Shown: in pieces, positions 1 through 34,764 of the stretch | Layout of the letters: each line of letters starts with the position of its first letter | Position numbering within the stretch: position 1 is the first letter of the stretch | Source: a virus | Taxonomy: Duplodnaviria > Heunggongvirae > Uroviricota > Caudoviricetes | Strand: one strand, 5' to 3' | IMG/VR virus record: IMGVR_UViG_2671180568_000001 | Length of the DNA stretch: 34,764 nt | Made by a program: the position numbers and the translations under genes | The notes under the pieces: generated by a model | What the model saw: only the letters and a program-made list of their open reading frames with translations | What the model was told of the DNA's origin: nothing | Database searches by the model: none

Positions 1-723
1 ATGCTTTCCCACTCTTTTGAAGATCTTGCACAGGCCTTTCGGGTTTTATTAGAGTCTAACTGGTCACTACAGCGTTTGTTGGCTATTGATCGTGCTGAAG
101 CAATTGGCAATTTAGAATCGGGCCTGAATACACAACTTAATGCTTTTCATAATTTGTATGACAACATGCAAAGCAATGGATTAGAGCCTGACTGGTATTT
201 GAAACCTGAATTATTAATGATGCTTGTTATTCGAAATGCTCGGCATCATAACAAGGCCAACCGTATTAGAAGTATTTATAACTATCATCGTCAGTCCATG
301 AACGACCCTACACAGCAAAAAAACTATTTTTATGTGAATTTCCCGGCACCTCCAGAGGAAGAAGGTGGTGGCTATTTTGAGGTTCCTATCTCATGGGGAG
401 ATATTGATAAGATGCTTTCTCTGCCGCGTCAAGAATCGAGACTCCGACCAGAGGCCAAAGAACGTATACGTGATTATTTAGATGCTAATTCATTTGAAGC
501 ACAAGCAAACCAGCTAGGTCTCACAAAAGAAGATATATTCATCAACTATGTGCCGTTATCTATGAGCGCTGGAATCGCACTTCATCCATTCATCAAAGAT
601 AATATTTCGCTTAATGATGATTCGGTTGAAGCTAAAAGCTTTTTATCGCTTTTTGCTTCAACACATCCTGCGTTAACAAAGCAACATATCTGCAAGGCGA
701 TAGCTTTTTCATTACCAATCTAA
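1..723 (+). CDS. hypothetical protein, 5'-truncated by window edge; AT-rich cargo ORF convergent with ogr
   Basis: Open frame from position 1 to TAA at 721-723; visibly AT-rich versus phage backbone; no recognisable motif. Confidence 0.45.
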   Translation: MLSHSFEDLAQAFRVLLESNWSLQRLLAIDRAEAIGNLESGLNTQLNAFHNLYDNMQSNGLEPDWYLKPELLMMLVIRNARHHNKANRIRSIYNYHRQSMNDPTQQKNYFYVNFPAPPEEEGGGYFEVPISWGDIDKMLSLPRQESRLRPEAKERIRDYLDANSFEAQANQLGLTKEDIFINYVPLSMSAGIALHPFIKDNISLNDDSVEAKSFLSLFASTHPALTKQHICKAIAFSLPI

Positions 724-735
724 GTTTGATACAAG

Positions 736-756
736 AAGGCCTGCAAAGCAGGCCTT
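736..756. terminator. hairpin AAGGCCTGC-AAA-GCAGGCCTT between convergent ORF1 and ogr; possible bidirectional terminator
   Basis: Perfect 9-bp inverted repeat with 3-nt loop, 13 nt after the ORF1 stop and 5 nt after the ogr stop; weak U-tract. Confidence 0.4.
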
Positions 757-760
757 TGAT

Positions 761-979
761 TTAAAGCCAGAGCTGATGTTGTTGGTATTTAGACGGGTGG
801 GGTGGGGCGGGTTCAATTTCTCCTGGCTTCACGATAAAACGAGCAAGGCTCTCGTGGGTGACGAAAGTGCAACCGCAGTTGATGTTCTGGCACTGGTGGT
901 AGCGCTCTTTCGTTTCAGTGCTCAGGTACCGGCTTGATCGTGCGTGTGCTGCATCCTGACATAGCGGACAGTGCATCAT
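761..979 (-). CDS. ogr: Ogr late-gene transcriptional activator (zinc finger)
   Basis: Translation MMHCPLCQDAAHARSSRYL...YHQCQNINCGCTF shows the four-Cys Ogr/Delta pattern; GGAGAGGG RBS before ATG at 979. The ORF-track 104-aa form is an upstream extension. Confidence 0.9.
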   Translation of the reverse strand: MMHCPLCQDAAHARSSRYLSTETKERYHQCQNINCGCTFVTHESLARFIVKPGEIEPAPPHPSKYQQHQLWL

Positions 980-1012
980 AATTTCTTCCCTCTCCTTGCT
1001 GACTTGAGGGGG

Positions 1013-1040
1013 ATAATAAACTTGAATCTTACATTTGCAA
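1013..1040 (-). promoter_or_regulatory. candidate sigma70 promoter for ogr (-35 TTGCAA, 16-bp spacer, -10 TATTAT on minus strand)
   Basis: Hexamers read directly from the sequence upstream of the ogr RBS; not experimentally supported. Confidence 0.3.
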
Positions 1041-1055
1041 GTTTTGTTTGTATAA

Positions 1056-2228
1056 TCAAGATTCGTCGGTGTCATATTCTACATCCGAAAGCATCACCTC
1101 AAGCTCTACAGCCGTTGTGAAGCCATTCCCACCGAGATTATGGGTCACCCTGCTGATTATCCATGCTTGCTCGTCTATAACGCTCTTAAAGCCTGAGACC
1201 CTGACCGGCGTTTCGGGGTAAATATCCTCGCGGCCGGTCGCTAACATAATGGAGAACTCCGCAACCCCACGCTGCAATTTATCCCACTTCGCCTGAGCTG
1301 CACGCATCGCTTGCGCCTTTGTCGCGTAAATGGTCGTCAGCGCGAAAACGTTGTCAGCCTCACCGGCCATGTATTCACCCTCGCGGGCTTCCTGCTCTTT
1401 TTGCTTTTTGGCCGTGACTTTACTGCTCACTGGTTTTGCTTTCGGGTGCTGTAGCGCCCGGAGGTGTTGCTCTTTGGGCTTACGTTTCAGCTTCACTGTC
1501 TGCTTTTGTTTCGCCGGTTTCGGGTCTTTAGTGTGCAGCCACTTAGCGGTTACGCCGGTGTAAGCGCCACGGTCGGCAATGGCAAACTGATGCCGGTCAC
1601 CGTCACCGCGCTGGATGGTAATTTGAGGAATAGCTTTTCCACTGGCAGTGGTACCGCTTCCCGCTTTGAGCATCAGCAATCTACCCGCTTTCACTGAGAC
1701 CGCACCGCCGTTGCGTTCTGCGAGGCGAGTCAGGAAAACGGCGTCGGATTCCTGAGACTGGTCGATATGCGGAATCTGGATCCCCGCAAGAGAATCAGTG
1801 ACGCTGGCCGTTAACTTGTTCCGCTCAGCTATCGAGCTGACGATTGCGCCGAGCGTGGTGTCATGCCATGACTCCTCACGACGGGAATTAAGCGTCCCGC
1901 GAAAATCCGCACCCCGGGCGCGAATGGTTACCGTATCCGGCGCCCCCCGGTGCTCTACCTCATCGACGGTAAATCGCCCCTTGCTGACCAGAGAGAAACC
2001 TTTCCACCCGAGATACAGCGACAGCACCGCACCGCGAATCGGCAATGCGACCAGACCGTCAGTATCGTCGAGCTCGATGTCGAGCTGGTCGGCCTCAAAA
2101 CCCCGATTGTCCGTCATCGAGAGGTTAATCAGCCGGTCACTGATATTGCCGGTGATATCTTTGCTTTCCAGTGTCAGCATAAAGTCGGGCGTCAGCGTGG
2201 CACCCGCGCCGGTGATAATATCCAGCAT
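1056..2228 (-). CDS. D: tail protein D (late control gene D)
   Basis: 390-aa ORF in the position and with the sequence character of P2 gpD, directly downstream of U. Confidence 0.9.
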   Translation of the reverse strand: MLDIITGAGATLTPDFMLTLESKDITGNISDRLINLSMTDNRGFEADQLDIELDDTDGLVALPIRGAVLSLYLGWKGFSLVSKGRFTVDEVEHRGAPDTVTIRARGADFRGTLNSRREESWHDTTLGAIVSSIAERNKLTASVTDSLAGIQIPHIDQSQESDAVFLTRLAERNGGAVSVKAGRLLMLKAGSGTTASGKAIPQITIQRGDGDRHQFAIADRGAYTGVTAKWLHTKDPKPAKQKQTVKLKRKPKEQHLRALQHPKAKPVSSKVTAKKQKEQEAREGEYMAGEADNVFALTTIYATKAQAMRAAQAKWDKLQRGVAEFSIMLATGREDIYPETPVRVSGFKSVIDEQAWIISRVTHNLGGNGFTTAVELEVMLSDVEYDTDES

Positions 2229-2230
2229 GA

Positions 2231-2695
2231 TTACGCCCCCACCATCGACAGCAGATCGCCAGCTTTCCCGACCAGACTTTCGGCCTGTTTTCCAATATCG
2301 CCATACACCGCGGCGAGCGACTCATCGACACGGGTCAGTGACAGGGTGAAGCTGATTTTTCGTGGCGTCCCATCCTCAAAAAATACCGTGCCGGTCTCCG
2401 AGACATTACTGACAACAAACATCCCGTAAATCCAGCCTGAGCCAGAGATAAGCGGCCATGCGCGCCCCTGTTCAGCCATTGCATAAAGCGCCAGCATCGT
2501 GAGCTTACCGCCGGTCAGCTCAGGATACAGGTCACCGCTCAGGGTGATTTTATCTTCCCCCTCGCCGAGATACTGAAAAGCGTCACGCTTCCCGATGCGA
2601 GAGTTTGACGCCCAGCTATAATCCGCGCTGCGCTGCATGCTCTGGTAGGGCAGCGTCTGACGCATAAAAACAAACATACCTAATGCCAGCATCAT
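2231..2695 (-). CDS. U: tail protein U
   Basis: 154-aa ORF between T and D, as in P2. Confidence 0.88.
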   Translation of the reverse strand: MMLALGMFVFMRQTLPYQSMQRSADYSWASNSRIGKRDAFQYLGEGEDKITLSGDLYPELTGGKLTMLALYAMAEQGRAWPLISGSGWIYGMFVVSNVSETGTVFFEDGTPRKISFTLSLTRVDESLAAVYGDIGKQAESLVGKAGDLLSMVGA

Positions 2696-2706
2696 AATCA
2701 GTCTCC

Positions 2707-5136
2707 TTAGTCATGCATCATGCTTGCGCGGGCTTTGGCGCGCTTCTCGCGCTCATACTTTTCTAATGCATCCTGCAAATCATTACCCAACCGATCTCCC
2801 GGCATACCATTGCCCGGCACGGTGATTTGATAGATTGGCCGACTCTGGTCGATGTAGGTTTTACCGGCGGGTGCCGTGACCGGCTGATAGCTGTTGTATG
2901 CGCTGATTGCCGGGCTGTAACCGTTCTGCGTCGCTGCATTGGCTTTCGCCGCTGTCTGGTCAAGTGAGCTGGATTCTTTGTTGATAATGCCGAGTTTTTC
3001 GAGCACCCAGTCAATCCCGCTTCGCAGCTTGTTAAAGGCGTTAAGCGGCATCAGCAGCGCATCGGCCAGCGTCTGACCGAACATAACCCCAACATCACGA
3101 CAACTGTTGAGCGTGTCCTGAGTCGCTTTCACCGGCGCTATCAGGTCTTTAAACCACTGCCAGACGCCGCGAAGTTTTTCGCCGAGACCGTCGAAAATGG
3201 GTGCCAGCGGGGCGAACATTTCCCCGACCGGCGCAAAGGCACTCATGAGCCCCTCGACCACACCGGCAAAGAATGCGCTGACAGGCTCCCAGTATTTACG
3301 GATAAGCAGCGCGCCAGCGACAACAGCCGCCGCTACCGCCACGACAGGCCACGTAATAGCACCAATAGCCGCAATGACCCCGCCACTGATTGTCGTAAAG
3401 ACCGCACCAAGCGCACCAGCCGCCGAAATGATGGCGTTAATGCCAGTAATTACCGGCCACGATACAAGGCCAATGGCACCAATCATCCCCACAATACCGA
3501 CAGCTGCCGCCGTAATGACACCCAGCGTGGTGGCAAGAGATTTGTTCTTTTGGATCCAGCTATCGAGCCTCAATACATACCCTGTCGTCGTTTGTACCAG
3601 CTTTCTTAATGATGACTCTTGCTGGTCAAACAGGTCGGTTCCTACCGCTTCATACGCAGACTGAAACTCTTTAAAATCGCCGCCGAGGTTATCCTGCATG
3701 ACCTTCACCAGCTCAGCGGTTTTGCCATCCGATGCTTTAAGGGAAGCGGTAAGCTGGTCTAATTTCCCGCTCGAGGCAGCGGTCATGAGTACCGCAGCCG
3801 ACGAGCTGGCCTCTTCACCGAAAATGGTTTTCATATATTCGGCACGCTGGCCGGTGCCGAGGTTGTTTTTATCAAAACTCCGCTGCATTTCTTTCAGGAT
3901 GGTAAATATTGGACGTGTGTTCCCCTTACCATCAGCCGTTTTGACGCCGAGCTCTTTAATGGCGTCATACGCTTTGCCCGTTGGAGCCTGCAGGCGACTT
4001 AATACGGCACGGCTCCCCGTACCCGCCATCGATCCCGTAATTTTGGCGTCATGCAGTGCGCCGACCATTGCGGCTGTTTCTTCGATGCTGACCCCGGCAT
4101 TTTTCGCCACCGGCGCGGCATAAGTCAGCGCATCACTCAGGCCGTCAAAGTCGGCGGCGGTTTTGTTCATCGTCATCGACAGAACATCACCGATATGGGC
4201 GACCTTATCGTTTGAAAGCTGGAAGGCAGAGCGCATCCCCATCAATAACCCGGCGTTCTCTTCCATCGTTCGACGGTTTGCGAGCGCCATATCGAGTGTT
4301 ACGGGGGTAGCGGCCTGAATAGCCGCAGCATCGCCGCCAGCCTTTGCAATAATAATCTGAGCACCGGCAGCATCATCAGCCGACGCGGCGGTGTTGTCAC
4401 CGAGCTGGCGCGCCTGTTTGCGGAGCGCCACCATATCAGCTGAGTCTTTACCGACACCGAGAACGGCCTGTAACTCAGAGTTTTTCTGAGCAAAATCATA
4501 ACCGGGCTTCATCAGTGCAACACCGGCAAGCGCTCCGGTCGTTGCCATGCCTATCCCGGCAGCGCCCATCGATGCCGCATTTCCAGCCAGTGCCTTTCCT
4601 GCCTGATAGCGTTTTTGTACTGCGCTGAGTTTTGCCTGTTGCGCGCTGACCCGCGCCAGTGCTTCATGCTGGCGGTTAAGTTGTGCGGTAGTTTCATTGA
4701 TAGAGTTTTTCAGGCGGCTTTCATCATTCGACAGATTGCGCGTATTAATCCCCGCTTTGCCGAGCTCGGTCTGTTGCCGCTTCACCGATTGGGTGAGGCT
4801 GTTATATTTTGCCTGTAACCCTTCAGCCGAACGCTTTGCTGATTCCAGCACTCTGGCCTGTGCCGCCGTTGGCCGTTCCGTGTTTTTAAACTGCACCGCC
4901 AGCTCGGCGGCTTCCTGTTTTGCCTTTTCCAGTGCCTGTCCGGTTACCGCCAGTTGTGCGCTGGTTTTGCGAAAACCGTCGATTTTCGATGCCTGACCAT
5001 TCAAATCACGCAGGGATTGCTGAGTCGTGCGGATATCGCCAGACAGCGATTTGCTCGCCGTCTGGATCGCTTTAAAGGGTCGGGTCGCCTGGTCGACAGC
5101 TTTCAGCAGCACTTCGAGTTTGAGGTTATTACTCAT
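2707..5136 (-). CDS. T: tail tape measure protein T
   Basis: 809-aa Ala/Gly/Gln-rich protein with coiled-coil N-terminus and hydrophobic Gly-rich segments, downstream of E/E'. Confidence 0.9.
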   Translation of the reverse strand: MSNNLKLEVLLKAVDQATRPFKAIQTASKSLSGDIRTTQQSLRDLNGQASKIDGFRKTSAQLAVTGQALEKAKQEAAELAVQFKNTERPTAAQARVLESAKRSAEGLQAKYNSLTQSVKRQQTELGKAGINTRNLSNDESRLKNSINETTAQLNRQHEALARVSAQQAKLSAVQKRYQAGKALAGNAASMGAAGIGMATTGALAGVALMKPGYDFAQKNSELQAVLGVGKDSADMVALRKQARQLGDNTAASADDAAGAQIIIAKAGGDAAAIQAATPVTLDMALANRRTMEENAGLLMGMRSAFQLSNDKVAHIGDVLSMTMNKTAADFDGLSDALTYAAPVAKNAGVSIEETAAMVGALHDAKITGSMAGTGSRAVLSRLQAPTGKAYDAIKELGVKTADGKGNTRPIFTILKEMQRSFDKNNLGTGQRAEYMKTIFGEEASSSAAVLMTAASSGKLDQLTASLKASDGKTAELVKVMQDNLGGDFKEFQSAYEAVGTDLFDQQESSLRKLVQTTTGYVLRLDSWIQKNKSLATTLGVITAAAVGIVGMIGAIGLVSWPVITGINAIISAAGALGAVFTTISGGVIAAIGAITWPVVAVAAAVVAGALLIRKYWEPVSAFFAGVVEGLMSAFAPVGEMFAPLAPIFDGLGEKLRGVWQWFKDLIAPVKATQDTLNSCRDVGVMFGQTLADALLMPLNAFNKLRSGIDWVLEKLGIINKESSSLDQTAAKANAATQNGYSPAISAYNSYQPVTAPAGKTYIDQSRPIYQITVPGNGMPGDRLGNDLQDALEKYEREKRAKARASMMHD

Positions 5137-5562
5137 TCGTGTTTCCGCTTCGCTGTAGCGCTTTTTCGCGCCAGTTGACGAGTTCGGTCAGGCTCATGGG
5201 ATACAGGTCTGATGGCGACCAGTGGAAAATTACCGCTATGTCAGCCATCAGGTCATCGACCGAGAGTTTTTGCGGGAAGGTTACGCCGCCTAACTCGGTG
5301 ACAAAAAACCGACCACCTTACCGGCAAACGACAGCAGGTCGGGCAGCTCCAGTGCGGCGGCTTCCTGCTCGGTCAGCGACGGCATGGTCATGCGCGGCAG
5401 CACTTTAATCAGCGCATCGACGTCAGAGTTTGCGACAGATGCCAGGCTGACACCGCGAAGGGTTCCGGCACACGGTTTTAACAGGGTGACGTCGGTAATA
5501 ACCTGCTCACCGCGCTTAATGGGTTTAATCAGAGTGACGATATTTTCGTTAGTTTTATCCAT
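5129..5562 (-). CDS. tail assembly chaperone E+E' made by programmed -1 frameshift at T_TTT_TTG (minus strand, plus coordinates 5302-5308)
   Basis: Heptamer is in zero-frame register GGT-TTT-TTG; the -1 frame hand-translated stays open to TAA at 5129-5131, overlapping the T start as in P2. Confidence 0.7.
5290..5562 (-). CDS. E: tail assembly chaperone E
   Basis: 90-aa ORF ending ...AGKVVGFLSPS upstream of T; carries the slippery heptamer near its 3' end. Confidence 0.85.
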   Translation of the reverse strand: MDKTNENIVTLIKPIKRGEQVITDVTLLKPCAGTLRGVSLASVANSDVDALIKVLPRMTMPSLTEQEAAALELPDLLSFAGKVVGFLSPS

Positions 5563-5624
5563 GATATTTCTCGTTAAATTCTGGTTTCAGGATGCCCGGC
5601 CAGCCATGCTGACCGGGGCATAAA

Positions 5625-6143
5625 TTACAGGCCGATATTTTGTCGGTGCGCCTCGAGCATGTCGGTGCCGTTCACTTTTTCGATGAGGTTCACGGTGTCG
5701 ATTTCCACCAGTTCCGAGCCATTCATCGTCAGCTTGAAATAGGTACACGCGAGAGCGATTTTCGACTCGGTGTCTTCGCCCTGTTTGGCTTCACCGAGGT
5801 CGATTTCTTTCTGACGGCCACGGAGAACAACCTCAACCGGCACGGTCTCGCCGGTGTCATCACGCTGGTAAGACCCGGCAAAACGTAGCGGTACGGAGGC
5901 CGCGCCGGTGGCAGCGTATAACGACCAGATAGCGTCATCGGGGAAGCCGCCGAGAGAGATTTCAGCCGACAGCGCATCGTCATCGAGGCCGAGGTCGACC
6001 GGTGCCGAACCATTCATCCCGCCGCCGCGATAGTTCTCGAGCTTGCGGGTTAATTTCGGCAGCGTGACGGACTGCACGACGCCGAGATAACTCACCCCAT
6101 CGATAAACAGGTTCATGAGTTTGAGCTTGCGCGGTAATGCCAT
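5625..6143 (-). CDS. FII: tail tube protein FII
   Basis: 172-aa ORF after FI, P2 gpFII-like. Confidence 0.9.
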   Translation of the reverse strand: MALPRKLKLMNLFIDGVSYLGVVQSVTLPKLTRKLENYRGGGMNGSAPVDLGLDDDALSAEISLGGFPDDAIWSLYAATGAASVPLRFAGSYQRDDTGETVPVEVVLRGRQKEIDLGEAKQGEDTESKIALACTYFKLTMNGSELVEIDTVNLIEKVNGTDMLEAHRQNIGL

Positions 6144-6155
6144 TTGTCAGGCTCC

Positions 6156-7343
6156 TTATTTGCTGTTGACGGACGAGATAAGATTCGCCAGATATTTATC
6201 AGTAATGCGCTGGCGTAAGGTCAGGTGTTCGAGTGGCGGCACCGGCGTATAGTCATAATCGATAAACAGTTTCCCGGCTTTCAGGGTTTCTTTACTGTTG
6301 GCCTCTTCGTCAAACCAGCACGTCGCATCGATGATGTAACCGCCGGTTTTCAGCTCGCGGAATTTCGCGTTGATGCCGTCGATAATGTCGCGAATCAACG
6401 TCGCGGTGATGGGCTTATCGTTCGCCCACATATGCCCCTCGGCTATTGTGTCGGCTATGACCTGTGCGGTGCGGGTGTAGTTCTCAAACTGAAACAGCGG
6501 GTCATCGGAGCAATTACGGTTACCCCAGAAGCGGAAACCATCGGCACGAATCAGCGTCGTAACACCGGCCTCATTCAGCAGGTCGGCATCAGTGCCAGAT
6601 TCCTGCAAATCCCAGAAGACCGACGCACTGATACCGGTGACGCCATTGATGCCGACGTTTGACAGGGTTTTATGCCAGCCTGTGTCATTGTCGATTTTTG
6701 CGCGCAGTCCCAACGCGATCGCTGTTGCATAACTGGTTGTGGTCGCGTTGGCCGTGGTATCCCACCCGAGGAAGTCAGGCCAGATAATCATGAGCTCACG
6801 GGCGCTGAAGTTTTCGCGGTAGGCGATAACGTCAGCAATGGTTTTACAGCCCCACGCGCTGACATAGGCGAAAGCGCGCAGCTTCTGAGCCACGGAGACA
6901 AGCGCGGTCGCCACCTCCTGAGTATCGAGCCCCGGCACACCGAGAATACGTGGCTTCACGCCGGTGACCGCTTTCGCCGTTAACAGCGCTTTCATCCCGG
7001 TATATTTGCCATTCTCATCCGTGGTGCCGATGATGTTAGAAATGGTTTGCGCCTGTGCCTCTTCGCCGTCGCCGGTACCCTCCGCGACACGCACAACAAC
7101 GACAACCGGTTTTGACTGGTTAGCGATGAGCTGTAAGGATTTTGCCAGGGTACCTTTAGTACCGGCTTTTGCGATGGCGCTTTGTGGGTTGGTAATCAGC
7201 ACCGGCTCATTGAGAGGGAAAGCCCCGGCGTCAGCATCACTGGCTGTGCAGACCATGCCAACGACCGCCGTTGATACCGTCGAGATTGTGCGGGTGCCGT
7301 CGTTAATTTCGACGACCTCGACACCGTGATGATAATCACTCAT
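6156..7343 (-). CDS. FI: contractile tail sheath protein FI
   Basis: 395-aa ORF starting MSDYHHGVEVVEINDGTRTIST, P2 gpFI-like. Confidence 0.92.
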   Translation of the reverse strand: MSDYHHGVEVVEINDGTRTISTVSTAVVGMVCTASDADAGAFPLNEPVLITNPQSAIAKAGTKGTLAKSLQLIANQSKPVVVVVRVAEGTGDGEEAQAQTISNIIGTTDENGKYTGMKALLTAKAVTGVKPRILGVPGLDTQEVATALVSVAQKLRAFAYVSAWGCKTIADVIAYRENFSARELMIIWPDFLGWDTTANATTTSYATAIALGLRAKIDNDTGWHKTLSNVGINGVTGISASVFWDLQESGTDADLLNEAGVTTLIRADGFRFWGNRNCSDDPLFQFENYTRTAQVIADTIAEGHMWANDKPITATLIRDIIDGINAKFRELKTGGYIIDATCWFDEEANSKETLKAGKLFIDYDYTPVPPLEHLTLRQRITDKYLANLISSVNSK

Positions 7344-7407
7344 CCGTTTAACTCCGTTAGTTGAGGTGAGTGATATTGTCTGGTTTACGCCTGTATGCGG
7401 CTATTTG

Positions 7408-7986
7408 TCAGGGTTCGCCGGTGGCTGACACAACGGGATTTGTCGCCGGAAATTTTTTATACAGCGTCGATATGCCCACATCAAAAATCAGTGCAACACG
7501 CTGTCGGGATTCTCCGGCCGCAATCAACCGGCCAGCCTGAGCCCATTCATCAGGCGTCAGCTTCGGCCTACGACCTCCGATCCTGCCTTGTGCCCGGGCT
7601 GCATCCAGCCCGGCGCGGGTTCGTTCGACGATTAACTCGCGTTCCATTTCTGCAAGAGCGCCCATGATGTGAAAGAAAAATCGCCCCATCGGGGTTGAGG
7701 TATCAATACTGTCGGTCAGGCTTCTGAAATTAACCCCTCGCTGGCGAAGCTCTTCAGTCATAGAGACAAGATGGCGCATGCTACGCCCGAGCCTGTCGAG
7801 CTTCCAGACAACGAGAGTATCACCGGCATTAAGTTGCCTGAGTGCGCGATTTAACCCTGGCCTGTTTGTCGATTTACCGCTGATTTTATCCTCGAAAATT
7901 AGCTCACATCCCGACCGTTCCAGCGCGTCACGCTGTAGCGCGGTATTTTGTTCATTTGTTGATACGCGCACATAGCCAACCTGCAT
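7408..7986 (-). CDS. serine recombinase, Hin/Gin/Cin/Pin-type DNA invertase
   Basis: N-terminus [13 protein letters not shown]... with catalytic-Ser context and a C-terminal HTH; GAGGG RBS before ATG at 7986 (ORF track uses an upstream TTG). Sits next to a hix-like site. Confidence 0.88.
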
Positions 7987-8040
7987 TTGTTTTCCCTCAT
8001 GCAAAAGCCCAAATGATGCCAGCTAGGGGGGAAAACTACA

Positions 8041-8066
8041 TTTTCTTAAACGTTGGTTTAGGAGAA
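8041..8066. other. hix/gix-like 26-bp crossover site (invertase-proximal): TTTTCTTAAACG-TT-GGTTTAGGAGAA
   Basis: Imperfect dyad of 12-bp half-sites around a central TT; the palindrome-arm identity begins exactly at the central dinucleotide (8053). Confidence 0.6.
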
Positions 8067-8405
8067 GCGGCTAAAAGGAATGTAGGGACAGGGGCAAATC
8101 AGATACCTGATATGGGTAGCTTCACGCTTTCTGTTTCAGGTACTGGATATCAAAAATTACCATCAGGTTTTATTCTTCAGTGGGGCTCAATCGGCGCACC
8201 AGGCATTGCACAGGATGTAGTAACCCATTTCCCGATTGCATTTCCAAACAGATGTCTGCGTGTTTTGGTCTCACAAGACTACACACCAGATAGCGGGGCT
8301 GTTGGTTATATTGCCTGTGCAGGTTTTAGTCCCGACCCGGTTAAATTTATATCCAGAGCCAGTACTCCTGGCCTCGGCGCTTCATTTTTAGCGTTAGGCT
8401 GTTAA
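8053..8405 (+). CDS. tail-fibre variable C-terminal cassette Hv1, promoterless mirror copy
   Basis: Encodes the same residues as the C-terminus of H (...[16 protein letters not shown]...LALGC); begins at the crossover site with no start codon of its own. Confidence 0.5.
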
Positions 8406-8426
8406 TTTAGCTATATGGAGTGAAAA

Positions 8427-8867
8427 ATGAATTACATATATTCCGTGACTACAAACTCTTTCTATCCGCTGGAGATGAAAGAGGATTACACTCAAGCTGA
8501 CTCATGGCCAGATGATGCTGTTGAAGTTGATGAGCAAGCGTATATTGAGTTTTCCGGATTACCGCCGAAAGGAAAAATCCGTATCGCTGGAGAAAATGGT
8601 TTTCCTGCATGGTCTGAAATTCCACCACCAACACATGAGGAACAGATTGCTGCAGCCGAACTGGAAAAGCAGCAACTGATTAATCAGGCCAACGATTATA
8701 TGAACAGTAAACAATGGCCTGGTAAAGCGGCTATTGGTCGCCTGAAAGGTGAGGAACTGGCGCAATATAATTTGTGGCTGGATTATCTGGACGCACTGGA
8801 ACTGGTCGATACCTCCAGTGCTCCAGATATTGAATGGCCTACGCCTCCGGCAGTTCAGGCCAGATGA
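8427..8867 (+). CDS. tail fibre assembly protein Tfa1, mirror copy
   Basis: 146-aa ORF identical in translation to 10936..11376. Confidence 0.55.
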   Translation: MNYIYSVTTNSFYPLEMKEDYTQADSWPDDAVEVDEQAYIEFSGLPPKGKIRIAGENGFPAWSEIPPPTHEEQIAAAELEKQQLINQANDYMNSKQWPGKAAIGRLKGEELAQYNLWLDYLDALELVDTSSAPDIEWPTPPAVQAR

Positions 8868-9441
8868 CATCCGGCGCGGTGCTGGTATCTGTTGCCGTCA
8901 CCGCGTCAATGTAATCCAGCACGGCGTTAAGTCGGGTTGTTTCTGCCTGCGTCAACTTCCGTCCGGCCTGTAATTTCAGCTGAATCAGACTAATGGAAGC
9001 CATTGCTGCATCAATCAGTGACTGGCGCTGTGCTTCTGCCGCGTCTACTGCGGCACTATGCTGTGCCTCAGTATCCGTCACCCATTTCTCACCATCCCAT
9101 TTATCATATGGCGTTAACGGGGCGATAGTGGTTGTATTTTCAGGGTAATCACCCGGAGCTGTGATTTCTTTCGATTCTCCTGTTTCGGTGCTATAGATGA
9201 TTTCACCGCGATGGTCTGGCACATATTCCCATGAGTTAAAATCTGCAGAACGGCAGATTGCATAACCAGCTTTATGTGTAACTGGTGCATCTAAACAAGA
9301 ACATGCCGGGATACCGACGCCAACCGCAAGATATTCAGTTGATGTGGAAATATATTCCCGCGTTTCACCATCATAATTATAAATGGTAATGTCTCCCGCT
9401 TTTATGGCAATGAGTTCGTTATTTAATACGGCTTTATTCAT
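8839..9441 (-). CDS. tail fibre assembly protein Tfa2, mirror copy
   Basis: 200-aa ORF identical in translation to 10362..10964. Confidence 0.55.
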   Translation of the reverse strand: MNKAVLNNELIAIKAGDITIYNYDGETREYISTSTEYLAVGVGIPACSCLDAPVTHKAGYAICRSADFNSWEYVPDHRGEIIYSTETGESKEITAPGDYPENTTTIAPLTPYDKWDGEKWVTDTEAQHSAAVDAAEAQRQSLIDAAMASISLIQLKLQAGRKLTQAETTRLNAVLDYIDAVTATDTSTAPDVIWPELPEA

Positions 9442-9891
9442 CAGGCAGCCCTCACGATATAATTAAAGGCAATGTTACGAGGTCGGTTTTCGTTTGCAGT
9501 TGGAACAACTCTGGAAGCATCGAATGTTACTCGCTTTGCATAACCACCTTTAATTGAATCAGATGAAGCATCTCCGATGACGCTGGTTGTAAAAACGCCA
9601 GAATCAGAAGGGTAGGTATTAAACCTGACATCCACTAATGCACCAATTATATTTCGAATGGCATCTCCCTGTGACGAAAGCAAGCTACGGTTAGTATCTA
9701 TTCCTCTTCCGTCATCCCAGCCACGAATGAACTCACCACGTAAATCAGGCAATTTATTTGTCGGGTAAGCCTTTGCCAGTTCCGGGTATTCTTCAGCAGA
9801 AAAAGCCGCACCGTTGCATTTCAGCCAGCCTGTTGGCGGAGTGGCGGAAGGCCACGGAACAGGCACACCAACGGGTAATGCCGAACCTTCT
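9441..9891 (-). CDS. alternative tail-fibre C-terminal cassette Hv2, mirror copy, running into the N gap
   Basis: Same protein as 9902..10362; ends ...RNIAFNYIVRAA. Confidence 0.45.
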
Positions 9892-9901
9892 NNNNNNNNN
9901 N
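9892..9901. other. run of 10 N (assembly gap) beside the palindrome axis
   Basis: Literal N characters; the mirror positions 9902-9911 read ttggtttggg. Confidence 0.99.
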
Positions 9902-10362
9902 TTGGTTTGGGAGAAGGTTCGGCATTACCCGTTGGTGTGCCTGTTCCGTGGCCTTCCGCCACTCCGCCAACAGGCTGGCTGAAATGCAACGGTGCGGCTT
10001 TTTCTGCTGAAGAATACCCGGAACTGGCAAAGGCTTACCCGACAAATAAATTGCCTGATTTACGTGGTGAGTTCATTCGTGGCTGGGATGACGGAAGAGG
10101 AATAGATACTAACCGTAGCTTGCTTTCGTCACAGGGAGATGCCATTCGAAATATAATTGGTGCATTAGTGGATGTCAGGTTTAATACCTACCCTTCTGAT
10201 TCTGGCGTTTTTACAACCAGCGTCATCGGAGATGCTTCATCTGATTCAATTAAAGGTGGTTATGCAAAGCGAGTAACATTCGATGCTTCCAGAGTTGTTC
10301 CAACTGCAAACGAAAACCGACCTCGTAACATTGCCTTTAATTATATCGTGAGGGCTGCCTGA
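9902..10362 (+). CDS. alternative tail-fibre C-terminal cassette Hv2 (receptor-binding tip, promoterless)
   Basis: Begins with the crossover-site peptide GLGE; the C-terminal NIAFNYIVRAA matches the conserved end of P2/Mu-type fibre tips as recalled. Confidence 0.55.
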
Positions 10363-10964
10363 TGAATAAAGCCGTATTAAATAACGAACTCATTGCCATA
10401 AAAGCGGGAGACATTACCATTTATAATTATGATGGTGAAACGCGGGAATATATTTCCACATCAACTGAATATCTTGCGGTTGGCGTCGGTATCCCGGCAT
10501 GTTCTTGTTTAGATGCACCAGTTACACATAAAGCTGGTTATGCAATCTGCCGTTCTGCAGATTTTAACTCATGGGAATATGTGCCAGACCATCGCGGTGA
10601 AATCATCTATAGCACCGAAACAGGAGAATCGAAAGAAATCACAGCTCCGGGTGATTACCCTGAAAATACAACCACTATCGCCCCGTTAACGCCATATGAT
10701 AAATGGGATGGTGAGAAATGGGTGACGGATACTGAGGCACAGCATAGTGCCGCAGTAGACGCGGCAGAAGCACAGCGCCAGTCACTGATTGATGCAGCAA
10801 TGGCTTCCATTAGTCTGATTCAGCTGAAATTACAGGCCGGACGGAAGTTGACGCAGGCAGAAACAACCCGACTTAACGCCGTGCTGGATTACATTGACGC
10901 GGTGACGGCAACAGATACCAGCACCGCGCCGGATGTCATCTGGCCTGAACTGCCGGAGGCGTAG
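10362..10964 (+). CDS. tail fibre assembly protein Tfa2, cognate chaperone of Hv2
   Basis: 200-aa ORF overlapping the Hv2 stop (ATGA); C-terminal ...APDVIWPELPEA typical of Tfa/gpG-like chaperones. Confidence 0.7.
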   Translation: MNKAVLNNELIAIKAGDITIYNYDGETREYISTSTEYLAVGVGIPACSCLDAPVTHKAGYAICRSADFNSWEYVPDHRGEIIYSTETGESKEITAPGDYPENTTTIAPLTPYDKWDGEKWVTDTEAQHSAAVDAAEAQRQSLIDAAMASISLIQLKLQAGRKLTQAETTRLNAVLDYIDAVTATDTSTAPDVIWPELPEA

Positions 10965-11376
10965 GCCATTCAATATCTGGAGCACTGGAGGTATCGACCA
11001 GTTCCAGTGCGTCCAGATAATCCAGCCACAAATTATATTGCGCCAGTTCCTCACCTTTCAGGCGACCAATAGCCGCTTTACCAGGCCATTGTTTACTGTT
11101 CATATAATCGTTGGCCTGATTAATCAGTTGCTGCTTTTCCAGTTCGGCTGCAGCAATCTGTTCCTCATGTGTTGGTGGTGGAATTTCAGACCATGCAGGA
11201 AAACCATTTTCTCCAGCGATACGGATTTTTCCTTTCGGCGGTAATCCGGAAAACTCAATATACGCTTGCTCATCAACTTCAACAGCATCATCTGGCCATG
11301 AGTCAGCTTGAGTGTAATCCTCTTTCATCTCCAGCGGATAGAAAGAGTTTGTAGTCACGGAATATATGTAATTCAT
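10936..11376 (-). CDS. tail fibre assembly protein Tfa1 (gpG-like), cognate chaperone of the expressed fibre
   Basis: 146-aa ORF directly downstream of H; C-terminal ...APDIEWPTPPAVQAR. Confidence 0.8.
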   Translation of the reverse strand: MNYIYSVTTNSFYPLEMKEDYTQADSWPDDAVEVDEQAYIEFSGLPPKGKIRIAGENGFPAWSEIPPPTHEEQIAAAELEKQQLINQANDYMNSKQWPGKAAIGRLKGEELAQYNLWLDYLDALELVDTSSAPDIEWPTPPAVQAR

Positions 11377-11397
11377 TTTTCACTCCATATAGCTAAA

Positions 11398-12357
11398 TTA
11401 ACAGCCTAACGCTAAAAATGAAGCGCCGAGGCCAGGAGTACTGGCTCTGGATATAAATTTAACCGGGTCGGGACTAAAACCTGCACAGGCAATATAACCA
11501 ACAGCCCCGCTATCTGGTGTGTAGTCTTGTGAGACCAAAACACGCAGACATCTGTTTGGAAATGCAATCGGGAAATGGGTTACTACATCCTGTGCAATGC
11601 CTGGTGCGCCGATTGAGCCCCACTGAAGAATAAAACCTGATGGTAATTTTTGATATCCAGTACCTGAAACAGAAAGCGTGAAGCTACCCATATCAGGTAT
11701 CTGATTTGCCCCTGTCCCTACATTCCTTTTAGCCGCTTCTCCTAAACCAAGGTTTTTGAGAACCTCAGCAACCAATCCGGCGTCGGCCATTTCTTTTAGT
11801 GCGTTCGCAATCAGCGGGTATTGCTTATGCGGGTTAGCCTTTGCCTCATGATCTTTCATGAGTTTGTCGGCGTAGCTCTTCACCTCGATGACTGCATCGT
11901 CGACATATTTACGGGTTGCCAGCACGACTGACGGGTCGATTTTTAAGGTGATCGCCGAAGTGCTCGAGACAACGAGAATCATGCGAATGGTCTGCGTTCG
12001 GCCGCTCCCCTCAGCCAGTAACGGTTTATAGGTTTCCGGGCAGTTGGCGACAGCAATCAGGATACCTTCATCATCGTAAAGACCGATTTCGCGGATAAAG
12101 AAACCGCCCTCGTTTTCCGGGATGATCTGCTCGGCAATAATCTGACCGGTGTCGTTAGCATCTACTGCCAGTGAATTTAGCAGCTCGCGGCGACGCTCGT
12201 TAATGAGCTTTGTCTGAGCCGGGTCAGGTGTCGGCAGTGTGCCGTTTCCGTCCCCGACGGCCATTTGTGTAATATTCAGTTTAGTACCGAGTGCGGTCGC
12301 GTTTGCCAGTCGCGCCGCGCCCTGATGGGTCAGAATGGCAAAATATTTAGTCGTCAT
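11398..12357 (-). CDS. H: tail fibre protein H (constant N-terminal part fused to cassette Hv1)
   Basis: 319-aa ORF with P2 gpH-like N-terminus ([22 protein letters not shown]...MAVGDGNG); its C-terminus is duplicated at 8053..8405. Confidence 0.85.
11737..11762. other. hix/gix-like 26-bp crossover site inside H (minus strand TTCTCAAAAACC-TT-GGTTTAGGAGAA)
   Basis: Dyad half-sites; encodes [10 protein letters not shown] at the constant/variable junction of H; the palindrome arm ends at its central dinucleotide (11750). Confidence 0.6.
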
Positions 12358-12965
12358 GCGCTTACTCGCAGGTTATCAATCAGATGAATGGCCGAAGCCG
12401 GACAAAACTCACCACCGACGACAATCTCCCCGGAGGCATAGGGATATACGGTTAACAGGTCGCCGTCGTAGCAGCTTGCGCCCACATAAGCGCGCCCGGT
12501 GGTGCTCAGGCTGATAGCGAGCCCGGTCAGGTGTCGGCTTGCCGGTTTTGCCCCTTCAATAAGGCGCTCGAGCTCGAGATACATCTCATCGGTGATGCCG
12601 GTCTCGAGTACGCCAACCACAAGCCGGAAAGTTCCCGGCTCTTCGTTGAGCTCCCACCACTCTTTAACCTCAATCAGATAGCCCAGCGGCTCCACCACGC
12701 GCCGTAATGCGGCGATGGTGCCTTTGTGGGCATGAACATAAAATGCGGAGGCGATAACGCTGCGTTTTGTGGCCTCCGGCCATCTCTCATCCCACCGGTC
12801 AACCGAAAATGCCCACGCCAGATACGGCAGCAGCCGCACCGGGCAAGTGCGCCAGTTCCACAACGTGCGAAGCGGTACCGGCACACGCTCAATATCTGCG
12901 GCCGCGCGGGCGGCGGCGACCTCGAGCAGCGATGAGCCAACAGGCAACAGTCGCTTATTACTCAT
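12354..12965 (-). CDS. I: baseplate assembly protein I
   Basis: Start chosen at [26 protein letters not shown] (ATG at 12965, overlapping the J stop); the ORF-track 244-aa form is an N-terminal extension. Confidence 0.85.
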
Positions 12966-13866
12966 CGGCCCCCCCGTCAGCGATGTGGTATTCGGTGCAA
13001 CAGGATGCCTGGTATTTACTGAGCACAATGTCAGCCAGTGGCGCGGCGAGTTCGACACGCTGCACACCTTCGACATGCAGGGCGGCATAGATGGCCGACT
13101 GACGAATGTCCCGGCCCAGTCGCTGTTGTGCGCTGATGTATGCCTTCAGTTTTTCCTCTGCGGCCTGACGGATTGGCTCGGCCTCCGGCCCCGGATAAAA
13201 ATACAGAGTTGCATCAATCTGATACGGCACGATTTCAGCACTCTGCACCGTCACCCTGTCGCCAACCGGGCGCACCTCTTCAGCATTTAGTGCTTTTTCA
13301 ACGATGGTCAGAAGCTCATCGGATGCGGTGCCGTCATCCTCGCGTGACAGCACGGTGATGGTCACACAGGCCGGTGACGGGCTGACAACCGAGATATCAG
13401 CGACCCGACCGTCGGCGCTGCGACCGTGGTATTCATATGCGCCGACCGGACCAGCCACGCTGAGCCCTTCATAAGCCTGTTGTGCGCGTAACCGTAAATC
13501 GGTATCAGATTCCATGACGGCGGGTGTCGGCGGGATAGTGCTGTCATCGGCGGGCGTCACAATCTGTCGCGCGGTGTTGTTGTTTCCGGCCATCACATCA
13601 AGGTCGTTATTACTCGCATAAGCCAGTGTGCAGCCTTTCGCCGCATCGTTTACACGCTGACGCCAGATAACCTCCCGATAGGCGTTTTCCTCCAGATACT
13701 TCACCAGTGGCTCAGACTCAAGGGCGAGAGTACGCGCAACAGCGTCCTGTTGTTCTTCAGGGTAAAGCGAGACCAGCGTCGCTTTGCGTTCCGCGAGAAT
13801 AGTCTCAAAATCCAGCGTTTCCACGACGTCAGGCGCGGGGAGCTGGCTCAGGTCGATGTTTGCCAT
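12958..13866 (-). CDS. J: baseplate assembly protein J
   Basis: 302-aa ORF MANIDLSQLPAPDVVETLDFETILAERKA..., P2 gpJ-like. Confidence 0.9.
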   Translation of the reverse strand: MANIDLSQLPAPDVVETLDFETILAERKATLVSLYPEEQQDAVARTLALESEPLVKYLEENAYREVIWRQRVNDAAKGCTLAYASNNDLDVMAGNNNTARQIVTPADDSTIPPTPAVMESDTDLRLRAQQAYEGLSVAGPVGAYEYHGRSADGRVADISVVSPSPACVTITVLSREDDGTASDELLTIVEKALNAEEVRPVGDRVTVQSAEIVPYQIDATLYFYPGPEAEPIRQAAEEKLKAYISAQQRLGRDIRQSAIYAALHVEGVQRVELAAPLADIVLSKYQASCCTEYHIADGGADE

Positions 13867-13870
13867 AAAT

Positions 13871-14218
13871 TCAACTCACAGGAATAGTCAGTGACAGGGT
13901 TTTGCCGGTGTCCCGGGTCTCGCCGGTCAGCTCAACAATCATCTGACCGTTAAACTGACGTTCTACCGTCAGCGAGCTGATGCTGATGCGCGGCTCCCAC
14001 TTCAGCAGCGCCATATAACAGGCGCACATAATTTGCAGTCTCAGCGCGTCGGTCTGCGGCATATCAATCAGGGAGAACAACAGCGAGCCATAATCGCGAC
14101 GCATCACGCGAGAGCCGACCGGCGTTCGCAAAATATCGCCACAGCTCTGACGGATGTGATCGGCGTCAGTGATGGCGCGCCCGGTCTCCCTGTTCATACC
14201 GATATAACGGGTCGTCAT
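13871..14218 (-). CDS. W: baseplate protein W (gp25-like)
   Basis: 115-aa ORF between V and J. Confidence 0.9.
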   Translation of the reverse strand: MTTRYIGMNRETGRAITDADHIRQSCGDILRTPVGSRVMRRDYGSLLFSLIDMPQTDALRLQIMCACYMALLKWEPRISISSLTVERQFNGQMIVELTGETRDTGKTLSLTIPVS

Positions 14219-14856
14219 TTCGTGCCCTCCGTCCAGGCTCCACCTCTTTGCACACCGCCGTGACCGTGGCTGTCGACCTGAACGCCGTTGGATTTAAACG
14301 TACCGTCGGTGTGTTCGATGTTTCCGCGCATGGTGCCGCCTTGTTGTACCTCAAGCGTCGCCGTCGTCAGTTTGTTGGTGCAGACCACTTCCGGTGTATC
14401 GAGGGTGATGCGGGTCTCGGCTTTCACCGTCACCAGCGGTACCGTCGCGGTGATGGAATCCGACGCCGTAACGTCTGCGGTTTTAATGCCGCTCACGGTC
14501 AGCGCGCCGGTCTCCGGCTCGTACTCGATAACAGCCCCATCAGGAAAGGTGATGTGAAAAGCATCAGCCGACGCCGACGGCGCGGGGTGGTCATCCGAAA
14601 AAATGCCGGGCAGCACAAAAGCGGTGTCGAGTTCACCACCCACGGCCAGCAGTAAAACCTGCTCGCCCACAGACGGAGCCCACCAGACACGTGAACGACC
14701 GGCGCGTGTGGTCAGCCACTGAAGCCAGTCGGTAACAATGCCGCCAGTCTGGACGCGACAGCGCCCGTCATCGAGGTCAACTTCGACGACGACGCCGGTA
14801 CGTATCAGGTTGCGAAGGAGGCGTAAAGCGTCCTGAAGAGTTGCGCGAGTATTCAT
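14215..14856 (-). CDS. V: baseplate spike/assembly protein V
   Basis: Start chosen at MNTRATLQDALRLLRNL (ATG at 14856); the upstream extension in the ORF track is rejected. Confidence 0.85.
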   Translation of the reverse strand: MNTRATLQDALRLLRNLIRTGVVVEVDLDDGRCRVQTGGIVTDWLQWLTTRAGRSRVWWAPSVGEQVLLLAVGGELDTAFVLPGIFSDDHPAPSASADAFHITFPDGAVIEYEPETGALTVSGIKTADVTASDSITATVPLVTVKAETRITLDTPEVVCTNKLTTATLEVQQGGTMRGNIEHTDGTFKSNGVQVDSHGHGGVQRGGAWTEGTK

Positions 14857-14932
14857 ACAAGGAAGGATGCCGCCCGGTGCTCTGGACGGCAATTAATGCG
14901 GGTTTTACCAGATATGGCACAACATACAAAAA

Positions 14933-16276
14933 CTAGCTTGGGGTAACTGTAACCTGACGAGAAAAAACAACAGGCTCCTTCAATTGCTCACATATAATTT
15001 TAAAATTAATAACTCCAGAGCCAATCGTTAAGGGAATGATGACTATTTCCTCATACTCAACAGTTAAGCTCTGTAACACTTTTTTCGCACGCAACGTGAT
15101 TTTATGGTCCTCTTTCATGACCCACTCATCTTGGTTAACTGTTCCTAAATCAGCCATCCGTTTAATTATTGCTGGCACTTCGAAATGAGGTTTAGCCATT
15201 ACCATCGATGTATCATCAAAAATACCCATCCTAAAATTTTCGAGTGACATTATAGCACTGAGTCTTTTTTTATGCTTACTTATTGGGGACTCAGGGATTT
15301 TTAATTTCGGCTCTTTTATAAATAAGTCTTCATTAGAACCTTTAAGCACTATTAGGAATTCAGGAAAATCAATCTCAACATAAACATTTGACGCAAAAGT
15401 CCTCCCATTATTTCTTAAAACGGGCTTCACTGTAATTGCATTGTTTTTGTAATTACAGTGCAATCTCATTTTTTTATTATATAAATCCACATCTTTATCA
15501 GTAGGCAGTGAAGAGTTATATGATTCAATCTCATCAATGGTGATAGTGTCCTTCAACTCAAGAGGTACCGCTTCCTTGCATAGTTGTGGAAGGTAATCCT
15601 GATAAGTCGACTCCACATCCACCGTCAAAGCTAAGTCATTATCAATCATGCTCAGCTCTAATTGAGGTGCATCGCTATGTAATTGGCTTTCATATTCGCG
15701 GACTTTTTCCCTTAATTTTCTATTTTCATTAGATAGCTCAGCCAACTCGGCGGTAATCTCTTTAGATGCGACCTGGTCACCGCGCACCCATCCTATTCGT
15801 GGATTTCGTCGCATTACTTTTGGTAAGGCGATAGCAACCTTCGTCGCTAACTCATCAATTGTCTCCCAAAAATCACACATTTTGTTAGCTTTAGCTTTTT
15901 CAATAAAAGCATTTAGTTGCTTTTCTTTTTGAGGGTCACTTTCTCGTTCATGTGGTTTTGTTAAAACGTCCCTCCCTCTAATAAAAGCCAACACCGGTAT
16001 ATTTAATGATTTAGCATAGTTATATTCCATTTCAGTATAGCTAATACCATCTTTAGAAACGGACCCATACTTATGCCCAATGATAATCACATAATAATCA
16101 CTAGCATCAATAGTCTCCTTTATTATATCCCACTGCTCAGAGTCATCAGCGCTAAACATCTCCATGCCAACTGGAAAGTGGTATAAACTAAGGACCGTTT
16201 CTATGATTTTTTTGCGAGCATCAATTAAATCGACGTATGTAGAGCTCACAAATACTTGATATTTTTTATTTTCCAT
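14933..16276 (-). CDS. cargo protein with DUF4062-like N-terminal domain and uncharacterised C-terminal region; candidate single-gene defence factor
   Basis: AT-rich 447-aa ORF between S and V; N-terminal motifs YQVFVSSTYVDL..ARKK, HFPVGMEMF, YYVIIIGHKYGS as recalled for DUF4062; AGGA RBS before ATG at 16276. Confidence 0.75.
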   Translation of the reverse strand: MENKKYQVFVSSTYVDLIDARKKIIETVLSLYHFPVGMEMFSADDSEQWDIIKETIDASDYYVIIIGHKYGSVSKDGISYTEMEYNYAKSLNIPVLAFIRGRDVLTKPHERESDPQKEKQLNAFIEKAKANKMCDFWETIDELATKVAIALPKVMRRNPRIGWVRGDQVASKEITAELAELSNENRKLREKVREYESQLHSDAPQLELSMIDNDLALTVDVESTYQDYLPQLCKEAVPLELKDTITIDEIESYNSSLPTDKDVDLYNKKMRLHCNYKNNAITVKPVLRNNGRTFASNVYVEIDFPEFLIVLKGSNEDLFIKEPKLKIPESPISKHKKRLSAIMSLENFRMGIFDDTSMVMAKPHFEVPAIIKRMADLGTVNQDEWVMKEDHKITLRAKKVLQSLTVEYEEIVIIPLTIGSGVINFKIICEQLKEPVVFSRQVTVTPS

Positions 16277-16313
16277 AACATCCTCACTTGTATAGAAAAT
16301 AAAATACATAAAA

Positions 16314-16781
16314 TCAATCAATAGATCTAGCCGCCTCAGCTAAAGAAACCATAATTATGTCATGAATCATATTTTTTGATTCATGATCAAACCCGATAAG
16401 CATTCGGGCGTCATACTGTACCGGCGCACTGTTTCGCCCAGGCTTATCTTTGAGACCGTACTGATGCACATTCGCCATCCGTTGTACCTTGCCGGTAAAT
16501 TCCACGACCGCCGAGTCATTCCCCGCTGTGGCTTTCATAAAGCGACTGGTGCGGAGCTTAGCGAACATTTCCCGCTTAACCCGGCCTGTTTTGGCTTTTA
16601 CCGGCTGGCGTTTTCGGGCGGCGTAAGGTGTCCCGTCCGGGGCTTTCTGCATTTTAATCCGGCGCTGTTGACGGGCTCGCAGGGTCTTAGCGATATCTGC
16701 GGCCATTCTGCGACGGGCGGCAGGAGACAGCGCTGCTATCAGCCCCGTGAGCGTATCGTCAAAGGGTTTAAAGTCATTCAT
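16314..16781 (-). CDS. S: tail completion protein S
   Basis: 155-aa ORF downstream of R, P2 gpS-like. Confidence 0.85.
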   Translation of the reverse strand: MNDFKPFDDTLTGLIAALSPAARRRMAADIAKTLRARQQRRIKMQKAPDGTPYAARKRQPVKAKTGRVKREMFAKLRTSRFMKATAGNDSAVVEFTGKVQRMANVHQYGLKDKPGRNSAPVQYDARMLIGFDHESKNMIHDIIMVSLAEAARSID

Positions 16782-17241
16782 GCAATCGACTCACGAGCTC
16801 ACCGTTAACATACAGCTCAACTGGCCGGGTAACGGGCTCCGGCGGCTGCGGCTCTTCAGCCTGTTCAACGTGAAGCTTATCCCCCTGTTCTTTAACGATA
16901 GTGCGCTCGGTCAGCATCAGACTGATACTGATATCGACGCTGTCGTTGTCGTTGATATCGGCAAAATAGGTGAATCCCTTTTTACGCCCTTCATCGGTCG
17001 TCATAATGTCAGCCTGATGTATGCGTAGCCACGCCTGAATCGGGACGAGTAACAGCTCGATATCATCCGTGAAATCGGTCACCACCACATTCAGCGTGTA
17101 CCGGTTCTCAAACGACAGCGACGTCGCCAGCGTCGAGGCCAGATTCCCGTTGTCGATAAAGACACGCATCATATCGGGGTTTCGTGCCAGCACCGGCACG
17201 GCGTCAGTTAAGGCTTTTCGCAGACTCTTCGGCTTGTACAT
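16774..17241 (-). CDS. R: tail completion protein R
   Basis: 155-aa ORF MYKPKSLRKALTDAVPVLARNPDMMRVFIDNG..., P2 gpR-like. Confidence 0.88.
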   Translation of the reverse strand: MYKPKSLRKALTDAVPVLARNPDMMRVFIDNGNLASTLATSLSFENRYTLNVVVTDFTDDIELLLVPIQAWLRIHQADIMTTDEGRKKGFTYFADINDNDSVDISISLMLTERTIVKEQGDKLHVEQAEEPQPPEPVTRPVELYVNGELVSRLHE

Positions 17242-17494
17242 CGATTTTATCCTGACAGTGTTTTATCGTTCTGACCTGAAGCGCACAGCGCTCGAGGGCG
17301 CTTTCGAGCTGGCGTATATCCGCGCTCAGGTCGCCATTGGTAGTCGGGTCACTTCCCGGCATCGGGCAAAGGCTGACCTTCGGACATGCGTTGTAAACAA
17401 TCACCGGCGTCGGCACAGGCGGCGCGCTGGTGCAACCGGCGCACAGCATCAGGTAAATCAGCGCTATACCAGCGGCGAAGCTGTTCATTTTCAT
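17204..17494 (-). CDS. lysC: LysC-like outer-membrane lipoprotein spanin (Rz1-like), embedded in and extending past lysB
   Basis: Internal start MKMNSFAAGIALIYLMLCAGCTS gives a signal peptide plus lipobox (LCAGC); overlaps lysB out of frame. Confidence 0.5.
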   Translation of the reverse strand: MKMNSFAAGIALIYLMLCAGCTSAPPVPTPVIVYNACPKVSLCPMPGSDPTTNGDLSADIRQLESALERCALQVRTIKHCQDKIDVQAEESAKSLN

Positions 17495-17762
17495 TGAGTA
17501 ACCTCGTAATGGTCTGTTCCCGACGCTGTGCCCGCGCTCCGGCATCGATGAGCTCACCGCGCAGTAAGACCTGAGCGGTCTCATTTTCCCCACGGATACG
17601 GGAGGCCGTTTTAAGCTGGCTTTTCAGCATGGTAATCACCGTTTTTTGGTCACCGGCGACTTTATTCGCCCGTTCAAAGGAACGGGTCAGACTGGTGTTT
17701 TCGTGGCGCATCCAGAGCAGCCCGGCCACGGCCAGCACTAACAACACGACTATCGTTTTCAT
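17349..17762 (-). CDS. lysB: LysB-like inner-membrane spanin (Rz-like)
   Basis: 137-aa ORF with N-terminal TM helix (IVVLLVLAVAGLLW) and charged coiled-coil body. Confidence 0.75.
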   Translation of the reverse strand: MKTIVVLLVLAVAGLLWMRHENTSLTRSFERANKVAGDQKTVITMLKSQLKTASRIRGENETAQVLLRGELIDAGARAQRREQTITRLLNENEQLRRWYSADLPDAVRRLHQRAACADAGDCLQRMSEGQPLPDAGK

Positions 17763-18268
17763 TTCACCCCCTTCAGGCAGTAGGTGCGCTCACGAAAGCG
17801 GCGGTTTTCGACCCCGGCATTACGCTCACCATTCACAAACACCCAGCGGGTGAGCTGGTCACAGGCCTGCCACCATTGCCGGTGTTTCAGGTGATACACC
17901 AGCGTCGAGCGACAGGCCGCGCCGGTGCCGACGTTAAAAGCGAAGCTGACCAGCGCGTCATAGACGGCGGGTGGCATGTCCACCGGCACACAGACCGCGA
18001 GTCGTTTCTCGACGTTCAGCACGTCGGCGACCAGATTCGCGGCGGCTTCCTTCTCGGTGATATCCCGTTTCGGTACCACCCCGGCAGTGTGGCCGATGCC
18101 TGACGTCCACACACCCGCGCTGCACTGGTAAGGACGCAACCGGCACCCCTCGAGGTCGGCAATCAGCGCGAGCCCTTCCGGCGAGGTGTGAAGCAAACGA
18201 AAATCAGGCACCAGTGCCGCCAGCGCCAGCACGACGGCCACACTGCAACGTTTAACGAATGAGCCCAC
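17759..18268 (-). CDS. K: endolysin, T4-lysozyme-like (GH24), with N-terminal signal-anchor-release (SAR) segment
   Basis: GTG start at 18268 preceded by AAGGGGG; hydrophobic CSVAVVLALAALV, then EG..L..Y.........GIGHT catalytic-region pattern. Confidence 0.75.
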   Translation of the reverse strand: MGSFVKRCSVAVVLALAALVPDFRLLHTSPEGLALIADLEGCRLRPYQCSAGVWTSGIGHTAGVVPKRDITEKEAAANLVADVLNVEKRLAVCVPVDMPPAVYDALVSFAFNVGTGAACRSTLVYHLKHRQWWQACDQLTRWVFVNGERNAGVENRRFRERTYCLKGVK

Positions 18269-18473
18269 GAATAACCCCCTTATCAATCCCCATCGAGACG
18301 AGATAGCGGTATTTCTTTCGCTGGTACCAGAAGTTAACCAGCGCGGTAAAAATGGCGCAGCTTCCCCCGACATAAAGCGCGAGCCGTTCCGGCGTCTGCG
18401 TACCGAAATACGCCAGCACCACTGACAGCCAGTAGGTCAGAAAGGTTGTGATTTTATCCACAGTCAGTCCCAT
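18252..18473 (-). CDS. Y: holin (two TM helices; pinholin-like)
   Basis: 73-aa ORF with two hydrophobic helices, directly upstream of and overlapping the endolysin. Confidence 0.65.
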   Translation of the reverse strand: MGLTVDKITTFLTYWLSVVLAYFGTQTPERLALYVGGSCAIFTALVNFWYQRKKYRYLVSMGIDKGVIRGLIR

Positions 18474-18667
18474 AAATTCACGGTCTCCGATACCGGTGCG
18501 GTGTCAACTTCAGGCAGACTGACCGCCGTGCCATGTGGCAGGACGACGCCCAGCTCGGCGAGTCCCGGATTAGCCAGCAATACCGCCTCGACCACACCTT
18601 CAGTGCGCCCGTAATGGCGCTGACATAACGTGTCGAGCGTGTCGCCCTGATGCGCGAAGATGTTCAT
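18464..18667 (-). CDS. X: tail protein X
   Basis: 67-aa ORF between L and the holin, same size and position as P2 gpX. Confidence 0.8.
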   Translation of the reverse strand: MNIFAHQGDTLDTLCQRHYGRTEGVVEAVLLANPGLAELGVVLPHGTAVSLPEVDTAPVSETVNLWD

Positions 18668-19167
18668 CAGATTTGCCCCACGATGCAGCGCGCTTTGTCC
18701 TGGATACGGGCAACCGACCAGCGCATGTCACGCCACATTTCATCGATGGTGTCATCGATGCTGTCGGCCTTTTTGTCACCTTTGGCGCTCGCATCAACGC
18801 CCCGGTAACGCTCGTACAGCGTCGCGGTCGTCATCGAGCAAACAGCGTTGAAGTAGTGAAAAACCCGCACACTTTCGCCGTCGAGTTCATCCGTCGGCAC
18901 ATCCTCAAGTCGCGCGTAACCGGCGGCGAGCTGAAGGTCGCGCCAGTCGGTTAACTCGGCGTTGGTCTCCGCCATCGCGGTTTTAATCGCCCGGCGCAGA
19001 CGCACCGGCGTCACGGTCTGCTCGAGGCGCATTTCTTCGCGCATGCGCTTCGGATCAACATCCGGGAAAAAGGCCGTGTTTTTAATCACCGGCTCGTCAA
19101 CCGGCACCGGCGGGATGACCATCGGGTCGCGCTGTTGCGCCGGGTTATTCATCACAATCATGGTCAT
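18667..19167 (-). CDS. L: head completion/stabilisation protein L
   Basis: 166-aa ORF downstream of M. Confidence 0.85.
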   Translation of the reverse strand: MTMIVMNNPAQQRDPMVIPPVPVDEPVIKNTAFFPDVDPKRMREEMRLEQTVTPVRLRRAIKTAMAETNAELTDWRDLQLAAGYARLEDVPTDELDGESVRVFHYFNAVCSMTTATLYERYRGVDASAKGDKKADSIDDTIDEMWRDMRWSVARIQDKARCIVGQI

Positions 19168-19264
19168 GAGTACCTCAGTAAATAGGTGGGCGGTGGACGC
19201 CGGTCGCAGTTACGGTGAATCACCGACATTGACCAGCGTGCCGCCCGGCGCGGGGCGCGTTCTG

Positions 19265-20023
19265 TTAACCGGTGACTTTCTTCGGGCGTCCCCGCCCTCG
19301 TTTCACCGGTGAATCTTGTTTTTTCGCGGGTGCCTTTTTCGCGGCTTTCGGCGCCGTTTTTTTGACGACGACCGGTTTCGGGTTCAGCTCACGAGTGAGG
19401 GTCTCAATGTCCTTTCTTACCCCGGCGTTGGTGTCGAGCTGTAAGGCGCGTTGCAGGTGCGCCAGTGCATCAGGAAGCTGACCGGCATCACGCAGGGTCA
19501 GACCGGTGACCTTATGCAGTCGGGCGCGCACTTCGTCAGGCATATCGGCGGCATCGGTCAGCCCGATGACCTCGAGCAGTTGCGAAGCGTCGACCGGCTC
19601 ACCGGCGATACGGGCGCGGAGAGCCGCGAGCGCGACCTCTTCGGCCAGCATATAAGGCGCGGGGCGGGAATGATTTTCCGGCATAGACAGGTCAAAACGC
19701 AGGGCATAGCGCGCAATCTCGACAGCGCCGGTGATATCCCCCGCATCCAGACGCCAGAGCATCACCGTCATCAGAATGTCATCCTGTGCGCCGGTGCCGC
19801 TTTCCAGTACGCCAGCGACCCACGGCAGGTACAGCGGGAGTAATTCGCGTTTTTTATCCGCTTTGCGTTCTTTAGAACGAATCGCTGATAGCGTCCGGCG
19901 GTCTGCGGCCAGCTTGACGAGCATTTGCTCGTAAGGTGAGGCATGACGCAGCGGGGCATTGTCCCGCTGCGATGCCCTGACAGCCGAGACCCGCATCGCG
20001 TGACGCTGTGCGGGGGTTGCCAT
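19265..20023 (-). CDS. M: terminase endonuclease (small) subunit M
   Basis: 252-aa ORF downstream of N, P2 gpM-like. Confidence 0.9.
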   Translation of the reverse strand: MATPAQRHAMRVSAVRASQRDNAPLRHASPYEQMLVKLAADRRTLSAIRSKERKADKKRELLPLYLPWVAGVLESGTGAQDDILMTVMLWRLDAGDITGAVEIARYALRFDLSMPENHSRPAPYMLAEEVALAALRARIAGEPVDASQLLEVIGLTDAADMPDEVRARLHKVTGLTLRDAGQLPDALAHLQRALQLDTNAGVRKDIETLTRELNPKPVVVKKTAPKAAKKAPAKKQDSPVKRGRGRPKKVTG

Positions 20024-20026
20024 CGG

Positions 20027-21232
20027 TTACGCCTCCACGCCGTCAGTGGTGCCGGTTTCAGCCGGGGAAGTTTCGCCGTCAGCGACAGGCGCGCTGGCCG
20101 GAGCGGTGCCGGTCAGAGACTGCATTGCCTTGACCATCTCAGCAGCAAATACCGCCGCGCTGACCGGTTCGGTGGTGGCGGTTTCTTCCTGCTCGAGAAT
20201 TTCGATATTCTCAATCAGGCAACCGGCCTCGTAGTCTTCGATAACAAAATCGACTTTTACCTGCTCGTAGTTCTCCACCTGATCCAGTTTCGGATTCTCG
20301 ACGATGTGGCGGCGGTGGCCGTCTTCGTACAGATAGATTGAAATGTTATCCAGCGTGGTGATGAAAACGCTGTTTGCCGGGAAGAACGGCGCGCGCACCG
20401 CCTGAAGCTGACCGATGGTTTTCTGGCTGATAATCAGCTCACCGGCGAGCTGTTCGCTGTTCGCCTGGAATTTGTTAATCATCGGGAAGTATTTGTCGGT
20501 CAGGATACGGCGACCACAGATAACGACCATTTCCGGGTTTTCACGGTGAATTTCCGCGACCAGCGACTCGAAAGCATCCATGACCATCGCGTCGAGGTTG
20601 GCGTAATGACCACCCTTATCTTTTGAGCCGATTTTGATGGTGTCGGAAATCACTTTTCCGTCATCATCGGTAATGCAGGACATTACGCGCTCGGGCGCAT
20701 CGTTGCGGTATTTCTGCAACCAGCCGACAGCCACGTCCTGAAGCAGCGGATTCTGAGCACGGTCAGAAGTCGCCGCCCGGCTCACGCCGTTAAAGCCGAT
20801 AGTGATGTAATCCAGCGCCTGACGCTTGATGATGGCGTTACGGATTCGGATTTGGAAATCCTGAAAACGCGCCCACAGGTCGAGTTTGTTGTACTTCAGG
20901 TGATAGTCGAAGTTCACCGGGTGGCAGAAATAGCGATATGCATCGAGCTTCGCGAAATCAGCGGTTTTACGCTCGACACCTCCGTCGGTGTCAGCGGTGC
21001 TGGCAATGGAGCCGGTCACATCGATGCCGACTTTCTCTTCGGTCAGCTCGGAAACGGTCACCATGTTGATGAGCTTCAGGAAGCTGGACGACTGCTGAAT
21101 TTTGTCAAACAGGGTCTGAGTGACCGACGGCTCGACAGTGAATTTTTTGTCGAGGTCGCTGGCCTCGATGCCGTTCAGTTCGGCGATACGGCTCAGATAT
21201 TTATTGAATTGAAAACGGGTTTCTTTACGCAT
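20027..21232 (-). CDS. N: major capsid protein N, with an Ala/Thr/Pro/Glu-rich C-terminal tail
   Basis: 401-aa ORF; body P2 gpN-like; last ~45 aa low-complexity. Confidence 0.9.
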   Translation of the reverse strand: MRKETRFQFNKYLSRIAELNGIEASDLDKKFTVEPSVTQTLFDKIQQSSSFLKLINMVTVSELTEEKVGIDVTGSIASTADTDGGVERKTADFAKLDAYRYFCHPVNFDYHLKYNKLDLWARFQDFQIRIRNAIIKRQALDYITIGFNGVSRAATSDRAQNPLLQDVAVGWLQKYRNDAPERVMSCITDDDGKVISDTIKIGSKDKGGHYANLDAMVMDAFESLVAEIHRENPEMVVICGRRILTDKYFPMINKFQANSEQLAGELIISQKTIGQLQAVRAPFFPANSVFITTLDNISIYLYEDGHRRHIVENPKLDQVENYEQVKVDFVIEDYEAGCLIENIEILEQEETATTEPVSAAVFAAEMVKAMQSLTGTAPASAPVADGETSPAETGTTDGVEA

Positions 21233-21263
21233 GGGTTATGTGTTCCTTCGGGTTTATCAGGGG

Positions 21264-22127
21264 TTAGCAGTCGGTCAGCGTGGAGCCCGCCGAATCACCG
21301 TCGCCACCGGCGCTTAACTTGCGGCGCGGTTGCGTTTTGTCTTCGGTGTTTTCCAGCGTGTTTTTGATGGTGCTGAATTGCTGCGTGGTGGCTGCGGCCT
21401 GTTCGTTCAGCGCTTTTTTGACGGTAGCGACATCACTTTCAAGCTGGCTGAAACGCACCTCAGCGCTTTCGCCGCCGGTCTGCACCTGCACGGCGATGGC
21501 GGTCACGGCTTCGTGCACGTCACCGAATCGCGCATCGTCGTCAGCCTGTTTACGGCTGAAGATGCCTTTCACGGTGTCGCTGATTTTGGTCAGCAGGTTG
21601 TCGGGCAGGTCTTCGAATTCCAGCTCGGCAAGGGTTGCCACTGAGAACAGGTCGCCCGGCTGGTCTTTCTTACCGGCCAGTGGGTTTTGTTGTACGCGGG
21701 AGCAGAATTGCAGGTATTCGGTACCGAGGCTTGCCGGGTCATCGGTTACCGCCAGCCCGATGAGGTGACATTTGCCGGTATTGGCAAAGTTCGGGCGAAT
21801 TTCCATCGAGGTGTAAACCTTCTGGCCTTTCGCCAGCATCGCGAGCAGGTTGTCGAGCGGGGCAATTTTGCCGAACAGCGCCAGCTTGCCGTTGAGTGCC
21901 GAGTCGTCGTCGATCACTTGCGCTTTCACTTCCGTGACATCGCCATAGCGGCAAAACGGGCTGTCGGGAATAACGCTGCGGATATGCTCGAGGTTAATGC
22001 GACAGCCGTAGACGCGCGGGTCAAAGCCGTCGGCCATGTCCTGAATATCGGTCGCACTGATGACGCGACCGTCGCAGGTGTCACCCTCGACGCCGATGCG
22101 AAACCATTTCGAATTTTTTTTAGCCAT
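21264..22127 (-). CDS. O: capsid scaffolding protein O
   Basis: 287-aa ORF MAKKNSKWFRIGVEGDTCDGRVISATDIQDMADGFDP..., P2 gpO-like. Confidence 0.9.
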   Translation of the reverse strand: MAKKNSKWFRIGVEGDTCDGRVISATDIQDMADGFDPRVYGCRINLEHIRSVIPDSPFCRYGDVTEVKAQVIDDDSALNGKLALFGKIAPLDNLLAMLAKGQKVYTSMEIRPNFANTGKCHLIGLAVTDDPASLGTEYLQFCSRVQQNPLAGKKDQPGDLFSVATLAELEFEDLPDNLLTKISDTVKGIFSRKQADDDARFGDVHEAVTAIAVQVQTGGESAEVRFSQLESDVATVKKALNEQAAATTQQFSTIKNTLENTEDKTQPRRKLSAGGDGDSAGSTLTDC

Positions 22128-22291
22128 GAGTCAGGTGTCCTGAGTTGGGTTATCGGGTCGGTTGTAGTTTCCCGACTCAGCCGCTCACCAGCCACCGGTT
22201 ACAGAAGTGCAACCCCTGACACAACAGGGGGTTAGCGATTCATCCCCCCTGAATCTTTAGCCTTGCCGTGTACTCATCACGGCGAGGTTTT

Positions 22292-24061
22292 ATGACCACT
22301 ACAACCGACACATCACTACTCAACGATCCGCGACGACAGGCCGCGCTTTTGTTCTGGCAGGGCTATTCCGTGCCACAAATCGCGGAACAGTTGCAGGTCA
22401 AGCGCCCCACGGTGCAGAGCTGGAAGCAGCGCGATAAATGGGAAAAAACCGCACCGTTAAACCGGGTCGAGTTCACGCTCGAGGCTCGGCTGATTCAGCT
22501 CTATGCAAAGCCTGACCTGACGGCTCATGACTTTAAGGTCGCGGATTTTCTGGCGCGCCAGATGGAACGCCTCGCGCGGGTCAGTCGTTACGGTCAGACA
22601 GGTAACGCAGCGGATTTAAACCCGAACGTGGCCAACCGCAACAAAGGGGAAAAGAAGAAGCCGAAAAAGAACTTTTTCAGCGAAGAGGCTATCGACAAGC
22701 TCGAAGAGATTTTCCTCGACCAGTCTTTCGACTATCAGCTCGAGTGGTGGCGCGCGGGGCTGGCGCACCGTATCAGGCACATCCTGAAATCACGACAGAT
22801 TGGAGCGACATTCTACTTTGCGCGAGAGGCGCTGTTACAGGCGCTGAAGACCGGCCACAACCAGATATTTTTATCGGCCAGTAAGACACAGGCCTATGTA
22901 TTTCGAAAATACATCATCGCCTTTGCCCGACTGGCTGGCGTCGAGCTCACCGGCGACCCGATTGTGCTCGGCAACAATGGCGCGGAGCTGATGTTTCTCG
23001 GCACCAATGCCAACACGGCGCAGAGCCACAACGGCGACCTGTATGTCGATGAAATTTTCTGGATCCCCAACTTCCAGAAGCTGAAGCGCGTTGCCGGTGG
23101 CATGTCTTCACAGGAGCATTTGCGCACGACCTATTTTTCGACCCCCTCATCGCTGGCGCACGGTGCCTATCCGTTCTGGTCGGGTGAGCAGTTCAACAAG
23201 GGACGCTCAGACAAGAGCGAGCGCGTCGATATCGATATCAGTCACGCAGCACTCGCGAAGGGTGTCGCTTGCCCGGACGGCCAGTGGCGGCAGATTGTCA
23301 CCATCGAGGACGCACTCGCTAAAGGGTGCACACTGTTTAACATCGACACGCTGAAGCGCGAGAACAGCGTCGATGAGTTCCGTAATCTGTTTATGTGCGA
23401 GTTCGTCGACGATAAAGCGTCGGTATTCCCGTTCGAAGAGCTGCAACGCTGCATGGTCGACAGCCTCGAGAAATGGGAGGACTACACGCCATTTGCCGAC
23501 CGGCCTTTCGGTCACCGCCCGGTGTGGATTGGTTACGACCCGTCATTACGCGGCGACAGCGCCGGGTGCGTCGTCATCGCGCCGCCAGTCGTCGCCGGTG
23601 GACGATTCCGAATCCTCGAGCGCCATCAGTGGAAAGGGATGGATTTTGCTCAACAGGCCGAATCCATTCGCGAGCTCACGCAGAAATATACCGTCGAATA
23701 CATCGGCATCGATGCGACCGGGCTCGGACAGGGCGTTTTCCAGTTAGTGCGCTCATTCTACCCGGCAGCGCGTGAAATCCGCTACACGCCGGAAATGAAA
23801 ACCGCAATGGTGCTGAAAGCCAAAGACACCATTCGCCGCGGTTGCCTCGAGTACGACGTCAGCGCGACCGATATCACGCAGTCGTTTATGTCTATCCGCA
23901 AAACCATGACCAGCAGCGGGCGCAGCTCGACCTATGAGGCCAGCCGCACCGAGGAAGCCAGTCACGCCGATCTCGCGTGGGCAACCATGCACGTATTAAT
24001 CAATGAGCCGCTGACCGCCGCGACCGGCGAACAGTCATCCAGTATTATGGAGTGGAACTAA
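22292..24061 (+). CDS. P: terminase ATPase (large) subunit P
   Basis: Start chosen at ATG 22292 (MTTTTDTSLLNDP...); the ORF-track GTG at 22268 is rejected; divergent from O as in P2. Confidence 0.9.
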   Translation: MTTTTDTSLLNDPRRQAALLFWQGYSVPQIAEQLQVKRPTVQSWKQRDKWEKTAPLNRVEFTLEARLIQLYAKPDLTAHDFKVADFLARQMERLARVSRYGQTGNAADLNPNVANRNKGEKKKPKKNFFSEEAIDKLEEIFLDQSFDYQLEWWRAGLAHRIRHILKSRQIGATFYFAREALLQALKTGHNQIFLSASKTQAYVFRKYIIAFARLAGVELTGDPIVLGNNGAELMFLGTNANTAQSHNGDLYVDEIFWIPNFQKLKRVAGGMSSQEHLRTTYFSTPSSLAHGAYPFWSGEQFNKGRSDKSERVDIDISHAALAKGVACPDGQWRQIVTIEDALAKGCTLFNIDTLKRENSVDEFRNLFMCEFVDDKASVFPFEELQRCMVDSLEKWEDYTPFADRPFGHRPVWIGYDPSLRGDSAGCVVIAPPVVAGGRFRILERHQWKGMDFAQQAESIRELTQKYTVEYIGIDATGLGQGVFQLVRSFYPAAREIRYTPEMKTAMVLKAKDTIRRGCLEYDVSATDITQSFMSIRKTMTSSGRSSTYEASRTEEASHADLAWATMHVLINEPLTAATGEQSSSIMEWN

Positions 24062-25089
24062 TGAGCAAGAATCGCAACAACAAGCGACAGCAGCCGCGCC
24101 CCCAAAGTCACACCGCCGCATCGGCACAGAGCATGGAGGCATTCACCTTTGGCGAGCCGACGCCGGTACTCGATCGCCGCGACATTCTCGATTATGTGGA
24201 GTGCATCGACAACGGCCAATGGTATGAGCCGCCGGTGAGCTTCTCCGGGCTGGTGAAGAGCATGCGCGCCGCCGTTCATCACAGCTCACCGATTTACGTG
24301 AAGCGTAATATTCTGGTGTCGACCTACATCCCGCACCCGCTGTTATCGCGTCAGGATTTCAGCCGGTTCGTGCTCGATTATCTGGTATTTGGCAACGCCT
24401 TTCTCGAAGAGCGTCGCGGTCTGACTGGCAAGCCGCTAAAGCTGGAGACCTCACCGGCCAAATATACCCGTCGTGGCGTTGATGATGACGTGTACTGGTA
24501 TATCCAGTCCTACACGCAACCGCACCAGTTTTCGCCCGGTTCCGTCTTCCACCTGCTTGAGCCTGATATTAATCAGGAGCTGTACGGGATGCCGGAATAC
24601 CTGAGCGCACTCAATTCAGCCTGGCTGAATGAGTCAGCGACACTGTTTCGTCGCAAGTATTACCAGAACGGCGCGCACGCAGGGTACATCATGTATGTGA
24701 CCGATGCCGCTCAGAACAGCACTGACGTCGAAGCGTTGCGAAAGGCGATGCGCGACTCGAAAGGGCTCGGCAATTTTAAGAATCTGTTTTTCTACGCACC
24801 GCACGGTAAACCGGATGGGATTAAAATTGTGCCGCTGAGCGAAGTCGCGACGAAGGATGATTTTTTTAATATCAAGAAAGTCAGCGCCGCTGACCTGCTC
24901 GACGCGCACCGCATCCCGTTCCAGTTGATGGGCGGCAAGCCTGAGAACGTCGGCTCAGTGGGCGATATTGAGAAAGTGGCAAAAGTATTTGTTCGCAATG
25001 AATTAACTCCATTGCAAGATAGGATTCGTGAATTAAATCATTGGTTTGGTGATAATTTAATTAAGTTCAAGCCGTATACCTTTGATTAA
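24061..25089 (+). CDS. Q: portal protein Q
   Basis: Start chosen at ATG 24061 (MSKNRNNKRQQ...), overlapping the P stop; the ORF track begins at GTG 24052. Confidence 0.9.
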   Translation: MSKNRNNKRQQPRPQSHTAASAQSMEAFTFGEPTPVLDRRDILDYVECIDNGQWYEPPVSFSGLVKSMRAAVHHSSPIYVKRNILVSTYIPHPLLSRQDFSRFVLDYLVFGNAFLEERRGLTGKPLKLETSPAKYTRRGVDDDVYWYIQSYTQPHQFSPGSVFHLLEPDINQELYGMPEYLSALNSAWLNESATLFRRKYYQNGAHAGYIMYVTDAAQNSTDVEALRKAMRDSKGLGNFKNLFFYAPHGKPDGIKIVPLSEVATKDDFFNIKKVSAADLLDAHRIPFQLMGGKPENVGSVGDIEKVAKVFVRNELTPLQDRIRELNHWFGDNLIKFKPYTFD

Positions 25090-25098
25090 GTATGAATG

Positions 25099-25136
25099 CA
25101 AAAAATCCAGAGTCCATTATAATAATGACTCTGGAT
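25099..25136. terminator. 10-bp stem hairpin ATCCAGAGTC / GACTCTGGAT with U-tract on the minus-strand transcript; terminator for the cargo pair, possibly bidirectional with Q
   Basis: Perfect inverted repeat 25105..25114 and 25127..25136, 12-nt loop; plus-strand caaaaaa at 25099..25105 gives UUUUUUG after the hairpin on the minus strand. Confidence 0.5.
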
Positions 25137-25145
25137 GAAAATGTT

Positions 25146-25832
25146 TTATTGCTTATCTTGTGGTGGTGGAACCTCTTTTTCTAAATTATCTACATACTCT
25201 CTAATATTGAATGCTTTGTTTTTCCTTATTTCGGTAGTGTTAACCTTACTAACACCATCACGAATGTTTTTATTTATGGTGTCTATTAATTTTTGTCTTT
25301 CTTGTTCTGTTTTTATTATTTCACTTAAGAATGACTTTGCGTTTCTTGAAATGTCCGTCTGTCTATTAATGAATAGTATCGCATACACTGAAAAAACCAA
25401 GCAAGTAGTCGTTAGTGCGGAATTAAAAAATACCCCATAATAAACATTAACTTTTGTTATTGACGCTGATAACGTTAGTGATATCAAAAAAAACAAAATC
25501 AGGGTAAAAATATATGCAATGGTTACTTTGTTTTTAGTGGTGTCAAGAATGTATGAAGTTCTTTGATCATCAAAGTAATCCTTTATCCTTGATGGAGTGT
25601 TTGCGGGGAGTTCTAACTCCTTTATTTTATCATCAGCATCAATTAGTCGCTTAAACATGAGGCTAATGATTACGGCGCTAAAGACAGAGATCCCCTTTGA
25701 AATTATAGGATCGAAATCAATTAAAAATGAGTATTTTGAATAAACAAAAACAATAACAAAACCACATATAAGCCCAATTACAATTGAGCTTGCTATGTTT
25801 TTTGCATATGTTTGTAACGTATTGTTTATCAT
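25146..25832 (-). CDS. cargo membrane protein (four predicted TM helices plus charged C-terminal tail); candidate effector of a two-gene module
   Basis: AT-rich 228-aa ORF with four hydrophobic ~20-aa segments; start ATG overlaps the upstream gene stop (ATGA). Confidence 0.7.
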   Translation of the reverse strand: MINNTLQTYAKNIASSIVIGLICGFVIVFVYSKYSFLIDFDPIISKGISVFSAVIISLMFKRLIDADDKIKELELPANTPSRIKDYFDDQRTSYILDTTKNKVTIAYIFTLILFFLISLTLSASITKVNVYYGVFFNSALTTTCLVFSVYAILFINRQTDISRNAKSFLSEIIKTEQERQKLIDTINKNIRDGVSKVNTTEIRKNKAFNIREYVDNLEKEVPPPQDKQ

Positions 25833-26812
25833 GGGTTAATTACTCCGGTGTCTAGTAAGCGCAATAACCATGAAATCATTTCTTCAGCAACGTTGTCAGC
25901 AATTAGCATTCCATTGCTGTATTCAATATTAACTGAATCCTTTAGTTGAATCTCATCATTCCTGAGTATTCCTGCACCTTTTAACTCAATTGTTAAGCTT
26001 TCATCTCTATTATCAACCAAGCCTTGTGTAATTTTACGCAACATGTCTTGCTCAGACTCGCTTGCTTTATATTTATACCCAATGGAAATATCAATTGATA
26101 GAGATTCCCTGTCAGGTGAACCATCATTTAAAATGGCATTTTTCTTCATTTCATTAATTCGATGTTCACCTACGAGCGTTTTTAATAGCTCACTAGCTGT
26201 ATCATCAATATTATTTCCATAGTAGGTTAAAGGCAGCTTTAAGCTAACATTTTTTACTATGTTACGTTTTAAAAAATCCGTATTTAGAGACAGGTTGTTT
26301 GCCTGTAAAACGATGAAGTTATCATCAGTAATAGATAGGTTGTCTTGTAGTATGAAATTTATATAATTTTCAATATCTTTTATTCTAATAGATCTGCTTT
26401 GCAGAATTATGAAGTGGTTCTTAATCACACCAATGTATGCAATGCTTTCTAAATACTCTCTAGCATTCCCACTTGATAAATTTAATGTCTCGTATGTTAA
26501 AGCTGTTTTAGCATAATCGCTAACAGAGAAAACAGGAATGCTACTACCCGGTTCAATATAGACAATTTCCGCAAAAAACATTCCATGAATTTCTTTGCTA
26601 TTTGAAAGAACCATGTGGGCGTGAGCAGCGACATTACCATTATTATCTGGAACATCAGGGAAGAATAATCTATCAGCAACATTTGGAACCTTGATTTTCA
26701 CAAGGTTTGCCAACCTATCTTGCAGGTTTGATGTTAAAAGAGCATCCTTTTTAGGAAGCATTATTGCATGGCGATAATGCAGCATTTTACTCTTATAATC
26801 TTGCGTTGCCAT
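25829..26812 (-). CDS. cargo soluble protein, uncharacterised; candidate sensor partner of the membrane protein
   Basis: AT-rich 327-aa ORF with no TM segments; AGAGGGA RBS before ATG at 26812; no motif recognised by eye. Confidence 0.7.
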   Translation of the reverse strand: MATQDYKSKMLHYRHAIMLPKKDALLTSNLQDRLANLVKIKVPNVADRLFFPDVPDNNGNVAAHAHMVLSNSKEIHGMFFAEIVYIEPGSSIPVFSVSDYAKTALTYETLNLSSGNAREYLESIAYIGVIKNHFIILQSRSIRIKDIENYINFILQDNLSITDDNFIVLQANNLSLNTDFLKRNIVKNVSLKLPLTYYGNNIDDTASELLKTLVGEHRINEMKKNAILNDGSPDRESLSIDISIGYKYKASESEQDMLRKITQGLVDNRDESLTIELKGAGILRNDEIQLKDSVNIEYSNGMLIADNVAEEMISWLLRLLDTGVINP

Positions 26813-26883
26813 AGAATCCCTCTTGCTATGAATATGTTATACACGGAGCGAAGCAATTATGTATTGTATTGCTCTGGCGCGCA

Positions 26884-26902
26884 ATGCTATCCCCGCCACG
26901 CC
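26884..26902 (-). other. cos cohesive-end sequence (minus strand GGCGTGGCGGGGATAGCAT)
   Basis: Matches 18 of 19 nt of the phage 186 cohesive end as I recall it (GGCGTGGCGGGGAAAGCAT); lies in the A-to-Q non-coding region where P2-like phages carry cos. Confidence 0.6.
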
Positions 26903-27183
26903 TGCCCGCTTTATGGGGCGGTTTTAATGCAGTTGCATGACCACTCTGGATACGCGCCAGCTGTGGCGGCACACGGCTAGAACGTGCAACCCATGTCGCA
27001 TGCAAAATCATGCGCCTGATGCATGCACAGCTAAAAAACGGGAAATTCGTGGAAAAATGGCATAAAAAACGACTTTGAAAGTGCCGGCCATGGTCAGATT
27101 TTCAAGGGCAGGCTAACGCCTCGCGCGGCTCGTTGTTCAAACCCGCTGACGCCAAAATCTAGTTTTTGCATCAGCGCGTTTAC

Positions 27184-27366
27184 CTATTCAGCCTTATAGA
27201 AAATTTCGTCTTTTTCTTCGTCGCTTTCGCTGTTAGCTAGGCCGGCAATCAGAGTTAGTGCCAGCTTCAAATCTGCCGGTTTGCAGTTGGCAATAAGAGA
27301 TATCTCGGCGATAAATTGCACACAAGCCCACTTTTGCTGCGTTCGGCTGAAATGTTTCCCAACCAT
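27184..27366 (-). CDS. small hypothetical protein directly downstream of a LexA box; occupies the position of the 186 SOS-inducible tum gene
   Basis: 60-aa ORF with GGGAGGG RBS; LexA box 20 nt upstream. Function not recognisable from sequence. Confidence 0.4.
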   Translation of the reverse strand: MVGKHFSRTQQKWACVQFIAEISLIANCKPADLKLALTLIAGLANSESDEEKDEIFYKAE

Positions 27367-27386
27367 GAAATCCCTCCCAATAGGAT

Positions 27387-27406
27387 TACTGTGTATTTAT
27401 ACAGTA
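27387..27406 (-). promoter_or_regulatory. LexA (SOS) box TACTGTGTATTTATACAGTA
   Basis: Perfect CTGT-N8-ACAG dyad with flanking TA/TA, immediately upstream of the 27366 start codon. Confidence 0.7.
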
Positions 27407-27555
27407 TAACGTATTGGCAAAAGATGGGAAGAGAAAAAGTGAATCGGGTAGGTGTTGTATGTACATGATATGGATGTAAATTAATCACCTGTGAGTTTTG
27501 ATGTTTCTGCCAGCACCGCAACACGATTAAGGATTTCCCTAGGCTTTGCCTGAAG

Positions 27556-29703
27556 CTATGGCGCTGCGGAGAAAATTTCACCTTTGGACGTTCCACGCAA
27601 CCATTTACCGTTAATACAACTTTTGCCACCTGCTATCAGGTGCAGGGCTTCTCCCCGGCTGATGGTAATGCCGGTTGTCAGACGGATCTCGTCGATAGTT
27701 TTTTCTATCGGAGCACTTTGCTCATCTGTTCCGTGGATAAATTTCGGCCTCTTAGGTGGCTTTGGTTTCCTGATTCGGTTCGTCAGCTCTCGCCTTTCAC
27801 GTCGACTCAGGGGTTTTGATAAATCGAGTTCCGGTGGATCGCTTTCGCTTCCCGTACAGTTATTGACAGAACTCCAAGGGACGGCGAAGCCGTCCTTAAC
27901 GTCAACGGCCAAATCAACGGCACGCTTCGGAACAATTTTCCATTGCGTGAGCCGGGTTAAAATCGGAGTGCCAACACCAACGGTGGAGTCGTACACACCA
28001 CGAATGCAGACAGTTTCCTCACCATACTGGTTAAACTCGGTGCGCGGTTCATAAAGCGTACGCACCTGCAAATCATCGCGACGGACAAACGGACCGCCCT
28101 GCGCATTAACATAGCCAGCCCAATCACCGGCATCGGCGGCATCATGGACAGCCGCAAACTCAACACTTAGACCGTGCGCGGTCTCGGTATCTGCAAGGCG
28201 ACGCAATTCACGATAAACAGTCACTGGTGCACCACCGATAAACTGAAACTGACGAATATGCCAGCGCGCCGCCCATGCTGAAACGGCGGGGGCTGTCTCT
28301 TTCAACAGTTCACCGTTTTCGTCATCGGTTTCGTCATCAAGAGCGTAACCGTCGATATTTTTCGAGATGTATTTCGCGACGTAGCCGGTTGCGCTGCCTT
28401 TCTCCGGATCAATGGCTTCTGCGTGGAAACGTGCTTTTTTGGCTTTATCGCTTTTGAGTTCGTGAAAATCTTCTTGCCATGCGTAGTCCCGAATAATGCC
28501 ACGAACGGTATCGACGTCCTCCGGGAGCATAAACATCAGCATATGCCAGTGAGGGCACCCGTCATGGTGAGGCTCTGCAACGCGGATCCCGAAAATACGA
28601 ATGTCTTCACGGTGGAGTTTTGCGCGAATGCGTGCCCACAGGCCAGTGAGATAACATTGCGTATCGGATGGATTGGATCCATTCCATTTGGTGTTACGGT
28701 AGCCTGCCTTTGTCGTGGCGTGATATTTAGACGGTGCGGTCAGGGTGTAAAACTCACCAACATAACCGAGCTCATTGCAGATATTTTCAAACCCACGAAT
28801 GCGGGTCATAAGCTCACAGCGTCGAATCGCAGAGTTAGCGACTGAACCATCGTATTTTTCAATCAGGCTGATACGGTTGCCGTCTTCGTCTTCAAGCTCC
28901 AGACCTTTGAGAAATTCGCGCGTCCGGCGCTTCTGTTCACGCCAGTCTGTCACGCAGTTTTTACTCGCGTAGACATGTTTTTTCTTACTGACATTTCCGA
29001 TTGCGATTTGCAGGTGTTCGCGCCACGCAGCCGCAATGCGACGCAGACGGCCACGCCACCATTTTTCCGAAAACATACGGGCAATTGCTGGAGCGACTTT
29101 ATCCTGATCCCAATATTTATCCCGCGACCGTTCCCACTCTGGTGGCATTATCCTGAATTGCTGAGTGATGAAACCAGCATGCATATACCAGGCATTTAAT
29201 GTCTCCAGTTCACACATGTCAGAATCGTCAATGTTGACTAACTCTGCACGGATAAAATCGGCGATATCAGCAGCCAGCAGGTCGATGTCGGCGCGTGCCA
29301 TATCCGGGAGTCGGTTGTATCTGGCGACTATGTTGACCATGCGAGACGCCAGATATTGCATAAGCTGAGTATCGAAATGACAACCGAAAACAGCGGCTGA
29401 TACGTTGCTGTTAATACCGGTACACTCGTATTTTTTTGCGACCAGTTCAAAACGCGGCAATGCCTTTTTGCAGAAGCTTATTAAAAAAGCATTGGCTCGT
29501 TGACTGCCCTGATTTTGCTCCAGCACCGCAGCAGTGCGATAAACGTCAAAACGTACACACTCGGGCTGGAGGGAAAGCACCTTTCTAGCATGCAGCAAAG
29601 CCGCGAGCATACGGTCGCGGCGATACTGTTGGTCGTAGGTAAGATATGGACTGGCTATTGCCGACCGTGGAGCATTCCACGGAAACGCGAATTGAACAGC
29701 CAA
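27556..29703 (-). CDS. A: replication initiation endonuclease A (rolling-circle initiator)
   Basis: 715-aa ORF in the P2 gpA position with gpA-like sequence character. Confidence 0.9.
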   Translation of the reverse strand: MAVQFAFPWNAPRSAIASPYLTYDQQYRRDRMLAALLHARKVLSLQPECVRFDVYRTAAVLEQNQGSQRANAFLISFCKKALPRFELVAKKYECTGINSNVSAAVFGCHFDTQLMQYLASRMVNIVARYNRLPDMARADIDLLAADIADFIRAELVNIDDSDMCELETLNAWYMHAGFITQQFRIMPPEWERSRDKYWDQDKVAPAIARMFSEKWWRGRLRRIAAAWREHLQIAIGNVSKKKHVYASKNCVTDWREQKRRTREFLKGLELEDEDGNRISLIEKYDGSVANSAIRRCELMTRIRGFENICNELGYVGEFYTLTAPSKYHATTKAGYRNTKWNGSNPSDTQCYLTGLWARIRAKLHREDIRIFGIRVAEPHHDGCPHWHMLMFMLPEDVDTVRGIIRDYAWQEDFHELKSDKAKKARFHAEAIDPEKGSATGYVAKYISKNIDGYALDDETDDENGELLKETAPAVSAWAARWHIRQFQFIGGAPVTVYRELRRLADTETAHGLSVEFAAVHDAADAGDWAGYVNAQGGPFVRRDDLQVRTLYEPRTEFNQYGEETVCIRGVYDSTVGVGTPILTRLTQWKIVPKRAVDLAVDVKDGFAVPWSSVNNCTGSESDPPELDLSKPLSRRERRELTNRIRKPKPPKRPKFIHGTDEQSAPIEKTIDEIRLTTGITISRGEALHLIAGGKSCINGKWLRGTSKGEIFSAAP

Positions 29704-29704
29704 T

Positions 29705-29926
29705 TCATATCCCCCGATAATGCTTTGATTTAAGCTCGGCGATTTGCTGGCAGGTCACGCACAAGCCCACACCCGGAAGCGCGATTCGTCGGGCTTCCGG
29801 AATTGGTACGTCACATACTTCACAGAGGAAACGAGAAGGCACAGTAATACGGCTGCGCGCGTTGTTGATATGGCGCTCGCGCTCGGCTTGTTCGCGCTCC
29901 TGTACTCCATCCATAACATCGGCCAT
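29705..29926 (-). CDS. TraR/DksA-family C4 zinc-finger protein
   Basis: 73-aa ORF with CEVC...CVTC four-Cys motif, immediately upstream of A as in P2/186. Confidence 0.7.
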   Translation of the reverse strand: MADVMDGVQEREQAERERHINNARSRITVPSRFLCEVCDVPIPEARRIALPGVGLCVTCQQIAELKSKHYRGI

Positions 29927-30153
29927 TAGTGCAACTCCTGAGATTCGTTTTCAAAGCGGGTGGCTTCACGGCGCAGCAGTTCAGCGGCTTCTTTGCCGTT
30001 CATGCCTTCTTTGGTTATATGGATAGCCAGCGCCTCAAGACGGATTGAAACGGCGAGTGCACGGTCTTTGCGTTCTTCTTTTTTGGCATCTGTCAGCAGC
30101 ACGGCCAGCGCGTCACTATCAGTATTAAAACTACGGGGTTCGGTATTGCGCAT
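29926..30153 (-). CDS. hypothetical early protein
   Basis: 75-aa ORF with AGGAGAG RBS; start overlaps the next gene's stop. Confidence 0.5.
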   Translation of the reverse strand: MRNTEPRSFNTDSDALAVLLTDAKKEERKDRALAVSIRLEALAIHITKEGMNGKEAAELLRREATRFENESQELH

Positions 30154-30222
30154 AACTAACTCTCCTGATTTCGGGCAATAAAATGCCCGGCGGGTTTACG
30201 CCAGATAATTAATTGTGATTAA

Positions 30223-30432
30223 TTAGCTATAGCCAAATACAACGGCAGGTTTACTTTTCAACTGGCTGATAATTTCAGCTTTCAGGCCATCCTTAAACTC
30301 TTTGCAGCATTCCCACTCAGGGTCAACCCGAAGTATTGCACCGTCGCGAGTTTTAATTTCAAAACCGTCTTCCATATTCGGAATCATGGCTCCTAAAACA
30401 ATTCTTAATTCATCGCGTGACATGTTTAATCC
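30223..30432 (-). CDS. hypothetical early protein
   Basis: Start chosen at MSRDELRIV... (ATG 30432 preceded by AAGGGA); the ORF-track start is a TTG extension. Confidence 0.45.
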   Translation of the reverse strand, partial: GLNMSRDELRIVLGAMIPNMEDGFEIKTRDGAILRVDPEWECCKEFKDGLKAEIISQLKSKPAVVFGYS

Positions 30433-30583
30433 CTTTAATAATAAAGTGGACAATACGAACAATTAAAAAGCCTGACGACTTCGGCGGCTTTGTTTCCAGC
30501 CCTTTTAATAATTCGGACTGTGAGCAGCACGGATGCCAGCGCCTGCCATCTTTCCCCGCAATCCAGCCGTGACCGTAATGCAT
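30410..30583 (-). CDS. possible small early protein (weak call)
   Basis: Internal ATG of ORF 30410..30670 beyond the CII-like stop; no convincing RBS. Confidence 0.2.
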   Translation of the reverse strand: MHYGHGWIAGKDGRRWHPCCSQSELLKGLETKPPKSSGFLIVRIVHFIIKGIKHVTR

Positions 30584-30644
30584 GCCGGGACTTTGCTTAA
30601 CGAGCAGAGAAGCGAATGAAGGTTCATTTTTCAGCACAGGTACC

Positions 30645-31154
30645 TCATACCAAACCGAATGTTGCGCCAATGCCGGTCATGGTGTCGACGACGCTCGACA
30701 TTGCCGGGTTAGCCTGGAGGCGAGCCTGTAACGCCAGCGCCGACAATGACAGCATGCGAATACCGGCGTTAACGCTTTCAACCATGTTGTGTTTACGAGC
30801 AGAGGTCAGGCGTTCATCAGATGCAGCACCGTTCGCCAGTTCGCCGAGTTCGCTCATTGCGCGCATGACATAGGACTGCAATTTATCTTTAGCCAACTCA
30901 TTAACCGGCACACAAGGTAGACAATGGATCTGCGCCAGAAAGCCATCAACGAGGGTTGAGTCTTCGGTCAGATCAGTCAGCAGCCATAACTCAGGCGGTG
31001 TGAACTGGTGAGGCTGTTCCGGGTTAAGTTTGTTACGTAACGTCTGAACATTCATACCCGCATGCTCGGCCAGCTTCGCCATATTGTGACGCTGCGCGAA
31101 AGCCCGGCACGCTTCGTCATAGTGGGGATGTTTGGAAATTTGAAAATCAAACAT
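30645..31154 (-). CDS. 186 CII-like HTH transcriptional activator (alternative: P2 B-like early protein)
   Basis: 169-aa ORF, second gene of the early operon; HTH-like segment MAKLAEHAGMNVQTLRNKLN; size and position fit 186 CII. Confidence 0.55.
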   Translation of the reverse strand: MFDFQISKHPHYDEACRAFAQRHNMAKLAEHAGMNVQTLRNKLNPEQPHQFTPPELWLLTDLTEDSTLVDGFLAQIHCLPCVPVNELAKDKLQSYVMRAMSELGELANGAASDERLTSARKHNMVESVNAGIRMLSLSALALQARLQANPAMSSVVDTMTGIGATFGLV

Positions 31155-31189
31155 GTATTTTCCCTCGCTATCTTAAATAATCGAGTTTC

Positions 31190-31414
31190 TTAGGCTGCCA
31201 CATAGCGGCAATTAAGGCCCTGAGCCAAGAGTCGAGCACGGAAGGCAACCATATTGATACGCGCAGCACCACCGTCTTTTTTACGGGGCATCAGGAGGAG
31301 ATCTCCATCAGCAACCATCTGTTTTACAGTGCGAATGCTGTAGCCGTAGCATTCAGCAAATTCGTCATAAGTCATGAGATCCGCGCCGGACGGGATTGCA
31401 ATTTGTGGAGTCAT
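31190..31414 (-). CDS. Apl/Cox-like excisionase and lytic-operon regulator (HTH)
   Basis: 74-aa first gene of the early operon, facing cI; HTH-like YSIRTVKQMVADG. Confidence 0.6.
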   Translation of the reverse strand: MTPQIAIPSGADLMTYDEFAECYGYSIRTVKQMVADGDLLLMPRKKDGGAARINMVAFRARLLAQGLNCRYVAA

Positions 31415-31539
31415 AAGTAATCATCTCCGGTTACTAGTTGGTTTGGTGCATTGGCGTGCATTTTTAAATTCAAGCGAGAATCTTATCTCGAAAAAGCGAG
31501 ATGTCAATTTGGATTTTCGCGATAACTCGGATTTTTAAG
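31415..31539. promoter_or_regulatory. immunity switch region between apl-like and cI, with alternating CGAGA/TCTCG operator-like repeats
   Basis: Sequence AAGCGAGAATCTTATCTCGAAAAAGCGAGATG contains overlapping 5-bp inverted repeats; exact promoters not resolved. Confidence 0.4.
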
Positions 31540-32118
31540 ATGAAATTGGATGAGTTAGAGGGTGGAAAAGCAGTGCTGCAGCGCATCCTTGATGCGTATG
31601 GCTTCACCATGCAAAAACAACTCGGTGACTTGCATGAGCTGTCATCGGGAACAATCAGCACTTGGGTTCGGCGTAATTTTTTCCCCGGGGATGTTGTTGT
31701 TGCATGCGCTTTGGACACTGGGGTGTCTTTACGTTGGTTGGCAACAGGGAAGGGGAACAAGTTTGATGCAGACCATACTAATGGCGAAATGAAAACATTA
31801 GACCGATTGGATATTGTTGCAGGTAAGCTGCAGGAAAACGGTCATTGGATTGTTGATGCTAACCTCTTTTCTACTGAGGCGACGCACCCCAATTACATAG
31901 TAAAAGGCCAGCAGTCCTGGATAGTTGATTTTGATATGACTGATATAGCAAATGGGCGATGGATGCTCAGTATCGACGGGGATCATGATGTCTATGACGT
32001 TGCAAGGATCCCGGGGAACAGAATAAAAGTCAGCAACGCTGATGCCGATTTTCAATGCTCAGTTTCTGAGGTTAAGTGTATTGGCATGGTGCTGGTAAGC
32101 CTGACGAAATCTAGCTAA
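31540..32118 (+). CDS. cI: 186-type CI immunity repressor (N-terminal HTH, large C-terminal domain)
   Basis: Start at ATG 31540 gives 192 aa, the size of 186 CI; immediately upstream of int in the same orientation. Confidence 0.75.
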   Translation: MKLDELEGGKAVLQRILDAYGFTMQKQLGDLHELSSGTISTWVRRNFFPGDVVVACALDTGVSLRWLATGKGNKFDADHTNGEMKTLDRLDIVAGKLQENGHWIVDANLFSTEATHPNYIVKGQQSWIVDFDMTDIANGRWMLSIDGDHDVYDVARIPGNRIKVSNADADFQCSVSEVKCIGMVLVSLTKSS

Positions 32119-32122
32119 CGAT

Positions 32123-33160
32123 ATGAGTGTTAAAAAACTGACATCGGGTGAATGGCTTTGTGATTTCCGCGTCGACGGGGCTGAAAGTCGCCGCGTGCGT
32201 AAGAAGTTTTCAACCAAAGGTGAAGCCGTTGCCTTCGAGCAGTATTACCGAGAAGAGGCACAAAATAAGCCGTGGATGGGTGAGAAGGAAGACCGTCGAC
32301 GTTTGAGTGAACTGATTGAGCTGTGGCATAACCTCCATGGCCAGTCGCTCGCTGCCAGCAAATCGCGATTGGCCAAACTGCACATTGTTTGCCGGGGTCT
32401 TGGCGACCCAATCGCTACCCAGCTTACCGCCAAAGATTTCGCCCATTATCGGGATAAACGTCTCAAGGGTGAAATCGACAATGGCTATCACGCAAATTCT
32501 GAAAAGTGGATTGCGAAACCTGTGACTGTGAACCGGGAACAACAGTACCTCGAAGCTGTTTTCAATGAGCTGAAGCGCTTGGGTGAGTGGAGTCTGCCAA
32601 ATCCTCTCGAAGGTGTGCGAGTTTTCAAAGAAGCCGAAAAAGAAATGTCTTGGCTTACCCAGCCTCAAATTCGCGAAGTGCTCAATGCTTGTGAGTCATA
32701 CGGGAAAATTTATTTAACCCGTATCGTCAAAGTGTGCTTAGCGACTGGTGCTCGATGGAGCGAGGCCGAGCGTCTTACTCGTTCACAGCTTTCACCCCAC
32801 AAGTTGACTTTCACTAAAACGAAGGGAAAGAAGAATCGTACAGTACCGATCCCTCGGTGGCTATATGACGAGTTGGCTCCTTTACAGGGAAAAATGTTCC
32901 ACCCCTGCTATCAGGAGTTCAAGAAAATGCTCGCTCTGACCGATATAGAGTTAGCTGAAGGGCAAAAAACGCATGTGTTACGTCATACATTTGCGAGTCA
33001 CTTTATGATGAATGGTGGGAACATTTTAGTACTGCAACGAATCTTGGGCCATTCTAACATTAGGGAAACCATGAGATACGCTCATTTTGCACCAGATCAT
33101 TTAGAAGAAGCTGTAACTCTTAACCCTATTTCTAATTTAACAGGATTATATGATGAGTGA
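32123..33160 (+). CDS. int: tyrosine integrase (P2/186 family)
   Basis: 345-aa ORF with C-terminal HVLRHTFASHF...LGHSNIRETMRYAHF catalytic-region pattern. Confidence 0.92.
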   Translation: MSVKKLTSGEWLCDFRVDGAESRRVRKKFSTKGEAVAFEQYYREEAQNKPWMGEKEDRRRLSELIELWHNLHGQSLAASKSRLAKLHIVCRGLGDPIATQLTAKDFAHYRDKRLKGEIDNGYHANSEKWIAKPVTVNREQQYLEAVFNELKRLGEWSLPNPLEGVRVFKEAEKEMSWLTQPQIREVLNACESYGKIYLTRIVKVCLATGARWSEAERLTRSQLSPHKLTFTKTKGKKNRTVPIPRWLYDELAPLQGKMFHPCYQEFKKMLALTDIELAEGQKTHVLRHTFASHFMMNGGNILVLQRILGHSNIRETMRYAHFAPDHLEEAVTLNPISNLTGLYDE

Positions 33161-34079
33161 GCCAACCATCGAAACACCTCCAAGAATGACCGAGGCCAAA
33201 GTCATTAGGGTACGCACTCGTGGTTTTTATAATTTAGTTGAGATAGGTGCAGTCTTTCTAGTTGCAAATGTAATTTTTGCTACAGGGATATTAGACTCAA
33301 CCTTTTATTATTTATTTCCCAGTGCGAGAGCAGATCTTACACATTTGCCGAGCTTTATCAGGTCAATATTCGCAGTGTCATTTGTAATCGTTTACACCAT
33401 TATCTATGGTGTGTCTCCAATCCAAAGAATGTTTATGAGAATTACAGGGAGTGATTCAGTCGACAAATCATCGATGTTTAATATTGTCGATATTATAAAT
33501 GAGATAAAACTACTCAAGAAGGCTCAAGAGGAAAGGGCTGCTGCTGATGAAGATGAATCTCTGGATTTTTATCTTAAAGGTTTGATTAATAGCTCTGAAG
33601 GTCTTGCGAAAAACATATATTCTCGCGGTAGTCTTTATTTATTAGTCGGTGTTTGTTTTGCAATAGTTGGATTAGGTTTCTTCTATTCTCAATCACATGT
33701 AATTGATGCTAAGGATGATGCGGTAACCAAGGTAATGTATCTTCTCCCTAATTTTGGCGTGTTGATTTTCTTGGAGTTAATCGCATTTTTCTTTTTGAAG
33801 CAATATCGGGTTACGATGGATGAGTTTCGCTATTACGAGGCAATAAAACGTTCACGTGAGGAAAGCTATGCCATTATAAAGCTTGTAATGGCTAGCCAGA
33901 AAGATATCGATATGATAGACCTTCTGGATAAAATTAATTTTAGCTCAAGAGTTGGAAAACTAGAATCAGGGCAGACTACTGAAATTATTGAAGCAAGAAA
34001 ATTAGACAAAAATGAACTTGAAACCTTAGTAAAGCTTACCGAGGCAGTTGCGGGTAAGATTGGACAGGGAAATAAGTAG
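33150..34079 (+). CDS. cargo polytopic membrane protein downstream of int; candidate lysogen-expressed exclusion/defence factor
   Basis: AT-rich 309-aa ORF overlapping the int stop by 11 nt; AGGA RBS; at least four hydrophobic helices and a charged coiled-coil-like C-terminus. Confidence 0.65.
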   Translation: MMSEPTIETPPRMTEAKVIRVRTRGFYNLVEIGAVFLVANVIFATGILDSTFYYLFPSARADLTHLPSFIRSIFAVSFVIVYTIIYGVSPIQRMFMRITGSDSVDKSSMFNIVDIINEIKLLKKAQEERAAADEDESLDFYLKGLINSSEGLAKNIYSRGSLYLLVGVCFAIVGLGFFYSQSHVIDAKDDAVTKVMYLLPNFGVLIFLELIAFFFLKQYRVTMDEFRYYEAIKRSREESYAIIKLVMASQKDIDMIDLLDKINFSSRVGKLESGQTTEIIEARKLDKNELETLVKLTEAVAGKIGQGNK

Positions 34080-34236
34080 TGTCCACAATCTGCCCACACA
34101 GCATGTTTATGGCTGCACTTGACTACACTAGTGATACATATAACTAACTGTTTATAATGAAAAATGCATGTTTATCAATGGTATCATGTAAAAGCGTCTT
34201 AACTAAGGTTTCGCTTAAGCGACATCCTGTTAAGAA

Positions 34237-34264
34237 GGGCTGGCCAATTGGCTGGCCCTTTTTT
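34237..34264. terminator. rho-independent terminator GGGCTGGCCAATTGGCTGGCCC + TTTTTT, likely shared by the int operon and convergent yfiB
   Basis: GC-rich hairpin followed by six T on the plus strand, 24 nt from the yfiB stop. Confidence 0.55.
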
Positions 34265-34281
34265 ATCTGTTTGCTCGTGTT

Positions 34282-34764
34282 TTAAGGGGTTGTAATCACC
34301 ACTGCGACGCGGCGGTTCTCGGCGCGGCCCTGGGCGGTCTTGTTACTGGCTATGGGATATTTTTTTCCTAAACCCTGTGTGGTGAGATTGCTGCGTGGAA
34401 TTTGTCCACCAATAGCCCATGCATCGGCCACGACATTCGCCCGTTTCAATGATAAGCCTTCGTTGTAACTGTCTTCACCATAGTTATCGGTGTGTCCATC
34501 CATACGGGCATGTGTTAGCCCTGTCTAGGCCAATTTGGCTGCCATGGTTTGGATCTGTTGCTGGCTTTCCGGGAGCAATTTGTAGTCATTTTTTGCGAAC
34601 AGAATGGCATCTGATAAGCCCAGCGACCAGTCGCCGGCGGATTCAGTAAATCCATAAGATTGCATAGCGGCGACTTGCTCAGGAGTAAACTTTCCCTGAG
34701 GGGACTGGCAGCCAGTCAGTATTAGTGAGGTGAAAATCAGGGGTGCTACCAGGTGCTTTATCAT
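34282..34764 (-). pseudogene. yfiB: yfiB (OmpA-family outer-membrane lipoprotein) interrupted by an in-frame TAG
   Basis: ORFs 34525..34764 (MIKHLVAPLIFTSLILTGCQSPQGKF...) and 34282..34503 (...MDGHTDNYGEDSYNEGLSLKRANVVADAW...NRRVAVVI) are collinear in one frame, separated by TAG at 34522-34524. Confidence 0.6.

Follow-up and report, generated by a model that had tools for sequence, protein, structure and literature searches.

A tail-fibre inversion switch in a P2-like Escherichia coli prophage, probably doubled in a viral genome record by an assembly chimera

Main finding

The window analysed here is the whole 34,764-nucleotide stretch of IMG/VR record IMGVR_UViG_2671180568_000001. Its tail-fibre locus is best read as one ~1.85-kb Din-family invertible fibre segment in the G-FI slot of a P2-like Escherichia coli prophage, doubled in the record by an assembly chimera; we put the probability of this reading at about 0.93. 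The switch is an ordinary, already described kind of system and not a new one. In the proposed mechanism, a 192-aa serine invertase would pair both inverted 26-bp sites and cut the 2-bp core, after which the segment would turn by 180° and be religated; Fis would probably assist from an enhancer located at the 5′ end of the invertase gene. Each flip would swap H-Hv1 (319 aa) and Tfa146 for H-Hv2 (355 aa) and Tfa200, and one lysogen population would yield virions with either of two receptor-binding tips, with a likely effect of orientation on host range.

Location of the locus in a P2-like prophage

Domain searches and annotation place the locus in a P2-like E. coli prophage, flanked by FI on one side and I on the other. 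Domains, the ORF map and the annotation of strain 1190 agree on the tail order V-W-J-I-H-G ... FI-FII-E-T-U-D, with P2-type I, J and sheath genes (Pfam Tail_P2_I, Baseplate_J and sheath domains), I and J lying beyond H (Pfam/PHROG). The flanking genes are:

6156-7343, minus strand: tail sheath gene FI, invertase-side flank (Pfam Phage_sheath_1/1C and PHROG 23; annotated as tail sheath in strain 1190)
12354-12965, minus strand: baseplate gene I, H-side flank (Pfam Tail_P2_I, 7.4e-50; coordinates from the strain 1190 annotation, offset +5902)

A preliminary description of this locus had set an invertase between FI and the fibre genes, and this was borne out, the invertase ORF occupying 7408-8004 on the minus strand. 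The locus also takes up the slot between G and FI that was said to carry the Z/fun cargo in P2, a position in which invertases have been reported to be frequent. When three cargo sets were searched with PADLOC and Pfam, two returned no match of any kind; in the third, a 462-aa protein at 14933-16321 had a DUF4062 Pfam match only and no PADLOC match.

Invertase and candidate enhancer

Two features lie at the FI end of the locus:

7408-7986, minus strand: Din-family serine DNA invertase, 192 aa, start ATG at 7986 (Pfam Resolvase and HTH_7)
7897-7968, minus strand: candidate Fis-dependent recombinational enhancer, nt 19-90 of the invertase gene (homology to the P1 enhancer)

The ORF matches Pfam Resolvase (5.7e-51) as well as HTH_7, and both alignment with Gin and Cin and the RefSeq annotation set its start at ATG 7986, giving a protein of 192 rather than 198 residues (WP_001195984.1 in the closed genomes). 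Like other Din-family recombinases, it is ~190 aa long, with its catalytic domain, which contains Ser9, at the N-terminus and its HTH at the C-terminus. It aligns with the Gin structure 3UJ3 over residues 1-183 (1.2e-86) and is ~75% identical to Gin of Mu, 76.5% to Cin of P1, 79% to Fin of Fels-2 and 81% to PinE of e14. Ser9 (in YVRVST), D33 and D64/R65/R68 are kept, and M114 is wild-type. Transcription of the gene runs away from the invertible segment, as does that of Mu gin.

The candidate enhancer is identical to the annotated P1 enhancer (NC_005856, cin nt 19-90) at 59 of 72 nucleotides (82%), including the whole of its outer 23 nt and outer 17 nt, compared with 68.5% nucleotide identity for the invertase gene overall vs. 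cin; this conservation is partly due to the stretch also encoding the protein's most conserved residues. The homology suggests that the switch may be Fis-dependent. A sigma-70 promoter scan of the 54-bp spacer between invertase and segment (7987-8040) yielded no convincing invertase promoter.

Fibre gene, tips and chaperones

The fibre genes proper are as follows:

11398-12357, minus strand: tail fibre gene H in orientation A, 319 aa (Phage_tail_fib N-terminus, 1.1e-61; Gp53-like_C, 3.1e-14)
10936-11376, minus strand: Tfa146, chaperone paired with Hv1 (Caudo_TAP, 2.9e-38)
10362-10964, plus strand: Tfa200, chaperone paired with Hv2 (Caudo_TAP, 1.7e-32)
9902-10362, plus strand: Hv2 cassette, the silent alternative tip, 153 aa (Pfam Collar, 9.7e-16)

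In orientation A, H is identical to WP_000208951.1. It is short, with a swappable C-terminus as had been proposed: a constant part (aa 1-202; 11751-12357) is followed from codon 203 by the 117-aa Hv1 tip (aa 203-319; 11398-11750). The crossover core falls within codon 203 and, since the crossover site thus lies inside H, inversion exchanges the tip along with its chaperone. Flipping the segment in silico joins Hv2 to the constant part in a 355-aa H-Hv2 ORF that is the same as WP_071345229.1 of FORC 064. Closed genomes have both products, the 319-aa and the 355-aa in-frame fusion, among their annotated proteins.

Two unrelated tips, each followed by a distinct Tfa, had also been described, and the comparisons agree. 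Hv1 (117 aa) and Hv2 (153 aa, ending NIAFNYIVRAA) align with a BLASTP E value of 0.89. The two chaperone genes are convergent with a 29-nt overlap, and their products, both with a Caudo_TAP domain, have only the C-terminal ~72 aa in common, at 38% identity. Likeness to known fibre tips is at the domain level only: Hv1 shows weak similarity to R-type pyocin and AP22 gp53 fibre tips, and Hv2 matches a short tail fibre (9CUY) and T4 gp37 (2XGF) in the PDB. A sequence search of the PDB with Tfa200 gave no match.

Crossover sites and their exchange in closed genomes

An inverted pair of 26-bp sites bounds the segment. Each is organised as 12+2+12, with half-sites of imperfect dyad symmetry flanking a 2-bp core that both sites share (TT/AA). 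The 26-bp pattern matched twice in the window vs. 0 matches expected (100 shuffles), and the sites align with annotated P1 cixL, which has the same core, and with the Mu G boundaries. Four half-sites can be distinguished: a (invertase side), b (Hv2), c (Hv1) and d (H constant part). In the window they occur as:

8041-8066, plus strand: crossover site at the invertase end, half-sites a + c, the orientation B junction (TTTTCTTAAACG-TT-GGTTTAGGAGAA)
9902-9915, plus strand: core TT and Hv2-side half-site GGTTTGGGAGAA, the partner half-site being masked by an N run
11737-11762, plus strand: crossover site in H, codons ~199-207 (KNLGLGE), half-sites c + d, the orientation A junction (TTCTCCTAAACC-AA-GGTTTTTGAGAA)

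The invertase-end site is 54 bp upstream of the invertase start, and its junction is also found in FORC 064 (L003 6835-6860, reverse strand). In strain 1190, the full Hv2-side site reads TTTTCTTAAACG-TT-GGTTTGGGAGAA (L001 3988-4013).

Orientation A (H-Hv1) was reconstructed by joining window positions 1-8052 to 9902-end. The window minus 8053-9901 is identical at 10,898 of 10,898 positions to closed E. coli strain 1190, which is in this orientation. Orientation B (H-Hv2) was reconstructed from window positions 1-9891, CCCAAACC and 11749-end, and this combination of left arm and right flank occurs letter for letter in closed FORC 064. Two closed genomes, strains 1190 and PCN033, have orientation A at 100% identity and carry a.b + c.d; nine, FORC 064 and 8 others, have orientation B at an identity of at least 99.9% and carry a.c + b.d. 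Genomes of either orientation encode identical WP_ proteins. As read from these junctions, the two arrangements are the exact reciprocal product of a Din-family exchange at the core, and the exchange point coincides with the position at which the P1 cixL crossover is annotated. The proposal of a Mu G- or P1 C-type inversion switch on a P2-like tail is supported by every sequence-level test run. Many E. coli genomes have a 99.9% match at about 1.25 Mb; an assignment of these matches to e14 was rejected, and they proved to be the present P2-like prophage with its switch in the other orientation.

The orientations might instead record rare, old events in a prophage that no longer flips at a useful rate. 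The outcome of the promoter scan would fit such a history, as would the strong bias of the relative in E2348/69 (93% forward), but we consider it very unlikely. Genomes of orientations A and B are 99.9-100% identical over the switch and its flanks, which points to recent flips, and within the window each orientation is represented by a junction. The invertase ORF is intact and retains its catalytic residues, the two sites and the enhancer homologue are likewise intact, and the E2348/69 homologue flips in single-colony cultures.

The mirror copy as an assembly artefact

Positions 8041-9891 and 9912-11762 form an inverted repeat of 1851 nt that is 100% complementary, far beyond chance, with a run of 10 N (9892-9901) between the arms. 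Hv1, Tfa146, Tfa200 and Hv2 therefore each appear twice in 7408-12357, mirror-imaged:

8053-9901, no strand: artefactual mirror copy of the invertible segment and 10-N gap (inverted repeat of 9912-11762; single copy in closed genomes)
8053-8405, plus strand: mirror copy of Hv1
8427-8867, plus strand: mirror copy of Tfa146
8839-9441, minus strand: mirror copy of Tfa200
9441-9891, minus strand: mirror copy of Hv2

The window combines the a.c junction at 8041-8066 with the c.d junction at 11737-11762. These are incompatible on one molecule with a single copy of the segment, and the window is therefore an assembly chimera. Set against the closed genomes of the same prophage, in which the segment is present once, ~1849 of the 4950 bases of the interval are an artefactual second copy and the true locus measures ~3.1 kb. 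The preliminary description thus named genes that are all present, but passed over the inverted repeat. The chimeric junctions indirectly suggest that both orientations were together in the sequenced material, the point on which the preliminary description had called for a check. Because the reads would have contained both, the assembler probably built the segment in one orientation from one flank and in the other orientation from the other flank, leaving an apparent 3.7-kb palindrome around 10 N. The left arm ends exactly 10 nt before the core, and the gap of 10 N has exactly this length, an agreement that may reflect a mask or a conventional minimum gap.

Taken as given, the window reads as a real 3.7-kb palindrome, with two mirror-image cassette sets arising by inverted duplication around the Hv2-side site, and the 10 N correspond to exactly the 10 nt (CCCAAACCAA) that would complete it perfectly. 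We regard a real palindrome as extremely improbable. Its centre consists of N, that is, of undetermined sequence, and the implied centre, b-AATT-b′, would place a 4-nt core between two identical half-sites, which is not a legal recombination product, a and d being the only partners to which a Din invertase joins b. The palindrome is absent both from the closed genomes of the same prophage, all of which have a single copy, and from a related IMG/VR contig, and the 100% identity of the arms is as expected from the same reads used twice. Long perfect palindromes of this kind are, moreover, unstable in E. coli (SbcCD). An in-vivo origin by aberrant religation by the invertase was considered and rejected, as the overhangs of the b half-sites are identical and non-complementary and the core is 4 nt rather than 2 nt.

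The related contig (L008), the one IMG/VR match to the junction pattern of orientation B, is 95-99% identical, has its segment in that same orientation and lacks the palindrome. Exact-pattern scans for an N-centred palindrome across genome contigs and viral contigs gave no match. With the palindrome attributed to assembly, ~1.85 kb of the interval is a duplicate that the genome itself lacks, and gene counts, repeat calls or readings of “four cassettes” taken from the window would be wrong. In draft assemblies, actively flipping invertons may be recognisable by such a pattern, a perfect palindrome with a short run of N at its centre and a 26-bp Din site at either end.

Relation to known inversion systems

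The biological addition is small: both Fels-2 and E. coli prophages already provide documented cases of invertase-driven fibre switching among P2-like phages, and flipping has been demonstrated for a segment almost identical to the present one. Fels-2 (Felsduovirus, Peduoviridae; fin) has the same gene order, J-I-H-G-G′(inverted)-H′(inverted)-invertase-FI-FII, and a site of the same architecture (TTCGCCTAAACC-GA-GGTTTATGAAAA), and its segment is inverted between LT2 and LT7 (PMC7953296). Its H is longer (1575 nt vs. 960/1068 nt here), and its tips, chaperones and host genus differ from those of the present prophage.

A close relative is the P2-like inverton of EPEC E2348/69 (NC_011601.1 2977580-2979467), with 97.2% nucleotide identity over 93% of window positions 6900-9891, a stretch that spans the invertase, Hv1, both Tfa genes and Hv2. 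This “P2” inverton is phase-variable, 93 ± 4% forward (Table S1, Goldberg et al. 2014; PMC4272514), and its flipping was shown by sequencing single-colony cultures (PMC4272514). The E2348/69 prophage is truncated on the H side, where an integrase fragment replaces the H constant part, so that copy is unable to make a full fibre.

The e14 P segment of E. coli K-12 (1797 bp vs. ~1850 bp here) shares several parts with the present one: TfaE is 93% identical to Tfa200, and the StfE collar is identical to Hv2 over the first ~80 aa, whereas the distal StfE tip differs from Hv2. e14 is a defective lambdoid element, and its StfP/TfaP cassette differs from Hv1/Tfa146. PinQ-driven inversion of this P segment is reported to produce StfE2, which blocks adsorption by receptor masking (PMC12529663). 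By analogy, the present switch could, in the lysogen, act beyond host range as a recombinase-activated adsorption block against other phages, an H chimera with a StfE-like collar and TfaE-like chaperone masking an outer-membrane receptor, though we consider this very unlikely. Similarly unlikely is the reading in which the host is the main beneficiary of the switch in a lysogen, with one of the fibre chimeras masking receptors and so blocking adsorption of other phages. The Tfa200, Hv2 collar and invertase (81% to PinE) similarities to e14 and the published PinQ/StfE2 mechanism speak for it; but the prophage is a seemingly complete P2-like one with H in the late tail operon, where expression in the lysogen is not expected, and the distal, receptor-facing part of Hv2 is unlike StfE.

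The Mu G segment has the order Sc-Sv-U-U′-Sv′-gin, and its gix sites have the same 12+2+12 architecture; it differs in its size (~3 kb), its Mu-type tail and its tips. In the P1 C segment, cixL (CAATCCTAAACC-TT-GGTTTAAGAGAA) shares the TT core of the present sites, but that segment measures 4.2 kb, cin reads toward it and cixL overlaps the 3′ end of cin.

Genes of the fibre locus

ORFs were listed across window positions 5500-14500, with identities checked against Pfam and PHROGs. The fibre locus contains the following genes:

7408-8004 (-): invertase ORF, 198 aa; Pfam Resolvase and HTH_7
11398-12357 (-): tail fibre H, 319 aa; N-terminus Phage_tail_fib, tip Gp53-like_C
Chaperone-like ORFs Tfa146 (146 aa) and Tfa200 (200 aa): both Caudo_TAP
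Hv2 tip ORF: Collar domain, C-terminal end NIAFNYIVRAA
Flanks: sheath gene FI; P2-type I and J (Pfam/PHROGs)

All genes named in the preliminary description were found, but it had missed the mirror-image doubling of the cassettes: Hv1, Tfa146, Tfa200 and Hv2 (the alternative H tips and their paired chaperones) each occur in two mirror-image copies within the interval. The tips are unrelated, as it had stated (tip-to-tip comparison, E = 0.89), and each does have a distinct chaperone, the likeness between Tfa146 and Tfa200 being confined to the C-terminal ~72 residues. Tfa200 (+) and Tfa146 (-) are convergent, with a 29-nt overlap of their 3′ ends at 10936-10964, where the conserved C-terminal ‘WP..P’ motifs lie on the two strands of a single stretch of DNA.

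The Hv1 tip is of the gp53-like type, with weak similarity to R-type pyocin fibre tips; the Hv2 tip has a collar domain and resembles T4 gp37 and a short tail fibre. The first ~80 residues of Hv2 are identical to e14 StfE, whereas the distal part differs; Hv2 is, judged by its sequence, a mosaic of e14 StfE.

The window joins two orientations of one segment

A repeat finder returned an inverted repeat (8041-9891 / 9912-11762) with arms of 1851 nt, 100% complementary, enclosing 10 consecutive N (9892-9901). Ten is the exact count of bases (CCCAAACCAA) that completes a perfect palindrome over 8041-11762, and the run may be a mask, or a scaffold gap of conventional minimum size. The left arm ends 10 nt before the crossover core is reached; the right arm begins exactly at the core.

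The right arm and its flank (9903-12800) match two closed E. coli chromosomes, strain 1190 and PCN033, at 100%. Their annotation has one cassette set, in the order sheath, recombinase, silent Hv2 ORF (+), Tfa200 (+), Tfa146 (-), H of 319 aa (-), I and J (orientation A). The left arm and its flank (6900-9891) match nine other closed genomes, including FORC 064, at 99.9-100%; these encode the same WP_ proteins but carry the segment in the opposite orientation, their H being a 355-aa H-Hv2 fusion (orientation B).

The window contains two full 26-bp crossover sites where chance predicts 0; they share their 12+2+12 layout with the Mu G boundaries and with the cixL site annotated in P1. Their half-sites are as follows:

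a, invertase side: TTTTCTTAAACG
b, Hv2 side: TTCTCCCAAACC
c, Hv1 side: TTCTCCTAAACC
d, H constant part: TTCTCAAAAACC

Orientation A genomes pair a.b and c.d, and orientation B genomes a.c and b.d; in sequence terms, this is what a serine invertase should yield by reciprocal exchange at the 2-bp core. The window's own junctions are a.c (left) and c.d (right), a combination impossible on one molecule with a single segment copy, so the assembled material must have held both orientations.

Removal of 8053-9901 makes the window identical to strain 1190 at 10,898/10,898 bases; the left arm, the missing 8 nt and the right flank together form an exact substring of FORC 064; and flipping the H ORF in silico yields exactly the protein annotated in FORC 064. 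Because these three exact checks agree, the window is, on these comparisons, a chimera of both orientations of one ~1.85-kb segment. A genuine palindrome in the genome is very unlikely: its implied centre, b-AATT-b′, does not correspond to any legal product of recombination, every closed genome compared holds the segment once, and long palindromes are unstable. A fossil switch is also unlikely, given an intact machinery and the sequence identity of orientation A and B genomes.

The inversion switch and its invertase

The interpretation as an inversion switch, already put forward in the preliminary description, is supported by the sites, a swap that keeps the reading frame at codon 203, the pairing of chaperones with tips and the occurrence of both orientations in nature, all evident at the sequence level. 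Inversion would proceed through Fis-assisted synapsis of the sites and 180-degree subunit rotation, and exchange of Hv1 for Hv2 would alter host range.

Gin crystal-structure sequences align with the invertase from one end to the other (1.2e-86); its identity is 81% with PinE, 79% with Fels-2 Fin, 76.5% with Cin and ~75% with Gin. Ser9 is present within YVRVST, as are D33, D64, R65 and R68, which we take to be the catalytic set by Tn3 and gamma-delta resolvase. The position changed to Val in Gin construct 3UJ3 is Met, presumably the wild-type, Fis-dependent state. Within the gene, nucleotides 19-90 (window 7897-7968) match the annotated P1 enhancer at 59/72, vs. 68.5% whole-gene identity to the P1 counterpart, with the outer 23 and 17 nt identical; this stretch also encodes conserved residues, which may account for part of the match. 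A sigma-70 promoter scan of the 54-bp spacer next to the invertase gave no clear candidate. Close homologues of the invertase are encoded in 112 phage records, including P2-like pro483, S164, Cartapus and SEN8.

Known relatives

The fibre switch is an already known system; the present review adds the assembly artefact. Fels-2 has the same order (J-I-H-G-G′-H′-invertase-FI), and LT2 and LT7 carry its fibre region in opposite orientations (PMC7953296). Invertases are frequent in the P2 Z/fun hotspot (2024 preprint). A 97%-identical copy lies inside a truncated P2-like prophage of E2348/69, at the coordinates of a phase-variable inverton, 93 ± 4% forward (Goldberg et al. 2014, Table S1, PMC4272514). 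There, an integrase pseudogene replaces the H constant part (locus L004, 6028-6378, NC_011601.1); inverton and invertase are retained despite the truncation, and the segment still flips, although a full fibre is impossible. A role in host defence, for which PinQ/StfE2 is a precedent (PMC12529663), is unlikely here.

Other cargo

A low-GC island (34-41% vs. ~56% around) separates baseplate gene V from the tail completion genes and encodes a 462-aa DUF4062-domain protein (14933-16321, -); the protein had no PADLOC match, and its gene is found at this position in strains 1190, PCN033 and FORC 064 as well. At the classical P2 old/tin cargo hotspot, with portal gene Q on one side and replication gene A on the other, a 30-33% GC island contains two adjacent ORFs of 228 and 327 aa (25146-26812, -; 4-nt overlap). 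Since neither has a Pfam or PADLOC match, they are a candidate undescribed defence pair. A 309-aa ORF just past the prophage integrase (33150-34079, +; 36-37% GC), likewise with no Pfam or PADLOC match, may be cargo or host sequence adjoining the attachment site.

Follow-up and report, generated by a model that had tools for sequence, protein, structure and literature searches.

A 3.7-kb palindrome in a P2-like Escherichia coli prophage is very probably one invertible tail-fibre segment written twice around a scaffold gap

Related inversion systems

The P segment of e14 and its invertase PinE form a tail-fibre inversion system of E. coli K-12 (stfP/ycfK, tfaP, tfaE, stfE' and pinE), arranged as a constant fibre part, a site, an Hv-Tfa pair facing a Tfa-Hv pair, a second site and the invertase. 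The same layout, with a segment of likewise about 1.8 kb, occurs in the window analysed here, a 34,764-bp stretch of E. coli PPECC42. On sequence identity, e14 is the closest relative of this locus, ahead of the Gin/G system of Mu: the invertase is 81% identical to PinE, Tfa2 93% to TfaE, Hv2 61% to StfE and Tfa1 61% to TfaP. The e14 site, CTCTCGAAAACC TT GGTTTGGGAGAA, is also nearly identical to the invertase-proximal site described below. The two systems differ in their hosts and in parts of the fibre. Whereas e14 is a lambdoid remnant, the host element here is a P2-like myovirus prophage, apparently complete and located at yfiB; its constant fibre part is a Phage_tail_fib N-terminus of the P2 H type, and the Gp53-like C-terminus Hv1 shows only a weak relationship to StfP (27%).

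Like this locus, the G segment of Mu has 26-bp sites, a 2-bp core inside the tail-fibre reading frame, and a choice of two C-termini, both with a chaperone of their own (S/U versus S'/U'). The invertase is 75% identical to Gin, and its best matches among solved structures, 3UJ3 and 4M6F (E=1e-86), are both deposited as 'DNA-invertase'. The Mu gix site, TTATCCAAAACC TC GGTTTACAGGAA, resembles the invertase-proximal site, but its core is TC/GA rather than TT/AA; the G segment is about 3 kb long, its variable parts are unrelated, and Mu is a transposable phage rather than a P2-like one. The Hin/H system of Salmonella and the Cin/C system of P1, both of the Din family, share the recombinase family, which Pfam also assigns here, and the site architecture. 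Hin flips a flagellin promoter, not coding C-termini, and the inverted repeats of the P1 C segment are long, at about 0.6 kb.

A P2-like prophage remnant in EPEC E2348/69 is integrated at yfiB, as here, and carries a phase-variable locus (NC_011601.1, 2977580-2979467) that was 93 +/- 4% forward in clonal cultures (Goldberg et al. 2014, PMC4272514 Table S1). The DNA comprising the invertase and its flank (window 7344-8052) is 99.9% identical between the two strains, and the segment plus the invertase side is 96.8% identical. The inverted repeat published for that locus (PMC4272514 Table S1) has essentially the sequence of the inner half-site found here. The loci differ in that E2348/69 has lost all DNA from the H-side crossover core to a pseudo-site inside int, so that its segment no longer joins a tail-fibre N-terminus.

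Assembly artefacts at invertible DNA are likewise known, in which the graph branches at the crossover point when reads hold both orientations. The outcome here goes beyond a break: two contig ends appear joined over a 10-N spacer in a chromosome record, giving a formal palindrome.

Invertase, crossover sites and tail-fibre genes

The invertase gene (7408..7986, minus strand) encodes a 192-residue Pin/Gin-type small serine recombinase with a catalytic N-terminus (Pfam Resolvase, 5e-51) and a C-terminal helix-turn-helix (HTH_7, 1e-12), labelled by PGAP as 'recombinase family protein' (WP_001195984.1). A serine near residue 9-10 is expected of such enzymes, and an alignment with PinE and Gin shows Ser9, in the VRVST motif, to be conserved. 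Din systems also carry a Fis-bound recombinational enhancer (sis) in the invertase gene's 5' part. A degenerate motif scan of the gene found no clear pair of Fis sites 48 bp apart; weak matches, centred at about 101 and 136-138, occur equivalently in this gene, gin and pinE, a comparison confounded by coding conservation.

Two inverted 26-bp hix/gix-like sites, each a 2-bp core between two imperfect 12-bp half-sites, flank the region, as in Din-family systems. The invertase-proximal site (8041..8066) reads TTTTCTTAAACG TT GGTTTAGGAGAA, with its core TT at 8053-8054. The tail-fibre-proximal site (11737..11762) reads TTCTCCTAAACC AA GGTTTTTGAGAA, with its core AA at 11749-11750, and lies inside the H reading frame, where it encodes ..VLKNLGLGE... 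Nowhere else in the window is the AAC[CG]-NN-GGTT core pattern matched convincingly, and both sites can be aligned with those of e14 and Mu. A third match to the pattern, at 30948, was dismissed, as it lacks hix-like half-sites. What looks like a central half-site (9902-9915) belongs to the segment's own far end and is not an additional crossover site. Once the palindrome is collapsed, only two sites are left, in contrast to multiple-inversion types (p15B Min, the shufflons and the three-site P2 locus of E2348/69), whose more numerous sites permit more than two arrangements.

Between the sites, two arms carry the same four genes in mirrored order. Arm A (8053..9891) holds the segment in orientation A, with its last 10 nt missing: silent Hv1 (8056-8405, plus strand), Tfa1 (8427-8867, plus), Tfa2 (8839-9441, minus) and a gap-truncated Hv2 (9441-9890, minus). 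Arm B (9902..11750) is the complete 1,849-bp segment in orientation B: silent Hv2 (9904-10362, plus), Tfa2 (10362-10964, plus), Tfa1 (10936-11376, minus) and Hv1 (11398-11750, minus), the last fused to the constant part of H. On both arms, Pfam identifies Hv1 as Gp53-like_C, Tfa1 and Tfa2 as Caudo_TAP, and Hv2 as Collar. The initial annotation had likened each arm to a Mu G-segment unit; the complement of Hv1, Tfa1, Tfa2 and Hv2 in each is as it described, and the e14 P segment replaces Mu as the nearest counterpart.

The constant N-terminal part of the tail-fibre protein H (11751..12357, minus strand) comprises residues 1-202 plus one base and contains the Phage_tail_fib N-terminal domain (1e-61). 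That domain lies outside the segment, and two opposed sets of C-terminus and chaperone lie inside it, which is the arrangement of tail-fibre host-range switches of the Mu G, P1 C and e14 P type, where the promoter is likewise outside the segment. Joined in silico, H with Hv1 gives an open in-frame fusion of 319 residues and H with Hv2 one of 355 residues, matching the PGAP proteins of closed genomes, WP_000208951.1 (319 aa) and WP_071345229.1 (355 aa).

Geometry of the palindrome

A position-by-position comparison shows that 8053..9891, 1,839 bp long, and 9912..11750 are perfect reverse complements of each other (0 mismatches); each pair of mirror positions adds up to 19803. A perfect inverted repeat of 1.84 kb cannot be a product of chance. 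Identical translations are encoded by the mirrored open reading frames 8056-8405 (plus) and 11398-11747 (minus), 8427-8867 (plus) and 10936-11376 (minus), and 8839-9441 (minus) and 10362-10964 (plus). The identity begins exactly at the core TT of the invertase-proximal site and ends at 8052/11751, where G stands opposite G directly outside the two core dinucleotides. A repeat search returned 8041-9891 and 9912-11762 at '100%', a rounded figure, as the match is carried on into outer half-sites that are alike only in part; the palindrome ends exactly at 8053 and 11750.

The only run of Ns in the window is the 10-N gap at 9892..9901, which is the mirror of 9902..9911 (TTGGTTTGGG), so the gap is confined to one side of the axis. 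No continuous sequence crosses the axis of symmetry, which abuts the N run. The mirror coordinates with their sum of 19803, the one-sided gap and arms that stop at the central dinucleotides of hix-like sites had all been read from the sequence at first annotation, and each holds in this comparison with its limits unchanged. Arm A is short by exactly 10 nt, the number of Ns, an agreement that is mechanistically unexplained.

Collapse of the palindrome onto closed genomes

With one arm removed, the window is 32,915 bp long and 100% identical to the closed chromosome of PCN033 (0 mismatches, 0 gaps). Two collapsed models were built from the left flank, one arm and the right flank: model A with arm A, in which CCCAAACCAA was substituted for the 10 Ns, and model B with arm B. 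Over 6,352 bp in each case, model A matches closed FORC 064 and model B closed 1190 without a single mismatch. The closed genomes show CCCAAACCAA at the position of the gap, and the perfect match of model A to FORC 064 identifies it as the sequence that the Ns replace. Across all 11 closed genomes at an identity of at least 99.9%, the locus measures 3,352 bp, which is the 5,201-bp query less 1,849 bp. Orientation B is found in 1190 and PCN033, and orientation A in FORC 064 (by sequence identity) and eight others (by bit score and annotation). Exchange takes place exactly at the core dinucleotide: mirror identity ends at 8053 and 11750, and outside the cores no difference separates genomes closed in orientation A from those closed in orientation B.

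The palindrome itself was not recovered: none of 3,301 matching records covers at least 80% of the 5.2-kb query. The head-to-head junction, reconstructed as a 254-bp sequence, reaches at least 80% coverage in 0 of the 2,262 complete genomes with a match, is absent from all 5,426 complete E. coli genomes, and has no match among viral or metagenome contigs.

The source record, CM003707.1 (NZ_CM003707.1), is a gapped chromosome-level assembly that is byte-identical to window 2427-14867, the same Ns included. Four draft contigs (L012, L013, L017 and L018) stop 0, 8, 11 and 10 nt, respectively, from the crossover core, and L017 has the same form as the left part of the window. In the consensus of another isolate (L010), an N stands in both inner half-sites at the A/G difference that is the sole base distinguishing them. 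The window itself contains one junction specific to orientation A and one specific to orientation B.

These data bear out what the initial annotation had proposed: one segment of about 1.85 kb in an element shorter by that length, two orientations, an assembler join at a scaffold gap (the gapped record, and independent drafts that end 0 to 11 nt from the boundary) and an active switch (the two junction types in the window, the N in L010 and the inversion measured in clonal E2348/69 cultures). It had also suggested comparison with closed genomes of related prophages, where the segment proves single-copy in all 11, and had named an independent closed assembly with the same palindrome as contrary evidence; no such assembly was found.

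Alternative explanations

The 3.7-kb palindrome is almost certainly a scaffolding artefact, in which the single 1,849-bp invertible segment is written twice, in opposite orientations, around the gap. Were it instead a genuine inverted duplication, PPECC42 would have two head-to-head copies forming a true near-perfect palindrome, with the Ns masking a few central bases. The deposited sequence itself speaks for this, and the gap leaves the centre unsequenced; yet the axis falls exactly on that unsequenced point, not one mismatch separates the arms, the closed genome of the sibling strain PCN033 differs solely in having one copy, and the junction is missing from the 5,426 complete genomes. It would also read ..AAACC AA TT GGTTT.., with two core dinucleotides (AA and TT), which is not a product of hix-site recombination: in the established Hin/Gin mechanism, conservative recombination at a 2-bp core cannot yield two adjacent core dinucleotides. 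Moreover, perfect palindromes above a few hundred bp are not known to be stably maintained in sbcCD+ E. coli. A genuine duplication is thus highly improbable, and so is a true palindrome with three crossover sites that arose from aberrant invertase action between sister chromosomes and is somehow tolerated in E. coli.

Equally little credence attaches to two separate prophage or segment copies elsewhere in PPECC42, fixed in opposite orientations and collapsed by the assembler, which would entail neither heterogeneity within the culture nor evidence of an active switch. The graph would indeed branch at the same points around any repeat that had two types of junction, and many E. coli strains have several related tfa cassettes (a median of 2 places per genome, although the palindromic query doubles the count). 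However, the invertase and left flank are single-copy in 25 of the 25 complete genomes carrying both, including PCN033, and the flanks of both window junctions belong to one prophage collinear with PCN033. It is unlikely, too, that the PPECC42 reads held only orientation A and that arm B and the H junction were imported by reference-guided scaffolding or gap filling, in which case the window would not show the switch flipping in the PPECC42 culture. Arm B could derive from a reference if the assembly was guided on PCN033, which is in orientation B, is 100% identical across the prophage and, with its PPECC33_ locus tags, belongs to one laboratory series with PPECC42, and CM-type records are often made by ordering contigs on a reference. 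Against this, a contig from orientation A alone would run unbroken into H, independent drafts of other isolates share the break points as well as an ambiguity base, and coexisting orientations have been measured at the homologous E2348/69 locus. We infer that PPECC42 reads, and not a reference, supplied both window junctions, that two separate WGS contigs meet at the Ns, and that scaffolding proceeded as outlined below; most likely, both orientations were present in the sequenced culture.

Proposed switch and significance

In the proposed model of a single segment written twice, the adjacent Pin/Gin-type invertase flips the 1,849-bp segment of the P2-like prophage beside yfiB at its two inverted 26-bp hix-like sites. 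With one crossover site inside H, inversion joins the constant 202 residues to either of two C-termini. One orientation produces the 319-residue fibre with the Gp53-like C-terminus of Hv1, co-expressed with the chaperone Tfa1, and the other the 355-residue fibre with the Collar domain of Hv2, co-expressed with the TfaE-like chaperone Tfa2; exchange of the fibre C-terminus would thereby switch receptor specificity. With both orientations in the culture, the assembly graph would have branched at the crossover cores. One contig would have run from the invertase side into the segment in orientation A, ending 10 nt before its far end, and a second from the H side into the segment in orientation B; chromosome-level scaffolding would then have abutted them with 10 Ns, leaving the segment twice, head-to-head.

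The artefact aside, the biology here is familiar and little is added to it: tail-fibre switches of the Pin/Gin type in E. coli prophages are textbook material, and E2348/69 has already provided a measurement of inversion at this particular locus. Its value for curation is that the public record NZ_CM003707.1 holds a 1,849-bp artefactual duplication, which swells the prophage to 34.8 kb, yields gene calls that are doubled or cut short (Tfa1 and Tfa2 twice each, and two partial fibre fragments) and could be misread by automated scans as a palindrome or a novel cassette. Contig ends within about 10 nt of the core, ambiguity bases at half-site differences and head-to-head copies around short N gaps make up a recognisable signature of an active inverton in short-read assemblies.

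Geometry of the tail-fibre palindrome

The tail-fibre cassette of the window consists of two mirrored arms, an orientation-A arm at 8053..9891 and an orientation-B arm at 9902..11750. Base-by-base comparison shows that 9912..11750 is the exact reverse complement of 8053..9891 (0 mismatches in 1,839 bp), with mirror coordinates summing to 19803 and identical translations for the mirrored ORFs. The sole N run of the entire window (10 N, 9892..9901) is the mirror image of 9902..9911 (TTGGTTTGGG). The mirror sum, the one-sided N run and the identical translations described in the initial annotation are thus confirmed. So is its claim that the arms stop exactly at the central dinucleotides of hix-like sites: mirror identity ends at 8052/11751, and the palindrome begins and ends exactly on the core dinucleotides of two 26-bp sites. 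In a repeat search the arms stretched to 8041/11762 because the outer half-sites flanking the cores are partly similar.

The palindrome centre (9902-9915, TT GGTTTGGGAGAA) is a core followed by an inner half-site, so that either arm spans one complete segment, core to core. Each carries Hv1, a Gp53-like tail-fibre C-terminus, a facing pair of Caudo_TAP chaperone genes (Tfa1/Tfa2), and Hv2, a Collar-domain tail-fibre C-terminus (Pfam). The window holds an orientation-A-specific junction between 8052 and 8053 and an orientation-B-specific one between 11750 and 11751.

Invertase, crossover sites and fibre switch

The adjacent invertase (7408-7986, minus strand) is a 192-aa protein with Resolvase and HTH_7 domains (Pfam), 81% identical to e14 PinE and 75% to Mu Gin. 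Its top solved-structure matches, 3UJ3 and 4M6F, are both deposited as 'DNA-invertase' (E=1e-86), and the active-site serine, Ser9, is conserved. A Fis enhancer would be expected near the 5' end of this gene; a degenerate Fis-motif scan gives weak matches but no clear pair 48 bp apart, and coding conservation confounds the comparison. The invertase-proximal site (8041-8066) reads TTTTCTTAAACG TT GGTTTAGGAGAA and the H-proximal site (11737-11762) reads TTCTCCTAAACC AA GGTTTTTGAGAA; both are similar to the crossover sites of e14 and Mu.

The H-proximal site falls in frame within the tail-fibre gene H (..VLKNLGLGE..). Orientation B joins the 202 constant residues of H, a Phage_tail_fib N-terminal domain, to Hv1, giving a 319-aa fibre followed by Tfa1, and orientation A joins the same residues to Hv2 in a fibre of 355 aa with the TfaE-like Tfa2 after it. 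Both products agree with the PGAP gene models of closed genomes. It is a host-range switch of the classical kind, as in Mu G, P1 C and e14 P.

The switch itself belongs to a Pin-type tail-fibre inversion system that is known and already measured. At the homologous locus of EPEC E2348/69, a phase-variable inversion at NC_011601.1 2977580-2979467, with the inverted repeat TTG(G)TTTGGGAGAAG, was found 93 +/- 4% in the forward orientation (Goldberg et al. 2014, PMC4272514 Table S1). Invertase-plus-flank DNA is 99.9% identical between that locus and the window.

Some genomes share the invertase and left flank but differ in the content of the segment. In IMGVR_UViG_3300018486_000049 (6247-8173) that content has 95-98% identity with a stretch of ~230 bp replaced, and the ST865/ST866 genomes reach only 49% query coverage. 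Such diverged or replaced contents suggest cassette exchange inside the invertible segment.

The homologous prophage of E2348/69 is itself a remnant. At about position 6640 of that locus it reads TTCTCCCAAACC AA up to the joint and GGGAAAGAAGAATCG beyond it, that is, the segment end and core AA followed by window sequence from 32824 onward. Within int (32123-33160, plus strand), the window carries a pseudo-hix site at 32810-32835 (TTCACTAAAACG AA GGGAAAGAAGAA), in direct orientation relative to the H-proximal site. The ~21-kb deletion (window 11751..32823) therefore falls exactly on the crossover core, and it looks like an invertase-mediated event at a secondary site.

A single segment in closed genomes

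Eleven complete E. coli genomes match the 5.2-kb locus query at an identity of at least 99.9%, and in all of them the locus measures 3,352 bp, exactly 1,849 bp short of the query. Coverage of at least 80% of this query is reached by none of 3,301 matching records. Two collapsed models were built by placing a single arm between the left and right flanks, model A with CCCAAACCAA substituted for the Ns. Model B is identical to strain 1190 (NZ_CP023386.1) and model A to strain FORC 064 (NZ_CP022664.1), each with 0 mismatches over 6,352 bp; in nature the element is therefore one segment, found facing either way. Orientation B is present in 2 of the 11 closed genomes; orientation A was established by sequence identity in FORC 064 and assigned by bit score and annotation in the other eight.

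The sibling E. coli strain PCN033, which belongs to one laboratory series with the window's source strain PPECC42 (locus tags PPECC33_), has the prophage at an identical position in its closed genome, and the window without one arm (32,915 bp) aligns there gap-free at 100% identity. Both elements of the initial proposal, one segment of ~1.85 kb and two existing orientations, hold against these genomes, and the comparison with closed relatives that it called for found the palindrome in no independent closed assembly.

Other features of the prophage

The window is a P2-like prophage with the gene order D, U, tape measure, E, tube FII, sheath FI, invertase, tail-fibre cassette, H, I, J, W and V, followed by head genes, terminase, portal, gpA, CI and int. 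It opens with a 240-aa hypothetical gene adjoining rplS and closes where yfiB begins. This host gene at the int-side boundary (34282-34764, minus strand) is split by an internal stop into ORFs 34282-34503 and 34525-34764, and is annotated as a pseudogene in PCN033. The gpA replication endonuclease (27267-29703, minus strand; window ORFs 27556-29703 and 27267-27629) also counts as a pseudogene, interrupted by an internal stop, in the annotation of the sequence-identical PCN033 prophage, and the prophage may be replication-defective.

A DUF4062 protein of 447/462 aa (14933-16321, minus strand; Pfam DUF4062, 2e-28) separates the baseplate gene V from the tail-completion gene S, a position that is empty in P2. 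It has no PADLOC or NCBIfam match and is possibly a moron or defence cargo. Two overlapping hypothetical ORFs between the portal gene and gpA (25146-25832, 228 aa; 25829-26812, 327 aa; both minus strand) lie where P2 has its old/tin variable hotspot; they have no Pfam or PADLOC match and only one sub-threshold NCBIfam match. DUF4062 was the only finding when the cargo ORFs were searched with PADLOC, Pfam and NCBIfam.

Origin of the palindromic record

Exact-protein matching places the palindromic arrangement in one record only, GCA_001542545.1 (CM003707.1), whose locus repeats window 2427-14867 byte for byte, the 10 Ns with it. A genome-contig scan for the left junction gave 0 matches and carries no weight either way. 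CM003707.1 is a chromosome-level record with at least this gap, outside the complete-genome set, and belongs to the porcine ExPEC strain PPECC42 (PMC6024092).

Independent draft assemblies of this prophage break at or near the same positions. JBQSND010000002.1 terminates exactly at the crossover core, ABRNNT010000001.1 begins 8 nt within the segment, and a Logan contig of a related variant begins 10 nt within it. ABFXHX010000002.1 begins 11 nt within the segment and continues across all of it to the invertase flank, the same form as the left part of the window, which stops 10 nt short. In QOFU01000003.1, one N stands at position 8 from either segment end (5634 and 7468), the sole difference (A/G) between the two inner half-sites; an N here is the mark that reads of the two orientations leave when merged in one consensus.

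A true 3.7-kb palindrome in the genome is contradicted on several grounds. The gap sits at the axis, and the closed sibling genome PCN033 matches the window minus one arm. The reconstructed 254-bp head-to-head junction is absent among 5,426 complete E. coli genomes, with at least 80% coverage in 0 of the 2,262 that have any match. In viral and metagenome contigs, arm end plus N10 plus arm start gave 0 matches, which speaks only to junctions made of real sequence. The hypothetical junction (..AAACC AA TT GGTTT..) would also contain two core dinucleotides, a product that conservative exchange at a 2-bp core, the established Hin/Gin mechanism, cannot yield. Long perfect palindromes are, moreover, unstable in sbcCD+ E. 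coli.

The alternative of two prophage copies, each fixed in a different orientation, can be rejected, since each of the 25 complete genomes with the element has it only once. A shufflon or other multi-site system was also rejected; two sites only are left after removal of one arm. One caveat is left: scaffolding could have drawn arm B from a reference. That would leave the palindrome an artefact, and heterogeneity of the PPECC42 culture would then be unproven by this assembly.

The simplest reading is that two contigs, each running from a different flank through the segment, were abutted with a 10-N spacer at chromosome scaffolding. The closed genomes and the behaviour of the draft contigs support the initial annotation in this, one invertible segment whose two orientations were joined at a scaffold gap. 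The palindrome is no feature of the genome; it is a mis-join in the public record and should be flagged there. The comparison also provides a reusable short-read signature of an active inverton: an N at the A/G difference between half-sites, or contig ends 0 to 11 nt from the core.

Follow-up and report, generated by a model that had tools for sequence, protein, structure and literature searches.

Din-type crossover sites very probably bound a single invertible tail-fibre segment, drawn as a duplication in the public assembly, in a P2-like prophage of Escherichia coli PPECC42

The window analysed here is the whole 34,764-nucleotide stretch of an IMG/VR virus record (IMGVR_UViG_2671180568_000001), and its genes are those of a P2-like prophage: ogr, D, tape measure, tube, sheath, baseplate genes V-W-J-I, H, capsid, terminase, A, C and int. 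The prophage otherwise looks complete. The tail-fibre region runs in the order sheath gene, invertase gene, first crossover site, four cassette genes, a mirror repeat of these in the window, second crossover site, and constant part of the tail-fibre gene H. This constant N-terminal part (11751-12357, minus strand; Phage_tail_fib PF12571, 1.1e-61) is promoter-proximal and lies outside the invertible segment. Pfam assignments for the four cassette genes are Hv1 (Gp53-like_C), U1 (Caudo_TAP, 146 aa), U2 (Caudo_TAP, 200 aa) and Hv2 (Collar), such that each fibre tip is followed by its own Caudo_TAP chaperone gene. As written in the window the 1849-bp segment appears twice. Copy 1 (8053-9901, designated orientation B) carries Hv1 and U1 (8427-8867) rightward and U2 (8839-9441) and Hv2 (9441-9891) leftward, its last 10 bases being N, and copy 2 (9902-11750, orientation A) carries Hv2 (9904-10362) and U2 (10362-10964) rightward and U1 (10936-11376) and Hv1 (11398-11748) leftward.

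The serine DNA invertase gene (7408-7986, minus strand; 192 aa, RefSeq WP_001195984.1) follows the sheath gene and is transcribed away from the invertible segment. Its product, searched as a 198-aa open reading frame, matches Resolvase (PF00239, 5.7e-51, residues 9-141) and HTH_7 (PF02796, 1e-12), and is 79%, 75% and 70% identical to e14 Pin, P1 Cin and Mu Gin, respectively; the best solved relative is Gin (3UJ3, E=1e-86, residues 1-183). Substitution of the catalytic serine would mark a dead enzyme, as the preliminary description pointed out, and we find Ser9 retained within YVRVST and invariant with Pin, Cin and Gin, among 117 columns that are invariant across the four proteins. The corresponding catalytic residue is Ser9 in Gin and Ser10 in Hin. 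Also kept are R47, R50 and R153-L154, the last two invariant in the four-way alignment, and these we take to be the counterparts of Hin R48, R51 and R154-L155, on the assumption that Hin numbering is offset by one. In Hin, R154/L155, R48 and R51 contact Fis and the enhancer (PMC3798978). A consensus scan around the invertase start and the adjacent site found no sigma-70-like promoter for the invertase gene.

A recombinational enhancer in the 5' end of the invertase gene had been suspected, and a homologue is present there (7897-7968, minus strand; nt 19-90 of the gene), and is predicted to bind Fis. A gapless alignment with the enhancer that the P1 record places at nt 19-90 of cin shows 82% identity over this interval, compared with 66% for the rest of the gene; all four invertase genes share the blocks GTATCAACAAATGA and GGATGTGA without change. 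Synonymous sites are frozen in six of eight invariant-residue codons within codons 1-12, against eight of 94 within codons 31-180, a comparison that coding constraint confounds, and for the whole enhancer interval against the rest the difference in synonymous freezing gives a Fisher p of 0.03. Din enhancers contain two Fis sites approximately 47-48 bp apart, and candidate Fis 15-mers of the forms G-N13-A/C and G-N13-C are predicted here with centres at nt 29 and nt 78. The Fis site centres of the Hin enhancer are 47 bp apart (PMC3798978). By homology, inversion is likely to depend on Fis and the enhancer.

Both 26-bp sites lie where the preliminary description placed them, and on the strands that it gave. 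The invertase-side site (8041-8066, plus strand) reads TTTTCTTAAACG-TT-GGTTTAGGAGAA, with its outer half at 8041-8052, the core TT at 8053-8054 and the inner half at 8055-8066, and is joined to Hv1 in the window. The H-side site lies inside the tail-fibre gene (11737-11762, minus strand) and reads TTCTCAAAAACC-TT-GGTTTAGGAGAA, with the inner half at 11737-11748, the core at 11749-11750 and the outer half at 11751-11762. Each therefore comprises two 12-bp half sites around a 2-bp core, the two sites are in inverted orientation, and both cores are TT when read from outer to inner half, which is the layout of Din sites. The inner halves are identical and the outer halves differ at 4 of 12 positions, and from the central TT inward the two arms are exact reverse complements (8053-9891 against 9912-11750, 1839/1839 bases), all of which agrees with the initial reading of the sequence. 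A third core and inner half is present at 9902-9915 (TTGGTTTGGGAGAA; core TT and inner half GGTTTGGGAGAA), directly after a run of N. The H-side site encodes a ten-residue stretch of H and the Hv2 cassette opens with GLGE at 9904, again as first described.

To evaluate these matches we used a Din search pattern, TCNNAAACSWWGGTTTNNGA, built from independently known sites and allowing at most two mismatches. It matches only the two sites in 34.8 kb, giving 4 strand-matches where 0.18 are expected, and none of 100 shuffles reached 4. The 14-mer TTGGTTTRGGAGAA occurs three times in the window (8053, 9902, and 11737 on the minus strand) with an expectation of 0.02. With sites matching exactly and counts far above those in shuffled sequence, the occurrences are therefore not due to chance.

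We compared the sites directly with a published table of Din sites (PMC3241671, Table 3), with each site written inner half first. The H-side site, TTCTCC(T/C)AAACC AA GGTTTTTGAGAA, shares 23-24 of 26 bases with pixL, 22 with hixL, 21-22 with cixR and 19-20 with gix. The invertase-side site, with the same inner half and core followed by CGTTTAAGAAAA, shares 24-25 of 26 with pixR, rising to 25 when it carries the Hv2 inner half. The earlier designation of these as hix/gix-like thus holds as far as the 12-2-12 layout of Hin, Gin, Cin and Pin sites is concerned, and it is pixR and pixL of prophage e14, at 23-25 of 26 bases, to which they are closest. The e14 P segment has the repeat TTGGTTTGGGAGAAGG (PMC12529663), and window positions 9902-9917 are identical to it.

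Eight other assemblies encode an identical invertase protein and have differing cassette pairs, and in seven of the eight a site lies equally far from the invertase gene; at the remaining locus (L012) no recognisable site was found with the pattern used. The outer halves are constant across these assemblies and the inner halves follow the cassette, being GGTTTGGGAGAA, GGTTTAGGAGAA, GGTTTAAGAGCA or GGTTTGAAAGAA. The same 192-aa invertase and the same outer half sites are thus found beside at least six cassette pairs (loci L007-L014), with fibres of 319-485 aa. This pattern shows modular exchange of whole cassettes, with the inner half sites varying by 1-3 bases.

One feature that the preliminary description missed is a run of 10 N (9892-9901), which coincides exactly with the apparent palindrome's axis; the window has no other N run. 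Window positions 3013-13405 are identical over 10,393 nt to GenBank CM003707.1 (assembly GCA_001542545.1), the genome of porcine ExPEC strain PPECC42, and because this identity extends across the N run, the gap was already present in the public record. In our reading it marks where two contigs of a scaffolded chromosome were joined. Copy 1 up to the gap (8053-9891) is an exact substring of the complete genome CP022664, in which the next 10 bases are CCCAAACCAA, and copy 2 is an exact substring of the complete genome CP023386. The window can therefore be written as left flank, segment as in CP022664, segment as in CP023386 and right flank, with the last 10 bases of copy 1 (CCCAAACCAA) replaced by N. 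The limits of the copies are exactly the crossover dinucleotides: with its 10 N copy 1 is 1849 bp, and copy 2 starts at the core TT.

The doubled arrangement was sought in 5,426 complete E. coli genomes, and in none of them did cover of window 7300-12400 reach 80%. The highest cover, 64% of this interval at 100% identity, comes with a span of 3252 bp, exactly the 5101 bp of the interval less 1849. Neither IMG/VR nor the GTDB species representatives contain a match to the head-to-head junction GCCGAACCTTCT-N10-TTGGTTTGGGAGAAGGTTCGGC. The premise of a duplicated cassette, from which the preliminary description started, is accordingly not supported, since complete genomes hold a single 1849-bp copy and the record joins its two orientations across 10 N. 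The duplication in the public record is very probably an assembly artefact and the crossover sites are genuine; the apparent site at the axis is the same end of a single segment shown twice. As drawn in the window the segment is a perfect palindrome, so that inverting it would change nothing.

The most economical explanation is that the culture held both orientations at sequencing, that one contig entered the segment from its invertase flank and read it in orientation B while a second entered from the H flank and read it in orientation A, and that the two were then scaffolded across a 10-N gap to create a false 3.7-kb palindrome. We infer such a mixed-orientation culture as the source of the two contigs. 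The 10 N match in number the bases (CCCAAACCAA) that copy 1 lacks, so that both copies are 1849 bp long, and this may be a coincidence with a conventional gap length or may reflect masking of real bases. Breaks of a related kind occur elsewhere. In an independent draft, GCA_042714945.1, a contig ends at ...GCCGAACCTTCTCC, inside the same site, and a Lonsdalea quercina draft breaks 90 bp past the homologous site adjoining its invertase; contig ends at such crossover sites seem to recur as a mark of active inversion. Searched with a strict palindromic pattern of Din type, the GTDB representatives gave 8 loci, of which only two Lonsdalea quercina contigs have an invertase homologue or a partner site; the other loci lack both and look like unrelated palindromes.

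The complete genomes also provide natural inversion variants. An exact inversion of 1835-1849 bp is the only difference between CP023386 (strain 1190) and CP022664 (FORC 064) over 3852 bp, and its breakpoints are confined on both sides to TTGGTTT, which includes the core TT. Orientation A is present in 2 of the 5,426 complete genomes, both 100% identical, and orientation B in 12 at a cover of at least 80%, nine of these being 99.9-100% identical. The proposal that exchange occurs at the central dinucleotide is consistent with these variants. From this comparison of complete genomes, PPECC42 itself aside, inversion appears to occur at this locus and to switch alternative products.

A second kind of variant is seen in EPEC E2348/69 (NC_011601.1, approximately 5125-5155 of locus L006), in which a P2-like remnant stops exactly at the core AA of an H-side-type site and continues in int at window position 32824. 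In the window, int contains a quasi-site in direct orientation at 32810-32835, TTCACTAAAACG AA GGGAAAGAAGAA, and the E2348/69 junction, TTCTCCCAAACC AA GGGAAAGAAGAA, is the product expected of an invertase-mediated deletion. The sequences show an apparent invertase-mediated deletion of approximately 21 kb, from the H-side core to the quasi-site in mid-int. The exchange intervals are TTGGTTT for the inversions and AAGG for the deletion junction; both contain the core and they overlap only near it, and sequence cannot resolve the point to 2 bp. Together, natural inversions and the deletion to a quasi-site place the exchange point at the core without experiment.

In the two orientations different cassettes are fused to the constant part of H. 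Orientation A gives an H of 319 aa in which the ten residues encoded at the site are followed by AAKRNVG..., with a Gp53-like tip, and orientation B gives one of 355 aa in which they are followed by GSALPVG..., with a Collar-domain tip. The 319- and 355-aa forms are annotated RefSeq coding sequences in genomes of opposite orientation and share the same N-terminus, which bears out the initial suggestion that either cassette fuses in frame to the constant part of H. Presumably the two fibre forms have different receptor specificities.

Subunit-rotation chemistry and the invertasome are known for this family from the Hin system (PMC3798978), and by analogy we infer a similar mechanism for this prophage. 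In the real chromosome the two sites would flank just one 1849-bp segment, with Hv1-U1 and Hv2-U2 head to head, each cassette supplying a tail-fibre C-terminus and its assembly chaperone. Invertase dimers, by homology with Hin, Gin and Cin, would bind each 12-2-12 site, and the bound sites would synapse at the enhancer that Fis occupies within the 5' part of the invertase gene. Ser9 would then make 2-nt staggered cuts at the central TT/AA, half of the tetramer would rotate by 180 degrees, and the ends would be religated, so that the constant part of H is continued by Hv1-U1 or by Hv2-U2, yielding fibres of 319 or 355 aa.

We considered three other explanations of the window. The artefact could have arisen without a mixed population if PPECC42 carried two near-identical P2-like prophages with their fibre segments facing opposite ways and the assembly wrongly joined contigs from both. 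E. coli genomes often have several related loci (a median of 2 and up to 14 places per genome), which lends this some credence, but apart from the extra copy the window is colinear from ogr to int with the single prophage of strain 1190 at 99.96% identity, and 11 complete genomes with the exact locus show one full-length match each; we regard a two-prophage origin as improbable. A still smaller chance attaches to the repeats being relics, or substrates of general (RecA) recombination, with the invertase and sites inactive. The failure to find a promoter-like site for the invertase is in keeping with inactivity, but the invertase is intact and retains all of the catalytic and regulatory residues tested, genomes that are 99.9-100% identical at the locus differ only by inversion, and the source assembly itself has junctions of both orientations. 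RecA-mediated inversion is rejected because the identity shared between partner sites, about 7 bp (TTGGTTT) around the core and a few scattered bases, is too short.

The remaining explanation is that PPECC42 has a true 3.7-kb inverted duplication with three crossover sites, forming a larger shufflon. Kilobase perfect palindromes are not known to persist in wild-type E. coli, owing to SbcCD, and a real spacer-less 3.7-kb palindrome would be unstable there. Although the public record shows the palindrome, and multi-site shufflons are known, one type with three repeats from P2-like prophages of EPEC (PMC4272514) and another from p15B Min (PMC3241671), the axis is an N gap, the copies are identical throughout and bounded exactly by the crossover dinucleotides, the arrangement and its junction are absent from the genomes and databases searched, and without a spacer the core at the centre would be 4 bp long (CCAA|TTGG) and would not form a Din site, leaving this the least credible of the three. 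We conclude with high confidence that the 26-bp pair constitutes the crossover sites of a Din-family (Hin/Gin/Cin/Pin) serine invertase system in a P2-like prophage of E. coli PPECC42, that they flank a single 1849-bp segment, and that the palindrome is an artefact.

The invertase side of the segment has a further open reading frame. This orphan ORF (8013-8405, plus strand, 130 aa) has its ATG 40 nt before the core and is in frame with the silent cassette, here Hv1 (Gp53-like_C); RefSeq calls it a gp53-like domain protein in orientation-B genomes. Its start, ATGATGCC (window 8013), is in frame with whichever cassette is silent, giving products of 130 or 166 aa that consist of a 14-aa leader and a receptor-binding tip, with the 166-aa equivalent located at 1014-1514 of locus L001. 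The same ATGATGCC is found at the same distance from the core in e14, and the orphan ORF is 29% identical to e14 StfE2, of which it is a positional analogue. In e14, StfE2 is the product after inversion and blocks T2 adsorption (PMC12529663). By analogy a lysogen might make a free receptor-binding-domain protein (130 or 166 aa; predicted), although we consider this unlikely; if true, the inversion that changes virion host range would, in an intact P2-like prophage, also turn a host-protective adsorption block on or off.

The prophage also carries accessory genes. A gene for a DUF4062 protein (14933-16321, minus strand; 447 aa in RefSeq), a candidate moron with no PADLOC match, separates the tail-completion genes from baseplate gene V. 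P2-like phages often have accessory or defence cargo between the portal gene and the replication region, and here two overlapping genes (25146-25832 and 25829-26812, both minus strand) occupy that position, neither with a Pfam or PADLOC match. Two further genes of unannotated family are at the prophage ends (1-723 and 33150-34079, both plus strand). PADLOC and Pfam searches of five accessory genes of the prophage found only DUF4062.

The false palindrome illustrates that an active invertible segment is able to corrupt a "chromosome-level" public assembly. CM003707.1 is 1.85 kb too long here, with gene calls in duplicate and a 3.7-kb palindrome that is false, and palindromes of this kind that flank N gaps should be taken to indicate phase-variable loci and not genome structure. 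The scaffolding artefact is also an indirect sign that the switch was flipping in the sequenced culture.

Among known systems, Salmonella Hin/hix has the same 26-bp 12-2-12 sites, and the outer half of the H-side site, GGTTTTTGAGAA, is one base different from that of hixL. Hin differs in that the DNA it inverts bears a promoter and contains the hin gene itself, whereas here a coding cassette is swapped and the invertase is outside. The Mu Gin/G segment has the same layout, with the order Sc, gix, Sv-U, U'-S'v, gix and gin pointing outward, and Gin is the best structure match (above), but the Mu core is GA/TC within 34-bp identical repeats and the fibre proteins are different; the G-segment boundaries were taken from the Mu record. 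The P1 Cin/C segment shares the TT/AA core, and its enhancer block CGCGTATCAACAAATGAACAAAA and GGATGTGAGCTAATT are identical to those here; cixL and cixR are marked in the P1 record, which sets the crossover point between the core's two bases. In P1, however, cin points to the C segment, with cixL at the cin 3' end, the segment is 4.2 kb, and the outer half sites are different.

Inversion has been demonstrated experimentally in cultures for e14 and for P2-like prophages of EPEC (PMC4272514), the latter in E2348/69 by read-pair patterns and PCR with clonal cultures (Goldberg et al. 2014, PMC4272514). The E2348/69 locus most like the window (96.8%) is a remnant, and because it has no H-side site it is probably not one of the phase-variable loci of Goldberg et al.

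The closest relative is the Pin/P segment of e14 in E. coli K-12, in which inversion is driven by PinQ, PinR and PinE (PMC12529663). The order is the same (constant fibre part, site, Hv-U, U'-Hv', site and outward-pointing invertase), as are the AA/TT core, the inner repeat TTGGTTTGGGAGAAGG and the position of the start codon 40 nt before the invertase-side core; window U2 and Hv2 are 93% and 61% identical to TfaE and StfE. Cassette 1 has diverged, with Hv1 28% identical to StfP and U1 53% to TfaP, and from core to core the segment is 1849 bp, compared with 1829 bp in e14. The e14 length (K-12, locus L005 1791-3619) agrees with the published figure of 1797 bp, which is 1829 minus two 16-bp repeats. 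Whereas e14 is a lambdoid remnant, the host of the segment described here is a complete-looking P2-like myovirus prophage with sheath, tube, baseplate and capsid genes. Because this is a textbook host-range switch it adds little new biology: it is a tail-fibre switch of an already known kind, a close relative of the e14 P segment carried on a P2-like prophage.

Follow-up and report, generated by a model that had tools for sequence, protein, structure and literature searches.

Comparative analyses suggest that an AT-rich gene lying between tail genes S and V of a P2-like E. coli prophage probably encodes a DUF4062/NIR-class protein that acts on its own as an abortive-infection defence system. 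The window, i.e. the whole stretch of DNA analysed, comprises 34,764 nt (IMG/VR record IMGVR_UViG_2671180568_000001), and the reading draws on documented homology, a catalytic residue, fold predictions, genomic location and a pattern of variation. Defence by DUF4062 NADases is already known; what is new is an unrelated, fast-diversifying putative sensor on an effector and stalk of the Swarozyc type. A previous sequence-only reading had proposed a single-gene defence or abortive-infection function, and by analogy this proposal stands, as the protein has its effector and stalk in common with validated Swarozyc.

The gene occupies positions 14933–16276 of the minus strand, stop codon included, according to the ORF list, the NCBI annotation of an identical locus (WP_001366609.1), and matches to PF13271 and PHROG 9489, the latter over the full length of the protein. 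Its reading frame is uninterrupted and encodes 447 aa counted from the ATG at 16276, ahead of which lies a Shine-Dalgarno sequence (GAGGA, 16285–16281). An alternative TTG start at 16321 would yield 462 aa; the 447-aa form is the one annotated by NCBI. The earlier description of an AT-rich ORF between S and V was confirmed, in that the flanking genes encode gpS and gpV and the GC content is 37%, relative to 56% in S and 60% in V. Similarly, the N-terminal motifs that had been quoted as DUF4062 hallmarks, YQVFVSSTYVDL, HFPVGMEMF and YYVIIIGHKYGS, are present at residues 6–17, 33–41 and 61–72, respectively. An identical intact ORF is found on 571 contigs.

The effector domain and its characterised relatives

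The expected Pfam assignment was obtained over the entire model: PF13271 (DUF4062) matches residues 7–88 (model positions 1–82 of 82; E=1.8e-28), and the score of 99 bits is far above the 24.7 cut-off. In the AF2 model of the protein (pLDDT 90 overall), the effector domain (residues 1–160; 15797–16276, minus strand) is an alpha/beta structure with pLDDT mostly >90, and its Foldseek matches include the TIR domains of RPS4/RRS1, the TIR-APAZ of SPARTA, and DNPH1. The N-terminal half is thus predicted to adopt a TIR-like alpha/beta fold, and the domain assignment additionally uses family identity and identity to the Swarozyc protein KpSwz (39% over residues 3–160). That DUF4062 is TIR-related, as had been proposed, is experimentally established for the family in three 2026 bioRxiv preprints, and DUF4062 is placed there between the TIR and nucleoside 2-deoxyribosyltransferase superfamilies.

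KpSwz of Klebsiella pneumoniae is a single-gene abortive-infection system (PDB 10wc/11cq/11cv) that yields only ADP-ribose and nicotinamide in vitro, and its AUX domain, an HTH/winged-helix module of ~115 aa, binds the Bas14 portal (W238/Y239 hairpin); five tested homologues have similar AUX domains (bioRxiv 10.64898/2026.05.01.722283). Evangelion comprises Eva01 of S. aureus pMW2 and a broader "DUF4062 core + AUX" family; metabolomics of Eva01 revealed broader shifts in adenine-containing metabolites, and the Eva02 lineage conferred no protection in tests (bioRxiv 10.64898/2026.06.25.731849). Therefore, not every DUF4062 protein scores as defensive. Vulcan, Vesta and NIR-Avs2 have NIR, i.e. 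DUF4062, effectors (bioRxiv 10.64898/2026.09.04.749371). Across the three preprints, KpSwz, Eva01, PsAvs2, Vulcan and Vesta are reported to cause Glu-dependent NAD+ depletion with abortive infection or growth arrest, and TEP1 also depletes NAD+. It was not until 2026 that DUF4062/NIR NADases became known as immune effectors, and annotation tools built on 2023 models overlook the present protein entirely: PADLOC 2023, with a database older than the description of the family, returned no match, and an NCBIfam scan returned no meaningful one.

Residues 3–209 align with the solved KpSwz at 40% identity in an ungapped BLASTP alignment (phmmer E=3.3e-46), and a profile-profile comparison with the KpSwz family gave E=1.4e-70 (hhalign). 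The predicted catalytic glutamate, E84 (motif SYTEMEY; codon at 16025–16027, minus strand), was assigned by alignment to KpSwz E97 and by conservation. Its counterpart is the alanine in the E97A chain deposited for KpSwz and the glutamate of wild-type KpSwz (P0166), and it is invariant in 81 family relatives. F9, Q48-W49, E84-Y85 and W163 are all present and conserved, and F9, Q48-W49 and W163 correspond to residues required in Eva01 (F11, E87, W162) and KpSwz. By analogy with KpSwz, PsAvs2 and TEP1, the 447-aa protein would be expected to have NADase activity.

The likeness to Evangelion includes F9/F11, the acidic-SYT E-Y motif (E84-Y85, similar to the E87-Y88 catalytic motif described for Eva01), the Q/W/E motif, the junction tryptophan (W163/W162) and carriage on a mobile element. 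As a single gene with a DUF4062 core and a distinct C-terminal region, it belongs to Evangelion in the broad sense. According to its published description, the AUX of Eva01 is short, as truncation at L177 already abolishes function, and Eva01 resides on a plasmid in Gram-positive bacteria and answers phage recombination/replication functions; the present AUX is long and the gene is prophage-borne. With Vulcan, Vesta and NIR-Avs2 it has the effector class in common; those systems deplete NAD+ in a Glu-dependent manner and arrest growth at high MOI. In contrast to the C-terminal HEAT repeats of Vulcan, none were found here in Pfam and the C-terminal domain is predicted to be mostly beta. In Vesta, a small NIR protein is encoded together with an alkaline phosphatase, whereas gpS and gpV are the only neighbours here. 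Avs2 combines a STAND NTPase with a TPR sensor; the present protein has neither, and Pfam and NCBIfam scans of its 447 aa found no NTPase domain (STAND/NACHT).

The stalk and the C-terminal domain

The effector domain is followed by a linker and long helical stalk (residues 166–205, helix 172–200; 15662–15781, minus strand), delimited by the secondary structure of the model and the KpSwz alignment. The stretch previously described as coiled-coil-like is modelled with confidence as one long helix (residues 172–200) and is homologous to the KpSwz stalk (43% identity over residues 161–209, with a profile-profile match spanning the stalk). The likeness to Swarozyc therein comprises a single gene, a DUF4062 TIR-like domain, the equivalences E84 = E97 and W163 = W176, and the long helical stalk, and the protein is collinear with KpSwz up to about residue 210. 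Beyond that point, phmmer, BLASTP and hhalign detected no sequence or profile similarity to KpSwz. In place of the winged-helix AUX of ~115 aa (its fold taken from the preprint description) there is a predicted beta-sandwich of 242 aa, and the protein has 447 aa against the 325 aa of KpSwz. Additionally, KpSwz resides in a chromosomal defence island, whereas the present gene lies in a slot of a P2-like prophage. Of the features that mark Swarozyc membership, the effector and stalk are thus present and the C-terminal HTH/winged-helix portal module is not.

The ~250 aa that the sequence-only reading left unassigned constitute a defined and widespread beta-sandwich domain family. This C-terminal auxiliary domain, the putative sensor (residues 206–447; 14936–15661, minus strand), contains a helical insert, and its 240 aa are predicted to form a mostly beta, Ig/macroglobulin-like sandwich. 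A word-indexed homologue search with the C-terminal half retrieved only one partial Pectobacterium protein; an exhaustive HMMER search revealed the family, with about 200 clusters at 50% identity. Elsewhere, the domain occurs as a fusion partner of divergent DUF4062 domains and of a Schlafen/AlbA_2 domain. Pfam returned nothing in the C-terminal half, and matches to the domain in BFVD, a library of viral folds, were all generic beta-sandwiches of low TM score. Such generic fold matches point to no particular trigger.

Sequence comparisons indicate that the effector is conserved while the putative sensor domain diverges fast. Mean family identity falls from 57% in the effector to 38% in the stalk and 23% in the C-terminal domain. 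Relative to 96% alleles, dN/dS is 0.02 for effector and stalk and 0.29–0.36 for the C-terminal domain, and in one allele pair 18 of the 19 substitutions lie in the latter (binomial P=1.5e-4). Conservation, pLDDT and substitutions together delimit a hypervariable segment, residues 341–380 (15137–15256, minus strand), as a candidate specificity determinant. It has the lowest family conservation (0.15 per column) and the lowest pLDDT (44–53), and it holds 7–9 of the 16–18 substitutions relative to 96% alleles, with a dN/dS of 1.3–2.7 based on small counts.

These features are consistent with the following mechanism, in which autoinhibition and abortive infection are attributed to the 447-aa protein by analogy and the C-terminal domain presumably acts in sensing. 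In an uninfected lysogen, the protein would be held inactive as stalk-mediated oligomers, as in KpSwz. Upon infection by a competing phage, the C-terminal beta-sandwich would bind a component made by that phage, for which a multimeric structural protein is the most plausible candidate, and binding would rearrange or cluster the stalks such that the TIR-like active site opens. Because a ~240-aa beta-sandwich replaces a ~115-aa winged-helix sensor, the trigger probably differs from the Swarozyc portal. Few triggers of DUF4062/NIR proteins have been reported (portal, terminase, lambdap79, the A1 nuclease pathway and recombination functions), and a literature search found no experiment on the 447-aa protein or on a DUF4062 plus beta-sandwich architecture.

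The S–V slot and expression signals

The slot is bounded upstream by gpS (tail completion/virion morphogenesis; 16314–16781, minus strand; PF05069, E=6.6e-34) and downstream by gpV, the baseplate spike and first V-operon gene (14215–14856, minus strand; start at 14856 per NCBI; PF04717, PF18715 and PF18946). The gpV domains are Phage_base_V and Phage_spike, and gpR and gpW lie outside gpS/gpV. NCBI annotation and Pfam identify gpS and gpV as the only slot neighbours of the DUF4062 gene, with no partner gene. The sequence-only reading regarded S and V as adjacent in P2 and the slot as an unusual one inside the late tail operon. Neither point held: in P2 the non-essential orf30 lies between S and V, and the slot corresponds to this orf30 position at the boundary of the late O and V operons. 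P2 orf30 lies between the terminator of the O operon, which ends with gene S, and the P_V activator site. Directly 3' of the DUF4062 stop codon is a conserved P_V late-promoter control element, GTTGTG-N10-TAAAAC (14902–14923, minus strand), which is also present in L004, a related prophage with an empty junction, and in L092. An ATGTTGT motif begins 69 nt ahead of the V ATG, as at the annotated P2 P_V activator site. Despite the common position, orf30 is on the opposite strand, has no Pfam match and has no sequence kinship to the DUF4062 gene, which is co-oriented with the late genes.

Comparison with L004 delimits an AT-rich cargo cassette of ~1456 bp (14924–16379, minus strand; 36% GC) that includes a replaced 3' end of S. 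Similarity breaks off ~60 nt ahead of the stop codon of S, so that the final ~20 codons of S are replaced, and it returns immediately past the end of the DUF4062 gene. The cassette lacks flanking direct repeats; therefore, a transposon or integron-like insertion was rejected and homologous exchange through S and V is favoured. An 826-nt gap in L091, considered as an alternative upstream region, was ruled out as an IS1 insertion.

Cargo hotspots of P2-like phages include old/tin at gpA-gpQ and Z/fun at G-FI. Like the cargo at these sites and orf30, the DUF4062 gene is AT-rich, non-essential and horizontally acquired in a P2-like phage. The S–V junction of related prophages was found either empty (L004) or with different cargo, namely a 361-aa protein in L003 and DUF4238 plus 8xMP proteins in L005, and orf30 in P2; the DUF4062 gene is absent from this position in all four. 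DUF4238 has been shown to be defensive (PMC9122126). The S–V (orf30) junction is documented here as a defence-cargo slot of P2-like phages, beside the gpA-gpQ and Z/fun hotspots.

Of 5426 complete E. coli genomes, 15 contain the gene; given also the empty or otherwise occupied junctions of relatives, it is accessory and not a universal component of P2-like tails. Universal presence would have counted against the earlier proposal. Homologues at 44–100% identity are present in the S–V slot of 21 P2-like viral contigs, among which near-identical backbones have C-terminal domains only 31–36% identical; the L108 and L110 alleles are such cases relative to the present one. Isolated phage records contained no full-length homologue. 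P2-like prophages of E. coli and Salmonella commonly contain members of the clade, which extends over many phyla. Chromosomal loci outside phages frequently have homologues too, as do cargo hotspots such as the tail-fibre/sheath slot and lysogeny modules; several chromosomal loci in other phyla are near Gabija, type I R-M, SoFic or OLD/AriA-like genes, and some homologues are among housekeeping genes without defence neighbours. The slot would be one in which sensor alleles are exchanged and diversify in P2-like phages. Such a natural allele series, with the same effector and different sensors on near-identical phage backbones, would lend itself to mapping the basis of sensor specificity and the way in which a TIR-like enzyme coupled to a stalk is activated.

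The DUF4062 gene is on the same strand as S and 37 nt downstream, and scans found neither a terminator separating the two (there is only a weak terminator-like hairpin inside S) nor, under a strict sigma-70 consensus, a promoter between them. Late co-transcription is therefore likely and may account for most transcription of the gene. Defence would need expression in lysogens, which may occur. A candidate promoter and ribosome-binding site of its own are present at 16281–16329 (minus strand): a -35 TAGATC (16329–16324), a 17-nt spacer, a -10 TATTTT (16306–16301) and the GAGGA already mentioned. The promoter candidate straddles the S stop codon (16316–16314), and a promoter-like arrangement is conserved in position upstream of 14 diverged alleles, from which we infer a possible weak promoter of the DUF4062 gene. 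An inverted repeat could also form an RNA hairpin at 16256–16312 (minus strand), in which the leader pairs with the AUG and first seven codons and the Shine-Dalgarno sequence is in the loop. The hairpin (MFE -14.2 kcal/mol, z=-3.0) recurs in L108, L110 and L102; RNAalifold yielded no alignment-consistent consensus structure and Rfam no match, and its significance is uncertain.

A more far-reaching model would combine a new, non-portal sensor class, a weak lysogen promoter, a hairpin occluding the start codon on read-through transcripts, and the S–V slot as a dedicated, long-standing locus of sensor-allele exchange. Taken whole, this combination is speculative and unlikely. If true, the weak promoter would provide a translatable lysogen mRNA, the hairpin on late read-through transcripts would spare the prophage's own lytic cycle from intoxication, and the slot would be a standing exchange locus and not an occasional insertion site.

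Alternative explanations

The protein could be an ordinary Swarozyc, the C-terminal domain of which senses portals despite its different fold and which behaves exactly like KpSwz. Its effector and stalk clearly belong to the same orthologous type as those of KpSwz, portals are recurrent triggers of defence systems (bioRxiv 10.64898/2026.05.01.722283), and multivalent ring-shaped triggers fit an oligomerisation-activated enzyme. Nevertheless, this is unlikely in view of the loss of all detectable similarity past ~residue 210 and of the difference between an HTH/winged-helix of ~115 aa and a predicted beta-sandwich of ~240 aa. Moreover, the five tested homologues are alike in AUX and, judging from Klebsiella, Salmonella and Yersinia Swarozyc proteins of 325–326 aa, are of the short type. 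A different catalytic output, either a signalling nucleotide or nucleoside/nucleotide hydrolysis as by NDT, CMP-hydrolase or DNPH1, instead of bulk NAD+ depletion, would accord with the placement of DUF4062 between two superfamilies, with DNPH1 among the fold matches and with the broader adenine-metabolite changes caused by Eva01 (bioRxiv 10.64898/2026.06.25.731849). It is judged quite unlikely, as KpSwz, the closest characterised relative (40% identity), yields nothing but ADP-ribose and nicotinamide in vitro, NAD+ is likewise depleted by PsAvs2, Vulcan, Vesta and TEP1, and the slot contains no partner effector gene.

Two further explanations would dispense with defence altogether. A role in the prophage's own lytic cycle, as a late or virion protein that, for example, manipulates host metabolism or excludes satellites while particles are assembled, would suit the position just downstream of S on the same strand and the Ig-like beta-sandwich, a fold common on phage structural proteins. 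Such a role is very unlikely, however, for a gene that is foreign by base composition, missing from most related prophages (one with an intact empty junction), frequent as homologues in chromosomal loci and other cargo hotspots, and homologous to a validated host-protective system. Finally, the gene could be a passenger, silent or in decay, that at present does nothing for a possibly defective prophage. Replication gene A of the prophage has an in-frame stop codon, H-NS could silence the AT-rich island, and the strict consensus scan finds no promoter. This is the least probable of the four and highly improbable relative to the preferred defence function, because the ORF is intact and identical on 571 contigs, every motif residue is kept, and purifying selection acts strongly on the effector half (dN/dS 0.02 relative to 96% alleles).

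The DUF4062 gene and the S-V junction

An uninterrupted open reading frame on the minus strand (14933-16276, from the ORF list) lies between the tail genes S and V, as noticed in the sequence-only reading, with gpR and gpS encoded upstream, gpV and gpW downstream, and one strand used throughout. Counted from the ATG at 16276, just 3' of a GAGGA (16285-16281), the product is 447 aa; starting at a TTG further upstream (16321) would lengthen it by 15 residues. The 447-aa form is entered at NCBI as WP_001366609.1 ("DUF4062 domain-containing protein"), and Pfam PF13271 (DUF4062) covers residues 7-88 over the full model (E=1.8e-28). The DUF4062 motifs first picked out by eye are indeed present. The gene has a GC content of 37%, compared to 56% in the adjoining part of S, 60% in V, and 51% in the whole window. 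The prophage is 186/P2-like, its integration site adjoins rplS of E. coli, and the S-to-V stretch is identical in chromosomes such as FORC 064 and PCN033. The exact protein is on record in 571 contigs, always between S and V in every context retrieved; its cluster at 90% comprises 277 members, of E. coli and Salmonella origin, and the S-DUF4062-V order is found in 15 of 5426 complete E. coli genomes. Separately, the replication endonuclease gene A (about 27267-29703, minus strand) is interrupted by an in-frame stop codon, and the annotation of the identical FORC 064 locus lists it as a pseudogene; the prophage may be replication-defective.

S and V had been taken to be adjacent in P2. However, in P2 the two are separated by orf30, a non-essential gene encoded on the other strand, with the annotated O-operon terminator on one side of it and the annotated P_V activator-binding site on the other. 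In the window, an ATGTTGT motif starts 69 nt 5' of the V start codon, at precisely the spacing seen for the P2 P_V site, and a GTTGTG-N10-(T/C)AAAAC element is common to the window, a relative with an empty junction, and one distant P2-like contig. Hence the DUF4062 gene occupies the orf30 position at the boundary of two late operons, outside any operon, and not the unusual intra-operon position previously proposed.

Comparison of the S-V junction in related prophages, a check that the earlier reading had suggested, was made with close relatives (R and S about 95% identical). The junction is empty in L004 (68 nt), holds a 361-aa hypothetical protein without a Pfam match on the opposite strand in L003 (2838-3923), and holds a DUF4238 protein together with an 8xMP/RipA-family membrane protein in L005 (1802-3860). 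A DUF4238 protein of a P2 hotspot protects against T7 by experiment (PMC9122126), and P2 defence cargo lying "within the tail genes" appears in recent surveys besides the gpA-gpQ and Z/fun hotspots (PMC13586616). Therefore, the S-V slot is an exchangeable cargo site that is able to hold defence genes. Measured against the empty junction, the cassette extends over about 14924-16379, and the last ~60 nt of S are replaced by AT-rich sequence. Direct repeats flanking the cassette were looked for and none were found, which, together with the replaced end of S, points to exchange between P2-like phages through recombination inside S and V. In another strain (CP068802.1; L091:4148-4924), IS1 has entered the 3' end of S that derives from the cassette, with a 9-bp duplication (GACATAATT), cutting S down to 151 aa.

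Transcription and the leader region

The DUF4062 ATG follows the S stop codon after only 37 nt. A consensus scan found no sigma-70 promoter between the two genes, and a scan for terminators before the DUF4062 gene found nothing beyond a weak terminator-like hairpin within S; therefore, the gene is likely to be co-transcribed with the late O operon. Upstream of 14 diverged alleles, a T(A/G)GA(C/T)N hexamer, a 17-18-nt spacer, TATTTT, and a GAGG Shine-Dalgarno sequence occur at fixed positions. This conserved arrangement may be a weak promoter borne by the cassette; in the window, the candidate (TAGATC at 16329-16324 and TATTTT at 16306-16301, minus strand) straddles the S stop codon. An inverted repeat (16256-16277 and 16291-16312, minus strand) would pair the leader with the AUG and first seven codons (-14.2 kcal/mol, z=-3.0). 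Equivalent hairpins are present in L108, L110, and L102; in other alleles a U-rich leader pairs with the Shine-Dalgarno sequence instead, three alleles show nothing, and RNAalifold found no consensus for the hairpin across alleles. Speculatively, the hairpin might form only on read-through late transcripts.

A predicted TIR-like effector joined to a distinct C-terminal domain

DUF4062, renamed NIR, is a TIR-like NADase domain in anti-phage abortive infection according to three 2026 preprints (bioRxiv 10.64898/2026.05.01.722283, 10.64898/2026.06.25.731849, and 10.64898/2026.09.04.749371), in agreement with the early idea that it is TIR-related. The Swarozyc protein of Klebsiella pneumoniae, KpSwz, is triggered by the Bas14 portal and yields ADP-ribose and nicotinamide (bioRxiv 10.64898/2026.05.01.722283). 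Evangelion, represented by Eva01 of S. aureus, is defined by a DUF4062 core plus an auxiliary region (bioRxiv 10.64898/2026.06.25.731849), and further NIR systems are NIR-Avs2, Vulcan, and Vesta (bioRxiv 10.64898/2026.09.04.749371).

The solved KpSwz chain (PDB 10wc/11cq/11cv) aligns without gaps to residues 3-209 (40% identity, E=3.3e-46). It was deposited as the E97A mutant, whose Ala pairs with E84; wild-type KpSwz (P0166) has Glu at this position. All 81 full-length relatives retain E84, F9, W49, and other motif residues, and nearly all retain Q48 and W163. Mutation of Eva01 F11, E87, or W162 abolishes defence (bioRxiv 10.64898/2026.06.25.731849), and all three have counterparts among the conserved motif residues. 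An AlphaFold2 model (mean pLDDT 90), with the 81-sequence alignment as input, predicts an alpha/beta domain over residues 1-160, then a long helix at 172-200, and a C-terminal domain that stands apart from them. For the N-terminal half, Foldseek matched plant TIR domains, SPARTA TIR-APAZ, and DNPH1, among others.

Similarity to KpSwz ends at about residue 210, beyond which BLASTP found nothing significant and profile-profile alignment lost similarity past the stalk. The auxiliary region (AUX) of KpSwz, the last ~115 aa of a 325-aa protein, is described as an HTH/winged-helix module, and the five tested Swarozyc proteins have similar AUX domains (bioRxiv 10.64898/2026.05.01.722283), with which the 325-326-aa lengths of the closest KpSwz homologues (Klebsiella, Salmonella, Yersinia) agree. 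In contrast, the 447-aa protein shares the effector and stalk of KpSwz but not the Swarozyc AUX, and it belongs to none of Vulcan, Vesta, or Avs. It falls within the DUF4062/NIR domain family and counts as Evangelion in the broad sense of the Evangelion preprint. In the literature searched, in which Eva02-04 and EcDUF4062 were considered by description, no report of an assay of this architecture was found, though one may have been made.

An exhaustive HMMER search with the C-terminal region returned 200 representative clusters at a cut-off of E<=1e-3 and 80 at E<=1e-10. The majority of matches are 440-460 aa proteins with the same DUF4062 N-terminus; the domain is also joined C-terminally to divergent DUF4062-like domains and, in P0059, to a Schlafen/AlbA_2 domain. 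Reused in this way, it behaves like a modular sensor or adaptor domain. The C-terminal domain, predicted to be a beta-sandwich, is found on non-DUF4062 N-termini in P0059, P0143, P0089, P0134, and P0090, several without an assigned domain, which suggests further effector-swapped systems on the same putative sensor.

The single-gene defence moron originally proposed is a sound reading. By analogy with KpSwz, the protein would form stalk-mediated autoinhibited oligomers in lysogens. An infecting phage would supply a component, probably a multimeric protein, to which the C-terminal beta-sandwich binds, and binding would realign the stalks and switch on E84-dependent NAD+ hydrolysis, aborting the infection. 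Since the putative sensor fold differs from the portal-binding AUX, the trigger is probably something other than the portal.

Family members share on average 57% identity with the 447-aa protein over the TIR-like domain, 38% over the stalk, and 23% over the C-terminal domain, and conservation is lowest at residues 341-380, a low-confidence loop of the model. In Salmonella-type alleles (about 96% identical), 17-18 of 18-20 substitutions fall in the C-terminal domain, bunching at residues 352-374; for one allele pair the count is 18/19 (binomial P=1.5e-4). Against three Salmonella-type alleles, Nei-Gojobori dN/dS is 0.02 for residues 1-205 and 0.29-0.36 for residues 206-447; the 1.3-2.7 at residues 341-380 comes from only 7-9 replacement changes and is a hint. 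L108, L110, and L111 from IMG/VR match the window closely in backbone (R 90-97%, V 92-97%, W 97-99%) and in the TIR-like domain (87-88%), but only at 31-36% in the C-terminal domain. The effector is thus conserved while the putative sensor diverges.

Homologues and other islands of the prophage

Full-length homologues are encoded on 40 IMG/VR contigs. All those with at least 44% identity (n=21), except L120, have the order R-S-[DUF4062]-V-W, with R and S 52-100% identical to those of the window, and a metagenomic homologue (P0017, 56% identity) is also flanked by S and V. Homologues at 33-40% identity occupy other temperate-phage cargo positions, including the Z/fun-type tail-fibre/sheath slot of P2-like phages, sites near CI/CII/Ogr/integrase genes, and lambda-like contigs. 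L115, L116, and L120 (40-59% identity) carry the gene in the Z/fun position, after Tail_P2_I and fibre genes and before sheath and tube genes; in L120 it is apparently split into two ORFs (226 and 231 aa). Cellular genomes with the full architecture come from Vibrionaceae, Pasteurellaceae, Moraxellaceae, Geobacteraceae, Bacillota, Bacteroidota, Planctomycetota, and Synergistota. The 139 neighbours of 18 cellular loci include Gabija GajA, type I R-M, SoFic, OLD/AriA-like, and PDC candidate proteins, and other loci are single-gene insertions amid housekeeping genes.

Elsewhere in the prophage, two overlapping minus-strand ORFs of 228 aa (25146-25832) and 327 aa (25829-26812), form an island of 30-33% GC in the canonical P2 old/tin defence hotspot, which is bounded by portal gene Q and replication gene A. 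Because neither ORF has a Pfam or PADLOC match, the pair is a candidate uncharacterised two-gene defence system. At one prophage edge, a 309-aa plus-strand ORF (33150-34079) in a ~37% GC stretch overlaps the integrase 3' end by 11 nt; it has no Pfam match and a negligible PADLOC match, and the integrase-to-att position is a minor P2 defence hotspot (PMC13586616). At the other edge, a 240-aa hypothetical ORF (1-723, plus strand, 40-45% GC) without a Pfam or PADLOC match adjoins a small ogr-like regulator gene. Finally, compared to FORC 064, the window at about 5136-14800 has ~1.85 kb extra in the tail-fibre/tail-fibre-assembly/invertase region, and in relatives the fibre genes are inverted or otherwise arranged, adjoining a recombinase-family gene; these rearrangements suggest a Gin/Cin-type host-range switch.

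Follow-up and report, generated by a model that had tools for sequence, protein, structure and literature searches.

In phage 186, Tum is "the anti-CI factor" and is made upon derepression of the promoter p95 (PMC7708051); tum goes unmentioned in the Eganvirus paper. In the annotation of this region (U32222), p95 consists of the -35 element TTCACA, an 18-nt spacer, and the -10 element TACTGT, which coincides with the first six bases of the LexA site, and the SOS operon also contains orf97 and the terminators t95a and t95b. The 186 Tum protein (AAC34187) is 146 aa long, carries a DinI-like part fused as its C-terminal half, and has nested in-frame products. Tum was described as resembling an antirepressor fused to DinI, with a coding region split by a stop codon in Fels-2 and PSP3, and a personal communication cited in the same paper assigns the antirepressor activity of PSP3 to the upstream gene (PMC3121763). 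In PSP3 (AY135486), the 60-aa protein TumA (AAN08399; PHROG 1993) is encoded between gene A and cos, with an RBS and a LexA box about 20 nt upstream, and is annotated as "similar to 5' end 186 tum; UV induction of prophage." The DinI-like gene tumB begins 3 nt past the tumA stop codon of PSP3, and two further ORFs precede cos. The DuoHS Tum of E. coli HS (ECHS_RS04495) is a stand-alone 62-aa protein encoded behind LexA boxes, between gene A and a separate DinI-like gene; its in-frame deletion abolishes mitomycin C induction, as does lexA(Ind-) (PMC12055606). The same logic, in which a small LexA-repressed protein binds a repressor that is not cleaved by RecA, is found in GfoA/GftA of Gifsy and AntC of N15, but these proteins are unrelated to TumA in sequence and belong to lambdoid and N15 phage types; in the Gifsy prophages the operon begins with a dinI homologue. 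DinI itself (PF06183) is a small SOS-regulated protein.

The window, i.e., the whole stretch of 34,764 nt analyzed here, is a prophage of E. coli that belongs to the 186-like group (Eganvirus, P2 family). Its genes are arranged in the order int, cI, an ORF in the position of apl, cII, fil, early genes, A, LexA box, tumA, cos, cargo genes, and portal and terminase genes, and the CI/Apl/CII/Int region is of the 186 type. Twelve complete E. coli genomes, PCN033 and FORC 064 among them, carry the 1-kb region around tumA with 100% identity, and a thirteenth carries it with 99.9% identity. The original prediction, made from the sequence of the window, described a perfect CTGT-N8-ACAG dyad ending 20 nt from the ATG of a 60-aa ORF with a GGGAGGG RBS, in a tum-like position beside cos. 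All these features are present (Table 1), and the ORF lies between replication gene A and cos, as does the SOS operon of 186. The locus is very probably the SOS induction module of this Eganvirus prophage in a short, tumA-only form, in which TumA would inactivate the CI repressor.

Table 1. Coordinates of the SOS locus and associated features in the window
Feature	Coordinates	Strand	Evidence
LexA (SOS) box, TACTGTGTATTTATACAGTA on the plus strand, TACTGTATAAATACACAGTA on the gene strand	27387..27406		18/20 positions agree with the consensus TACTGTATATATATACAGTA; same place as the annotated LexA site of 186 p95
Predicted p95-type sigma-70 promoter	27401..27430	-	Promoter scan; alignment with annotated 186 p95
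Shine-Dalgarno sequence GGGAGGG	27372..27378	-	5 nt ahead of the ATG; GGGAGGG also in aligned relatives
tumA, 60-aa TumA-family gene (Gly42 allele)	27184..27366	-	PHROG 1993; identity to PSP3 TumA; dN/dS
Stable hairpin followed by invariant GTTGAACAACGAG, no U tract	27129..27181	-	Directly past the tumA stop codon
Degenerate homologue of 186 terminator t95b	27064..27089	-	Alignment with the 186 right end; folding
cos cohesive end GGCGTGGCGGGGATAGCAT	26885..26903	-	18/19 positions agree with annotated 186 cos
Replication gene A, amber-bearing	27481..29703	-	Pfam Phage_GPA, E 2e-128; directly upstream of the SOS promoter
cI immunity repressor (192 aa), presumed target of TumA	31540..32118	+	PGAP "phage repressor protein CI"

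The LexA box is the sole site of such consensus quality in the window: the runner-up agreed with the consensus at 14 of 20 positions, and a score of 18 was reached by none of the 200 block-shuffled windows. The CTGT-N8-ACAG dyad occurs twice, compared with 0.26 copies expected, and the other copy, at 28293 within gene A, agrees with the full LexA consensus at 12 of 20 positions. The spacer between the box and the tumA start codon (27366-27364, minus strand) occupies positions 27367-27386. The predicted promoter comprises the -35 element TTCCCA (27430-27425), an 18-nt spacer, and the -10 element TACTGT (27406-27401) located inside the LexA box; the sequence TATACT, with a spacer of 16 nt, is an alternative -10 element. 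Covering the -10 element and start site with a LexA box is the classical layout of LexA repression, and LexA would be expected to bind the predicted box. The proposal of a LexA-controlled promoter of the 186 type was borne out at the level of alignment with the annotated LexA-repressed p95, and the promoter block TTCCCATCTTTTGCCAATACGT is kept in relatives. A CTGT-N8-ACAG box matching the consensus at 16-19 of 20 positions was found upstream of tumA in all 33 loci examined, which represent more than 15 genera. The distance from the box to the start codon was 17-23 nt in 31 of these 33 loci, the two outliers being loci with a truncated start call. Another block, nearly invariant across genera, lies between the gene A stop codon and the SOS -35 element (27456-27477; ACATCCATATCATGTACATACA on the minus strand), and the intergenic sequence flanking it varies.

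The 60-aa ORF matched PHROG 1993 with an E value of 3.2e-28 over residues 4-60 and showed 83% identity to the TumA of Salmonella phage PSP3. Among 5.8 billion proteins searched, 112 homologous clusters were found, nearly all of 60-62 aa and several of them named TumA in UniRef, spanning Escherichia, Salmonella, Klebsiella, Citrobacter, Enterobacter, Cronobacter, Pluralibacter, Kosakonia, Pantoea, and other genera. More remote members, 58-87 aa in length, came out of an exhaustive profile search, in which no TumA-DinI fusion protein appeared; the single match of 137 aa has an unrelated tail. The core ACVQFIAE(V/I)SLIANCKPxDLKLALxLIADLA is almost invariant in the family, and the ORF of the window keeps all 19 invariant columns but has Gly in place of the nearly invariant Asp42. 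A gap-free alignment was possible for seventeen 60-codon tumA genes, which gave a median dN/dS of 0.08 overall and 0.03 over codons 14-45. Together with the family lengths of 60-62 aa, these values indicate that the ORF is a real, constrained gene that is full-length for the TumA family. The initial suggestion that it might be a truncated Tum or a different SOS factor was therefore abandoned, since the ORF is a complete TumA-family member of about 60 aa. A longer product in the same frame was ruled out, the ATG being the first start codon past the upstream in-frame stop. Overlapping ORFs (27267-27629 on the minus strand; 27281-27409 and 27316-27468 on the plus strand) were unsupported as products, and the substitution pattern fits the 60-aa frame.

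Searches of Pfam (E<=1), NCBIfam, and PADLOC assigned the ORF to no family, and an exact-sequence look-up of the protein gave no match in the collection searched. In all 81 complete E. coli genomes that carry tumA, the product is labelled "hypothetical protein" in RefSeq, and the present analysis proposes a function for it. The layout A, tumA, cos also occurs in PSP3, RCIP0057, E. coli EC6868, Pluralibacter, Pantoea, and further loci. Judged by sequence comparison, the ORF is a new allele of the known TumA kind in a common layout. The AF2 model built from the family alignment contained helices at residues 8-25 and 30-46 (pLDDT 70), and the predicted structure of TumA is a hairpin of two helices with an acidic tail.

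The relationship of TumA to 186 Tum was detectable by profiles and not by pairwise comparison. BLASTP of the ORF against the 146-aa 186 Tum gave no alignment, while hhalign aligned residues 16-48 of the TumA profile to residues 14-46 of the Tum N-terminal profile (33 columns, 82% probability, E 1e-5). A tblastn search with 186 Tum produced a collinear alignment in relatives, running through tumA and its stop codon into tumB, which is in frame. In the AF2 model of a 63-aa stand-alone Tum of the 186 type, helices were found at residues 2-22 and 28-47 (pLDDT 80); the two modelled hairpins are alike, and both carry a conserved Cys in the turn. With a profile match of moderate probability, we consider with moderate confidence that TumA is remotely homologous to the N-terminal half of 186 Tum, the antirepressor part. 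The comparison with Tum and DinI suggested at the outset thus gave a mixed result, positive for the N-terminal half of Tum and negative for DinI (PF06183), to which the ORF showed no similarity in Pfam at E<=1.

The window shares with 186 a homologous promoter and LexA box, the genomic position, and the host-SOS logic. Unlike the 186 protein, TumA has no DinI domain, which places the module outside the full-length Tum architecture. Unlike PSP3, the window has no tumB or other DinI-like sequence between the tumA stop codon and the portal gene, and the two further ORFs are likewise missing. The tumA stop codon instead abuts the sequence found after tumB in Klebsiella phage RCIP0057 and after orf97 in 186. 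In E. coli, the twelve next-best prophages among the matches listed carry tumB. Among the 29 species-representative tumA loci, tumB was found within 3 kb in eight and was absent in 21; the tumA-only form is thus the commoner one in Enterobacterales, which argues that the 60-residue hairpin alone is a working antirepressor and the DinI-like half is optional. The module would work like the p95-tum module of 186, and its product is a member of the PSP3 TumA family and not a DinI protein.

DuoHS Tum resembles TumA in being a stand-alone protein behind LexA boxes, but it is followed by a DinI-like gene that the window lacks. Membership of DuoHS Tum in the TumA family was rejected: the match of its profile to TumA was not significant (E 0.13), although the register was the same, and that to the N-terminal part of 186 Tum was weak (E 8e-4). 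Because DuoHS Tum belongs to a different sequence family, the deletion made in E. coli HS bears on how such a module works and not on family membership.

Downstream of tumA, the hairpin at the stop codon has a folding energy of -19.4 kcal/mol (z -4.75), and compensatory changes were found at 12 of its 18 pairs in 15 aligned copies. This hairpin-GTTGAACAACGAG element has no family in Rfam, is unannotated in 186, and forms the end of the SOS operon of many 186-like elements. PSP3 and one Escherichia locus each have two copies, which flank an extra ORF; copies were found in loci L001 (~2925-2975 and ~3330-3380), L002 (~3345-3397), and L011 (two copies). It may be a candidate operon-end or cassette-boundary element. 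In the homologue of t95b, the 3' arm GCCGG is replaced by GTCG, so that the canonical stem is lost; the T6 tract is retained, and the folding energy is -6.8 vs -10.7 kcal/mol. A weak 5-bp hairpin with a T run is located at 27025-27009. The 330 nt past the tumA stop codon, a stretch reaching slightly past cos, contained no hairpin of <=-6 kcal/mol combined with a T tract. The alignment with the right end of the 186 record extends to position 26904, and cos is 280 bp from the tumA ORF. About 10 nt left of the cos end, the usual cos-portal spacer of ~170 bp is replaced by a cargo insertion. The cargo genes (25146-26812, minus strand) encode a 327-aa protein and a 228-aa predicted membrane protein with a 4-nt overlap. 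Pfam, NCBIfam, and PADLOC contained no family for the pair, and the 327-aa protein matched PHROG 3482. An Acinetobacter phage has a 23%-identical homologue with the label "DefenseFinder protein."

The presumed target of TumA, the CI repressor of the window, is 48% identical to CI of PSP3 and 28% identical to CI of 186. It consists of 192 aa with one HTH domain, whereas the 286-aa CI of PSP3 has two, the second of which is ~83% identical to that of the window. Two tandem N-terminal HTH domains are present in the TumA-associated CI proteins of 286-295 aa encoded in loci L036 (1198-2058, the PSP3 cI), L039 (3996-4883), and L041 (2712-3599). In the phage database, the ten records encoding TumA were exactly the ten best matches to the CI of the window. 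Strict co-variation of TumA with CI type was nevertheless rejected, since a Pantoea prophage pairs TumA with a 186-like CI.

The following course of induction can be proposed. In an undamaged lysogen, LexA bound to the box over the -10 element and the start site would keep tumA silent. Upon DNA damage, activated RecA would promote self-cleavage of LexA, and the p95-type promoter would fire, allowing the 60-residue TumA to be made. TumA would then bind the prophage CI and prevent its binding to the operators, so that the lytic promoter would be freed, the early lytic operon derepressed, and lytic growth started. The steps involving TumA and CI are based on the role of 186 Tum as the anti-CI factor, the statement on PSP3, and the tum deletion in E. 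coli HS; by analogy with these systems, contact between TumA and CI appears plausible, and the Gly42 allele may be active. Such a scheme represents the ordinary SOS switch of the 186 phage group and leaves the understanding of the mechanism unchanged. It identifies the likely route of DNA-damage sensing for a prophage carried by at least 13 complete E. coli genomes, and it can be used in annotating P2/186-like prophages and tailocin-like derivatives and predicting their inducibility.

That the open frame and the LexA-like palindrome stand side by side by chance has a negligible probability. The shortness of the ORF and the lack of Pfam, NCBIfam, and PADLOC hits would fit a chance frame, but the PHROG match (E 3e-28), the 112 clusters, the dN/dS values of 0.03-0.08, which settled the coding status by conservation, and the box at 33 of 33 loci refute it. 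It is also very unlikely that TumA acts on a target other than CI, such as RecA or LexA, in the manner of DinI-like proteins or GIL01 gp7, with induction being indirect. Co-transcription of tumA with a DinI-like gene in many relatives could be read in this way; however, TumA has no similarity to DinI, its counterpart in 186 Tum is the half without DinI resemblance, Tum having been shown to inhibit DNA binding by CI, and the personal communication on PSP3 gives the antirepressor activity to the upstream gene. Somewhat unlikely, but of more concern for the SOS induction module, is that a cassette right in form has decayed, with Gly42 crippling TumA, an amber codon in gene A blocking replication, or both, leaving a non-inducible or non-productive prophage with the LexA-controlled gene as a relic. 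Residue 42, located within predicted helix 2, is Gly (GGC) in the window, as opposed to Asp (GAC or GAT) in each of the 35 other aligned family members, PSP3 TumA included; the Tum proteins of 186 and E. coli HS have Glu at the corresponding position. Asp or Glu occupies this column in 22 of 26 distant relatives, and the TumA of the window may be weakened by Gly at a nearly invariant acidic position; against this, the remaining four distant members also lack an acidic residue there. In gene A, TAG at 27556-27558 replaces TCG (Ser) of PSP3, RCIP0057, and Enterobacter relatives and removes the last 25 residues, so that induction might not yield phage. PGAP flags gene A as a pseudogene ("internal stop"), but it is the only one in the prophage, all other genes being intact, and the amber codon falls in the C-terminal tail, the least conserved part of A. 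Moreover, the 13 complete genomes sharing the same 1-kb region came from cucumber, dog, pig, blackbird, and humans, a distribution suggestive of recent mobility or retention. Either Gly42 or the amber codon could lower inducibility or phage yield.

It is quite unlikely that a main output of the SOS promoter is read-through over cos into the co-oriented cargo pair, switching on accessory, possibly defence, genes. Such read-through is possible because the cargo begins on the same strand 371 nt past the tumA stop codon with no strong canonical terminator between them, the stem of the t95b homologue being lost. There is also a precedent in the SOS operon of 186, where plasmid-expressed orf97 blocks 186 infection according to the 186 annotation. 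On the other hand, tumA is followed by the very stable conserved hairpin, the T6 tract and weak hairpins remain, and a separate promoter for the cargo may well lie in the 26813-26884 spacer. If read-through does take place, it would make an accessory, possibly defence, module DNA-damage-inducible. A combined reading also appears doubtful: the SOS promoter may drive the cargo across cos past the degraded t95b, the hairpin-GTTGAACAACGAG element may serve as a cassette boundary for cargo exchange at a hotspot, and Gly42 could adjust the tuning or specificity of TumA to the divergent CI.

Several other loci and regions deserve mention. In the Pluralibacter metagenome contig L039, positions 3996-16183 contain the genes for CI, A, and TumA followed by those for tail protein X, holin, lysozyme, baseplate, sheath, and tube, and no portal, terminase, or capsid genes were present between tumA and the tail genes; this contig resembles a tailocin-like P2 derivative that appears to retain the LexA/TumA switch. 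The window itself contains a perfect (100%) inverted repeat of 1851 nt, with arms at 8041-9891 and 9912-11762 separated by 20 nt, which covers the genes for the tail fibre and tail-fibre assembly and adjoins a recombinase-like ORF (7408-8004). In the PCN033 prophage, which is otherwise identical, this 1851-nt segment is present in a single copy, and the repeat could be an invertible-segment variant or an assembly artefact. Between baseplate gene V and a virion-morphogenesis gene, a gene for a DUF4062-domain protein (PGAP; 14933-16321, minus strand) looks like a second insertion of an accessory gene in the late region.

What the first reader, a model, noticed from the sequence alone, without database searches (positions are those of the whole stretch)
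33150..34079. AT-rich polytopic membrane protein tucked between integrase and the prophage end
Seen in sequence: a 309-aa ORF starts 11 nt inside the int stop codon with an AGGA RBS, is visibly AT-rich, has at least four hydrophobic helices separated by a charged coiled-coil-like region, and is followed by a terminator at 34237..34264. Inference: it would be co-transcribed with cI and int in the lysogen, a typical arrangement for superinfection-exclusion or abortive-infection cargo. No homologue recognised.
Basis: partly seen in the sequence, partly recalled or inferred. Interest (0 to 1): 0.6.

Follow-up and report, generated by a model that had tools for sequence, protein, structure and literature searches.

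The report
Unstudied prophage membrane protein, probable defence
A real, well-conserved four-helix inner-membrane protein sits in the small cargo slot between the integrase and the attachment site of a 186/P2-like E. coli prophage; it belongs to a large, completely unstudied protein family that keeps turning up in phage-defence neighbourhoods, so it is a good but unproven candidate for a new anti-phage protein.

Summary
The ORF (33150/33153..34079, +; WP_001294850.1) is real. It overlaps the int stop, is AT-rich (GC 0.37 against 0.51) and has four strong hydrophobic helices. Orthologue dN/dS is about 0.1. It lies inside the prophage: the att core (3' end of rplS) is at 34193-34206.

No Pfam, NCBIfam, PADLOC, PDB or BFVD match is significant. 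The family is nevertheless large: 2406 clusters at 50% identity across many phyla, all labelled hypothetical.

It is a stand-alone gene, found next to integrases, at prophage ends, and beside pAgo, Shedu, Lamassu and Abi genes. TM3, TM4 and the following helix are strongly conserved, with a membrane-embedded Glu. The N-terminal 2-TM half is hypervariable and is swapped between near-identical phages. Four diverged alleles survive in prophage remnants at the same rplS site, three of them inside 2.1-2.5 kb att-bounded islands.

DefensePredictor (Science 2026, Table S10) already lists this exact protein as a predicted novel defence gene (log-odds 6.2). It has not been tested.

Best reading: a lysogen-expressed membrane phage-exclusion protein. 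The mechanism is inferred, not shown.

The parts
33150..34079 (+). The ORF: a 309-aa (RefSeq 308-aa, start 33153) four-pass inner-membrane protein, WP_001294850.1
   Evidence: Homologues. dN/dS 0.08-0.11.
33141..33144 (+). AGGA ribosome-binding site, 5 or 8 nt upstream of the two candidate ATGs. The ORF start overlaps the int stop (33158-33160).
   Evidence: Sequence.
33231..33416 (+). N-terminal 2-TM module: TM1 is aa 27-49 and carries the nearly invariant Glu30; TM2 is aa 66-88 and ends in the motif FG..PL with Pro89 (308-aa numbering). Moderately conserved helices with a variable loop between them.
33112..33746 (+). Swapped, hypervariable block: the last ~50 nt of int plus ORF aa 1-198. It has no DNA similarity to an otherwise 94%-identical E. 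coli prophage (L045).
33624..33800 (+). Conserved TM3-TM4 hairpin (aa 158-180 and 194-216). G166 and G173 are invariant; P199 and Glu208 are nearly invariant.
   Evidence: AlphaFold pLDDT 83-92.
33747..33860 (+). Family signature, aa 199-236: PxFGILFFIExIAFFFLKQYRxxMDEFRYYEAIKRSREE. It covers TM4 and the cytoplasmic juxtamembrane helix.
32123..33160 (+). Tyrosine integrase (Int_N plus Phage_integrase domains), directly upstream and overlapping the ORF.
31501..32118 (+). 186-type CI repressor (RefSeq start 31540), first gene of the presumed cI-int-ORF lysogenic operon.
   Evidence: Promoter-like site at 31323-31352.
34079..34104 (+). GTGTCCAC/CTGCCCAC repeat abutting the ORF stop codon. A putative Int arm-type binding site of attP; two GTGTCCA copies sit at the matching position of attL.
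   Evidence: The role is inferred, not tested.
34193..34206 (+). att core AGCGTCTTAACTAA, the last 14 nt of rplS. Identity with the empty rplS-yfiB site starts here, marking the prophage boundary.
34232..34263 (+). Host rplS/yfiB intrinsic terminator, outside the prophage. It is the first strong terminator downstream of the ORF.

Best explanation
The ORF is accessory cargo (a 'moron') of a 186/P2-like temperate phage that integrates into the 3' end of rplS. It is packed between int and the attP arm.

In the lysogen it is most likely made from the cI-int transcript, with translation coupled to int. It inserts into the inner membrane with both termini in the cytoplasm and four TM helices.

I propose that it is a single-gene phage-exclusion protein, built from two parts.

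- The strongly conserved TM3-TM4 hairpin with its membrane-embedded Glu, together with the juxtamembrane helix (KQYR..MDEFRYYEAIKRSREE), would be the effector. It would oligomerise into, or gate, an ion-conducting path.
- The hypervariable N-terminal 2-TM module and linker would set which incoming phage is recognised at the membrane.

Firing would collapse the membrane potential or block genome entry, stopping the superinfecting phage.

Shown: the gene, its topology signal, its position inside the prophage, the conservation pattern, the allele swapping, its retention after prophage decay, and its defence-type neighbourhoods.

Inferred: expression in the lysogen, oligomerisation or pore activity, and any anti-phage effect.
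For: Real gene under purifying selection.
- dN/dS is 0.107 against Cedecea and 0.082 against a Citrobacter remnant.

Inside the element and tightly packed.
- att core at 34193-34206; arm-type repeats start at the stop codon.

Nothing interrupts transcription before the ORF.
- No promoter-like site or strong terminator between cI and the ORF, only a weak hairpin inside cI; the ORF start overlaps the int stop.

Topology.
- Four hydrophobic helices, with the K/R-rich N-tail and the long loops on one side.
- All-helical AlphaFold model, pLDDT 75, with long TM3 and TM4 helices continuing into the cytoplasm.

Conservation by region (entropy-based score, 0-1).
- TM3 0.71, TM4 0.79 and the post-TM4 helix 0.73, against 0.2-0.46 for the N-terminal half.
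- G166, G173, Y218 and R233 are invariant; E30, P89 and E208 are nearly invariant.

Cassette swap.
- An E. coli prophage with cI 99%, int 96.5% and cII 97% identical carries an allele only 46% identical.
- DNA identity is lost exactly over 33112-33746, the N-terminal ~198 aa.

Retention after prophage decay.
- att-bounded 2.1-2.5 kb islands at rplS hold essentially only this gene, in two Citrobacter lineages and in E. hormaechei. Their alleles are mutually 35-52% identical.
- A further Citrobacter remnant keeps a 77-aa int fragment plus the ORF.
- The large-deletion prophage of E2348/69 keeps an identical copy.

Context elsewhere.
- Integrase directly upstream in Zoogloea and Dyadobacter.
- At prophage ends in Enterobacter and Alcaligenes.
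- Beside Lamassu in Pseudomonas.
- Strong PADLOC hits among 132 neighbours of 25 loci: short pAgo with a REase-TIR partner, Shedu SduA, Menshen NsnB, RmrA, SoFic and others. Abi_C and PIN_12 are also adjacent.

Literature.
- The int-att interval is a recognised minor P2 defence hotspot (PMC13586616).
- WP_001294850.1 is a 'Predicted novel defense gene' with mean log-odds 6.22 against a cutoff of 4 (PMC13092281 Table S10).
- Four-pass membrane proteins are the membrane components of RexAB-type prophage Abi systems (PMC7542560).
Against: - No experiment exists for any member of the family.
- No conserved partner gene and no recognisable sensor or enzymatic domain. A trigger mechanism therefore has to be assumed.
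- DefensePredictor uses genomic context, so its score is not independent of my neighbourhood evidence. Only 45% of its tested candidates protected.
- The defence-neighbour count has no matched background control.
- Several family loci have ordinary housekeeping neighbours.
- The gene is rare in E. coli: 17 of 5426 complete genomes.
Confidence: 0.45

Rival explanations
1. Non-lethal superinfection exclusion. The protein sits in the inner membrane and blocks genome translocation by incoming phages, as T4 Imm, P22 SieA or HK97 gp15 do. It forms no pore and the cell survives.
For: - Prophage-encoded inner-membrane protein, probably made with the repressor.
- The hypervariable membrane-proximal N-terminal module fits an arms race with phage ejection proteins.
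- No partner or sensor gene is needed for this mode.
- A weak SieB-like gene lies next to a homologue in Chitinophaga.
Against: - The periplasmic loops are only about 12-15 aa.
- The most conserved part is the TM3-TM4 hairpin and a cytoplasmic helix, preserved from Proteobacteria to Bacteroidota and Bacillus. That is odd for a protein that must match particular phages.
- No similarity to SieB or other exclusion families.
Confidence: 0.2
2. A lysogenic-conversion or host-physiology membrane protein, such as an ion channel, stress-tolerance factor or envelope factor. It benefits the host for reasons unrelated to phages and is retained for that reason.
For: - Retention under purifying selection in prophage remnants.
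- Membrane-embedded conserved Glu residues and a channel-like helical hairpin.
- Some family loci have housekeeping neighbours.
- No defence-family homology.
Against: - A hypervariable N-terminal half and cassette swapping between near-identical phages are typical of conflict genes, not housekeeping functions.
- The gene recurs beside integrases and known defence genes.
- It is patchy and rare: 0.3% of complete E. coli genomes.
- DefensePredictor log-odds 6.2.
Confidence: 0.2
3. A selfish function serving the element. Either a membrane toxin or addiction factor, or a protein used in the phage's own cycle (lysis timing, induction, DNA entry or exit).
For: - Position next to int/attP, with translational coupling to int.
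- In the circular phage it flanks attP together with the 240-aa end gene.
- It is membrane-active in principle.
Against: - Sequenced 186/P2 phages lack it: no tblastn hit in 50,697 phage records, and DNA matches cover only cII and fil.
- It persists when the rest of the phage is deleted.
- It occurs in non-phage defence islands.
- No antitoxin-like partner is conserved.
Confidence: 0.1
4. A MotA/ExbB/ZorA-like stator subunit: a proton-driven motor protein, as in Zorya.
For: - Same gross layout as MotA: two TM helices, a cytoplasmic loop of about 70 aa, two more TM helices, and a cytoplasmic tail of about 90 aa. That this matches MotA is from my own knowledge of MotA.
- PomA, MotA and ExbB appear among Foldseek hits.
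Against: - Those Foldseek hits are not significant: E about 1, probability 0.10-0.35, TM-score 0.16-0.27.
- No member hits Pfam MotA_ExbB at E<0.1.
- The family profile finds no MotA, ExbB, TolQ or ZorA chain in the PDB even at E<=10.
- No MotB/ExbD/ZorB-like partner gene is conserved.
Confidence: 0.03

Closest known systems
RexB of phage lambda, and the RexB-like four-pass membrane components of mycobacteriophage and Gordonia prophage Abi systems (Sbash gp31, Butters gp31, CarolAnn)
   Same: - Prophage-encoded inner-membrane protein with four TM helices.
- Placed in the lysogenic operon with the repressor.
- The proposed output is loss of membrane potential (PMC7542560; lambda map).
   Different: - No sequence relationship: hhalign probability 0.3%; the PADLOC RexB model hits 1 of 60 members at E 0.086.
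- Twice the size of RexB (144 aa), with about 160 aa of cytoplasmic sequence.
- No RexA-like partner gene.
Inner-membrane superinfection-exclusion proteins: T4 Imm, P22 SieA/SieB, HK97 gp15
   Same: Small membrane proteins made by a resident phage that stop other phages at or just after genome entry. They act as single genes. (The properties of these proteins are from my own knowledge.)
   Different: - No similarity; Pfam SieB is not hit.
- This family has a deeply conserved TM hairpin and cytoplasmic helix shared across phyla, and very short periplasmic loops.
SLATT-type 2-TM effector domains, including Pfam PF20712 CyanoTRADDas_TM
   Same: - A two-helix membrane hairpin predicted to be the pore-forming output of conflict systems (PMC7159879).
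- 17 of 60 family members give weak hits of their TM3-TM4 region to PF20712, best E 5e-4.
   Different: - All hits seen in detail are below the gathering score: 13-15 bits against 24.3.
- No TRADD-N, SMODS, TIR or other signalling partner is fused or adjacent.
- A BFVD SLATT protein matches only at E 1.6.
P2-like prophage defence hotspots (old, tin and Z/fun loci; the minor int-att hotspot)
   Same: - AT-rich variable cargo at a fixed slot of a P2/186-like genome, with different content in closely related phages.
- The same prophage also carries AT-rich cargo in the gpA-portal and tail-gene slots.
   Different: - Here the slot holds diverged alleles of a single family rather than unrelated systems.
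- The protein is not one of the systems catalogued by PADLOC.
DefensePredictor 'uncharacterized predicted defence' clusters (Science 2026)
   Same: This exact accession is one of the 1,041 E. coli pangenome clusters in Table S10. Its log-odds is 6.22, and no HHblits or Foldseek hit to known defence proteins is recorded for it.
   Different: It is not among the 94 cloned or 42 validated units. The family signature strings are absent from the stored supplementary tables. Some of those tables are truncated, so this check is not exhaustive.

Membership tests
RexB (lambda exclusion membrane protein) | Sequence or profile similarity to RexB | tested here: not met
   hhalign of A3 against lambda RexB gives probability 0.3%. 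The PADLOC RexB model hits 1 of 60 members at E 0.086. RexB is not among the Pfam families hit at E<=0.1.
RexB (lambda exclusion membrane protein) | Four TM helices, encoded in the prophage lysogenic operon | tested here: met
   Four hydrophobic segments. The ORF follows cI-int with no strong intervening terminator. Operon membership is inferred.
RexB (lambda exclusion membrane protein) | Works with an adjacent cytoplasmic RexA-like sensor | tested here: not met
   All-against-all BLASTP of the +-4 neighbouring ORFs in 33 loci found no conserved partner.
PF20712 CyanoTRADDas_TM / SLATT-like 2-TM effectors | Score at or above the Pfam gathering threshold (24.3 bits) | tested here: not met
   17 of 60 members hit, best E 5e-4. 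Those seen in detail score 13-15 bits over TM3-TM4.
PF20712 CyanoTRADDas_TM / SLATT-like 2-TM effectors | Fusion to, or adjacency with, TRADD-N, SMODS, SLOG, TIR or similar signalling modules | tested here: not met
   Longer members carry only disordered, coiled-coil, Zn-ribbon or duplicated 2-TM extensions. No conserved neighbour.
MotA/ExbB/TolQ/ZorA stator family | Sequence or structural match to PF01618 or to solved stator subunits | tested here: not met
   No Pfam hit. No PDB sequence hit at E<=10. Foldseek E about 1 with TM-score 0.16-0.27.
MotA/ExbB/TolQ/ZorA stator family | Partner single-TM protein (MotB/ExbD/ZorB) encoded next to it | tested here: not met
   No conserved neighbour.
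SieB superinfection-exclusion family (PF14163) | Pfam match | tested here: not met
   No hit for the ORF or for any of 60 members.
Cargo of the P2-like int-att hotspot | Lies between int and the att site, inside the att-bounded element | tested here: met
   att core at 34193-34206 against the empty site. Arm-type repeats start at the ORF stop. The att core is duplicated around remnant islands.
Cargo of the P2-like int-att hotspot | Content varies between closely related phages | tested here: met
   Backbone proteins are 96.5-99% identical and flanking DNA 94%, yet the ORF is 46% identical. DNA similarity is lost over 33112-33746.
Cargo of the P2-like int-att hotspot | Confers resistance to other phages | not testable with these tools
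   Needs plaque assays. Only a machine-learning prediction exists.
Known defence systems (PADLOC-DB v2.0.0) | Significant match to any model | tested here: not met
   Only spurious Cas5 hits at E 1e-3 to 1e-4, and one member at 0.007 to a 4TM effector model.
PHROG phrog_5157 (phage protein family, function unknown) | HMM match | tested here: met
   E 3.8e-9, aa 155-287 against profile positions 180-312 of 331. The family carries no functional information.

The most novel reading that the evidence does not exclude
The family would be a previously unrecognised, phylum-spanning class of self-contained membrane immune proteins, with sensor and effector in one polypeptide.

- A rapidly diversifying N-terminal 2-TM 'receptor' module would detect membrane-inserting components of an incoming phage, such as ejection or tape-measure proteins.
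- It would open a conserved Glu-bearing TM3-TM4 hairpin pore, with no partner protein and no nucleotide signal.

Temperate phages would carry it beside attP, and bacteria would keep it as a domesticated mini-island after the phage decays.
Probability: 0.2. Interest if true: 0.75.

Novelty: new variant of a known kind. Interest (0 to 1): 0.55.

Why it matters
If the protein does protect against phages, it would give a function to a family of more than 2,400 sequence clusters spread over many bacterial phyla. That family currently has no Pfam model, no name and no solved relative.

It would also be a compact single-gene system in which the specificity part and the effector part can be read directly from the conservation pattern. 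Natural allele swaps are already available as test material.

Two further points are useful for people mapping defence hotspots or annotating small orphan islands:

- It is a clean example of the little-studied int-att cargo slot of P2/186-like phages.
- It shows a prophage decaying to a 2 kb att-bounded island that retains only the useful gene.

If it has no anti-phage activity, it is still a conserved, horizontally spread membrane protein whose retention needs another explanation.

Tried and rejected
Searches that gave nothing significant.
- Pfam, NCBIfam and PADLOC on the ORF and on 60 homologues. Hits to Cas5a/Cas5c, DUF6057 and Voltage_CLC are weak and match biased helical segments, so I treat them as spurious.
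- Family profile against PDB sequences: one hit at E 8.6.
- Foldseek against BFVD and the PDB: nothing at E<=1e-3.
- The AFDB50 library was unavailable.
- tblastn against 50,697 phage records: no match.
- Megablast of the cII-to-att region against phages matched only cII and fil.

Ideas tested and dropped.
- Relationship to RexB: rejected.
- MotA/ExbB stator: not supported.
- A conserved partner gene: none found.
- Informative domain fusions in longer homologues: none.
- A second, profile-based protein search returned only more 'hypothetical' proteins with no Pfam domains.
- A tRNA or other RNA gene at the att site: none. The att site is the 3' end of rplS.
- Read-through from rplS driving the cargo gene at attL: rejected, because the phage supplies its own terminator directly after the rebuilt rplS stop.

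Literature.
- A full-text search for the accession found nothing in main texts.
- It was found only in a supplementary table.
- The family signature strings are absent from the DefensePredictor tables of tested proteins as stored; some of those tables are truncated.
Full report
**1. The observation**

The window's right end is 100% identical to E. coli PCN033. It holds cI (31501/31540-32118), a tyrosine integrase (32123-33160) and the ORF in question, all on the + strand.

- The ORF runs 33150-34079 (309 codons). RefSeq starts it at the second ATG, 33153 (308 aa, WP_001294850.1, 'hypothetical protein').
- It overlaps the int stop codon (33158-33160) and is preceded by AGGA at 33141-33144.
- Its GC content is 0.370 (GC3 0.329), against 0.469 for int and 0.507 for the window.
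- Four segments reach a 19-residue Kyte-Doolittle mean of 2.09-2.25: aa 28-50, 67-89, 159-181 and 195-217 in 309-aa numbering.
- The K/R-rich N-tail, the charged linker of about 70 aa and the C-terminal 90 aa all fall on one side. This gives an N-in, C-in four-pass topology by the positive-inside rule, which is an inference.
- At this base composition a stop-free run of 309 codons has a chance of about 3e-10 (my arithmetic).
- Orthologues give dN/dS of 0.107 and 0.082.

The gene is real.

**2. Where the prophage ends**

- Genomes without the prophage have rplS and yfiB 75 bp apart. Identity with such an empty site begins at window 34193, in the last 14 nt of rplS.
- At the other junction in PCN033 the same core, AGCG(T/C)CTTAACTAA, closes a rebuilt rplS.
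- GTGTCCA(C) repeats, present twice at attL, also begin exactly at the ORF's stop codon (34079-34104). I read them as Int arm sites, by inference.
- So the ORF is inside the att-bounded element, wedged between int and the attP arm.
- The terminator at 34232-34263 belongs to the host (rplS/yfiB). The phage brings its own terminator for rplS at attL.
- No tRNA or Rfam RNA lies in 31000-34764.
- Between the promoter-like site upstream of cI (31323-31352) and the host terminator, the scan finds no promoter-like site upstream of the ORF. The only terminator-like site is a weak hairpin inside cI, 31706-31726.
- Co-transcription of cI, int and the ORF is therefore plausible, by analogy with the 186 pL operon. 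It is not shown.

**3. What the protein resembles**

Nothing with a name.

- Pfam, NCBIfam and PADLOC give only weak, spurious hits. PHROGs gives phrog_5157, function unknown, at E 3.8e-9.
- The family profile finds nothing in the PDB by sequence.
- Two AlphaFold models (pLDDT 70 and 75) are all-helical. Two very long helices (133-181 and 190-248) form a hairpin whose membrane parts are TM3 and TM4.
- RexB is unrelated: hhalign probability 0.3%.
- The one recurring weak signal is Pfam PF20712, a 2-TM domain associated with cyanobacterial TRADD-N conflict systems. It is hit by the TM3-TM4 region of 17 of 60 members, but below threshold. It is a lead, not a membership.

**4. The family**

- A single-sequence search found 117 homologues. 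The identical protein was seen on 832 contigs.
- A profile search of 1.84 billion cluster representatives found 2406 at E<=1e-3 and 322 at E<=1e-30.
- A genome scan recovered members in Gamma-, Beta-, Alpha- and Deltaproteobacteria, Bacteroidota, Acidobacteriota and Bacillus.
- Every member is 'hypothetical' with no Pfam domain.
- Longer members add only disordered, coiled-coil, zinc-ribbon or duplicated 2-TM extensions.

Conservation is strongly polar:

| Region | Conservation score (0-1) |
|---|---|
| TM3 | 0.71 |
| TM4 | 0.79 |
| post-TM4 helix | 0.73 |
| TM1 | 0.39 |
| TM2 | 0.46 |
| loops and linker | 0.20-0.27 |

- The signature is PxFGILFFIExIAFFFLKQYRxxMDEFRYYEAIKRSREE.
- G166, G173, F206, F214, L215, Y218 and R233 are invariant.
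- E30 (in TM1), P89 and E208 (in TM4) are nearly invariant.
- Conserved acidic residues inside two TM helices, plus a rigidly conserved juxtamembrane helix, suggest an ion path or gate. That is inference.

**5. Genomic behaviour**

*(a) Stand-alone gene.* All-against-all comparison of the four ORFs on each side in 33 loci found no conserved partner.

*(b) Rides on integrative elements.*
- cI-int-ORF-yfiB occurs in Cedecea (93% identical).
- A second E. coli 186-like prophage has the same arrangement.
- An integrase lies directly upstream in Zoogloea and Dyadobacter.
- It sits at prophage ends in Enterobacter roggenkampii and Alcaligenes.

*(c) Swapped like a cassette.*
- The second E. coli prophage has cI 99%, int 96.5% and cII 97% identical to the window, but its ORF is only 46% identical.
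- DNA identity is 94% up to 33111, undetectable over 33112-33746, and 86.7% from 33747 onwards.
- The break at 33747 is codon 199, the start of the signature.
- Regional protein identity is 20% (aa 1-132), 42% (133-198), 71% (199-250) and 63% (251-308).

*(d) Outlives the phage.*
- In Citrobacter portucalensis, the interval between rplS and yfiB holds only a 76-aa int fragment and the ORF homologue.
- In another Citrobacter lineage the homologue is alone there.
- In Enterobacter hormaechei it is accompanied by a 240-aa gene.
- The att core is duplicated around each of these islands, which are 2.1-2.5 kb long.
- These three alleles are 35-42% identical to one another. Across the wider set compared, including the window's allele, pairwise identity is 34-55%. 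They therefore derive from different phages.
- A fourth remnant carries an 86%-identical allele behind a 77-aa int fragment and still shows dN/dS 0.082.
- E2348/69 has a large internal prophage deletion that truncates int but keeps an identical ORF.

*(e) Defence-type neighbours.*
- In Pseudomonas it lies beside Lamassu and other conflict-system domains.
- Among 132 ORFs within three genes of 25 other loci, PADLOC models hit strongly: a short pAgo with its REase-TIR partner, Shedu SduA, Menshen NsnB, RmrA, SoFic, PDC-M55A, HEC-03B, mad3 and capH.
- Abi_C, PIN_12 and Fic/DOC proteins are immediate neighbours.
- I did not compute a matched background, and some loci have ordinary neighbours.

In complete E. 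coli genomes the gene is rare: 17 of 5426, always at the rplS-yfiB site and 99.9-100% identical.

**6. Literature**

- DefensePredictor (Science 2026, PMC13092281) lists WP_001294850.1 in Table S10, the 1,041 uncharacterised predicted defence clusters of the E. coli pangenome. Mean log-odds is 6.22 (sd 1.05, range 5.09-7.87) against a strict cutoff of 4. No HHblits or Foldseek hit to known defence proteins is recorded for it.
- It was not among the 94 units cloned, of which 42 (45%) protected. The family's signature strings are absent from the stored tables of tested proteins.
- The model uses genomic context, so this is not independent of section 5.
- Known prophage Abi systems of the RexAB type in lambda, Sbash, Butters and CarolAnn all use a four-pass membrane protein (PMC7542560). 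They always pair it with a cytoplasmic partner, which is missing here.

**7. Interpretation**

The best-supported reading is that this is lysogen-expressed cargo whose product acts at the inner membrane against other phages (confidence 0.45).

The division into a diversifying N-terminal 2-TM module and a fixed TM3-TM4/juxtamembrane core fits a specificity-plus-effector design. I favour a pore or gate (abortive infection) over a passive block of DNA entry, for two reasons:

- the most constrained part is intramembrane and cytoplasmic, and is conserved across phyla;
- the periplasmic loops are tiny.

This step is inference, and non-lethal exclusion is a serious rival (0.2). A phage-unrelated host benefit (0.2) and an element-selfish role (0.1) are not excluded. 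A MotA/ExbB-type stator is essentially ruled out as a membership claim.

**8. Novelty and score**

- The placement and the general idea (a membrane 'moron' for exclusion) are familiar.
- The slot has been described, and the accession already sits in a published prediction table.
- What is not in the literature I could search: the size and phyletic spread of the family, its conserved-core/variable-head anatomy, the allele swapping, and its survival as att-bounded mini-islands.

I rate it a new variant of a known kind, with interest 0.55. It is a strong, cheap experimental candidate rather than a surprise.

Noticed in passing
window 1-723 (+): A 240-aa AT-rich ORF (WP_000948616.1, hypothetical) is the cargo at the opposite prophage end, next to attL and rplS. 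A 91%-identical gene sits 243 bp upstream of the ORF homologue in the E. hormaechei att-bounded mini-island (L009). Both end-cargo genes therefore survive loss of the phage core. In the circular phage the two genes flank attP on the same strand. No PADLOC hit.
   Followed up: partly
window 25146-26812 (-): Two overlapping very AT-rich ORFs (327 and 228 aa, GC 0.30-0.33) lie in the classic P2 gpA-portal hotspot. The 228-aa protein (WP_000609549.1) is in DefensePredictor Table S10 with log-odds 9.12. Neither ORF hits PADLOC.
   Followed up: partly
window 14933-16321 (-): An AT-rich (GC 0.34-0.41) gene for a DUF4062-domain protein sits inside the tail and virion morphogenesis genes, the second P2 hotspot. 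Other DUF4062 proteins appear in DefensePredictor tables with remote ThsB/TIR-like similarity. No PADLOC hit.
   Followed up: partly
window 7408-11400: A serine invertase gene (7408-8004) lies next to inverted duplicate tail-fibre and tail-fibre-assembly cassettes. The window is identical to the PCN033 RefSeq record only up to position 8059 and is about 1.85 kb longer in this invertible region.
   Followed up: partly
window 27481-29703 (-) and 34282-34764 (-): The replication endonuclease gene (gpA) has a stop about 25 codons before its annotated end, and host yfiB is split by an internal stop. RefSeq marks both as pseudogenes. The prophage may be replication-defective.
   Followed up: no
L041 (PCN033) attL, just downstream of rplS; window 34232-34263: The phage rebuilds the last codons of rplS and supplies its own intrinsic terminator (GGGGTTAGC...GCTAACCCC followed by a T-run) at attL. 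The original rplS terminator is displaced to attR, where it would end the cI-int-ORF transcript.
   Followed up: partly
L015 (Zoogloea MAG) 2020-7483: A short prokaryotic Argonaute with a REase-TIR partner, then an integrase, then the ORF homologue: a compact mobile defence island.
   Followed up: no
window 31323-31352 (+) and 31507-31480 (-): A face-to-face pair of promoter-like sites lies between the apl/cox-like gene and cI, as in the phage 186 lysis-lysogeny switch.
   Followed up: no
L045 (E. coli QOLR01000064.1) 6001-6915: A second E. coli allele of the family (304 aa, 46% identical) occupies the same int-att slot of a near-identical phage backbone. It does not overlap int: there is a 14-nt gap and a different RBS region.
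   Followed up: yes
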